Notes under the pieces: model-generated
The model's database searches: none
Seen by the model: the letters and a program-made list of their open reading frames with translations, nothing else
Told to the model about the DNA's origin: nothing
Shown here: one piece after another, positions 1 through 32,000 of the stretch
Numbering within the stretch: position 1 is the first letter of the stretch
Layout of the letters: the number at the start of each line of letters is the position of its first letter
Made by a program: the position numbers and the translations under genes
Assembly (NCBI RefSeq): GCF_001481685.1
Contig: NZ_CP006867.1
Span: 1,170,001-1,202,000, forward strand
Reading direction: 5' to 3'
Length of the DNA: 32,000 nucleotides
Source of the DNA: Ignicoccus islandicus DSM 13165
GTDB taxonomy: Archaea > Thermoproteota > Thermoprotei_A > Sulfolobales > Ignicoccaceae

Positions 1-702
1 AGGCACTTAGACATAGTTGGACCCGAAGATCTGAAGATGAAGATAGAACAACTAAGGGAAATAACTGAATGGAAAGTACCTATAATAGTCAAGTACGCTG
101 CTGGTAGAGTTGCGGACGACGTTAAGATAGCTGCTAAGGCTGGAGCGGACATAATAGTAATAGATGGAAAGCCTTCCGGAACGGGGGCAACGCCCTACAT
201 AGTAACTGAACACACGGGTTACTCCACTATGGCCGCAGTCGTGGAGGCGCACAAGGCCTTAAAGGAGATAGGTTTGAGAGACAAAGTTAGCCTAGTAGTT
301 GGCGGAGGAATAACTAACGGTGCTGACGCCGCTAAGGTGTTAGCTCTGGGAGCAGATGCCGTTATGATAGCTTCCGCAACTTTGGTTCCAATTGGCTGTA
401 CCTACTGTGGAACTTGCCACAACGGCAAATGTCCTTATGGAATTGCAACTCAGAGGCCCGAGCTCAGGAGGAGGATCAACGTTGAATTGGCCGCAAAGAG
501 AATAGAGAATTACTTACGTGCGTTAATTGAAGAGATGTGTATGTTCGCGCAACTTGCAGGAAAGAGCAAATTAAGTAACCTAGAAAAAGAGGACTTGCGC
601 GCGCTAACGCCCGAAGCCTCCCTACTCACGGGCGTTAAGCTAATGGGAATAGAACAACCAATGGAGTCGCTGCTTAAGAGGAACTCTCAGAGAGGCCAGT
701 AA
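1..702 (+). CDS. Glutamate synthase-related FMN-binding protein (GltB domain-2 type), C-terminal part; the 5' end lies upstream of the window
   Basis: Frame 1 is open from base 1, with no stop before the listed Met at 37. The translation has VVGGGITNGADAAKVLALGADAVMIASA (phosphate-binding end of an FMN TIM barrel). This is followed by the Cys cluster CTYCGTCHNGKCPYGIATQ, typical of archaeal-type GltB-like proteins. Confidence 0.8.
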   Translation, partial: RHLDIVGPEDLKMKIEQLREITEWKVPIIVKYAAGRVADDVKIAAKAGADIIVIDGKPSGTGATPYIVTEHTGYSTMAAVVEAHKALKEIGLRDKVSLVVGGGITNGADAAKVLALGADAVMIASATLVPIGCTYCGTCHNGKCPYGIATQRPELRRRINVELAAKRIENYLRALIEEMCMFAQLAGKSKLSNLEKEDLRALTPEASLLTGVKLMGIEQPMESLLKRNSQRGQ

Positions 703-1721
703 CTCCTCAACTCCACTTTTACGTTTTCCACGTAGTGTTCCACTTCTTCCATTGGTATAGCCTCTACAGATGTCTTTTCAGAGAAGATTTGCTTCCTCCC
801 CGCTAGCGTCGCGTTTAAAGTACTCTTCGCAACAACCCATTCAACGTATCCGCCTTCTAATGCTATTACAATAGGGATTCCCATACTCTCTGCGAAATAG
901 TATATCTCGTTGATTAGCTGCCATTGGCCGTTGAGCGTTAATGAGAATTCCGCTAGCGGGTCCTCCCAATGGGTGTCCCAACCAGCTGAGACTAAAATGA
1001 GATTGGGTTGATATGCCTCTAATATTGGTAACGCGATCCTGTCGAACGCATATAGTATTTGATCATCGTTCGTCCCAGGAGGCAACGCTATGTTTACAGT
1101 ATACCCTTCGCCCTTTCCCCTTCCCTTTTGGTAAGGGAAGCCCTCGAAAGGATATAACGTTCGAGGGTCTTGATGAGTGCTTATGTAAAGTACCTCATCA
1201 GTATCGTAGAAGATATACGCTGTCCCATCGCCCCAATGCACGTCGATGTCTATGATAGCAACCTTTAAACCGAGTCTCCTAGCTTTTTCGGCTGCCAAGG
1301 CCACGTTATTGAATATACAGAAACCCTTGCCCTTGTTCCTTCTAGCGTGATGGCCCGGCGGTCTTACAGCGGTTACGGCCAAGTAGTGTTTGCCTTCAAT
1401 TGCATTCATTGCTGCGTAGCTCACAGTTCCAGCAGCCGCTAGCGCCGCTTCCCAGCTATCGCCTGATACGTAAGTATCAGGGTCTAGCATACCACCGCCG
1501 ACTTCGACCATCTGCTTAACGTAGGCAACGTACTCCGGGTCGTGAATCAAATGTAACTCTTTCTCATCTACCAAAACTGGGGAACGGACCTCAACCTCGC
1601 TTCCCAGCTCAGTTCTCTTTAAGAGATCTAGAATGGCCTTGATCCTTCCGGGGTGTTCCGGGTGTCGAAATGGAGGGGTATGTTTTAGGAACACTTCTCC
1701 AATATAAAGGGCTCTCTCCAT
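687..1721 (-). CDS. Histone deacetylase / acetoin-utilisation (AcuC) / acetylpolyamine amidohydrolase family protein
   Basis: 344-aa ORF with class I/II HDAC motifs: HPExPxR (HPEHPGRI), RPPGHHA, and the metal ligands DIDVHWGDGT and EGGY. It overlaps the convergent upstream gene by 16 nt. Confidence 0.85.
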   Translation of the reverse strand: MERALYIGEVFLKHTPPFRHPEHPGRIKAILDLLKRTELGSEVEVRSPVLVDEKELHLIHDPEYVAYVKQMVEVGGGMLDPDTYVSGDSWEAALAAAGTVSYAAMNAIEGKHYLAVTAVRPPGHHARRNKGKGFCIFNNVALAAEKARRLGLKVAIIDIDVHWGDGTAYIFYDTDEVLYISTHQDPRTLYPFEGFPYQKGRGKGEGYTVNIALPPGTNDDQILYAFDRIALPILEAYQPNLILVSAGWDTHWEDPLAEFSLTLNGQWQLINEIYYFAESMGIPIVIALEGGYVEWVVAKSTLNATLAGRKQIFSEKTSVEAIPMEEVEHYVENVKVELRSYWPL

Positions 1722-1785
1722 GATTCAAGTCCAATGAGAAATGTGAGTCAAAGAAGGATAAAAAAGTGGTTTTAGATATATTAGG

Positions 1786-4143
1786 TTAACCTACAACGAT
1801 TACGCTTGTAGTATACATAGATGGCCAGAAGGCCTCTTTGCTGTATGCTATTACCTTTACGGTATAGGTACCGGAGGTCCAGTTCTGAGTTTCTTCGCTC
1901 GTTATAGTTATGGTGTACTTACCGGGTGCCTTCTCCTTGGCGAAATCGGAGTAGACGAGCTTTCCGTCAGCTGAGTAGATAGCAACGAAGACCTTAGCAT
2001 CGCTTAAGGGGGTCTTGGAGTTCTTGTCGATTACGTTAACAGTTACAGTTAACTCTTGACCTCTTATCAGTAAGGGCTTGTCAGTAGTTAGAGATGTTAC
2101 CTGTGCGAACTTAACGTTCTCGTAAGCTAGGTATTCGAATTGATCTGCACTGAAGGGATATCCCTCGTTTCTGAATGCCTTAAGTATGGCTGAATCGGTA
2201 GTTGGATCGTAAGAGTCTAGGTATAGGGGTCCATTACCTATTACCATGTGGTTGTGCTTCTTTATGAAGTCTATTACAGCTTGATAGTTAGGCTTTGGCT
2301 TGGCACCAATGAGTTCGCACATCTCCTTTACTTGCTCTGGTACTACGCCCTTCTTCGCATCATCTTCAAGGTTCTTTAGAACTATCTTTACGTGGTCTGG
2401 GTTGAGGCTGTCTAGCCATTCGCCTCCCTTAGTTTCAGCTTCCGTCGGACTGAACGCCAGTTTGCTGTTTAGCACGGACTGCTCCATAGCGTATAATAGT
2501 TCCCACGGTACGCTAGGAGCTAGTACTGAAGTTGCTGTATCCGCTAGCTCGTTGGGATCGAAGTGGCTCATGTCAGTATAGATTACTATATCGGTTGGAG
2601 ACTTAACTAATACTCCCTTGAAGTTCTCTATCCAAGTGCTATAGGTACTAGCCACGTAGCTGTCATACTTGGCATCGTCCTTTCCGCTCTTCGTACCCCA
2701 CTCGGTAACTAGATATATCCAGTAGAGCATGTCACTTACTCTAACGTTCTGACCGGTATGGAATACGCCTAAGTTCCTCAGGTTTAGTTCGACAGCATAC
2801 TTAGCCTTAGTTCCAGGCTTGACGTGAACCCACTTGTGGGTCTTGTAATCGTAAGTGATGGCTTTCTCGGGAACCTCTACGTTTTCGTAGACTTTCCAGC
2901 TCTTAGCTAAGAGCGGTATCTTGTCTCCAGTGTAGGGGTTGTTCCACATAAACGGTTCAATTAGACCTTGGTGTATTATAACGCTGTAGAAGTCTTGGTA
3001 TCCACCTACAGGGTTCCAAGCCCACTTGTGTACGTACTTAGTACCTATCTTTAACTCCTTTGCATCGCCTTCGTAAGATATCATTTCGGTCCATCTGTTA
3101 CCTATTCCGGCAGCGAGGTCAACGACAACATCCTTTACGTCCTTTCCGGCAACGAAGCCATTAATCGGAGCTACCACGAATATCCTAACGGATTCTTCAA
3201 TTCCTTTCTTCACTAGTTTATTGAGGAGTTCGTCTCTTTCGGCCTTGGAGGAGTACTTACCGCTAGCTAGGGCCTTTCCTAAGTCATCCAGTTCCTTGTT
3301 CTTGTAATTGCAGAAGGTCGGTTCGCCCCATCCCGGCATGTAGCCAAAGAAGGGCGAGTACATTTGGTATACAGTACCTTCATTGTACTTAGTCATTGCA
3401 GAACTGCCCCAGCCCTCGGTGTACAGGCTCCAAGTGTACTTGCCCGGATCGCTACTGTAGACTAGTTGGTAGGCCTTCATGAAGTCTCCATATATTCTCT
3501 CAACTTTGAATCCTAACTTCTCTAAGTTAGTAGCTAACATATCGCCTATTTGCTTCCTTATCGGATCATCGCTTCTTATCATGAACTTAATAACTATTGG
3601 CTTACCTTTGTAGTACCACTTACCGTCCTTTAGTTCCGCTCCAGCCTTAGTGAGAGCGTTAGTTATCATTTCCTTAGCCTTTTCGAAGTCATACTTGAAA
3701 TTGAATTGCGCTAGCGTCTCGAGTACGTCAAGGTAGTCCGGGTTTACTGGGGACAGCGGGCTAATCATTGAGAACCCGTAACCGTTGAGGACGTTGGTAA
3801 CGACGGCTTGCCTGTCAATGAGGTAGTTTAGAGCAAACCTCACCTCTCTTATACTGAATGGGTTGAAAGGTCCGCCCATGTCTTGGGTAGGGCACGGATT
3901 CACTAGTATGTCGTCCATACCACCTAGCGCTAAGTAGACCTTAACGTTCGGGTTCTTTTGCAACTGGGTTATCATGTATGGCGGAATGCCCCAGAAATAC
4001 ATGTCTAATTTTCCGTGAAGAACGTCTTGCACTGCCAGCGAAGCGTCCGTATACCTCTTTATAACTTCCATTTCGGTCTTTGCGCCTGGTAAGGCTAGCG
4101 TTAGGAAGGCAAAGGTAAGAAATAAGGCAAGTACCTTCTTCAT
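1786..4143 (-). CDS. Extracellular solute-binding protein, family 5 (oligopeptide/dipeptide-type ABC substrate-binding protein) with an extra C-terminal beta-rich domain
   Basis: The ORF 1786..4179 was trimmed to the internal ATG at 4143, which gives a signal-peptide-like N-terminus MKKVLALFLTFAFLTLALPGAKT. The body has SBP_bac_5-like segments (NPFSIREVRFALNYLIDRQAVVTNVLNGYG). A TATA-like aaatattta lies at about 4183-4191. Confidence 0.75.
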   Translation of the reverse strand: MKKVLALFLTFAFLTLALPGAKTEMEVIKRYTDASLAVQDVLHGKLDMYFWGIPPYMITQLQKNPNVKVYLALGGMDDILVNPCPTQDMGGPFNPFSIREVRFALNYLIDRQAVVTNVLNGYGFSMISPLSPVNPDYLDVLETLAQFNFKYDFEKAKEMITNALTKAGAELKDGKWYYKGKPIVIKFMIRSDDPIRKQIGDMLATNLEKLGFKVERIYGDFMKAYQLVYSSDPGKYTWSLYTEGWGSSAMTKYNEGTVYQMYSPFFGYMPGWGEPTFCNYKNKELDDLGKALASGKYSSKAERDELLNKLVKKGIEESVRIFVVAPINGFVAGKDVKDVVVDLAAGIGNRWTEMISYEGDAKELKIGTKYVHKWAWNPVGGYQDFYSVIIHQGLIEPFMWNNPYTGDKIPLLAKSWKVYENVEVPEKAITYDYKTHKWVHVKPGTKAKYAVELNLRNLGVFHTGQNVRVSDMLYWIYLVTEWGTKSGKDDAKYDSYVASTYSTWIENFKGVLVKSPTDIVIYTDMSHFDPNELADTATSVLAPSVPWELLYAMEQSVLNSKLAFSPTEAETKGGEWLDSLNPDHVKIVLKNLEDDAKKGVVPEQVKEMCELIGAKPKPNYQAVIDFIKKHNHMVIGNGPLYLDSYDPTTDSAILKAFRNEGYPFSADQFEYLAYENVKFAQVTSLTTDKPLLIRGQELTVTVNVIDKNSKTPLSDAKVFVAIYSADGKLVYSDFAKEKAPGKYTITITSEETQNWTSGTYTVKVIAYSKEAFWPSMYTTSVIVVG

Positions 4144-4220
4144 GCCAATGACACCTTCTCTCAGTAAACGTCCATTCAACGAAATATTTAAGAATATCTC
4201 TTAGGCGATAGAACACACCG

Positions 4221-4272
4221 ATGAGGAAATGCACCTCCTCAGAAACTTAATGTTGAGATGGTAAGGTTCCGA
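4221..4272 (+). ncRNA. Candidate C/D box sRNA, unit 1 of a tandem pair (variant boxes)
   Basis: C = AUGAGGA (4221-4227), 12-nt guide, D' = CAGA (4240-4243), 6-nt spacer, C' = AUGUUGA (4250-4256), 12-nt guide, D = CCGA (4269-4272). The spacing is exactly the archaeal 12-nt rule. It lies in a 196-nt intergenic region. Confidence 0.3.
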
Positions 4273-4276
4273 GGGA

Positions 4277-4331
4277 ATGAGGAAGGGATGGGGTTCCGAA
4301 TAAAGCGATGTGGAACGGCAAGTCCCTCCGA
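4277..4331 (+). ncRNA. Candidate C/D box sRNA, unit 2 of a tandem pair (variant boxes)
   Basis: C = AUGAGGA (4277-4283), 12-nt guide, D' = CCGA (4296-4299), 8-nt spacer, C' = AUGUGGA (4308-4314), 13-nt guide, D = CCGA (4328-4331). The C and D variants are the same as in unit 1, but the guides are unrelated. Confidence 0.3.
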
Positions 4332-4339
4332 CCCTAAGT

Positions 4340-4804
4340 TTACCTCAGCACCAAGAGCGCGCCATTGGATGCTAAGAATACTATAGCAGTGGCTATCGCG
4401 TTCCCTACCGCTATAGCTAGAATTACGTCCTTTTGTTTTAGACCAAGCAGGTATCCAGCCAGTGCACCGGTCCAAACTCCGGTTCCAGGCAAAGGAATAC
4501 CAATAAAGAGTATTAGACCTATTGTACCGTATCTCTCTACCTTCTCTGAGGCGTTCCTCTCGGTTCTCTCAATTATCTTATCCAGAATCTTTCTACCTCC
4601 CTTCCACGTTCGGGCTAAGATAATCATTGCCATATTTAGTATATGTTCAATTAGCACGTATACGGCTATTCCAGTGAGCGTCGAAAGAGCGTAACTGATA
4701 AGTATATATAGAGAAGGACAACGAGATGAAACTAGTAATGGAATGGATCCTCTAACCTCAACTACTGGTAATACGGATATTATAGATGCGTAGAGGCAGT
4801 CCAT
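4340..4804 (-). CDS. Small polytopic membrane protein, putative small multidrug-export-like family
   Basis: The ORF 4340..4930 was trimmed to the ATG at 4804; the longer form would overlap the divergent archease start. The sequence has VLPVVEVRGSIPLL near the N-terminus and GIPLPGTGVWTGALAGYLLGL, and several hydrophobic spans. Confidence 0.6.
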   Translation of the reverse strand: MDCLYASIISVLPVVEVRGSIPLLVSSRCPSLYILISYALSTLTGIAVYVLIEHILNMAMIILARTWKGGRKILDKIIERTERNASEKVERYGTIGLILFIGIPLPGTGVWTGALAGYLLGLKQKDVILAIAVGNAIATAIVFLASNGALLVLR

Positions 4805-4903
4805 ACAGTTCAGCCGATCTCTGCTAATCCTGCAGAATTCAAATAGCGTAAGGTTCTCTACAACTAATTTACTAGTCTCTCGAAGTTGCCATGAGGACCC
4901 GAG

Positions 4904-5338
4904 ATGCCGTGTGAAAAGGAATATGAGCACTTACCTCATACTGCAGACGTTATAGTGGTGGGTTATGGGGAAACGCTAGAGGAAGCTTTCGAAAACGCCG
5001 CTAAGGGAACGTTCGCAGTGATAACGGACGTAAATAAAGTAGAGCCTAAAGAATGTAGGACTGTTGAGGACGAAGCAGATGACCTTCAACAAGCCCTTTA
5101 TAAATGGATCGATGACTTGCTTCTTTATTTCGATAGTGAAGGAATGGTTTTTTCGAAGTTCGAAGTAAAATTAACCAAAATAGATGGGAAGTACAAGATA
5201 GAAGGGAAAGCTTGCGGTGAGAAGTTCGATCCTTCTAAACATGAATACGGAACTATTGTAAAGGCAATGACCTATGCTGAAATGAAAATAGAAAAGGTTG
5301 GTGACTGTTGGCGCGTTCAGTTCGTTGTTGATATATAG
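4904..5338 (+). CDS. Archease (RtcB ligase / tRNA methyltransferase accessory protein)
   Basis: 144 aa with the N-terminal HTADVIVVGYGETLEEAFENAAKG and the C-terminal VKAMTYAEMKIEK...WRVQFVVDI, the two signature blocks of the archease family. Confidence 0.85.
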   Translation: MPCEKEYEHLPHTADVIVVGYGETLEEAFENAAKGTFAVITDVNKVEPKECRTVEDEADDLQQALYKWIDDLLLYFDSEGMVFSKFEVKLTKIDGKYKIEGKACGEKFDPSKHEYGTIVKAMTYAEMKIEKVGDCWRVQFVVDI

Positions 5339-5634
5339 ACTTCTTCTTTCTTCAGTATCTCTTCCACAAGCTCTAATTTATTGTGAAGTTCTTCTAATAA
5401 CTCCACAGGTACCTTCTCCATTTTTAGTACTACTTCGTTTCCATTGATCTCTACTAGTCCGAATGCTTTAAGCTCAGTAACGAACTCTTCAATCTCAGGG
5501 TAAAGCTCACCTAGAATTTCGACCCCATTTTTAGAGAGCTTGGCGACGATCTCACCGAGCTTCGTTAGGTCGATTTTTCCGTTAATTAAGAAGAGTATTA
5601 CAGCTAGCTCCCTCGGCGTTACAATTATTCGCAC
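5317..5634 (-). CDS. Hypothetical small protein, possibly winged-helix-like
   Basis: The track ORF 5317..5682 starts at a TTG that sits inside a TATA-like box (minus-strand ATTATAA, plus 5672-5678). The in-frame GTG at 5634 is about 40 nt downstream of that box and fits a short-leader transcript. The sequence has no recognisable catalytic motif and an acidic helical C-terminus. Confidence 0.4.
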   Translation of the reverse strand: MRIIVTPRELAVILFLINGKIDLTKLGEIVAKLSKNGVEILGELYPEIEEFVTELKAFGLVEINGNEVVLKMEKVPVELLEELHNKLELVEEILKKEEVYISTTN

Positions 5635-5765
5635 ACTGGTCCCTTTATCTAAGTAGTCTCCCTCGCACCCCTTATAATCCAAGGAACCCCCGTTATCACA
5701 TTACCCATTTAAGAACCACTAACTGTAAGACGAAAGTATCACTTTACAGAATCGAACCATCAAAC

Positions 5766-5772
5766 TTTATAA
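5766..5772 (+). promoter_or_regulatory. TATA box candidate for the taw1 gene
   Basis: TTTATAA at 5766-5772 in an AT-rich intergenic region. It lies about 40 nt upstream of the GTG at 5811 and 67 nt upstream of the ATG at 5839. Confidence 0.4.
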
Positions 5773-5810
5773 TTTCCGAAATGCGAACGACGAGGTGATG
5801 AGAAATATCG

Positions 5811-6848
5811 GTGAAAGCGGACGCTATTGCGCAAATAATGGATAGATTAAGGAAAGCTGGTTACCACATAGTTGGAACGCACTCTGCAGTTAAGAAGTGT
5901 CATTGGACCCACGTGGCGCTAACTCAGAGGAGGTTCTGCTATAAGTGTAAGTTCTATGGAATAGCTTCTCACAGATGTCTTCAAATGACTCCAGCCGTCA
6001 TATGGTGCTGGTTGAGGTGTCTGCATTGTTGGAGAGCCGAGCCGGGTGACTTGGGAGTTCAATGGGACGACACGGGACTGCCGGTAGTCGATGATCCGGA
6101 GTTTATAGTAGAGAAGACGATCGAAGAGCAGAGGAAGATAATAAGCGGTTACAAGGGTCACCCCAAAGTTTCCCCAGAAATGTTTGAGGAAGCTATGAAC
6201 CCAAAGCACGTTGCAATTAGCCTTTCTGGAGAGCCTACGTTGTATCCTCTCCTTAGCGACCTAATTGAAGAATACCATAAGAGAGGGATGACTACCTTCC
6301 TCGTAACTCACGGTGTCAGGCCTGACGTACTGGCTGAGTTAAATCCCGAACCAACGCAACTATACTTAAGCTTAGAAGCGTGGGACGAGAAGAGCTTCAA
6401 GGAATTCAACCGGCCAATCTTGCCGGGTCTATGGAACGCAGTCTTAACTTCCCTAGACCTACTCCCCAGTTTCTCTTCTCCTACGGTAATCAGAGTAACT
6501 CTCGTGAAAGGCTTTAACGACAAACCCGAGGCGTTGAAGGGGTTGGCTAAGTTAATAGAAAGAGGATACCCAACGTACGTTGAAGTTAAGGCATACATGA
6601 ACGTAGGTTACTCGAGATATAGGTTGACGAAAGAGAACATGCCTAGGCATAATGAGGTTAGGGAGTTCGCCGAGAAGCTAGCTGAAGAGATAGGCTATAA
6701 AGTCTTGGATGAACAAAGATCCAGCCGCGTAGTTTTGCTCTCGAGACTAGATAAGCCCATAAGAGTGGGTGAAGGTTGTCCGGGAGGCAATGCTGGAGAG
6801 GACTTACCGGAAGGCGAAGAATACAGGATGAGTGAGAAAATAAAATAA
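5811..6848 (+). CDS. taw1: tRNA 4-demethylwyosine synthase (radical SAM, Taw1/TYW1 family)
   Basis: Contains CYKCKFYGIASHRCLQMTPAVIWCWLRCLHCWR (auxiliary cluster Cys plus a radical-SAM CxxxCxxC-like LRCLHCW) and AISLSGEPTLYP, as in archaeal Taw1. The start is a GTG at 5811; an ATG at 5839 is an alternative. Confidence 0.85.
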   Translation: MKADAIAQIMDRLRKAGYHIVGTHSAVKKCHWTHVALTQRRFCYKCKFYGIASHRCLQMTPAVIWCWLRCLHCWRAEPGDLGVQWDDTGLPVVDDPEFIVEKTIEEQRKIISGYKGHPKVSPEMFEEAMNPKHVAISLSGEPTLYPLLSDLIEEYHKRGMTTFLVTHGVRPDVLAELNPEPTQLYLSLEAWDEKSFKEFNRPILPGLWNAVLTSLDLLPSFSSPTVIRVTLVKGFNDKPEALKGLAKLIERGYPTYVEVKAYMNVGYSRYRLTKENMPRHNEVREFAEKLAEEIGYKVLDEQRSSRVVLLSRLDKPIRVGEGCPGGNAGEDLPEGEEYRMSEKIK

Positions 6849-6865
6849 AAAGTATTGAGAAATTT

Positions 6866-6882
6866 CTATTTTAATAAAATAG
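6866..6882. terminator. AT-rich perfect palindrome between convergent genes (possible bidirectional terminator region)
   Basis: ctattttaataaaatag is a perfect 8+1+8 palindrome. It provides T-runs on both strands between the taw1 stop (6848) and the cdc48 stop (6885). Confidence 0.3.
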
Positions 6883-6884
6883 TG

Positions 6885-10474
<3,590 letters not shown>

Positions 10475-10550
10475 TTTAACATTCCAGTTGGCTTAGAGGC
10501 GGGGAAGCGAATATAACTGATGAATCGGTGCAAATATAGGACGAAATGCA

Positions 10551-10832
10551 TTGGACGCTTGGAGGAAAACTGCCGAAGAGTACTTGTGGATGGCCGATAT
10601 ACTTAGCACAATGGGGAGGTACTCAGGAGCTCTACTCCTTCTCTGCCATGCATACGACGTATGCATGAAATGGCGCAACGGTGACCAGGATAAGACACCG
10701 TTCAAATACGTCCCTAAGGAATGCCCGACATTAATATTCCCCTCTGGGGACGAGACTCCAGAGGACCTAGTCACGCTAGACCACGTAATTGAGATGAGCG
10801 CCAAAGTAAAGAAGTGCTTAGGTCTTCAATGA
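10551..10832 (+). CDS. Hypothetical small helical protein (start uncertain)
   Basis: This 93-aa ORF starts at a TTG; an in-frame ATG at 10590 is an alternative. It looks more protein-like than the Ser-rich antisense ORF 10493..10804. No diagnostic motif was found. Confidence 0.3.
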   Translation: MDAWRKTAEEYLWMADILSTMGRYSGALLLLCHAYDVCMKWRNGDQDKTPFKYVPKECPTLIFPSGDETPEDLVTLDHVIEMSAKVKKCLGLQ

Positions 10833-10890
10833 TGTGGAATCCGGGAGCCGAGCCATAACAAAGGGCAATGAAGACTAGACTCGCAGCTGA
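10829..10890 (+). ncRNA. Candidate C/D box sRNA
   Basis: C = AUGAUGU (10829-10835), 12-nt guide GGAAUCCGGGAG, D' = CCGA (10848-10851), 16-nt spacer, C' = AUGAAGA (10868-10874), 12-nt guide CUAGACUCGCAG, D = CUGA (10887-10890). It overlaps the stop of the preceding small ORF. Confidence 0.4.
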
Positions 10891-10902
10891 GGGAGTTTAG
10901 GG

Positions 10903-11958
10903 TTGTTTGGGCTCATGGGAATAGCTGTAGAGTACGCGTTAGCCGTCTTTCTTCCAATAGCTGCTTTACTAGCCTACTTCTACCTCGCTTCATTGAGGGC
11001 CCTTCTCTTAGGTTCACCGAGAGCTAAGAACTCGGTTATACTACTTGGAATGACGCTATTGTGGTTGTCAGCTATACCGGGTCCAATAGTATTCATTGGA
11101 GCCTTTCTAGTTTCAATAGTCCTCTTTGCGCTCATATGGTGGCCCAGAATTGGTAACAAAAGACCGTCCATTAGGGAATTGCTTAGATCAATTAAACTAT
11201 CGAACTTGAAGTCGAAGTTCCGTGAAGGCTGTAAGAGCTTTGCTGGGTGTTTAGTGAGGTACGTCCTATCCTGGCCAGCCGGTGCCGTCTTCGCCGTAAC
11301 GCTTCAAGGCATTCTCTCGCCCCTAGTGATGTTCATATTAGGATATGAAGCCAACTCGAACGTAAACTTACCCAAGTTCGTTCAAGAAAATAAGTTAGCC
11401 GAGACCGCTAAGAAGATATTGAGGTACTTAATGGCTTTAATCGCTTGGGCGTTCGCAATTCTAAATATCATTACTAACGTTCTAATGCCCAGATGGATAA
11501 TAGTCCAAGAAAAGATCGTTAGCGGAGAAGTGAAAGGGTTACCGCTAGCAGCGAGACTCCTCTCCCAAGTTATCGGGAAAGAGGCATCCTACGTTTACGG
11601 GGTACTAGTTGTAATCCTTGCTCTGTATACAGCATATAGGGCATATCAATACGTTTCTAAACGTCTCAACGATGCCTACTTAATAACTATCCTGAGCCCG
11701 TTCGTAGCGTTCGCGATATCTGCTAACAAATTAGGTGAACCTTTAACATCGATAGGTTACGCAATTGGTATGAGCGTGGCTTTAAGACCTATCAGTCTCC
11801 CTAACGCAAATGTAATGAAAGGACCTGCTAGGATTAAAGAGATAACCGTTAAAGTGACAGAAAGACTAGGTCGAGCCATATTGGAATATGAGGTTCCGTT
11901 AGGACCGTTAGCTTGGTTGCTCGGGGTGGCGGAAAATGGAGGAAAGAGAAATAAATAA
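10903..11958 (+). CDS. Polytopic integral membrane protein, function unknown
   Basis: 351-aa ORF with multiple long hydrophobic segments and no catalytic motif. The start is a TTG at 10903 or an ATG at 10915. Confidence 0.55.
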   Translation: MFGLMGIAVEYALAVFLPIAALLAYFYLASLRALLLGSPRAKNSVILLGMTLLWLSAIPGPIVFIGAFLVSIVLFALIWWPRIGNKRPSIRELLRSIKLSNLKSKFREGCKSFAGCLVRYVLSWPAGAVFAVTLQGILSPLVMFILGYEANSNVNLPKFVQENKLAETAKKILRYLMALIAWAFAILNIITNVLMPRWIIVQEKIVSGEVKGLPLAARLLSQVIGKEASYVYGVLVVILALYTAYRAYQYVSKRLNDAYLITILSPFVAFAISANKLGEPLTSIGYAIGMSVALRPISLPNANVMKGPARIKEITVKVTERLGRAILEYEVPLGPLAWLLGVAENGGKRNK

Positions 11959-12604
11959 GCTAGAGCTGGCGGTAGACATACTACAGTCAGTAACCAAATG
12001 CAGGACTCAGAACTTAGCGAAGGCCATGCAAACCCTAACGTTCACCATCTCATCCTTACTTCTGGCCTTCGTCCTCGCTACCCCAAGTTACAAACTAATA
12101 TCCGTTCTTAATTCACTACCATCAACCACTCTGTTCCTTACTTTGCTTACGTTGTTCGGGCTATTCAAATATACAGCTTCGAAGAGCTTTACCTACATAA
12201 CTACTATTTCTGAGATACTAGGTGTAAACGTAAAATCGCGTGAATACCTTGAATGTCTAATAGCGACCTTACCCTTAGCGTTGGTGAGCGATATATTCTT
12301 ATATAATAGAATAGGCTCGCTCTCTATAGTTCTACCGTTCATAGGATTCTCTATAATAAAGTTCCTTACGAGTAAGGACGAGAACGCAAGAATGGGAAGC
12401 CTAGTCATGCTAGCTCTTTCAATGCTTTCATCTGCACAGAAGTCAAGCGCCATTGCTTTAACCCTCTCTATATCACTAACACTCAGTGGGATACTAGAAT
12501 CACTACTCTATATAGAGGAGGCTGAAAGGTGTGCCACCGAAGCCAGAGGGCAACAGCGCGGAGGCGCTGAGGAGGTTATTGAAGCTACGAATGAACCCGA
12601 CTAG
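11936..12604 (+). CDS. Integral membrane protein, function unknown
   Basis: 222-aa ORF that overlaps the previous gene by 23 nt. It has several hydrophobic spans and a charged C-terminal tail. Confidence 0.5.
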   Translation: MEEREINKLELAVDILQSVTKCRTQNLAKAMQTLTFTISSLLLAFVLATPSYKLISVLNSLPSTTLFLTLLTLFGLFKYTASKSFTYITTISEILGVNVKSREYLECLIATLPLALVSDIFLYNRIGSLSIVLPFIGFSIIKFLTSKDENARMGSLVMLALSMLSSAQKSSAIALTLSISLTLSGILESLLYIEEAERCATEARGQQRGGAEEVIEATNEPD

Positions 12605-12890
12605 AATGGCTATATTGCTCTATCTTCTCGCAAAAGGTAGAGTTTCGTTCACGGAACTTTATCGGGAACTCAATCTAACTCCGGGAAACGCGTGGAGCCA
12701 CTTGGAGAAAATGGAAAGGGAAGACCTTGTGAAAATAGAGAAAACGTTCACACCGAAAGGTCCAGTAACTTACGTAATCATTACGGAAAAAGGATACGAA
12801 ATAGCTGAAGAACTCGTCGCGATCTTGTCTTCCCTAAGCAAACTTGGGGATGTGATCCCTAGCGGATCGGAGAGTTCCGAAAGCTCTTAA
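12531..12890 (+). CDS. ArsR/SmtB-like winged-helix transcriptional regulator
   Basis: The segment EALRRLLKLRMNPTRMAILLYLLAKGRVSFTELYRELNLTPGNAWSHLEKMEREDLV matches the ArsR-type helix-turn-helix layout (NPTR-x-ILxxL...LSxHLxxLxxxGLV). The start is a GTG at 12531, overlapping the upstream membrane gene by 74 nt; an ATG at 12591 is an alternative. Confidence 0.7.
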   Translation: MPPKPEGNSAEALRRLLKLRMNPTRMAILLYLLAKGRVSFTELYRELNLTPGNAWSHLEKMEREDLVKIEKTFTPKGPVTYVIITEKGYEIAEELVAILSSLSKLGDVIPSGSESSESS

Positions 12891-13274
12891 TGGTATGAAT
12901 TTAACTAGCGTACCGCAACACTCAGTATACTTGATTGTAGACGCTATTAGTAAGTCCTTTGCATCGTAATTACATCTAACTACTATTGATTTGGTCTTCA
13001 CATCGAAGTACACGAGCTTTGGTTCGCACAAAGCTACGCCCACGTTACCATAAGATTCCTTGAGTAGCTTCACTAAACACTCCTCTAGGCACTTCCTTTC
13101 TAACTTCTTCGGCTCTTCAGAAAGAACATGCATCAAAATGTACCTCTTTCTGACCTTCTCGTTCTTTTTAGCGAGGCTCGTTCCTCCTAAATCTGGAATC
13201 TTCCTACTATTAAGTAAGGCTAGAATCGAGAGTGCTAAAGCTATTGTCGAAAGTATTAACTCTCCTCCACACAC
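12834..13274 (-). CDS. rnp2: RNase P protein component 2 (Pop5/Rnp2-like) with an unusual hydrophobic N-terminal extension
   Basis: The core VRKRYILMHVLSEE...KSIVVRCNYDAKDLL...LRAFGTLRSAR follows the Pop5 pattern (KKRYI...fkv, IVRC, GTI/L-basic). The only upstream start in frame is the GTG at 13274, which adds about 40 residues including a hydrophobic stretch. Confidence 0.6.
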   Translation of the reverse strand: MCGGELILSTIALALSILALLNSRKIPDLGGTSLAKKNEKVRKRYILMHVLSEEPKKLERKCLEECLVKLLKESYGNVGVALCEPKLVYFDVKTKSIVVRCNYDAKDLLIASTIKYTECCGTLVKFIPLRAFGTLRSARDHIPKFA

Positions 13275-13591
13275 TCTACGTCCCCTAGATCGATGCCGTA
13301 GAGATCGAGGTACGCCTTCTTCAGAACTTCCTTGGCGCGTTCCGGTGAAGGCTCGCCTTGCCTAGGTAAAAGAGCATAGAATTCTTCACATCCGGCCGGT
13401 GTGAATAACACCTTTATTGCGTACTCCCCTCTCCGATCTAAGAGCACCTTTACCTTTTCGGATTCTAGTAAAGTTTCGCTTAGCTTAGTACACTCTTCAG
13501 GAGGAAGCTTCCTATAGATATCTAGAAGCACGTAATTTTCAGTAAATAAAACCCTTTTGCCTTTACACATATAGCTCTTCAAGATCATCAC
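13256..13591 (-). CDS. Hypothetical protein
   Basis: 111-aa ORF that overlaps its upstream neighbour by 4 nt and its downstream neighbour by 19 nt, suggesting operon coupling. No recognisable motif. Confidence 0.45.
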   Translation of the reverse strand: MMILKSYMCKGKRVLFTENYVLLDIYRKLPPEECTKLSETLLESEKVKVLLDRRGEYAIKVLFTPAGCEEFYALLPRQGEPSPERAKEVLKKAYLDLYGIDLGDVECVEES

Positions 13592-13821
13592 TCTATTGGT
13601 GTTATGACCGGTTTCAATTGACTATGGCAGTATGGGCATCTACCACCTAGTTTCTTGTATTCGTCTGCGCAGAAGTAGACTCCGAGTTTAGGAGTGCACT
13701 TAGGACATTCATACACGGGCTCCTTAGTAACGTCGGCGTACCTAGCAGTTATTGCGCATCTAACAGTAACCCAGCCTTTATGTCCTTGAGCGTTTACCCC
13801 GTAAACTCCTCCATACGACAT
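13588..13821 (-). CDS. Small zinc-ribbon protein
   Basis: 77 aa with two CxxC pairs (CPKC and CPYC) about 24 residues apart. It starts at an ATG and is the first gene of a three-gene overlapping set. Confidence 0.55.
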   Translation of the reverse strand: MSYGGVYGVNAQGHKGWVTVRCAITARYADVTKEPVYECPKCTPKLGVYFCADEYKKLGGRCPYCHSQLKPVITPIE

Positions 13822-13910
13822 TTTCCAACCCGAGGAGAGGAGTGAGGGTAGCTTAATAATAGTTTCAACATTTTAGTCTTCCTCTGTAGTCCCACTCGGG
13901 TATGTAGTTA

Positions 13911-15197
13911 GTGCTTACAGTGATTGTTAGAAGCAAGAGAGACGCGGACGCATTGAGAAACATGATTAAGAACTATAGGAGCGATTGGGGAATTGAAGTA
14001 GAGACTTTGAAAGGTAAGAGAGGTACTGACGTTATAGATGCCGTGAAGGAGCTCGTCTCTGATAACAAGTTCTATTTGGTTTTACTAGGTCGCGAAGAGG
14101 CGGACGTAATTAAAGAGCTCTCCGACTCGACTCCCCCTAATGTTATCGTTCACGGAATCAGAAAAAAGAGAATAAGGAACACTCGCTTAAGTGAACTCAA
14201 TTGGGAACTAGAGGTAGCCAAGAGTCAACCGAGATTGTGGATTGAGTGGAGCGGAGATACGCCATTTATAGCTAAGAAGTACGTAAGAGGAGAGCCTGGA
14301 ACGGACGTCTTCTTGGGCTGGGGTCTCTGGTGGAAGACCTTAGGCTTAGGAGAGCCTTCACACAAAGGTTTCCTAGTAAAGAAAAGCGCGGACGGGGTCC
14401 ACACAGTAATAGCTGGTGGTAGAGCAGTAGCTCTCACCGAAATAACTGACAATAGAATACCTCAAACCGTTCTGCTAGGCGAAGTAAGAGGCTTCGAGCT
14501 TAAGGAGTTCGCTAACTTGTCGCGTAACGTAATACGCAGCTTCGTAAGAGGAACAGCTAAGCTGTTCGAAGGATGTGAGAAAGCCATAGTTCCTTGGAGC
14601 GGTGGTAAGGATAGTACGGCCGCTTTGCTAATAGCTAAGGAATACTGTGACGAAGTCGAAGCAATATACGTTGATACAGGAGTTGACATGGGTTTGAACA
14701 AGTACTACATCGAAAAAATTGCCAACGAAATGAACGTGAATTACGAAGTAGTTAGAGCTCCTGTTAAAGAGAATATAATGGAACTGGGATTTCCTTCTCG
14801 TGACAATAGATGGTGCACTGGATTGAAAATAAAGGCGCTGGAAGATGCAATAAAGAGGAGAGGCAAGGTCAAAGTCGTAGTAGGAGATCGCGATGCCGAG
14901 TCCATCTCTAGGTCCCGAAGGTGGTTTGAGAGGGAGTGGGAAGGGGTTGCAGAGGTCCTCGCTCCCCTGAAGCTTTGGAGCGGTGCAATGGTTTTAGCTT
15001 ACTTACTAAGCGAGAATGTACTTCCTAATCCGCTCTATGCTCTAGGCTTCTATAGACTCGGTTGCTACGTTTGCCCGTTCCTTAGGGCGTACGAAAGGAA
15101 GTTATTAAGGGAGGTAAGGGCAGCTAAAATAGGTGCCGACGAGGACCTCTTAAACCAGTTCTTGGGGAGGCACGAAGGCTATGACTTGGGGATGTAA
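13911..15197 (+). CDS. PP-loop ATP pyrophosphatase of the PAPS-reductase family with a roughly 220-aa N-terminal extension
   Basis: Has the PP-loop VPWSGGKDSTAALLIA, then VGDRDAES and a C-terminal Cys pair (RLGCYVCP). The N-terminal 220 aa have no motif I can name. GTG start. Confidence 0.75.
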   Translation: MLTVIVRSKRDADALRNMIKNYRSDWGIEVETLKGKRGTDVIDAVKELVSDNKFYLVLLGREEADVIKELSDSTPPNVIVHGIRKKRIRNTRLSELNWELEVAKSQPRLWIEWSGDTPFIAKKYVRGEPGTDVFLGWGLWWKTLGLGEPSHKGFLVKKSADGVHTVIAGGRAVALTEITDNRIPQTVLLGEVRGFELKEFANLSRNVIRSFVRGTAKLFEGCEKAIVPWSGGKDSTAALLIAKEYCDEVEAIYVDTGVDMGLNKYYIEKIANEMNVNYEVVRAPVKENIMELGFPSRDNRWCTGLKIKALEDAIKRRGKVKVVVGDRDAESISRSRRWFEREWEGVAEVLAPLKLWSGAMVLAYLLSENVLPNPLYALGFYRLGCYVCPFLRAYERKLLREVRAAKIGADEDLLNQFLGRHEGYDLGM

Positions 15198-15960
15198 GGC
15201 TTTCAAGGAGAAGATACTTACTAAATTGAATCAGATGAGCCTAGATCTTGCAAGAGAGGGCTCGCGGAACAACGTTCAATTAATTGAAGTCATTAGAGAC
15301 TTGGGTGACCAAGTAGATCCTTCCGTTCCTTGCTCCCTCAGGAGCTGGGAATTTTGGAGGAAGGCATACCTCGAATTACGTAACGCGAATTCGGACGAAA
15401 ACGAAGCTCGAAAGTTAAGAGCGCTCGTCGAGTACCTCAACGAAGTCAACGCGTTCGACATTAAATGGATCTCTGTAGTGAATTTAGTATCCTTAATAAC
15501 TCTAACCACTACGGTTCTCCTCACAGGACCTTCGATACCCAGTTACTTGGGCTTAGTAGCACTATTAATGAGTAAGATCTATCCCCTTGAGACTCTTATA
15601 TTTTCATCCACAATCATACCAACTTCCATATTAATTCATAACATTGAAATGTATCCCCTCGCCTCAATTATCGCTCTCTTAAACGCGTTCTCGATCTTTG
15701 GAGTGTTCGGAGAGAAGCCGAAATATAGGGAAGTGAAGACAACGCAGAAACTCGAAATTAAAGTAAGTGAAGATGAGATCTTAACTATGCTCAAGCAAGT
15801 ATACGGTAAAGAAGCAAAGGACATACTTGACTTCCTAGTGACTCAGCTAATAGTAGAGGGCTACACTAAGGATGAAGCGCTATCTGAGATATGGAGGAGG
15901 TTAACTGGAGAGGAGACCTCAAGAGGACATGAGAGCAGCACAGAGGTCTCTCATGCTTAG
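15181..15960 (+). CDS. Hypothetical membrane protein with soluble N- and C-terminal helical regions
   Basis: 259-aa ORF that overlaps the PP-loop gene by 17 nt. It has a central block of hydrophobic segments. It overlaps the convergent CBS gene by 42 nt. Confidence 0.45.
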   Translation: MTWGCKAFKEKILTKLNQMSLDLAREGSRNNVQLIEVIRDLGDQVDPSVPCSLRSWEFWRKAYLELRNANSDENEARKLRALVEYLNEVNAFDIKWISVVNLVSLITLTTTVLLTGPSIPSYLGLVALLMSKIYPLETLIFSSTIIPTSILIHNIEMYPLASIIALLNAFSIFGVFGEKPKYREVKTTQKLEIKVSEDEILTMLKQVYGKEAKDILDFLVTQLIVEGYTKDEALSEIWRRLTGEETSRGHESSTEVSHA

Positions 15961-16317
15961 TATTCCTAGAACTCTGTTTCCTTGAACTACCACTAGGTGC
16001 CTTACGCCGTTGTCCAACATCATTTTCAAAGCCTCTTCTACCGTAACGTCGGGAGTTATCGTTATGACTTCTGACCATGGGGTCATGTAGTACTTTACCT
16101 TAGCCCTACTCGGATCAGCACCTAACGCCAATGCTGCGATGATGTCCCTCTCTGTGATAAGACCAACGACCTTTCCACCTTCGGCCGTTACCAAGAGCGC
16201 ACCAATAGCGTTCTCGTGCATTCTCTCTGCTGCTTCGCCTAAAGTCGCATCTCCATCTATTGAGATAATTAGTCTTTCCCTTCCGAAATATTTCTCAACG
16301 GAACTCATGCTCTTCAC
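15919..16317 (-). CDS. CBS-domain pair protein
   Basis: 132 aa with two CBS repeats (GALLVTAEGGKVVGLITERDI and RHLVVVQGNRVLGILSMRDL). The start is a GTG at 16317 or an ATG at 16308. Confidence 0.8.
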   Translation of the reverse strand: MKSMSSVEKYFGRERLIISIDGDATLGEAAERMHENAIGALLVTAEGGKVVGLITERDIIAALALGADPSRAKVKYYMTPWSEVITITPDVTVEEALKMMLDNGVRHLVVVQGNRVLGILSMRDLCAALMSS

Positions 16318-16345
16318 CGCCCATTCGAGATCTGGAACGGTTTAA

Positions 16346-16352
16346 TTATAAA
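16346..16352 (-). promoter_or_regulatory. TATA box candidate for the CBS gene
   Basis: Minus-strand TTTATAA (plus-strand ttataaa, 16346-16352), about 30-40 nt upstream of the start codons at 16317/16308. Confidence 0.45.
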
Positions 16353-16494
16353 GGGCTACTTAGCTCATTTATCTTAATTCTATTTATTATGGAATACGAA
16401 GCGATCGAAAATAGGAACCTCGGTGCCGGGGTTGATGGTCATTGGGTTGCGAGGAGCCCCCTCCCCAGCGGCCATTCCGAGCCTCACAGGCCCT

Positions 16495-17739
16495 TCACTT
16501 AACTATACCCCAACCAGCGAGCCTCCATCTATTCCCTATCCTCCTGTTGAAAGCCACTCTAGCTCCCTTCCACGCGACCACTGGTCTCTGTAATTTTACG
16601 CTCATCTCATCCTTAGTTATTGAAGTTACGACTCCAACAGTAATTGCAGTTCCTACTGTAATCATTAGCGGTTCGCCTCTTCTCGGTGGCGTTATTTTAG
16701 TTTCTTTTTGGAATCCAACGACTCTCTCTAGTAAGTGGTACTCCATGGTTAATTCATTGAAAACTGGGGGTAGTTCGCCGGGCCTGCCTACTACACTGCC
16801 TACTAGGGCGTCTGCCTTAGTTAGGGATGGATCCAACTTGGTACCTATGGCAACTAGGCCTCCTGGTAACGCCTCCTCTACTTCAACGTTTCCAAATCTC
16901 AAACTAACTACTTCGCTTTCTAAGGGAACGTATTCGATCTTGGTTCCACTTCGTACGGGGTATCCCGGTCTTATCTCAATTTTGTCACCTATCCTTAATT
17001 TGCCTCTTATAAGTGAACCACCGACAACGCCTCCTACAAGCTTTTCGGGCGGGGTACCGGGCTTGTTTACGTCGAAGCTCCTCGCTATCCACATCAAAGG
17101 AGGTGACTCCAAGTCCCTCGGCGGAGTTGGAATCTCTTCTTCGATAGCCTCAAGCAATGCGTCGATGTTTACCTTGTGAAGGGCACTTACGGGCACTATT
17201 ACGGCGTCCTCTGCCCACGTTCCCTTTAAGAACTCCTTTATTTGTTGGTAGTTCTTCAACGCCTCTTCCTTGGTCACAACGTCTATCTTGTTTTGAACTA
17301 CTACTAATCTCTTTATTCCGACTATGCTTAGTGCCATGAAATGTTCTAGAGTTTGGGGTTGGGGACAAGGTTCGTTTGCGGCAATGACTAGTAAAGCGCC
17401 ATCCATCAAAGAGCTACCGGATAGCATCGTTGCCATTAGTACCTCGTGGCCTGGAGCGTCTACGTATGAAACCCTCCTAAGAAGCTGAGGTACACTGCCT
17501 TTTGGACACCTTGGACACTTGGGCTCGGGCGAATACGCATCTGGTTCGGGACAATTAGTGCACTTGTAAATATCACCGTCTGCGTAGCCGAGCTTGATAG
17601 TCATTCCCCTCTTTAGTTCCTCACTGTGCCTAGCAGTCCACACGCCAGTTAAGGCTTGGACTAGAGTAGTCTTCCCGTGGTCTACGTGACCTACGACGCC
17701 GATGTTCACTTCAGGCTGAACGTCCTTACTCCCTTTCAT
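16495..17739 (-). CDS. eif2g: Translation initiation factor aIF2 gamma subunit
   Basis: Has the GTPase motifs [14 protein letters not shown] and NKID, and the zinc knuckle CTNCPEP...CPRCPKG, at a length of 414 aa. Confidence 0.95.
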
Positions 17740-17847
17740 TTCTCATTCCGTGTCTTCGTGGAAGCGCGTGACTAATATATTACAGTTCTCTCCCCCACTC
17801 TGAATCTTTAATACCGCTATTCCCCCATGGGTTAGGGACCTAAAGTA

Positions 17848-18093
17848 ATGGCAGAAAGGAAATTTAAAGTCACTGATCACGTATTGGTTCCCGAACACGT
17901 CAAACTCAGTGACGAAGAAGCATATGAAATTTTGAAAAAATACGGATTGAAGCCAGAGGACCTACCAATCCTCCGCGTTGATGATCCAGTAGCGAAGGAA
18001 TTGGGCTTGAAGCCTGGAGACATAGTGAAGATAATAAGAAGGAGCGATAAGGCAGAGGAAGTAGTAACTTTAAGGTACGTAGTCGGTATATAA
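17848..18093 (+). CDS. rpoH: DNA-directed RNA polymerase subunit H (Rpo5)
   Basis: 81 aa with HVLVPEHVKLSDEEAYEILKKYGLKPEDLPILRVDDPVAKELGLKPGDIVKIIRRS, the RPB5 C-terminal domain signature. It lies immediately upstream of rpoB. Confidence 0.9.
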   Translation: MAERKFKVTDHVLVPEHVKLSDEEAYEILKKYGLKPEDLPILRVDDPVAKELGLKPGDIVKIIRRSDKAEEVVTLRYVVGI

Positions 18094-18125
18094 AAACCCC
18101 CTTTCCGCGTCACAGGTGGTCTGAT

Positions 18126-21100
18126 ATGAGTTCTCAGGAAGCTCGCGAGTTCCCTACTCCAGAAGATAGATGGATCGTAATGAACTCATACTTCAAAGAG
18201 AGAGGACTGACACAGCAACAGTTGCAATCATACAACAAGTTCGTTACAGAAACGTTACAACAGTTAATCGATGAAATAGGTGAGGTCGAGCTACTCGAAG
18301 GCTACAAGCTAGTTTTCGGTAAAGTGAGATACGGTAAACCGATAGTCAAGGAGCCTGATGGCGTCAACGAGGAAGTAACTCCTATGGAATGTAGGATTAG
18401 AGATCTTACGTACTCAGTCCCGATATATTTGCAAGTCAAGTTAATCAAACCCAACTACGAGGAGATTGAAGAGGAAGTTGAAATAGGGCAAATGCCCATA
18501 ATGCTTAGGTCAGTTATAGATCCTCTCTCGAAACTCTCTCCCGAAGAACTGATTGAGAGAGGCGAAGACCCTAGGGATCCCGGGGGCTATTTCATAATTG
18601 ATGGAAGCGAGAAGGTAATAGTAACCCAGGAGGACCTAGCGCTCAACCAAGTATTGGTTGACAAGGGCGGACCTCAAACCACAGTTACTCACACGGCTAA
18701 GGTTCTTTCGAGTACTTTAGGGTATAGGGTGCAAGTAATTGTTGAAAGGTTAAAGGATGGAAACATTTACGTAGTATTCCCTTCAATACCGGGCAGGATT
18801 CCATTCGTTGTTATGATGAGGGCGCTCGGAATTGAATCAGACAAAGACATCGCCGCACTCGTTAGCTTCGATCCCGAGATTCAACAAGAACTCTTAGCTT
18901 CCCTAGAACAAGCAGCTCCATTCGCAACTGTAGAAGACGCTCTCGATCTAATAGGTTCCAGAATAGCTCTAGGTCTCCCCAGGGAAAAGAGAATTGAAAG
19001 AGCGGAGCAAATAATAGATAATAACTTCTTACCCCACCTAGGAAACAAACCTGAAGATAGGCTCAAGAAAGCCATCTTCATTGCTCATATGGCAAGAAAG
19101 TTACTTGAAGTTTACTTGGAAAAGAGGGAACCGGACGACAAGGACCATTACGCTAATAGGAGAATGAAGCTAGCTGGAGACATGCTAGCATCTCTATTCA
19201 GAAGCTACTTGAGACAGATGGTAAAGGACATAGGTTATCAATTAGAGAGATTGGCTAGTAAGGACCCACGCAGCGTTCATTTGAGGATGATAATTAGATC
19301 TAACTATCTAAGCGAGAAGGTGAGGCAAGCTTTAGCTACCGGAAACTGGGTAGGCGGCAGAACGGGCGTTTCTCAATTGCTGGATAGGACTAACTGGCTC
19401 AGCACCCTCTCTCACTTAAGAAGGGTCGTCTCGCCCCTTTCGAGAACTCAACCTCACTACGAGGCAAGAGAACTTCACATGACCCAATGGGGTAGAATAT
19501 GTCCCTTCGAAACTCCCGAAGGTCCTAACATCGGTCTAGTTAAGAACCTAGCATTGTCTGCATACATCTCAGTTGGCGTTCCTGAGGAAGACGTAGAGGA
19601 AGTCCTAAAGGAACTCGGAATGGTACCTATTGACCAAGTGATTGAATTAATTCGAAACGATCAGCCGATACCCGATGAAGTAATCAACGGCGCGAGAGTC
19701 TACTTGAACGGGAGGCCCGTAGGTTACTACCCAGATCCGCATGAGCTTGCATCTAAACTCAGATCTCTTAGACGACAAGGTAAGCTTCACTACGAAGTTA
19801 GCGTCGGAGTATACGAAAACGACGACGGTAGCATAAGGGAGGTTTACGTCAATACGGATAGCGGTAGATTAATGAGACCAGTCTTCGTAGTTGAGAATGG
19901 TCAATTGAAGCTGAAACCTGAGCACATTGAAAAGCTGAAGAAGGGCGAATGGACTTTCACGGACTTGTTGACTAGGGGCATAGTAGAATTACTAGACGCC
20001 GAGGAGGAAGAGAACGCTTACATAGCTTTGGACCCAAAGGATCTCACTCCCGAACATACGCACATGGAGATATGGACTCCAGCCATTCTCGGCGTTGCCG
20101 CCTCTACTATACCTTACCTAGAACACAACCAGAGTCCGAGGAACAGCTATCAGAGCGCCATGGCCAAGCAAGCTCTAGGTCTCTATACTGCTAACTTCAT
20201 GATGAGAACCGATACTAGAGGATACTACTTGCATTATCCAGAGAGGCCGTTAGTACAAACTAAGCACATGGACCTAATAGGCTATAACGATAGACCCGCC
20301 GGTCAAAACGTAGTAGCTGCAATAATGTCGTATACAGGTTACAACATAGAGGACGCAGTTATACTGAACAAATCCAGCGTTGAAAGAGGTCTACTCAGAG
20401 CGACGTTCTTCAGACTTTACCAGACTGAGGAGCAAAAGTACCCTGGTGGTCAAGAGGATAGAATAGAGATTCCAGATCCTACCAAGAAGATAAGAGGTTA
20501 CAGAGGTCCAGACGCGTATAGGAAGTTGGATTCCGATGGAATAGTTCAACCAGAAACATACGTAGTAGGAGGAGAAGTCCTAATAGGAAAAACAAGTCCA
20601 CCTAAGTTCAGCGAAGAGTACAAGGAGCTCGGAGTAGCGGAACTAGGGAGAAGGGACACCTCAGTAGTCGTAAGACATGGCGAAGAGGGTATAGTAGATA
20701 CTGTCGTGATTACCCAGAATATAGATGGTATAAAAATGGTAAAGATAAAGGTAAGAGACTTAAGAATACCGGAGATAGGAGATAAGTTCGCTTCAAGACA
20801 TGGTCAGAAGGGCGTTGCAAGTATATTGATACCGCAATACGACATGCCTTACTCGGAGTTCGGAATAGTTCCCGACATGATACTGAACCCTCACGCGTTC
20901 CCTTCAAGAATGACGTTAGGCCAACTGATCGAGAGCATTGCCGCTAAGGCGGCATCGTTCAGAGGAAGGGAGGTAGACGCCACGCCGTTCTATAAAGAAC
21001 CAATAGACGAGCTTAGGAAGGTGCTAGTGGAGAGAGGTCTCCCACCAGATGGATCCGAGGTTATGTTCGATGGAAGGACGGGCGAAATGGTTCGCAGGCC

Positions 21101-21524
21101 TATATTCATAGGAGTTGTATTCTATCAGAGGCTCTACCACATGGTTGCTGACAAACTTCACGCCAGAGCCAGAGGACCGGTCCAGATACTTACTAGACAA
21201 CCAACTGAGGGTAGAATGCGTAAAGGAGGTCTAAGGTTCGGTGAAATGGAAAGAGACGTTCTAGTTGCACACGGCGTAGCCGAGCTCTTGCTTGAGAGAC
21301 TCTTAAAGAGCAGCGACTTAACTAAGGTATGGGTTTGCGCCAAGTGTGGTCACATAGGCTGGTGGGACGCCTTCAAGGGTAGACCGGTGTGCCCAATACA
21401 CGGTGAGGAAGGGGACATGTATCAAGTTGAAATGAGCTACGCCTTCAAACTGCTATTGCAAGAGATAATGAGCTTAGTTATAATGCCGCGTTTGAGACTA
21501 GGAGATAAGTTCTCGAAGATATAA
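18126..21524 (+). CDS. rpoB: DNA-directed RNA polymerase subunit B (Rpo2), unsplit
   Basis: 1132 aa with conserved blocks GDKFASRHGQKG, GLRFGEMERD and PFYKEP..., a C-terminal zinc ribbon CAKCGH...CPIHG, and YAFKLLLQEIMSL. Confidence 0.97.
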   Translation: MSSQEAREFPTPEDRWIVMNSYFKERGLTQQQLQSYNKFVTETLQQLIDEIGEVELLEGYKLVFGKVRYGKPIVKEPDGVNEEVTPMECRIRDLTYSVPIYLQVKLIKPNYEEIEEEVEIGQMPIMLRSVIDPLSKLSPEELIERGEDPRDPGGYFIIDGSEKVIVTQEDLALNQVLVDKGGPQTTVTHTAKVLSSTLGYRVQVIVERLKDGNIYVVFPSIPGRIPFVVMMRALGIESDKDIAALVSFDPEIQQELLASLEQAAPFATVEDALDLIGSRIALGLPREKRIERAEQIIDNNFLPHLGNKPEDRLKKAIFIAHMARKLLEVYLEKREPDDKDHYANRRMKLAGDMLASLFRSYLRQMVKDIGYQLERLASKDPRSVHLRMIIRSNYLSEKVRQALATGNWVGGRTGVSQLLDRTNWLSTLSHLRRVVSPLSRTQPHYEARELHMTQWGRICPFETPEGPNIGLVKNLALSAYISVGVPEEDVEEVLKELGMVPIDQVIELIRNDQPIPDEVINGARVYLNGRPVGYYPDPHELASKLRSLRRQGKLHYEVSVGVYENDDGSIREVYVNTDSGRLMRPVFVVENGQLKLKPEHIEKLKKGEWTFTDLLTRGIVELLDAEEEENAYIALDPKDLTPEHTHMEIWTPAILGVAASTIPYLEHNQSPRNSYQSAMAKQALGLYTANFMMRTDTRGYYLHYPERPLVQTKHMDLIGYNDRPAGQNVVAAIMSYTGYNIEDAVILNKSSVERGLLRATFFRLYQTEEQKYPGGQEDRIEIPDPTKKIRGYRGPDAYRKLDSDGIVQPETYVVGGEVLIGKTSPPKFSEEYKELGVAELGRRDTSVVVRHGEEGIVDTVVITQNIDGIKMVKIKVRDLRIPEIGDKFASRHGQKGVASILIPQYDMPYSEFGIVPDMILNPHAFPSRMTLGQLIESIAAKAASFRGREVDATPFYKEPIDELRKVLVERGLPPDGSEVMFDGRTGEMVRRPIFIGVVFYQRLYHMVADKLHARARGPVQILTRQPTEGRMRKGGLRFGEMERDVLVAHGVAELLLERLLKSSDLTKVWVCAKCGHIGWWDAFKGRPVCPIHGEEGDMYQVEMSYAFKLLLQEIMSLVIMPRLRLGDKFSKI

Positions 21525-21528
21525 GGTG
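21525..21528 (+). promoter_or_regulatory. Shine-Dalgarno-like GGTG for the gene after rpoB
   Basis: The sequence reads taaGGTGttttcATG: GGTG immediately follows the rpoB stop (21522-21524) and lies 5 nt upstream of the ATG at 21534. No TATA-like box fits in the 9-nt gap, which implies co-transcription with rpoB. Confidence 0.4.
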
Positions 21529-21533
21529 TTTTC

Positions 21534-22097
21534 ATGAAGAGAGTCTTAATTGTAGGTGCAGGCGCACTGGGGAGCTGGACGGCCGAAATACTCTCCAGAA
21601 AGGGTCCATTTTCTTTCTATATTGTTGATCCCGATAGAGTGGAGGAAAGTAATCTAGATAGGCAACTCTTCTACCCGCAAGACGTGGGAAAATACAAGGC
21701 TGAAGTTCTAGCACAAAGAATTACCCTTATGGGAAACGACGCGCAAGCAATAATTTCAAGGATAGAGGATGTTGAAGGAATAAGCGCTGACATAGCATTG
21801 GCCTTAACTGATAACATCCCTAGTAGGATATTCGTAGAAGAAAGGTATTTTCCTACTATACACGGTATGGTGAGACCCGAAGTAGGCATGGTCTTGATGA
21901 CTACAAACGAAGTAAAGCTCTCCAATCTAATGACGGAAGGTAAACACACGGGCGCTCAAGACGTTTCCATGGTTGTATCGGTAGCCTCATTGGTCGCGAG
22001 GCTAGCTCTAGATTACTTAATTAGAGGCGATACGTCCAACGCGGGGAAGTTATTTCTCTTATCTAGATATTCACTCGAAGTCTTGGATCTTGAGTGA
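21534..22097 (+). CDS. Minimal ThiF/MoeB-family (E1-like) adenylation domain protein
   Basis: 187 aa with VLIVGAGALGSWTAEIL (GxGxxG), VDPDRVEESNLDRQ (the DxDxVxxSNLxRQ motif), GKYKAEV and ALTDNIPSR. It has no CxxC zinc pairs and no C-terminal domain. Confidence 0.8.
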   Translation: MKRVLIVGAGALGSWTAEILSRKGPFSFYIVDPDRVEESNLDRQLFYPQDVGKYKAEVLAQRITLMGNDAQAIISRIEDVEGISADIALALTDNIPSRIFVEERYFPTIHGMVRPEVGMVLMTTNEVKLSNLMTEGKHTGAQDVSMVVSVASLVARLALDYLIRGDTSNAGKLFLLSRYSLEVLDLE

Positions 22098-22110
22098 TAA
22101 ATGGTTTACA

Positions 22111-22120
22111 CTTATATAAA
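22111..22120 (+). promoter_or_regulatory. TATA box candidate for the multi-wHTH gene
   Basis: cttatataaa at 22111-22120 overlaps the first ATG of the track ORF (22120). It lies about 30 nt upstream of the second ATG at 22150, which favours 22150 as the true start (leaderless or short leader). Confidence 0.45.
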
Positions 22121-22149
22121 TGCTTTATTTTTCAGCATGGAGATTAGAA

Positions 22150-23937
22150 ATGCTACTAAAAAGAGAATATTTGGAAATGTTAGAGGAAGTGGGAGACAAG
22201 GAACTAGATATTAACGAGTTCGTAAAGGGCGAATACGAAGAAAGGGAAAGGTTAATAAAGAATCTGTTGGCCTTAGAGCTCCAAGACTTGATTCGCCCGA
22301 AGGATGCGAGGAATCCAAGGATTTTCGTCCTAACCGAACACGGTAAGAAAGTTCTAGATATATGGAAAAGGTTAGGGAAGCCTCAAGTTGAGAGGTGGTT
22401 GGACTCTAGGATACACATGATGCTATGGACTTTATGGAAGACTAAAAGCGAGGCACCTAAGGACTGGAAGACGCCGCTATTAGAGAGGAACTTCGTCAAC
22501 GAGGAAGGCAAGTTAAGGGATGAAGCAATAGAGTTGCTAAAGGTGTTTGAACCAGGAATTAGAGCAAGGAAAATCAGGATTACGAGGGACTTGGGCGGAG
22601 TCTTAGCGAGAATAGCACCCGGTCCGGCTACCACTGCAGCTCTTAAGAACCATCCCGAAGACGCCTTAGACTTACTAGAAGCAATGGATGTAATAGTTTA
22701 CAGTGCCCCCGATGGGGGATACTACGCGCTAACTAGGTTAGGAAGGTATTTACGAATGGCTATTAGGGAACTTCGTCCTGTTGCCATGGAGTACATTCTA
22801 GTTAATATGAAAATTATAGAGCTAGTCAAGAAGTTGATCGAAGGAAAGGAGCTTACTGATCAAGAGAAATTCGTCCTAATGAACCTAGGATACATGACCG
22901 TTTCAGAACCAACCAAGGCTGCCAAGTTGCTCTATAAGGCGATAGAGGAATTAGAGAGAGGAAAGTATTGGGAGACCTTCACCATAGGTCTAACTAGAGT
23001 GGATCAATGGGTCATGAAGATGATCGATTACCTTTGGAAGAAAGCGGAAACCAATCCGGAGCTCAAGCCGACCAAGTCATTGATAGTAGATTGGTTCGAG
23101 AGGCACTGGAAAGACATAGGAATGGACGAAGAAACTCGCAAGGAGCTGTTGTTCTCGGACTACACAGTTGGTATATCTCTCTATAGGTTAGAAGCATTGG
23201 AATTAGTCGATAGCTATGAAGAGAAATCGAAGCTCATATACCAATTAACAGACTACGGGAAACAGCTCTTAGAGGTCATCGAAAAAGGGAAGATCGTCGA
23301 AATACCTACTTACGCAATAAGACCTTTAGTGTACGCTGACAGAGGTTTGCCGCCGTTTAGATCATGGATAGAGGAGGCCGCAAAGGAAGGCCTGCTTGGT
23401 CCAGGGGGCATGGGGAGAAAGGGCAGGAAGTTGGCACACTTAGCCAGAGTAGTGAAAAGAAGGCCGCTGCTTACTAGGATGGAATTACTTGTACTCCAAA
23501 AGATGTTACCAAGCGGTCAAGTACAGAAAATAGAAGAGCTAGTGAAGAAGTTCGAAAACCCGGACGAAGCCAGGGCAGCTCTATACTGGCTGGAAATGTG
23601 GGGTGCCGTTAACTTCTACGATAACGATTACGTAGAAATAACTGAAATTGGAGAGAACTTGAAGAAGGCGTTGGTAGCCACGCCTCCCGGAATAGCTACG
23701 CCCGTACACCCACACTTCTTGAGGGTCCTAGAAGTGATAAAGGAGCTCGGAAGTTACGAAGACATTGCTGAGATAGTAAATAGGACTAGGCTTACGTTAG
23801 GTATAGTGAAAGACGCCATAGTAGTGGCTAGGGAAGCGAAGCTACTAGGTAAGAAGGATCTAACTGGCGAAGGCGAACTTCTACTAGAGACGGTAAAGGA
23901 GATACAAGCCCACAGAGAGACTATGGCAGAGGAGTAA
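22150..23937 (+). CDS. Large soluble protein built from repeated winged-helix-like modules, function unknown
   Basis: At least five segments follow the pattern hydrophobic helix, then L-x-x-L/M-G/D-hydrophobic, short beta hairpin, then (L/I)T-x-x-G-x-x-L. Examples are LLALELQDLIRPKDARNPRIFVLTEHGKKVL, LLEAMDVIVYSAPDGGYYALTRLGRYL, LYRLEALELVDSYEEKSKLIYQLTDYGKQLL, LYWLEMWGAVNFYDNDYVEITEIGENL and AREAKLLGKKDLTGEGELLL. No catalytic motifs were seen. Confidence 0.55.
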   Translation: MLLKREYLEMLEEVGDKELDINEFVKGEYEERERLIKNLLALELQDLIRPKDARNPRIFVLTEHGKKVLDIWKRLGKPQVERWLDSRIHMMLWTLWKTKSEAPKDWKTPLLERNFVNEEGKLRDEAIELLKVFEPGIRARKIRITRDLGGVLARIAPGPATTAALKNHPEDALDLLEAMDVIVYSAPDGGYYALTRLGRYLRMAIRELRPVAMEYILVNMKIIELVKKLIEGKELTDQEKFVLMNLGYMTVSEPTKAAKLLYKAIEELERGKYWETFTIGLTRVDQWVMKMIDYLWKKAETNPELKPTKSLIVDWFERHWKDIGMDEETRKELLFSDYTVGISLYRLEALELVDSYEEKSKLIYQLTDYGKQLLEVIEKGKIVEIPTYAIRPLVYADRGLPPFRSWIEEAAKEGLLGPGGMGRKGRKLAHLARVVKRRPLLTRMELLVLQKMLPSGQVQKIEELVKKFENPDEARAALYWLEMWGAVNFYDNDYVEITEIGENLKKALVATPPGIATPVHPHFLRVLEVIKELGSYEDIAEIVNRTRLTLGIVKDAIVVAREAKLLGKKDLTGEGELLLETVKEIQAHRETMAEE

Positions 23938-23997
23938 GGTGAGTCTATAGTAACATTTATAACATATACTACTTTTCCCGAAAGTGAGGTAATTGGG

Positions 23998-25293
23998 ATG
24001 AAGAGGACCGTATTAGCGTTAACTCTACTATCCTTAATAGCGTTCTCCACTATTGCATTAGCGGCAACCCAAGAGAAGTACGGTGGTCCTTCTTGTTCAT
24101 ATATAAAGGAAGCTATCTCCAGGGCCGGTGGCGTTGAAGCAGTAAAGAACGGCTTAGGAACTACTGTTATAAAGATCGGAGCTCTAATACCTATGAGCGG
24201 TGCGCTCGCTTCCTTCGCTAATGAGAAGTATGCAGTGCAACTAGCAGTAAGGGACCTAAACGCGTGCTTCAAGGAACTCAATTTACCCTTCAAGGTAGAA
24301 GCGTACATCGAGGACACTCAAACCACTCCCCAAGTGGCCCTAGAGAAGGCCAGGAAGCTCGTTAACATCAATGGCGTCCACATGATAGTAGGCCCCGCAA
24401 CCAGTGCAGCTGTTGGAACTTTACAAGACATAATAAACAGCGAACTCAAGGTAATACTAATGAGCCACTCGAGCACCTCCCCCTTAGTGAGGTTAAACAA
24501 TGAAGAAGCCATAAAGAAGAACGGTTACAGTTACGTATTCTTTAGCATTAGCAGCGACTTCTTCCAAGCCAAGGCTTTAGCTAGCGTAGTCAAGAGTTTC
24601 GGTTACACTAACGTCGTCTTCTTCTATAGGAACGACGACTACGGTAAGGGCTTCGCCTTAGCCTTCAAGGAGGCCTTTAGCGAATTAGGCGGAACCGCTC
24701 ACTTAGTACCCTACGACCCCAATGCCAGGAGCTACCTAGCTGAGCTAAGGAGCGTATTCAATTACAAGCCACAAGCTATAGTTTGGCTAGCGTTCGATGA
24801 GATAAAGGTCATATTAAGGCAAGCGTTAACTCTAGGTCTACAGAAGTATCCTTGGTTCTTCACTGAAGCCGTTAAGGGTCCAGCACTGATATCCGATCCT
24901 GTTGTCGCTAAGGTTCTAGCTCTAAAGAACGTTCTGGGAACCGCTCCTTACACTAGCGGTAACTTCATTGAGTACTATAAGAGCGTCTACGGTAACGATC
25001 CGGTTGAGTTCAGCGATACTCTCTACGATGCAGTATGGTTAGTAACCCTAGGTGCCTTAAGAGCCGCTAGCTTCAACCCCAACCTAATGGAACACGCTAT
25101 AATAGAGATGAGCTACATTTACAAGGGCTTCAGCGGAGACAAGTCAATGAATGCAATATATCAAGAGCCCTTGACCACCAGCTACAGCGTATGGACCGTA
25201 AAGCTGGTTGACGGTAAGCCCGTCTTCGAGGACGTAGGCTTCTGGTCGCCTTCGGAAGGTCTCAAGTTAACCGTCAAGTTAACTCCCAAGTAA
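23998..25293 (+). CDS. Branched-chain amino acid (LivJ/LivK-type, type I periplasmic) ABC substrate-binding protein, orphan
   Basis: Has the signal peptide MKRTVLALTLLSLIAFSTIALAA, then IKIGALIPMSGALASFANEKYAVQLAVRDLN and MIVGPATSAAVG, typical of the Leu/Ile/Val-binding family. An SD-like GTGAGGT lies upstream of the ATG. Confidence 0.75.
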   Translation: MKRTVLALTLLSLIAFSTIALAATQEKYGGPSCSYIKEAISRAGGVEAVKNGLGTTVIKIGALIPMSGALASFANEKYAVQLAVRDLNACFKELNLPFKVEAYIEDTQTTPQVALEKARKLVNINGVHMIVGPATSAAVGTLQDIINSELKVILMSHSSTSPLVRLNNEEAIKKNGYSYVFFSISSDFFQAKALASVVKSFGYTNVVFFYRNDDYGKGFALAFKEAFSELGGTAHLVPYDPNARSYLAELRSVFNYKPQAIVWLAFDEIKVILRQALTLGLQKYPWFFTEAVKGPALISDPVVAKVLALKNVLGTAPYTSGNFIEYYKSVYGNDPVEFSDTLYDAVWLVTLGALRAASFNPNLMEHAIIEMSYIYKGFSGDKSMNAIYQEPLTTSYSVWTVKLVDGKPVFEDVGFWSPSEGLKLTVKLTPK

Positions 25294-25295
25294 CT

Positions 25296-26084
25296 TCAGT
25301 AAGTTTTTTCAATTAAGTATTTCAAGAATTCTCTTGATGACTCTAATTTTTTGACTTCGTCTGAGCACAATGGACATCCTTCGTTTGTGACGTCGTTAGC
25401 TGAAATCATTGAATAAGGTGCGTTAACGTTAACGTGAATTTCGCTGGGCCATTCCTTACCATTTAGCAAGAATAGAACTGCTTGGACGCTAATTGCCGCC
25501 ACTACTTCAGCCAAATTAGGATCTGTGTAGTACCTTACCTTTTCATCCCATATTCTCTCACATATCGGACAATAACCTTCCTTCAGTACCTTAACATACC
25601 CCCTATAGCTTCCGATGCCTACGTTCACGAACTTCTTGTTATGCTTTACTGCTAGAGCAAGCAAAACGGCCCTGGGCGCGAGTACGTCGAACGAGGTTAC
25701 CACTATATCTACCTTTTTAACTAGCTCGTTAACATATCCAAAGGACTTATCGCTCCAAAGCCCTGAAGGAGTTGGTACTTCAAGTTCAATACCTATTAGC
25801 TTTGTCCAAGGGTGGAACTGTTGAAGCCTAGACGTAAGGGTCGTTGCTTTGTTAAGGCCAACTTCATCCGTATGGAAACATTGATAACCTACGTTCTCAA
25901 CGCCTACCTCATCGAAGTCTATAACGTATATTTCCTCAAAGTTAAACCTGGCCAAGTTCCGAACTATCCTGGAACCTAAAGTTCCCGCACCACCAACGAG
26001 AACTCTCTTCCCTTCAACGCTTAATCCAGATTCCTTTAAGTAATGTTGAGTCCTTTCGTAGAATCCTCTCGGCCGAGCGTCCAC
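25296..26084 (-). CDS. Minimal E1-like ThiF/MoeB-family adenylyltransferase with a tetracysteine zinc site
   Basis: 262 aa with FYERTQHYL...KRVLVGGAGTLGSRIV (GxGxxG), VIDFDEVGVENVGYQ (a degenerate DxDxVxxSNLxRQ), GLNKA, and TSFDVLAPR (the Mg/ATP Asp...Arg). There are two CxxC pairs, CPIC (res 172-175) and CPLC (res 237-240). It starts at a GTG at 26084 and overlaps the JAB gene by 49 nt. Confidence 0.8.
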   Translation of the reverse strand: MDARPRGFYERTQHYLKESGLSVEGKRVLVGGAGTLGSRIVRNLARFNFEEIYVIDFDEVGVENVGYQCFHTDEVGLNKATTLTSRLQQFHPWTKLIGIELEVPTPSGLWSDKSFGYVNELVKKVDIVVTSFDVLAPRAVLLALAVKHNKKFVNVGIGSYRGYVKVLKEGYCPICERIWDEKVRYYTDPNLAEVVAAISVQAVLFLLNGKEWPSEIHVNVNAPYSMISANDVTNEGCPLCSDEVKKLESSREFLKYLIEKTY

Positions 26085-26869
26085 GTCGTGCCCCTAATTA
26101 CTGCCTTTTCTATATCTAAATTGAAAACTTTCACATCGTATAGGACATTCAAGTGCGGTGAAAGTTTCAAATACTGAAACTCGCTCTCTCCCACATTAAC
26201 GTAATAGGACGCGATGAATATGAAATCCTCTAAAACTATTTCTCCCGTCGTTCCTATCCTAAAAGGAATGCATTTTTTCGAAGGTAGCGTACACTCGCTT
26301 CCGTCTATATCTACGGTGCTTCCGTCGCGATATACCTTAGCGAAGCCCTTCTTCCTAGTACCGATACCAACCACTTTGTTTACGTGCACCTTAAACTTAT
26401 CGTATCCTATCGTCATTTGGGGCACTGGTTCATATATAGCCAAATCTAAGCACAAGGAATTACCGGCATGAGTTGGAGAGACTATTCCAAATACCCTAGG
26501 TCTCCCTGGAACAGTAGCCAGAATTTGAGTTTTCAACGCTAAGGTCATTGTAGCTATGTCTATTGCCGATGGCGATGGGGCTATCCCGCAGTGATAATGA
26601 ACAGTTACTAAGTCTTCCGGCTTGGCGTCCGTGGTTCTTACGCTTACGGGCGTTTTTTCAATTGCTCTCATGGGTCTAGCGTTGGTCACATATATTTCCT
26701 TATCGTTCATAAATCCCATGAAGCTCACTACGTCCTCCGATGCGTCCTTGGATAAGTTGAAGCAATTGTTTTCATTAGCCTTCTTCAGTAGCAATTCGAA
26801 TACCGATGGTACGATCTTTAATCTATGGAGCGTTACCGTCGCAGAGTCCAACGTCCGTGCATAGCGCAT
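26036..26869 (-). CDS. JAB/MPN+ (JAMM) metalloisopeptidase-like protein with an uncharacterised C-terminal domain of about 165 aa
   Basis: Residues 91-104, HYHCGIAPSPSAID, are a perfect H-x-H-x7-S-x2-D JAMM motif (nt 26558-26599). The upstream acidic residue is in SEDVVSFMGF (E45). ATG start at 26869. The C-terminal half is beta-rich with no motif I recognise. Confidence 0.75.
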   Translation of the reverse strand: MRYARTLDSATVTLHRLKIVPSVFELLLKKANENNCFNLSKDASEDVVSFMGFMNDKEIYVTNARPMRAIEKTPVSVRTTDAKPEDLVTVHYHCGIAPSPSAIDIATMTLALKTQILATVPGRPRVFGIVSPTHAGNSLCLDLAIYEPVPQMTIGYDKFKVHVNKVVGIGTRKKGFAKVYRDGSTVDIDGSECTLPSKKCIPFRIGTTGEIVLEDFIFIASYYVNVGESEFQYLKLSPHLNVLYDVKVFNLDIEKAVIRGTTWTLGREDSTKGLNIT

Positions 26870-27578
26870 CCGTCATTACCTCCAGGGGATTTTCTTGTTG
26901 ACTAATATAATCCCAAGACTCCACGTGCATTATGCATGCGTTAACGTTTAACATTTGAGCTATGCGTTCCAGAGAGGTAGAGAGCAACGGTATTTCCTTG
27001 GCTTTCGTTAAGAAATAGTCGCTAGTTAGATTATAGAAGCAGCATTTGTGCCATATCTTCGGAGTTACGTAAATCAATGGTTCGGTCTTTGGATAACCTA
27101 TGCTGGGTAAAACGAAAACTGTGTACGTCGAGTTTTGTGCACAATAGTCCTTCTTCTTACATTTTCTATATGCGTAAATTCCCTTGCCGGGATCTTTTCC
27201 ATCTATGGGAACAAATTGCTTAGTTAGTTTACTGGACGAGAAATAATGAGATCTGAACGTCTCAACTGCGTCCTCTAAGGGATCGTAATCTCGAAAAAAA
27301 GATCCATAAGGTTCTTCAATTGAAGCGTACCAAACGTTTCCGTATTTTTCTATAAGGGATCCCACGCTCTCGGATCTATATGTGACATCTATCTCGGAGC
27401 CGTCAACTCTCTTAACGTAAAGTTTTATTCTCTGAGGGGCGATTCCCAGCCTCTTAGCTAACTTGTCCCTAACCGAGCTAGGTAGTTCTCCGTAATCTAC
27501 CTTCAAGTTGTGTTCCGAGAGCTCGGGCTTTATCAATATCGAGAGTATTAGCTCACCGCTCTTATTATTAGTTGACAT
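26823..27578 (-). CDS. Putative fusion of an N-terminal ubiquitin-like (beta-grasp) domain and a UBC/E2-like core
   Basis: Residues about 8-88 (ELILSILIKP..HNLKVDY..SSVRDKLAKRLGIAPQRIKLYV...SVGSLIEKYGNVWYASIE) follow the ubiquitin secondary-structure and sequence rhythm; compare the ubiquitin GIPPDQQRLIF. Residues about 100-230 have an E2-like layout: helix, beta meander, then TYTVFVLPSIGYPKTEPLIYVTPKIWHKCCF. This resembles F-x-hydrophobic-x-F-P-x-x-YP-x-x-PP-x-hydrophobic-x-F-x-T-x-I-x-HPN...C. The Cys spacing is non-canonical. Operon context with JAB and E1 supports the call. Confidence 0.5.
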   Translation of the reverse strand: MSTNNKSGELILSILIKPELSEHNLKVDYGELPSSVRDKLAKRLGIAPQRIKLYVKRVDGSEIDVTYRSESVGSLIEKYGNVWYASIEEPYGSFFRDYDPLEDAVETFRSHYFSSSKLTKQFVPIDGKDPGKGIYAYRKCKKKDYCAQNSTYTVFVLPSIGYPKTEPLIYVTPKIWHKCCFYNLTSDYFLTKAKEIPLLSTSLERIAQMLNVNACIMHVESWDYISQQENPLEVMTDALCTDVGLCDGNAP

Positions 27579-27597
27579 TTTTACATACCCTTAAAAA

Positions 27598-28041
27598 TTA
27601 TGGACCTCTCCTCATTTCCGCTTCCGCTTCAATCGTGCTTATACTAGATTTCAGTTCGTCAACTAATTGCAATATCCTCTTAAGCTCTTCTTCAGGCAGT
27701 TTAACTTTCTCTAGGAACTCTTCTCCGTCTGCAGTTAACCTAAGCTTGTTCCTTCCAGGTACTTTTTCTATTAGGTTTAGATACAGCATGTCCATTACGT
27801 CTTGGTGTAGTTCGTTGCTGCCAATGACTTTTCCTATTTTTACAAACTGATAACCTATGTCGAGTCCCTTTTCCTTCATTTCGTACACTAGTTGAGTAAG
27901 GCCCTTCTCTGAAACGTTGCCTAAGTGCTTTATGATATGTAGTAATATCAACGCCTTCTTGTTCTTCTTAACGTCGTCTAGGGTGACTACTTGCCTAGAT
28001 ATTATCTTTAATTCCTTGCTCTTGCCCGTTGGCGAGGACAC
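27598..28041 (-). CDS. Small protein, winged-helix-like N-terminal part plus a C-terminal coiled-coil; first gene of the E2/JAB/E1 operon
   Basis: 147-aa ORF with a GTG start at 28041. Its stop is 19 nt upstream of the Ubl-E2-like ATG. The segments ALILLHIIKHLGNVSEKGLTQLVYEM...IGYQFVKIGKVIGSNELHQDVMDMLYLNLIE resemble wHTH / phage-associated antitoxin-like folds. The C-terminus EELKRILQLVDELKSSISTIEAEAE is helical. Confidence 0.4.
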   Translation of the reverse strand: MSSPTGKSKELKIISRQVVTLDDVKKNKKALILLHIIKHLGNVSEKGLTQLVYEMKEKGLDIGYQFVKIGKVIGSNELHQDVMDMLYLNLIEKVPGRNKLRLTADGEEFLEKVKLPEEELKRILQLVDELKSSISTIEAEAEMRRGP

Positions 28042-28060
28042 GATCTCAGCCCCTTTACCT

Positions 28061-28090
28061 TTCGTAATAAGCTCAATTAAGGTTTATTTG
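28061..28090. promoter_or_regulatory. Back-to-back TATA-like boxes of a divergent promoter
   Basis: The 71-nt gap between the divergent starts at 28041 (-) and 28113 (+) contains tttattt (28083-28089), about 27 nt upstream of the ATG at 28113. It also contains taataag (28065-28071; minus strand CTTATTA), about 27 nt upstream of the GTG at 28041. Confidence 0.35.
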
Positions 28091-28112
28091 TAAGCGCAGC
28101 GGGGACTAGAAA

Positions 28113-28772
28113 ATGCCGTCTTACGACGATCCGAGGTATTTGTTAGCTTGGTGGGGCCTAGAGAAAATAGAGAGGGTGGTTCGTTCCCCCGGGAAACCTA
28201 TAGATAAGGCGAGGGCGCAAAGTTTACTTAACGAGATGTGGAGCGAGCTCAAGAGGTTGAGATGGTCTGGTCTTCCTAGCGACATGGCTTCAAGTGAAGC
28301 TCAAAAGATAGCCAAGCTTGCGGGGGAAATGAGGGAGGTTTTAGGGCTTACCCCTAACGAAAAGGAATTGGTCAAATCTCAGGCTTACTGGGCCCTCGGT
28401 TACCTTCAAGCTTTACCACATTTATTGAAATTAGGGGAAGACGTGAGTCCCGGTGAGGCAGTTTACGTCGTCAGTGGAAGGATAACTGAAGTTGGGAACC
28501 ACCCAAATGCGGACAACTTGAAAGTTACCAGAGTTAACGTGGGTTACGTGGCCATCACTGTCGTAACCAATATCAAGGAGGTAAAAGAGGGTGAAGTTAG
28601 AGCCGTTGCCTTACTACCTCCTGTGGACCTACTTGGTGTGATTAGTAGGGGAATGTTCTGTTCCGATCCGCTCCAAGTTCCTGAGGGAAGACCTTTCCCA
28701 CCTTACGATAAGGGTTCCGTTAGAGCTCAAGTTGAGAGGATAGCGAAGGAAGCTCTAAAGATAAGGAAATGA
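28113..28772 (+). CDS. tRNA-binding (Trbp111/CsaA/EMAP-type OB fold) domain protein with an unknown N-terminal half
   Basis: The C-terminal GRITEVGNHPNADNLKVTRVNVGY...VVTNIKEVKEGEVRAVALLPPVDLLGVISRGMFCS matches the HPNADKL...GxxSxGMLCS tRNA-binding domain signature. Confidence 0.75.
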   Translation: MPSYDDPRYLLAWWGLEKIERVVRSPGKPIDKARAQSLLNEMWSELKRLRWSGLPSDMASSEAQKIAKLAGEMREVLGLTPNEKELVKSQAYWALGYLQALPHLLKLGEDVSPGEAVYVVSGRITEVGNHPNADNLKVTRVNVGYVAITVVTNIKEVKEGEVRAVALLPPVDLLGVISRGMFCSDPLQVPEGRPFPPYDKGSVRAQVERIAKEALKIRK

Positions 28773-28775
28773 AGT

Positions 28776-29369
28776 CTATCGCCCCCTCTTCAAAATGCTA
28801 CCCCTAACCATTACTCTGGCAACGTTTAGCAATATCCCTATTGCGATAGCAACTAGTAGAGGTAAGCTGACCTTTATCATAAATCCGTTAGGTAAGACCT
28901 CTGAAGCGTATTCCAAAAACGCAGCGAAGAGGTAAGGTATGGAATACCCTACAATGCCAGCGTAATTGAAAGGCATCGCAACGAATGCAACGGGTAAGAC
29001 AACGCTTGGAACCTCCTCTCCCGTTACTTTAACTTGAACCGGATAGCTCCCTAATAGGGGACTCACTACTACGCCCTTGAGCAAGGCTAGAATTGCTATT
29101 GGCAAGAGTATTGAGGCTCTTCGATAATCTAGTGATAGTAAGGCTAAGAAGAGACCGTAAGGAAGGATAGGGCTTCCGGAAAAGTAGTAGCAAGTAGTTG
29201 AGAAGATAAGTGAGCATATGGTCATGACGTCCAAGTTCAATGGAAACTTGGACGCGATAGCATAGATAACAGACGCTACTAGCATTGAGGCTGAGGCCTC
29301 TAACGGATCCAGCCAAAGGTATGCGAGGATCACTGCTAATATAAGCGGTACCTTGGAGGCTCCAACCAT
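28776..29369 (-). CDS. Polytopic membrane protein, function unknown
   Basis: 197 aa, almost entirely hydrophobic segments. It overlaps the upstream DUF58 gene by 34 nt. Confidence 0.5.
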   Translation of the reverse strand: MVGASKVPLILAVILAYLWLDPLEASASMLVASVIYAIASKFPLNLDVMTICSLIFSTTCYYFSGSPILPYGLFLALLSLDYRRASILLPIAILALLKGVVVSPLLGSYPVQVKVTGEEVPSVVLPVAFVAMPFNYAGIVGYSIPYLFAAFLEYASEVLPNGFMIKVSLPLLVAIAIGILLNVARVMVRGSILKRGR

Positions 29370-30325
29370 GGTATGACCCTCACTGAACCCATGGAACTTA
29401 ATCGAGACATGAAATTTCTAAGCTCTATCTCAACTTTCCGCTCAATGATCTCAATAGCCGGAAACAAGTCCCTTACGTTCGGTATACACGCTAGAGGGTT
29501 CAAGAGGAAGTAGTTCGCTGCCCTTTTAATGGATGCGTTAGGCCCGATTACCAGTAAATCTGCGTTCTCCTTCACTTCCTTCATTCCGGTATCCCTAAGA
29601 AATTCCGCTACCGATTCAGCGAAGCTACGGAAACACTCGTTAATTTTCCAAGGACCTAGCTCTACGGAGAACGTTTTCAGATTGGGGTTTTTAACCACTT
29701 CCTCTCTAACCCTCTTTAATTCCTTTACCTTTACTGTGCCCATAGGGTTCAACGTTTTCCATATAACTAGCCTTGGTTCATCGCCAGGCCTGTACTCTCT
29801 GGCGCCCTCTATTTCGGGTATTGCTTGGTATCCGCCTTCAACCTCAATCACCTTAGCTAAACCGAGCTCCTCTATTTTCCAAACTGCATAGAATTCGTTA
29901 AGAGGGAGGTATCCAGAGCACTCGCATTTTCCCCTCTCTACCTTCACCAATATGCCGTTCCAATAGACGAACGGTTGAGTCTTCAGGTCTATTTGATATT
30001 CTAGAATACCACTAGAAGACTTGAGGGAGCCCTTCAATGGTTGGACCGAGGATACTTCAACTATTTCCGATTGCTTGGGTCCGATTACCTTAACAAGTAG
30101 AGTGTCTCCAAAGCGTTCGACGCTCCTCCTAACTTTTATTTTCTTCTTTTTATTACAGTTCACTGCTTGGATACTCGCAGCCGTGAGGATGGAGGACGCT
30201 GCGAGGACTGGTCCTAACCACGGGAAGAAAAGTATTGCAGATGCTAGACCTATCGATGAATATAGAGCTACCTTCCTTCCATCTTCGTTTAAAGAGCACT
30301 GCGCTGGTATTAGATATTCCCTCAC
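29336..30325 (-). CDS. DUF58-family protein (vWA-like, usually MoxR-associated) with an N-terminal membrane hairpin
   Basis: Contains GAREYRPGDEPRLVIWKTLNPMGTVKVKELKR, which matches the DUF58 signature (REYxxGDxxRxIxWKxxARxGxLxVKE), and an N-terminal hydrophobic pair VALYSSIGLASAILFFPWLGPVLAASSILTAA. Confidence 0.7.
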   Translation of the reverse strand: MREYLIPAQCSLNEDGRKVALYSSIGLASAILFFPWLGPVLAASSILTAASIQAVNCNKKKKIKVRRSVERFGDTLLVKVIGPKQSEIVEVSSVQPLKGSLKSSSGILEYQIDLKTQPFVYWNGILVKVERGKCECSGYLPLNEFYAVWKIEELGLAKVIEVEGGYQAIPEIEGAREYRPGDEPRLVIWKTLNPMGTVKVKELKRVREEVVKNPNLKTFSVELGPWKINECFRSFAESVAEFLRDTGMKEVKENADLLVIGPNASIKRAANYFLLNPLACIPNVRDLFPAIEIIERKVEIELRNFMSRLSSMGSVRVIPWLEPPRYRLY

Positions 30326-30329
30326 TCTC

Positions 30330-30887
30330 TTACTTCACCCCGAACTTACCTATCACATACCCTAGGGCCAGTGAGTGATTAGTAAGGAACTCTGTTAAGT
30401 TGTTCGTCTCCAATTCACACGTATCCAATGCTATTACTAAGAAGTAATATCTGTGAACTTCTCCTTTAGGAGGGCACACGGGAAACCAACCTTTTTTCAA
30501 TGCACTATTATAATAAACTTTAACAACGTTCCCATGCGCATCTACTAATTCGAATAGATGAAAGAACGTTCCGCCTCTAGTATCTGGGTCGAAAACTATT
30601 ACAGCGTAACACGGGGCATCGTCATACCTACTCCATGAAATCTTAGGAACGCTTGCGTTACCGTAACACGTAAACTCCTTCTTTATAAATCCATTGGAGA
30701 TCGCGTCCGTCTTAACTTCTATTAGCGGAAGTCTTGTCTTCTTTATAAAGGCCCTTATATTTTCGTCGCTTATCTCTATGTACTTTGTTTTAATCGATAA
30801 CGAATATAGTTGATAGAACGCAAAGAGCGCTATACCAGCTACAACAACTATTAAAGCAATTGACTTCCTTTCAACTCTCAAGTTCAT
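30330..30887 (-). CDS. PEBP/YbhB-family (Raf-kinase-inhibitor-like) protein with an N-terminal membrane anchor or signal
   Basis: Contains VIVFDPDTRGGTFFHLFEL and PPKGEVHRYYFLVIALD (the PEBP DPD...H and HRY motifs), and an N-terminal hydrophobic segment IALIVVVAGIALFAFYQLY. Confidence 0.75.
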   Translation of the reverse strand: MNLRVERKSIALIVVVAGIALFAFYQLYSLSIKTKYIEISDENIRAFIKKTRLPLIEVKTDAISNGFIKKEFTCYGNASVPKISWSRYDDAPCYAVIVFDPDTRGGTFFHLFELVDAHGNVVKVYYNSALKKGWFPVCPPKGEVHRYYFLVIALDTCELETNNLTEFLTNHSLALGYVIGKFGVK

Positions 30888-30956
30888 TTCGCTTTCACTG
30901 TAACGACCTACGCGAAAAGCGATAATAATATCTTTGCAGAACTTCAGAAACGGAAG

Positions 30957-31994
30957 GTGTCAATCGTAATGTCTTTCCCTTACTTGAGACCAAGGAGACT
31001 TAGGAAGAACTTATACTTACGAGACTTAGTAGCTGAAACTAGGGTTTCTCCCCGGGATTTCATATTTCCGATCTTCGTAAAAGAGGGAATAAGTGAGCCG
31101 GAACCAATAAACAGCATGCCCGGTCAGTATAGGTGGCCTGTAGAAAAAGTTACAAAGATAGTATCTGATGCGTTGGAACTCGGTGTAAGAAACGTACTTA
31201 TTTTCGGTATACCTTCGTACAAGGACGAGCTCGGCTCCTCGGCCTATTCTAAAGACGGAGTGGTTCAGCGCGCCGTCAAGAAGATAAGGAAGGAATTTGG
31301 CGACGAAGTCGTAATACACACGGACGTATGCCTATGTCACTACACCACTCACGGTCACTGTGGCTTGTTAACTAGGAAATGCGTAGGCGATTTCTGCAGA
31401 GACGTTATAGACAACGACTCAACTATAGAGCTCCTAGGTAAGGTAGCGGTTACTCACGCTGAGGCCGGTGCGGATGTAGTAGCTCCGTCTTCAATGATGG
31501 ATGGTATGGTAAGGACAATTCGAAAGGCTCTCGACGAAGCCGGGTTTACCGATGTTGCGATAATGAGTTACGCAGCTAAGTACGCAAGTGCCTTCTATGG
31601 ACCCTTTAGGGAAGCTGCTGATAACGCTCCGCAGAAGGGCGATAGGAGAACGTATCAGATGGATCCGCGTAACGGCGAAGAAGCGATAAAGGAAGTTGCT
31701 TTGGACGTTGAAGAAGGCGCTGACATACTGATGGTAAAACCGGCCCTGGCCTACCTAGATGTGATAAGGCGCGTAAGGGAAGCCTTCCCGCATTACCCGT
31801 TAGCGGCTTACAACGTTAGTGGAGAGTATTCCATGGTTAAAGTAGCTGCCGCCAACGGACTCGTTGACGAGAAAAAGATCATCTTAGAGATACTACACGC
31901 AATAAAGAGGGCCGGTGCGAACGTGATAATTACTTATCATGCATTAGAGGCCGCGCAATGGCTTAAAGAAGGGTTGGATAGGGAACTTTTCTAA
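30957..31994 (+). CDS. hemB: Porphobilinogen synthase (delta-aminolevulinate dehydratase), zinc type
   Basis: Contains RPRRLR, FIFPIFV, the zinc-binding CLCHYTTHGHCG, and the Schiff-base lysines in SYAAKYAS and MVKPA. The start is a GTG at 30957 or an ATG at 30969. Confidence 0.92.
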   Translation: MSIVMSFPYLRPRRLRKNLYLRDLVAETRVSPRDFIFPIFVKEGISEPEPINSMPGQYRWPVEKVTKIVSDALELGVRNVLIFGIPSYKDELGSSAYSKDGVVQRAVKKIRKEFGDEVVIHTDVCLCHYTTHGHCGLLTRKCVGDFCRDVIDNDSTIELLGKVAVTHAEAGADVVAPSSMMDGMVRTIRKALDEAGFTDVAIMSYAAKYASAFYGPFREAADNAPQKGDRRTYQMDPRNGEEAIKEVALDVEEGADILMVKPALAYLDVIRRVREAFPHYPLAAYNVSGEYSMVKVAAANGLVDEKKIILEILHAIKRAGANVIITYHALEAAQWLKEGLDRELF

Positions 31995-32000
31995 TGCTCA

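Follow-up and report, generated by a model that had tools for sequence, protein, structure and literature searches.

A fused Ubl-E2-like protein, a tandem-MPN JAMM protein and a minimal E1 in Ignicoccus islandicus: a probable archaeal ubiquitin-like conjugation cassette

Type I Bub (6E.1/DUF6527; BubAB, BubCD and BubE) is known from bacterial operons (Ye, Gong, Chambers and Corbett 2024, PMC11601596), in which the JAB domain of a JAB-E1 fusion cuts a fusion of a ubiquitin-like protein (Ubl) and an E2, BubAB, after a conserved Gly. Its E1 has no crossover Cys, its E2 is active though non-canonical, and many of the operons carry wHTH-type regulators (PMC11601596). The Bil system (BilABCD) encodes Ubl, E2, JAB and E1 in this order and pre-processes the Ubl to a bare Gly by means of the JAB (PMC10557695, PMC11601596). 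Type II CBASS (Cap2/Cap3) combines an Atg7-like minimal E1, a non-canonical E2 and a JAB protease, with Cap2 being an E2-E1 fusion and a CD-NTase rather than a Ubl being conjugated. The N-terminal domains (NTDs) of Atg7 and STIL consist of two tandem MPN-like subdomains, and that of Atg7, the non-canonical autophagy E1, binds the E2s Atg3 and Atg10 (PMC5928214). In archaea, the SAMP/UbaA/HvJAMM1 and Urm1 systems and the eukaryote-like E1/E2/RING/Rpn11 operons of Caldiarchaeum and Asgard archaea rely on Ubl modifiers, with a ThiF-type E1 for activation and a JAMM protease for trimming; in Caldiarchaeum, an Rpn11 homologue processes the ubiquitin. In crenarchaea, Urm1 and SAMP are described as E2-independent, and dual-function Ubls are established in Urm1, SAMP2 and TtuB (PMC2948915).

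The cassette described here occupies positions 25296-28041 of the window, a 32,000-nucleotide stretch of DNA from the crenarchaeon Ignicoccus islandicus DSM 13165, and comprises four minus-strand genes (EYM_06870 to about EYM_06855) spaced, from gene 1 to gene 4, by a 19-nt gap and then by overlaps of 47 and 49 nt. An earlier note on this DNA had given the same ORF coordinates, strand and spacing, all exact on re-checking the sequence, and every motif it named was found (GYPKTEPLIYVTPKIWHKCC, HYHCGIAPSPSAID, GGAGTLG, CPIC and CPLC). Since homologues of each of the four proteins were found at 40-83% identity, and since the co-linear order with identical overlaps recurs at six other loci—in I. 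hospitalis (Igni_0135-0138, ordered as in I. islandicus), I. pacificus and four related MAGs—the four ORFs are, as judged from sequence comparison, genuine genes and not chance ORFs. Co-location of the four, proposed earlier as a check, holds in every relative found, and the identification of the cassette as a Ubl/E2-like/JAMM/E1 operon stands. The sole room for a cassette promoter would be the divergent 71-nt intergenic region upstream of gene 1 (28042..28112), in which AT-rich TATA-like boxes (TTAATTGA and CTTATTAC) can be read. With a probability of roughly 0.6, the cassette is a self-contained module for ubiquitin-like activation and conjugation, specific to its lineage; an E3, targets and expression data were looked for and none were found.

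Gene 2 (EYM_06865; 26823..27578, minus strand) encodes the 251-aa Ubl-E2-like precursor, which UniRef names 'Ubiquitin-like domain-containing protein' and for which the AF2 model has a mean pLDDT of 85.6. In the model, residues 9-87 follow the order beta-beta-alpha-beta-beta-alpha-beta, and Foldseek matched the N-terminal domain (aa 1-92; 27303..27578, minus strand) to UFM1 (target TM 0.77), SUMO, NEDD8, ubiquitin and Caldiarchaeum Ub at E of about 1e-4, with no ThiS or MoaD among the 50 matches listed. The predicted structure confidently identifies a beta-grasp Ubl, bearing out the earlier proposal of a Ubl fused to an E2-like domain. Directly at the junction lies I87-E-E-P-Y-G92-S93 (27300..27320, minus strand), a predicted JAMM processing site: IEEPYGS is invariant in 11 sequences, indels start just past S93 in a variable, flexible linker, pLDDT falls below 50 at residues 92-95, and the motif persists in distant relatives as FEQPYGS and SFGT. 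The cassette's own JAMM protein would cleave after Gly92, in EEPYG/S.

This JAMM protein, the 277-aa product of gene 3 (EYM_06860; 26036..26869, minus strand), begins 25 codons upstream of the start annotated by NCBI, which is placed too late because the N-terminus MxYARTLDSATV is kept in homologues. Its AF2 model (pLDDT 88.1, pTM 0.85) matched the NTDs of STIL (E 3e-9) and Atg7 (E 5e-7 to 1e-5, TM about 0.5) over the full length in Foldseek. The first subdomain (MPN+; aa 1-150; 26420..26869, minus strand) aligns over about 155 columns with BRCC36, Rpn11, CSN5 and AMSH, and carries the JAMM motif H91-x-H93-x7-S101-x2-D104 (HYHCGIAPSPSAID; 26558-26599, minus strand). Across 18 sequences H91, H93, S101 and D104 do not vary, and E45 (26726-26740, minus strand) is near-invariant, so that the intact JAMM site noted earlier is upheld, on a fold matching Rpn11, BRCC36 and CSN5. 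The second subdomain (aa 151-265; 26075..26419, minus strand), which the earlier note did not mention, is MPN-like and non-catalytic, beta-rich with one capping helix in the AF2 model, and shares collinear motifs with the proteins of the distant locus L005 and of Asgard archaea; without it the protein would not match the Atg7 and STIL NTDs over its full length. An active MPN+ with an inactive MPN-like partner is also found in the eukaryotic JAMM deubiquitinase pairs Rpn11-Rpn8, CSN5-CSN6 and BRCC36-Abraxas, but the cassette holds both in tandem in one 277-aa chain, arranged as in the Atg7/STIL NTDs.

The remainder of the gene 2 product (aa 96-251; 26826..27293, minus strand) may be an E2-like domain of the UBC superfamily, an assignment that draws on its motifs, its topology and weak matches to profiles. 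In the AF2 model, alpha1 is followed by strands 134-140, 151-157 and 168-172 with UBC-like spacing, YPxxxP lying between the latter two strands and H177-K-C179 after the last. Local matches to a verified UBC alignment were obtained by hhalign (E 0.0098 and 0.0025), and the Asgard homologue gave a sub-threshold match to Pfam UQ_con (E 0.05-0.12). Nothing above threshold was returned for the domain from Pfam, NCBIfam or PDB sequences, and no E2 structure was among the 50 matches listed by either of two Foldseek searches; the E2/UBC-like core claimed earlier is hence retained on its motifs, topology and profiles, with the listed Foldseek matches weighing against it. Within H177-K178-C179-C180 (27039..27050, minus strand), C179 is the candidate catalytic or thioester Cys, since cross-clade alignment finds it, with C140, to be the only Cys invariant over all three very divergent clades. 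The hhalign register, however, aligns C179 at the asparagine of the UBC HPN motif and not at the canonical catalytic Cys position, which is D187 in I. islandicus and His in the Asgard homologue, and C179 could alternatively form a structural zinc site with C140, H177 and H218.

Such a metal-site pattern, the non-Cys residue at the canonical position and the outcome of the Foldseek searches would all suit a modifier of the SAMP/Urm1/TtuB kind that needs only an E1, in which the C-terminal domain is a non-catalytic, zinc-stabilised UBC/UEV/RWD-like chaperone, cis-inhibitor or adaptor, and the Ubl, adenylated after the JAMM cut, is attached without an E2 thioester. An E1 without a catalytic Cys is possible for MoeB-type adenylating enzymes, and the E2 independence of crenarchaeal Urm1 and SAMP offers a precedent. 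This reading is nonetheless rather doubtful, as C179 is invariant amid variable surroundings, the tandem-MPN partner is similar to the domain on which Atg7 docks its E2s, and Bub, of the same fusion architecture, has an active E2. SAMP and Urm1 systems differ from the cassette in lacking an E2 and in using ThiS/MoaD-like Ubls, and the Caldiarchaeum type in having separate, Pfam-recognisable genes for ubiquitin, UBC E2 and RING E3.

Gene 4 (25296..26084, minus strand) encodes a 262-aa E1 whose ThiF type, recognised earlier, is borne out by Pfam ThiF (E 4.7e-25). Its features, all on the minus strand, include the GxGxxG (GGAGTLG; 25974-25994), E63-N-V-G-Y67-Q (25881-25898), D133 (25686-25694), the zinc CxxC pairs (CPIC, 25560-25571; CPLC, 25365-25376) and the Cys-less crossover R184-Y185-Y-T-D-P189 (25518-25535); nucleotide-binding, Asp and zinc residues are invariant in the family. 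The 'Asp/Arg block' claimed earlier is only partly canonical: it has D133 and R138, but an invariant Tyr, Y67, stands in for the Arg of NxxRQ. No family member has a Cys in the crossover loop, where position 184, aligned with Atg7 C507, is R, A or T; the earlier note recorded the absence of neither residue. Y67 and Y185 are invariant even in the distant L005 E1, while Asgard relatives retain both the NxxRQ Arg and the crossover Cys. When the E1 family profile was compared with solved structures, the Atg7 adenylation domain matched best (2.8e-19 and 6.5e-25), whereas ThiF/MoeB models outscored the Atg7 model when library HMMs were run on the E1, all under cut-offs, and the Asgard fusion alone as query placed Uba1 and MoeB ahead of Atg7; the apparent affinity to Atg7 depends on search direction.

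Loss of two residues kept in Asgard relatives, the JAMM gene split by a frameshift in the deposited I. pacificus genome, and JAMM and E2-like domains that Pfam fails to recognise in the I. islandicus proteins might suggest a decaying relic with inactive enzymes. This is highly improbable: no other catalytic or metal-binding residue varies among sequences that are only 40-60% identical, the Tyr replacements are themselves invariant, and gene order and overlaps are maintained, which together indicate that purifying selection acts on a modified mechanism.

[quoted passage not shown] Gly92 would then be adenylated by the minimal ThiF-type E1, which probably forms a homodimer and binds zinc at a tetracysteine site; the competence of the E1 is assumed because the catalytic Cys and the NxxRQ Arg are both missing. 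As the E1 has no crossover-loop Cys, the activated Ubl would be handed to Cys179 of the E2-like domain straight from the adenylate or, less likely, by a Tyr185 oxyester route as in Bub. The tandem-MPN protein may act like the Atg7 NTD in docking the E1 and recruiting the E2, which would pass the Ubl to targets, and the JAMM site may reverse the modification. As its biological function, housekeeping or regulation is likelier than defence.

The closest characterised architecture is Type I Bub and not Bil. Both Bub and the cassette place the Ubl N-terminal to a diverged E2 with a conserved junction Gly cut, or predicted to be cut, by the operon's own JAB/JAMM, couple the JAB to a minimal homodimer-type E1, and have a Cys-less E1 crossover segment with an invariant Tyr. 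JAB and E1 are fused in Bub and the Asgard relatives but overlapping genes in I. islandicus; Bub has an E2 Ser-His pair and a DUF6527 serine protease, whereas the cassette has an invariant Cys (H-x-C) and no such protease. The cassette further differs by its extra MPN-like subdomain and winged-helix gene, by proteins that none of the Pfam Prok-E2/Prok-JAB HMMs match, and by an archaeal host, vertical inheritance and a housekeeping neighbourhood. The earlier reading of a Bil-like system rested on shared components and order and needs correcting, because Bil E1s are IAD-AAD-CYS proteins with a catalytic Cys domain and Bil Ubls are separate (PMC11601596), whereas here the E1 is a lone 262-aa adenylation domain; Bil E1 and E2 are also described as canonical-like, and Bil is an antiphage defence of patchy distribution.

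The closest folds and sequences are those of Atg7, which shares GAGTLG and a T-x-P segment past the catalytic-Cys position with the E1. Atg7 is one chain, about 630 aa in yeast, and the corresponding I. islandicus polypeptide is split in two; its NTD is non-catalytic, whereas the NTD-like part of the cassette keeps a JAMM site; its C507 and NPVRQ Arg are replaced, the latter by Tyr; and the cassette Ubl, fused to the E2, is not specifically Atg8- or Atg12-like. The MPN and E1 parts are united in the Asgard relatives (Wukong-/Hodarchaeota), overlooked earlier, where a Ubl-E2 fusion of the same kind adjoins a 601-aa Prok-JAB-middle-ThiF fusion (JAMM-middle-E1), its equivalent of the MPN+ region passing Pfam Prok-JAB. 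Gene context lends the proposed module independent support both at these Asgard loci and at L005, where genes for a JAMM+CTD protein, a ThiF E1 and a bona fide Prok-JAB come after that for a distant Ubl-E2 homologue.

All three cultured species of Ignicoccus, and related MAGs, carry the cassette at a syntenic position, with housekeeping genes (rpoB, eIF2-gamma, hemB and that for a solute-binding protein) as neighbours, which indicates vertical inheritance in place of the patchy spread typical of defence islands. A defence role, suggested earlier, is unsupported on these grounds. Antiviral defence of the Bil/Bub/CBASS type, with the same chemistry directed at viral targets and the winged-helix protein as an infection-responsive regulator, would accord with the parallel to Bil and especially Type I Bub in gene content and order, with the wHTH-type regulators of Bub operons, with the HerA/DUF87 ATPase, zinc-ribbon and small HTH proteins adjoining L005, with a PIN toxin-antitoxin pair following the cassette at locus L001, and with the match of PADLOC Cap2 'E1-E2' models to the E1 Rossmann region. 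It is unlikely, since, besides the syntenic position, the neighbours of the Asgard loci are STT3, OST3, RadB-like and UPF0147 genes, PADLOC models match neither the Ubl-E2 nor the JAMM protein, and no DUF6527/BubE, CD-NTase or effector gene was among the genes scanned.

Two possible accessory genes, for a PAPS-reductase-like PP-loop ATPase (13911-15197, plus strand; PAPS_reduct/QueC-like in Pfam and NCBIfam, and weakly similar to TtuA and DndC) and a 259-aa membrane protein (15181-15960, plus strand; tblastn match to Igni_0134 at 15322-15930, E 3e-10), are the immediate upstream neighbours of the cassette, which they overlap, in I. hospitalis, I. pacificus and two MAGs (L003, L007, L008 and L010). 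A rearrangement in I. islandicus has parted the pair from the cassette, now about 10 kb away. The linkage could point to a sulfur carrier: adenylation of the Ubl would be followed by its thiocarboxylation, and the PP-loop enzyme would receive the sulfur for thiolating tRNA or a cofactor, with the Cys-rich C-terminal domain as a persulfide relay and not an E2. The Cys-less, MoeB/ThiF-sized E1, the seven Cys of the 251-aa protein that are invariant inside the Ignicoccus clade and the dual-function Ubls (PMC2948915) are compatible with this. Sulfur transfer is improbable, however: the linkage, broken in I. islandicus, does not exist at L001, L005 or the Asgard loci; the matches of the Ubl include UFM1, SUMO and ubiquitin, with no ThiS or MoaD entry among the 50 listed; a rhodanese domain was found in none of the four cassette proteins; and a JAMM protease and UBC-like motif would be superfluous.

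Gene 1 (EYM_06870; 27598..28041, minus strand) encodes a 147-aa protein that, from its sequence, is probably a winged helix with a helical tail at the C-terminus and may be a regulator, an adaptor or a substrate transcribed together with the rest of the cassette. The Asgard relatives lack it, Pfam, NCBIfam and PDB sequences gave no match, and PADLOC WH_III-A gave a weak winged-helix match (E 0.005); the wHTH call of the earlier note is plausible. It is the most conserved component of the cassette, with 58-73% identity across six loci, in all of which it lies directly upstream of the Ubl-E2 gene.

[quoted passage not shown] A four-gene cassette of Ignicoccus islandicus DSM 13165 is here classified among the prokaryotic Ubl/E1/E2/JAB operons, as a compact system that is inherited vertically in a hyperthermophilic genus with cultured members (I. 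hospitalis, I. islandicus, I. pacificus). It appears to unite features that are separate elsewhere: a Bub-like Ubl-E2 precursor, a two-subdomain JAMM protease of the type of the Atg7 N-terminal domain (NTD), and an E1 without a catalytic cysteine. Read as open reading frames, the minus-strand genes encode a winged-helix-like protein of 147 aa (EYM_06870, 27598-28041), a Ubl-E2-like protein of 251 aa (EYM_06865, 26823-27578), a JAMM/tandem-MPN protein of 277 aa (EYM_06860, 26036-26869) and an E1 of 262 aa (25296-26084), separated in that order by a gap of 19 nt and overlaps of 47 and 49 nt, exactly as the earlier note had described them. Homologues of all four share 40-83% identity, and the same order and overlaps occur in I. 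hospitalis (Igni_0135-0138), I. pacificus and four Desulfurococcales/Thermoproteota MAGs, which answers favourably the check on co-location proposed in that note. The protein families are very small: a set of 5.8 billion proteins contains 11, 18 and 16 clusters of them, and a profile search run exhaustively over 1.84 billion representatives found only eight proteins of the 251-aa family. No paper describing the cassette genes was found in the literature searched; Igni_0134-0138 are not mentioned in the literature text or the supplementary material of the I. hospitalis proteome paper that were searched, and the genome paper of I. hospitalis is silent on ubiquitin, ThiF, MoeB and JAB.

The NCBI model of EYM_06860 has 252 aa and starts 25 codons too late, leaving out the N-terminus MxYARTLDSATV; since homologues conserve this stretch, the 277-aa reading and the 47-nt overlap are correct. 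The model of Igni_0137 in I. hospitalis is likewise short (259 aa against 272). Within the overlap of the Ubl-E2 and JAMM genes (26823-26869, minus strand), both frames are conserved at the amino-acid level, as ALCTDVGLCD and MxYARTLDSATV respectively, so that constraint from one frame may account for part of the apparent conservation of the peptide in the other. In three loci checked by hand, the frame offset from gene 2 to gene 3 is constant, as is that from gene 3 to gene 4, and translational coupling between the overlapping genes is likely. In I. pacificus (CP006868.1, locus L007, 6217-7013), the JAMM/tandem-MPN gene is frameshifted into ORFs of 128 and 140 aa just past the JAMM motif, with GRPACSE and a stop in place of GRPRVFGI and the other three genes intact; the gene is a genuine pseudogene unless the frameshift is a sequencing error. 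Antisense ORFs of 55-190 aa lying over real genes, for example 23754-24317 on the minus strand and, within the cassette, 26214-26471 and 27572-27850, are of low complexity, without support and almost certainly spurious.

The 251-aa protein is recognised by no curated library searched. Its weak Pfam match to DUF6831 (E 0.002-0.007) was taken as chance, being found in one of ten family members and having no literature. The AlphaFold2 (AF2) model (pLDDT 85.6) consists of a beta-grasp domain at residues 9-87, a low-confidence linker at 92-95 and a C-terminal alpha/beta domain. In Foldseek searches the N-terminal domain matched UFM1, SUMO, NEDD8, ubiquitin and Caldiarchaeum ubiquitin, with no ThiS/MoaD entry among the 50 matches listed for the model, and the beta-grasp-like N-terminus that had been proposed is thereby upheld. 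In the family alignment, I-E-E-P-Y-G-S (residues 87-93) is invariant and the sole variable, indel-bearing stretch starts right after it; distant homologues retain FEQPYGS and SFGT at this position. Sequence, model and analogy together suggest that the Ubl tail ends at the internal Gly92 and would be released there by cleavage, as BubCD cleaves BubAB and frees the Ubl (PMC11601596).

The C-terminal domain probably has a UBC fold, whose hallmarks are helix alpha1, a four-stranded sheet, the YPxxxP turn and subsequent helices. In the AF2 model a long helix is followed by strands at 134-140, 151-157 and 168-172, with a Y162-P-x-x-x-P167 turn between the last two strands and H177-K-C179-C180 after them. 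When compared by hhalign with a small UBC alignment, whose sequences were verified against the PDB, residues 150-181 align without gaps on UbcH5B 48-79 as a local match (E 0.0098), and for the non-Ignicoccus homologues the match spans beta2 to just before the canonical cysteine (E 0.0025). The UQ_con and Prok-E2_A to Prok-E2_E HMMs do not match the 251-aa protein at E values up to 1, UQ_con being sub-threshold for its Asgard homologue (E 0.05-0.12), and no E2 structure is among the 50 matches listed in either Foldseek search (PDB, BFVD). The Ubl domain dominates both searches, which leaves the UBC fold unconfirmed. The E2/UBC-like core proposed earlier is supported by motifs, element order, strand spacing and local hhalign matches, and not by the HMMs or the listed structures. 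In the hhalign register H177 takes the place of the His of the HPN motif and C179 that of its Asn; the canonical E2 cysteine (UbcH5B C85) falls on D187, and on His in the Asgard homologue, so that the aligned position, about 8-10 residues after HPN, holds no canonical catalytic Cys in the I. islandicus protein. No cysteines but C179 and C140 are invariant across all clades, C215, 7 residues ahead of W222, being limited to the Ignicoccus clade. Conceivably, C140 and C179 form a structural metal site together with H177 and H218.

The 277-aa protein carries the JAMM motif H91-x-H93-x7-S101-x2-D104, invariant in 18 sequences along with a near-invariant E45. The motif had been called perfect, and rightly so; to judge from its sequence, the protease site is live, with its JAMM residues intact. 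Pfam (JAB, Prok-JAB), NCBIfam and PADLOC gave no match to this protein, and the Prok-JAB search suggested in the earlier note thus came out negative; the equivalent N-terminus of an Asgard fusion protein passes Prok-JAB at 28.6-30.6 bits (cut-off 25). Searches of PDB sequences and profiles with the JAMM protein, the E2-like domain and the winged-helix-like 147-aa protein gave noise only (for the three together TRIP12, thioredoxin-like proteins and oestrogen receptor). The first ~155 columns of the AF2 model (pLDDT 88, pTM 0.85) match BRCC36, Rpn11, CSN5 and AMSH in Foldseek (E 2e-5 to 4e-4), and the whole chain, over ~290-305 columns with a TM score of ~0.5, matches the N-terminal domains of STIL (E 3e-9) and of Atg7, the non-canonical E1 of autophagy (E 5e-7 to 1e-5). 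Both of these domains consist of two tandem MPN-like subdomains, and it is through its NTD that Atg7 binds the E2s Atg3 and Atg10 (PMC5928214). Taken together, the JAMM motif, the full-chain matches and the published STIL structure indicate that the 277-aa protein consists of an MPN+ domain with an MPN-like domain behind it, in a layout resembling that of the Atg7 NTD.

The 262-aa protein is a ThiF/MoeB-type E1, as had been stated: Pfam ThiF (PF00899) matches above its cut-off (E 4.7e-25), GxGxxG and two CxxC pairs are kept, and G32, G34, G37, D56, K79, D133 and R138 are invariant among 12 sequences. The catalytic Asp/Arg block claimed for it holds in part, D133 and R138 being invariant and the Arg of the ATP-phosphate motif N-x-x-R-Q being replaced by Tyr (E63-N-V-G-Y67-Q68). 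All members of the Ignicoccus clade, and the metagenomic locus L005, have this Tyr; at the same place Asgard relatives have ENTFRQ and Atg7 has SNPVRQ. No E1 of the Ignicoccus/L005 clade has a crossover-loop cysteine between C175, in the first CxxC, and P189. Against PDB sequences, the E1 family profile found the adenylation domain of yeast Atg7 as its best match (2.8e-19, 72.6 bits, profile positions 14-226), followed by UBA3 (8e-14), MoeB (2e-10), UBA5 (3e-10) and Cap2 (3e-9); BubCD is not among the matches listed at the thresholds applied. A three-clade profile again puts Atg7 first (6.5e-25, 91 bits), ahead of Uba1 (83 bits) and MoeB (71 bits). GAGTLG is common to the cassette E1 and Atg7, and the catalytic C507 of Atg7 (C-T-V-T-R-P) aligns with R184 (R184-Y-Y-T-D-P). 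Specific orthology with Atg7 is not claimed, because library HMMs rank ThiF/MoeB over Atg7 for the I. islandicus E1, all far under their cut-offs (the Atg7 model TIGR01381 scores 37.7 bits against a cut-off of 571), and because the Asgard fusion searched alone places Uba1 and MoeB ahead of Atg7. Alignment of the crossover by MAFFT differs, placing Tyr185 on a Phe of the Asgard E1s and the Cys in an 11-residue insertion. Tyr185, which lies beside the Atg7/Asgard Cys in one alignment and not in that of MAFFT, was accordingly downgraded as a candidate Bub-like oxyester residue.

Outside the Ignicoccus clade, the exhaustive profile search found two distant homologues of the Ubl-E2 protein, P0034 and P0031. 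P0034 lies on L005 (metagenome SRR12235901) and is followed by a 259-aa JAMM protein with a C-terminal domain, a 275-aa ThiF E1 and a separate Prok-JAB gene; the E1 has 30% identity to that of I. islandicus, shares its GYQ motif and likewise has no Cys in the crossover. Farther downstream come genes for zinc-ribbon proteins, one of them Cys-rich, and for a HerA/DUF87 ATPase; the region (L005 1033-8838) also encodes an AbrB/SpoVT-like protein and HTH-tailed proteins. This context resembles a mobile element or defence island, in contrast to those in Ignicoccus and the Asgard archaea. At NCBI the P0031 cluster carries two Asgard names, Candidatus Wukongarchaeota and Candidatus Hodarchaeota, and in two loci (L016, L018) its gene is followed by one for a 601-aa protein comprising Prok-JAB at 25-107, which exceeds the Pfam cut-off, a central stretch of ~200 aa and ThiF at 307-558 (E 3e-41). 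At its C-terminus the fusion aligns with the cassette E1 family at 99.4% probability, and its residues 90-277 align collinearly but weakly with the JAMM/MPN2 family; its E1 keeps ENTFRQ and the crossover Cys, with ASKC-TVAS against QMC-TVTR of Atg7. The Asgard genes are neighboured by STT3, OST3/OST6, a RadB-like gene and UPF0147. Comparison with the Asgard and L005 loci makes the split, Cys-less and Arg-less Ignicoccus form look derived, seemingly a branch of a wider archaeal family of which the Asgard branch has the domain architecture of Atg7. Atg7 combines an NTD of two MPN-like subdomains with ThiF in one chain, whereas the cassette carries these on separate adjacent genes, and the Atg7-like single chain is known only in the Asgard relatives.

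A review reports that no homologues of the Atg7 catalytic domain were found in Archaea or Bacteria (PMC11354881). We give a chance of roughly one in five to the reading that the Ignicoccus cassette and its Wukong- and Hodarchaeota relatives represent a prokaryotic antecedent of the Atg7-type non-canonical E1. Under this proposal, a catalytically active JAMM protease whose MPN domain had duplicated would first have been coupled in an operon to a minimal E1 and then fused to it, the JAMM/MPN part of the fusion would have docked a dedicated E2, and in eukaryotes that part would have lost its protease site and become the Atg7 NTD. Through the Asgard protease-E1 fusion a concrete hypothesis becomes testable, by which the E2-docking domain of Atg7 would have arisen from a JAB protease whose gene lay next to that of its E1. 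If true, autophagy-type Ubl conjugation would have an archaeal root, and Ignicoccus, an archaeon with an endomembrane system, would run a Cys-less variant of the pathway with unusual chemistry, either direct transfer from adenylate to E2 or a Tyr oxyester.

Among characterised systems, Type I Bub (6E.1), as defined in PMC11601596, shares with the cassette a Ubl-E2 fusion with a conserved junction Gly, a Cys-less E1 and JAB-mediated release of the Ubl, the last being predicted in the cassette. Bub has a true JAB-E1 fusion without a second MPN subdomain, whereas the cassette has two genes overlapping by 49 nt; the Bub E2 has an invariant Ser-His pair, no Cys and oxyester chemistry, in contrast to H177-x-C179 with its invariant Cys; and the Bub operon includes a DUF6527 serine protease (BubE) that the cassette lacks, PF20137 (DUF6527) matching none of the four cassette proteins or 11 window neighbours scanned. 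The order of Bil genes given in the earlier note is correct, but its Bil-like reading is not sustained, as the Bil E1 is multidomain (IAD-AAD-CYS) and the Bil Ubl stands alone (PMC11601596), whereas here the E1 is a single adenylation domain and the Ubl is fused to an E2-like domain. Type II CBASS has a CD-NTase and the E2-E1 fusion Cap2, which has been described as Atg7-like (PMC10557695); neither occurs in the cassette, no CD-NTase or effector is found among the genes scanned, and PADLOC Cap2 models match only the Rossmann part of the cassette E1.

The favoured role is that of a housekeeping or regulatory modifier rather than a defence system. The defence function suggested earlier finds little to recommend it: inheritance is vertical, housekeeping genes surround the cassette in the window (rpoB, eIF2-gamma, hemB and those for a solute-binding and a tRNA-binding protein), and defence models matched nothing of the cassette except the Rossmann region of E1. 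In I. hospitalis, I. pacificus and two MAGs, two genes sit just before the cassette and overlap it, one for a PAPS-reductase-like PP-loop ATPase and one for a membrane protein, and a sulfur-carrier pathway is retained as a minor rival because of this PP-loop neighbour and the Cys-less E1. The homologous pair in I. islandicus (13911-15960) lies ~10 kb away on the plus strand, opposite to the cassette. Relative to I. hospitalis, the cassette and its adjoining solute-binding-protein gene have been inverted and moved ~10 kb from the pair, with eIF2-gamma, rpoB, a short ThiF gene and DUF505 now in between. The pair is absent from L001, another of the loci compared, from L005 and from the Asgard loci, which makes the four-gene unit the conserved core.

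The short ThiF gene (21534-22097, plus strand; 187 aa, Pfam ThiF E 1e-22) sits between rpoB (18126-21524) and the gene for a 605-aa DUF505 protein (22120-23937). Its product has 40% identity to residues 26-87 of the cassette E1, and in NCBIfam it comes closest to the E1 part of the anti-phage 6A-MBL cap2_3 model, at a score far under the cut-off. Several other loci from the genome scan with the E1 profile proved unrelated to the cassette: L011 and L012 are ordinary MoeB-like genes adjoining CysRS, L014 and L015 are Tepidisphaerales ThiF genes, and L013 (Candidatus Heimdallarchaeota, CP070695.1, 4753-8461) is a different operon with JAB and a small ThiF. The L013 operon, another uncharacterised archaeal JAB-E1 system, encodes a 435-aa CxxC-repeat protein, a 279-aa JAB, a 227-aa minimal ThiF (ENLGTQ) and a radical-SAM-like protein, with an AAA ATPase further on. 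Finally, three co-oriented minus-strand genes at 28776-30887 in the window encode a 197-aa multi-pass membrane protein and a 329-aa protein, both without a family match, and a 185-aa PEBP-family protein with an N-terminal hydrophobic segment.

Follow-up and report, generated by a model that had tools for sequence, protein, structure and literature searches.

A putative precursor with a ubiquitin-like domain fused to an E2-like domain in a conserved gene cluster of Ignicoccus islandicus

Introduction

A gene on the reverse strand of the window (the whole stretch of 32,000 nucleotides of Ignicoccus islandicus DSM 13165 analysed here) was read as encoding a ubiquitin-like (Ubl) domain joined to an E2-like core. 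It lies next to the genes of a JAMM (JAB) protease and of an E1-like enzyme. The locus raises the question of whether this protein is the precursor of a modifier that the neighbouring protease releases, or whether its Ubl domain stays in place and serves another purpose. JAB-processed Ubl-E2 precursors were demonstrated recently, and only for the Type I Bub operons that serve in bacterial defence (PMC11601596). The cluster consists of the following genes:

25296..26084, minus strand: E1-like adenylating enzyme, 262 aa (Pfam ThiF, 4.7e-25)
26036..26869, minus strand: JAMM/MPN+ metalloprotease, 277 aa, putative processing/deconjugating enzyme
26823..27578, minus strand: Ubl-E2-like fusion gene, 251 aa, EYM_06865, proposed precursor
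27598..28041, minus strand: p147, 147 aa, first gene of the cluster, winged helix-like with a C-terminal helix

By analogy with the bacterial case, we consider it moderately likely that these four genes encode a minimal ubiquitin-like conjugation system of archaea, with EYM_06865 as its precursor.

Conservation of the gene cluster

The translated ORF was 100% identical to I. islandicus EYM_06865. The strings quoted in the sequence-only reading were all present at their positions, namely GIAPQRIKLY (residues 45–54), SVGSLIEKYGNVWYASIE (residues 71–88), EEPYG/SFF (88–95) and WHKCC (176–180), as were the remaining cysteines (140, 146, 215, 240 and 246). Searches of Pfam, NCBIfam, PADLOC and the PDB sequences gave nothing significant for the 251 aa protein, and none of the papers searched described the Ubl-E2 family. 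A match of the family to DUF6831 was dropped, being below the cutoff (E 0.0066) and limited to one member.

The order p147, Ubl-E2, JAMM protease and ThiF-type E1 was conserved across the Ignicoccus-like lineages. The Ubl-E2, JAB and E1 genes were adjacent or overlapping in I. islandicus, I. hospitalis and I. pacificus, in four MAG loci, in locus L016 and in L001, a metagenomic contig with the Ubl-E2/JAB/E1 core; in all loci, the E1 gene was conserved behind the JAB gene. The Ubl-E2 gene was also present in Asgard MAGs, where a JAB-E1 fusion gene came next. The JAMM gene overlapped the Ubl-E2 gene by 47 nt, and a block of 24 nt was identical in six genomes. The overall identity between distant Ubl-E2 clades was just 22–27%.

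The p147 gene directly preceded the Ubl-E2 gene at a distance of 19 nt and was kept at 61–73% identity in every Ignicoccus-like locus. In L016, a 148-aa ORF occupied the same position and was evidently similar in a comparison by eye. The p147 family was confined to the Ignicoccus-like lineage and had no Pfam or NCBIfam match, with only weak PADLOC matches of the WH type. It is possible that p147 is a regulator or a target of the system.

A mobile or viral origin was rejected, as the IMG/VR search found no relatives and I. islandicus and I. hospitalis shared synteny in the flank downstream of the cluster. The membrane protein p265 adjoined the cluster in I. hospitalis but lay about 10 kb away in I. 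islandicus, beside a PAPS-reductase-family gene, and probably does not belong to the core of the system.

Two predicted domains in one polypeptide

27318..27554, minus strand: predicted ubiquitin-like beta-grasp domain, residues 9–87 (AlphaFold2, Foldseek, sequence profile)
26826..27281, minus strand: predicted diverged UBC (E2/UEV/RWD)-like domain, residues 100–251 (AlphaFold2, Foldseek, hhalign)
27078..27095, minus strand: flap motif Y162-P-K-T-E-P167 (YPxxxP of the UBC/RWD fold; family alignment)

Residues 9–87 of EYM_06865 are confidently predicted to adopt a beta-grasp fold. In this region, the AlphaFold2 (AF2) model of the full-length protein (pLDDT 85.6) contained the strands 9–16, 21–28, 51–56, 62–64 and 82–87 and the helices 33–44 and 72–79, in the beta-beta-alpha-beta-beta-alpha-beta order of the beta-grasp. 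A Foldseek search of the PDB returned UFM1, SUMO, ubiquitin and Caldiarchaeum ubiquitin (TM-score on the target 0.64–0.78, E 1e-4 to 1e-5, probability 1.0), SUMO1 and NEDD8 being among the matches. UFM1 gave the highest TM-scores (0.73–0.78), and no ThiS or MoaD structure was seen among the top 50 matches. The sequence profile of the Ubl family found ubiquitin in the PDB (single-domain E about 0.015) and aligned the segment GI(A/S)P..RI(K/R)L with GIPPDQQRLIF of ubiquitin. The Pfam ubiquitin threshold was not reached (best E 0.11; 12.7 bits, where 25.4 are required). The ubiquitin-like alternation claimed for residues 8–88 or so was thus borne out by the AF2 topology and by Foldseek, and the claimed likeness of GIAPQRIKLY to ubiquitin by the profile alignment.

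For residues 100–251, the models point to a diverged UBC-like fold, with weak scores. The AF2 model of this C-domain (pLDDT 91.6) ran helix, helix, four strands, helices, and included helix 100–113, strands 134–140 and 151–157, the segment Y162-P-x-x-x-P167 and strand 168–172. The layout was that of a UBC domain, with an N-terminal helix, a four-stranded antiparallel sheet and the flap. In the PDB, all 50 of the top 50 Foldseek matches were E2- or UEV-containing entries (E 0.09–0.5, TM 0.3–0.4); the single best was the UEV-like domain of VPS37A, and UFC1 was absent from these 50. In BFVD, the top seven matches were E2s of giant viruses (best probability 0.89, TMt 0.64). An hhalign comparison with canonical E2 sequences gave an E of 0.021 with a probability of 2%. 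Pfam UQ_con matched one of the 13 members below threshold (E 0.12) and Prok-E2 matched none. The residues Y162, P163 and P167 were invariant in the 13 aligned family members and were found in L016 too, and the canonical-E2 HMM placed the flap in register with YPxxPP in every member with a printed alignment. The fusion in cis of a Ubl to an E2-like core was upheld by AF2 and by Foldseek in two libraries, the predictions coming out as the sequence-only reading had expected, a beta-grasp for the Ubl and a UBC-like fold for the C-domain.

The junction after Gly92 and the JAMM protease

27303..27317, minus strand: C-terminal tail of the Ubl, E88-E-P-Y-G92, with a putative JAB cleavage site after Gly92
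27282..27302, minus strand: linker, residues 93–99 (pLDDT, indels, pTM)
26558..26599, minus strand: JAMM zinc-binding motif H91-Y-H93-CGIAPSP-S101-AI-D104 (sequence, alignment)

The last strand of the Ubl (82–87) was followed by the five-residue tail EEPYG, flexible and ending in Gly. This tail was invariant in 11 Ignicoccus-like sequences and was also found in L016. Gly92 was invariant in four clades, the tail reading FEQPYG/S in Asgard and KSFG/T in L001. Indels of 0–7 residues were observed in the alignment directly after G92-S93, and the pLDDT fell below 50 for residues 92–95. The pTM was 0.66 for the full-length protein against 0.88 for the C-domain alone, which indicates that the two domains have no fixed orientation. 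Two candidate junctions had been named beforehand, KYG80 and PYG92. The first was excluded because Gly80 lies inside the fold, in the turn between helix 72–79 and the last strand. The second stood as a plausible processing site, given its invariant Gly, the variable and disordered linker, and a JAB gene that is either a neighbour or part of an E1 fusion. As Gly92 is internal to the polypeptide, its activation would require cleavage.

The pattern E45...H91-x-H93-x7-S101-x2-D104 was present in the JAMM protein; among 18 homologs D86, H91, H93, S101 and D104 were invariant, and E45 nearly so. The window protein had no Pfam match. The homologous JAB module of the Asgard fusion scored 30.3 bits with Prok-JAB of Pfam, above the cutoff of 25, and the window JAB was related to the JAB-like protein of L001 by BLASTP (2e-4). 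A C-terminal extension, approximately residues 150–277, was conserved. We propose by analogy that the JAMM protein is the enzyme that processes the precursor and removes the modifier from its targets. The best reading of the junction is that it would cut after Gly92 as in bacterial Type I Bub. Experiments on the Citrobacter system showed that BubCD, through its JAB domain, cuts BubAB (Ubl-E2) right after a conserved Gly (PMC11601596).

Alternatively, the Ubl could be a docking or regulatory domain that is never released and acts in cis, for example by recruiting the E1 or the JAB or by occupying the backside of the E2, the modifier (of the SAMP, Urm1 or ThiS type) being encoded elsewhere. This explanation needs no free Ubl in the window. 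The claim that the window holds no free-standing Ubl ORF ending in Gly was confirmed by a scan of ORFs of at least 40 aa, which gave no plausible gene. Four such ORFs ended in Gly: one of 797 aa (1786–4179) was far too long, and the other three were antisense to larger ORFs, two of which are confirmed genes. Many proteins carry non-cleaved Ubl domains, among them TBCE and USP, whose Ubl domains were also found by Foldseek with this Ubl. We nevertheless regard retention of the Ubl as unlikely. Gly92 and the aromatic-Gly tail stay the same between clades of 22–27% overall identity while the residues that follow vary freely, the JAMM protease is always adjacent or else fused to the E1, and the E1 requires a free C-terminal carboxylate. 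In addition, BubAB, the sole comparable fusion put to the test, is cleaved (PMC11601596). Release of the Ubl after Gly92 is the reading that we retain.

A proposed rearranged active site in the E2-like domain

27039..27050, minus strand: H177-K178-C179-C180, with C179 as proposed nucleophile (alignment)
26925..26936, minus strand: C215-I-M-H218, with H218 as proposed partner of C179 (alignment)

The tight H-x-C-C arrangement noticed in the sequence-only reading was real and non-canonical, as read at 27039–27050. The motif H-P-N was missing from the family and was represented by H-K-C in this protein, R-F-Q-C in L016 and H-Q-C in the Asgard members. The spacing from Y162 to H177 equalled that from YP to the H of HPN, and C179, which did not change in four clades, took the place of the Asn in the canonical motif. 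No catalytic Cys was found 7–8 residues past the HPN position; there the Asgard member aligned a His, its 'HQCVDTvTGRIHF' facing 'HPnvde.kGsiCL' of the E2 consensus, with the His on the canonical Cys. A first hhalign reading had introduced a deletion of seven residues and placed C180 on the canonical Cys. Preference was given to the register of the Asgard sequence, which keeps the loop and in which C179 faces the Asn of canonical E2s and a His faces their Cys.

In Ignicoccus, C179 and H218 were separated by an insertion of approximately 30 residues. A His at position 218 was retained in the Ignicoccus-like sequences, in L016 and in P0034, and H218 probably lies at the position of the canonical catalytic Cys. 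We infer from the logic of strand pairing and from the Asgard alignment that C179 and H218 are close to each other. The residues kept by every clade were Gly92, Cys179 and His218 only, and from this alignment we propose C179 as the catalytic nucleophile. H177 was not universal, and its role as an essential HPN-type His was weakened by a Phe in L016; C180 was replaced by Val in an Asgard member. C215 was also a candidate for the catalytic Cys, and was rejected as a universal nucleophile: it was absent in the L001 metagenomic clade and in the Asgard clade, P0034 having a Gly at this position and P0031 lacking it.

It could also be that the C-domain is an inactive Ubl-binding module of the UEV/RWD type, with conjugation independent of an E2 as in SAMPylation, where the E1 acts alone, and with conserved cysteines that have a structural role, either in a zinc site or in disulfides of the kind common in hyperthermophiles. 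The best PDB match to VPS37A is consistent with such a module, as is the absence of HPN and of the usual Cys spacing. Cys 140, 146, 240 and 246 were conserved in the Ignicoccus-like clades only, which suggests that these four form a structural cluster. C179 and H218, however, persisted in all clades, even in those without the other cysteines, which is the pattern of catalytic and not of structural residues, and they mapped to the two positions lining the active site of canonical E2s. An inactive C-domain is in our view quite improbable, and an active E2-like enzyme with C179 as nucleophile is preferred.

An E1-like enzyme without the catalytic cysteine

25515..25559, minus strand: crossover-loop region of the E1, residues 176–190 (ERIWDEKVRYYTDPN), no Cys

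The E1 was made of a single ThiF/MoeB/UBA5-type domain with two CxxC pairs, C172/C175 and C237/C240. Its Rossmann domain carried the GxGxxG motif of the ThiF family (GGAGTLG), and the nucleotide-binding motifs and zinc cysteines were present. The PDB sequence matches were the SUMO E1, ATG7, TcdA, Cap2 and the NEDD8 E1. An alignment of nine E1s indicated that the segment bearing a Cys in the Asgard relative was deleted in Ignicoccus, and the catalytic crossover-loop Cys of true E1s was missing from the Ignicoccus E1 when aligned with the Asgard homolog. The Ignicoccus-like E1s read Y-Y-T-[ND]-P in this loop, with an invariant Y185-Y186 and no Cys. The Asgard Cys aligned with '...GVCAASLP...' of UBA5, where the Cys is the catalytic Cys250, and the best match of the Asgard E1 domain was the eukaryotic Uba1. 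The Arg of the N-x-x-R-Q motif was not kept in the Ignicoccus E1, which reads E-N-V-G-Y67-Q. Tyr67 did not vary within or between the Ignicoccus-like, L001 and L016 clades, and the Asgard relatives retained the Arg. This replacement of Arg by Tyr could reflect an altered or lost adenylation.

A small E1 of the ThiF/MoeB type without catalytic Cys would also suit a sulfur-carrier pathway (ThiS, MoaD, CysO or QbsE type), in which the E1 would adenylate a Gly exposed by the JAB, the Ubl would become a thiocarboxylate and the Cys-bearing C-domain would relay persulfide instead of serving as an E2. JAB enzymes trim the sulfur carriers of the CysO/Mec+ and QbsE/QbsD systems, and a PAPS-reductase/PP-loop family gene was located just upstream of the cluster in I. 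hospitalis. This pathway is very improbable, as the PP-loop gene is unlinked to the operon in I. islandicus, the cluster contains no rhodanese or cofactor-biosynthesis gene, the Asgard E1 has a UBA5-type Cys and a domain closest to Uba1, and the Ubl resembles ubiquitin, UFM1 and SUMO, with ThiS and MoaD outside its top 50 matches.

Proposed model and its meaning

We propose that the 251-aa Ubl-E2 fusion is made first. The adjacent JAMM protease would cut it after the invariant Gly92, yielding a Ubl of approximately 92 residues (...EEPYG) and an E2-like enzyme of approximately 158 residues. The ThiF-type E1 would then adenylate Gly92. Because the Ignicoccus E1 is without the Cys-bearing part of the crossover loop, Cys179 of the E2-like domain is proposed to take the activated Ubl from the adenylate directly, or via Tyr185/Tyr186. 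Cys179 would work with His218, the Ubl would then be transferred to lysines of the targets, and the JAMM enzyme could also undo the modification. The cluster probably represents a self-contained protein-tagging system like the bacterial one, with a rearranged active site.

As seen from the genes, the locus follows the logic of the bacterial Ubl-E2/JAB precursors in archaea, in a family without Pfam or NCBIfam model or functional annotation. The cluster was chromosomal, conserved and syntenic in the three Ignicoccus genomes examined, with a relative in Asgard archaea. An earlier survey stated that archaea outside the 'eukaryote-like' operons of Caldiarchaeum and Asgard lack E2s (PMC2948915), and the Ubl-E2 family makes it possible to ask whether this is really so. 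The Asgard E1 with a UBA5-like catalytic Cys and the Ignicoccus E1 without it form a natural pair of variants. Since the Ignicoccus proteins are thermostable, the family offers a compact system for the evolution of E1-to-E2 transfer chemistry.

A broader interpretation, which we hold as distinctly doubtful, is that of an archaeal lineage of ubiquitination, ancient and passed on vertically (Desulfurococcales and Hodarchaeal/Wukongarchaeal Asgard), in which the E2 active site is 'inverted', with Cys at the Asn position of HPN and His at the canonical Cys position, and in which the Ignicoccus E1 has given up its Cys. Under this hypothesis, the Ignicoccus E2 would accept the Ubl directly from the adenylate or else from an oxyester on Tyr, and the lineage would stand for a solution in the evolution of E2s that is either independent or intermediate. 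Its kin might then be the UFM1/ATG-type eukaryotic cascades, and not the bacterial Bub/Bil defence systems.

Comparison with known systems

As in Type I Bub (6E.1), the Ubl is fused N-terminally to a diverged E2 and a JAB/JAMM is encoded in the same operon, the cleavage at Gly being demonstrated in Bub and presumed in Ignicoccus. Both have a small homodimer-type E1. The crossover loop of the Ignicoccus-like E1s has an invariant Tyr and no Cys, and this Tyr may be the equivalent of Y370 of BubCD; the Bub E1 is Cys-less, with an essential Tyr in its crossover loop (PMC11601596). The Asgard relatives, which have a Cys there, also share the JAB-E1 fusion architecture of Bub. In contrast, no sequence relationship to Bub was detectable, and there were no Pfam matches to Prok-E2, Multiubiquitin or DUF6527. 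The putative E2 nucleophile is the invariant Cys179 (with His) and not the Ser-x-His of BubB (oxyester chemistry). The Ignicoccus JAB and E1 are separate overlapping genes, the JAB having an extra C-terminal domain, and the context is that of an archaeal host, chromosomal and syntenic, with no defence island. BubE (DUF6527) was not found by Pfam in the four cluster genes, in the ThiF-187, DUF505 and tRNA_bind genes or in the six genes at 10.9–17.7 kb, nor was DUF6527 found in the proteins scanned from six relatives. With no Ubl-E2 or JAB profile matches, no DUF6527 in the proteins scanned, and BubCD absent from the PDB sequence matches of either E1, membership in Bub, Bil or CBASS was rejected.

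The gene order Ubl-E2-JAB-E1 is that of BilABCD (Types I and II), where the JAB likewise pre-processes the Ubl to expose a Gly (a Bil feature, presumed for Ignicoccus) and the non-canonical E2 has a His on the C-terminal side of its catalytic Cys (6d description, PMC1779556). Bil, however, encodes the Ubl in a gene of its own. BilD is large and of the IAD-AAD-CYS type, in contrast to the single-domain Ignicoccus E1 with 262 aa, and the Bil-type family profiles gave no matches. The operons of Caldiarchaeum subterraneum and Asgard (Ub, E1, E2, RING E3 and Rpn11) are also archaeal, with a JAMM-processed Ubl pro-form and an E1-E2 cascade (PMC5654768, PMC6043591), as proposed for Ignicoccus. Only these operons have a canonical UBC E2 with HPN-x-Cys and a RING E3, and their Ub is free-standing and ends in Gly-Gly with a short extension, whereas in Ignicoccus the Ubl and the E2-like domain form one protein, the putative active-site residues occupy other positions and there is no E3. 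In the UFM1 system (UBA5, UFC1, UFM1 and UfSP), the precursor is processed by Cys proteases and not by a JAMM enzyme, and the likeness is one of resemblance only, with no relationship at the sequence level. It includes a minimal single-domain E1, a non-canonical E2 without HPN and a modifier that is made, in Ignicoccus presumably, as a precursor with a single terminal Gly.

The Ubl-E2 Gene Cluster and Its Relatives

The protein of 251 aa in which the sequence-only reading had recognised a ubiquitin-like (Ubl) domain fused to an E2-like core is encoded in Ignicoccus islandicus DSM 13165 by a gene that stands second in a compact cluster:

27598-28041, (-) strand: p147, a winged-helix-like protein of 147 aa, first gene of the cluster
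26823-27578, (-) strand: EYM_06865, the Ubl-E2 protein, second gene, 19 nt downstream of p147
26036-26869, (-) strand: JAB (EYM_06860), a JAMM metalloprotease of 277 aa, overlapping the Ubl-E2 gene by 47 nt
25296-26084, (-) strand: E1, a ThiF-family enzyme of 262 aa, overlapping the JAB gene by 49 nt

The reading frame at 26823-27578 (-) was 100% identical to EYM_06865, deposited as a hypothetical protein, and the strings and residue numbers previously reported for it were all correct when the sequence was read again. Nothing significant was found for this protein in Pfam, NCBIfam, PADLOC or PDB sequences. A word-indexed search returned 11 proteins, all Ignicoccus-like; when 1.84 billion representatives were searched exhaustively with an HMMER profile, only two further real relatives emerged, the Asgard-type P0031 (205 aa) and P0034 (228 aa). 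The viral contigs searched contained none.

The four-gene cluster was also present in I. hospitalis, in I. pacificus, in L016 (a locus from a more distant lineage) and in the MAG loci of sufficient extent. In the taxonomically unassigned metagenomic locus L001, the gene after P0034 encodes a JAB-like protein that shares the C-terminal extension of the I. islandicus JAB, and the next one a ThiF E1 showing 30% identity with its I. islandicus counterpart. The P0031-type genes were located in Asgard MAGs (Wukongarchaeum, Hodarchaeota) and related metagenome contigs, each being followed by a single protein of approximately 600-660 aa in which JAB, the same extension and E1 are fused. The linkage of Ubl-E2, JAB and E1 has thus been kept across four deeply diverged clades, represented by the Ignicoccus-like, L016, L001 and Asgard loci. 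EYM_06865 is very probably a Ubl-E2-like fusion belonging to a JAB/E1 operon.

On the 3' side of the core genes of L001, at 5562-8838, lie genes for another Prok-JAB, which is canonical and 143 aa long, and for a Cys-rich protein of 147 aa that may be a zinc finger or resemble an E3, together with those of a HerA-like DUF87 ATPase and a small membrane protein. The gene next to p147 on its upstream side encodes, in several MAGs as well as in I. hospitalis and I. pacificus, a membrane protein of approximately 265 aa that evolves fast; in I. hospitalis this gene is itself preceded by a PAPS-reductase-family gene. The same pair was found in I. islandicus at 13911-15197 and 15181-15960 (+) (window 13911-15960 (+) compared with 3490-5601 of locus L002), approximately 10 kb from the operon and on the opposite strand, indicating that a rearrangement separated it from the operon.

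The Ubl Domain and the Proposed Cleavage Site

AlphaFold2 applied to the 11-sequence family alignment produced a confident model of the Ubl-E2 protein, with a mean pLDDT of 85.6. Residues 9-87 formed a beta-grasp (strand, strand, helix, strand, strand, helix, strand), followed by a five-residue tail, with residues 92-95 at a pLDDT <50, and by a second domain made of two helices, four strands and helices. When the full model was compared with the PDB using Foldseek, the N-terminal domain dominated the matches, which included UFM1, SUMO1, NEDD8, ubiquitin variants, the TBCE Ubl domain and the Caldiarchaeum ubiquitin (target-normalised TM 0.64-0.78, E 1e-4 to 1e-5). The sequence profile of the Ubl domain alone recovered ubiquitin from the PDB and paired GI(A/S)P..RI(R/K)L with GIPPDQQRLIF, which is exactly where the GIAPQRIKLY segment had been placed by eye. 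The N-terminal Ubl assignment is solid, as the predicted fold, the Foldseek matches and the profile match to ubiquitin all agree with it.

Two glycines, Gly80 and Gly92, had been put forward as possible sites of release by JAB. Gly80, in KYG, was ruled out since it is a turn inside the predicted Ubl fold and cannot be the cut site. The second junction, EEPYG|S, was invariant among the Ignicoccus-like sequences and corresponded to EEPYG|V in L016, FEQPYG|S in the Asgard members and KSFG|T in L001, so that Gly92 is universal. Directly past this residue conservation ended in the family alignment, with indels of 0-7 residues, and the AlphaFold2 confidence collapsed, the Ubl and E2-like domains having no fixed mutual orientation. 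Such processing has been demonstrated by experiment in Type I Bub, where the JAB domain of BubCD cuts BubAB, a Ubl-E2 fusion, directly behind a conserved Gly (PMC11601596). By analogy, it is rather likely that JAB cleaves the Ubl-E2 precursor at Gly92.

A Diverged E2-like Domain with a Putative Relocated Active Site

Predicted separately, residues 94-251, with the E2-like core, gave a confident model (pLDDT 91.6, pTM 0.88). Foldseek found no PDB match with E <0.09 for this domain; the best 50 matches were, without exception (50/50), entries with a UBC-fold protein, among them the VPS37A UEV-like domain, UbcH5, Ubc9, E2-25K, Rad6 and Mms2. The independent BFVD library gave giant-virus E2 enzymes as its first seven matches (best probability 0.89, TM 0.49/0.64). 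A profile-profile comparison with five canonical E2s gave an E of 0.021. In all the alignments printed, an HMM of the same E2s matched the family members in a single register, with the succession strand, Y162-P-x-x-x-P167, strand, H177 facing the canonical strand, Y-P-x-x-P-P, strand, His of HPN. Pfam UQ_con matched one family member only (E 0.12). From these comparisons, it is probable that residues 94-251 constitute a strongly diverged UBC-like domain.

Only C179 and H218, among the active-site candidates, were kept across all clades. H177 is replaced by Phe in L016 and C180 by Val in the Asgard member, and C215, C240 and C246 are absent outside the Ignicoccus-like clades. In the Asgard member, in which the loop is short, H-Q-C-V-D-T-V-T-G-R-I-H-F aligned with the E2 consensus H-P-N-V-D-x-x-G-x-I-C-L, so that the family Cys falls on the Asn of HPN and a His on the canonical catalytic Cys; C179 and H218 probably occupy these two positions. 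The Ignicoccus insertion between C179 and H218 covers approximately 30 residues (strand 180-184, two helices, strand 214-217), and its out-and-back layout should place H218 beside C179. Since the Asn of HPN and the catalytic Cys border a common pocket in canonical E2s, the Cys/His pair could plausibly form a relocated active site. The unusually tight spacing of the His-Cys cluster, pointed out from the sequence, is real. Among the cysteines then considered, the likely nucleophile is C179, partnered by H218, and not C215, in view of the absence of the latter from the other clades. We regard a catalytic role of C179 and H218 as moderately probable on the basis of this conservation.

Four further cysteines, Cys140, Cys146, Cys240 and Cys246, showed no variation within the Ignicoccus-like clades and L016 but were missing from the remaining clades or stood elsewhere in them. 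In these hyperthermophiles, they may have a structural role, as a zinc site or in disulfides.

The JAB Protease and the E1 Enzyme

The JAMM motif of JAB was intact (E45...H91-x-H93-x7-S101-x2-D104) and invariant in 18 homologs, E45 nearly so. The conserved start of the protein lies 47 nt inside the Ubl-E2 gene (window 26823-26869), and the N-terminus M[RP]YARTLDSATV was kept in 13 of the 18 homologs; in the deposited EYM_06860 annotation (252 aa), the start has probably been placed 25 codons downstream of the true one. Within the overlap, the 24-nt block CTATGCACGGACGTTGGACTCTGC was identical in six Ignicoccus-like genomes, synonymous sites included, which points to a dual-coding constraint. 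The C-terminal extension of approximately 130 residues (about 150-277; window ~26036-26420) was conserved in all clades and had no Pfam or PDB match; in the Asgard fusion it is placed after the JAB module and before E1. In I. pacificus (locus L004, 5683-6482), the JAB homolog was split over two reading frames (residues 1-124 and 123-265), reflecting either a frameshift or pseudogene or else a sequencing error.

E1 is a single-domain enzyme of the ThiF/MoeB/UBA5 type that carries GxGxxG, two CxxC pairs and the Mg-binding Asp. Two peculiarities are shared without variation by the L001, L016 and Ignicoccus-like clades: Tyr67 (nt 25884-25886) replaces the Arg of the N-x-x-R-Q ATP-binding motif, and at residues 176-190 the crossover loop has lost its part with the catalytic Cys, leaving Y185-Y186-T-[ND]-P. 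Judged from its sequence, the E1 of the Ubl-E2 precursor system in Ignicoccus is an enzyme without a catalytic Cys, in which the Tyr pair may or may not play the part of the crossover-loop Tyr of the Bub E1s. The Asgard JAB-E1 fusion retains the Arg of N-x-x-R-Q and a Cys aligned with that of UBA5 '...GVCAASLP...', which we take to be the catalytic Cys250. For its E1 domain, the sequence-best solved structures were the eukaryotic Uba1 (2e-16), UBA7 and UBA6, and BubCD was not among the best 60 PDB matches. This Hodarchaeota/Wukongarchaeum-like JAB-extension-E1 fusion (L009 5360-7339, also L013 and L015) lies in a conserved housekeeping-like neighbourhood.

A second ThiF-family protein of 187 aa is encoded in the window at 21534-22097 (+) (Pfam 1.1e-22), with NCBIfam matches including the PRTRC-system ThiF and a 6A-MBL Cap2-like protein. 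Its gene is immediately upstream of that of a 605-aa DUF505 protein (22120-23937 (+)) with several winged-helix matches, and the two are a separate E1-like pairing.

Comparison with Known Systems

The cluster probably represents an archaeal Ubl-E2 precursor system, chromosomally conserved and provided with a relocated putative Cys/His active site. The sequence-only reading was largely right, with corrections to the proposed cut position and the candidate nucleophile; its biochemical steps are proposals. No paper describing the Ubl-E2 family was found in the literature searched.

The eukaryote-like operons of Caldiarchaeum and Asgard archaea differ in having a RING E3, a free Ub and an E2 with the canonical HPN-Cys, none of which is present in the Ignicoccus system. 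In Bil, the gene order Ubl-E2-JAB-E1 is equal to that of the Ignicoccus cluster, but BilD has an IAD-AAD-CYS architecture and the Ignicoccus E1 is small and single-domain. Neither Bub nor Bil showed a sequence or profile relationship with the Ignicoccus system. In addition, DUF6527/BubE was absent from the cluster, nearby and relatives' genes scanned, and the E2 of Bub has a Ser where the Ignicoccus E2-like domain has a Cys. Membership in Bub or Bil was rejected on these grounds. In function, the closest system is Type I Bub, which has in common with the Ignicoccus system the Ubl-E2 fusion, the JAB processing that we infer here and a Cys-less E1, the E1s of Bub using instead an essential Tyr of the crossover loop (PMC11601596).
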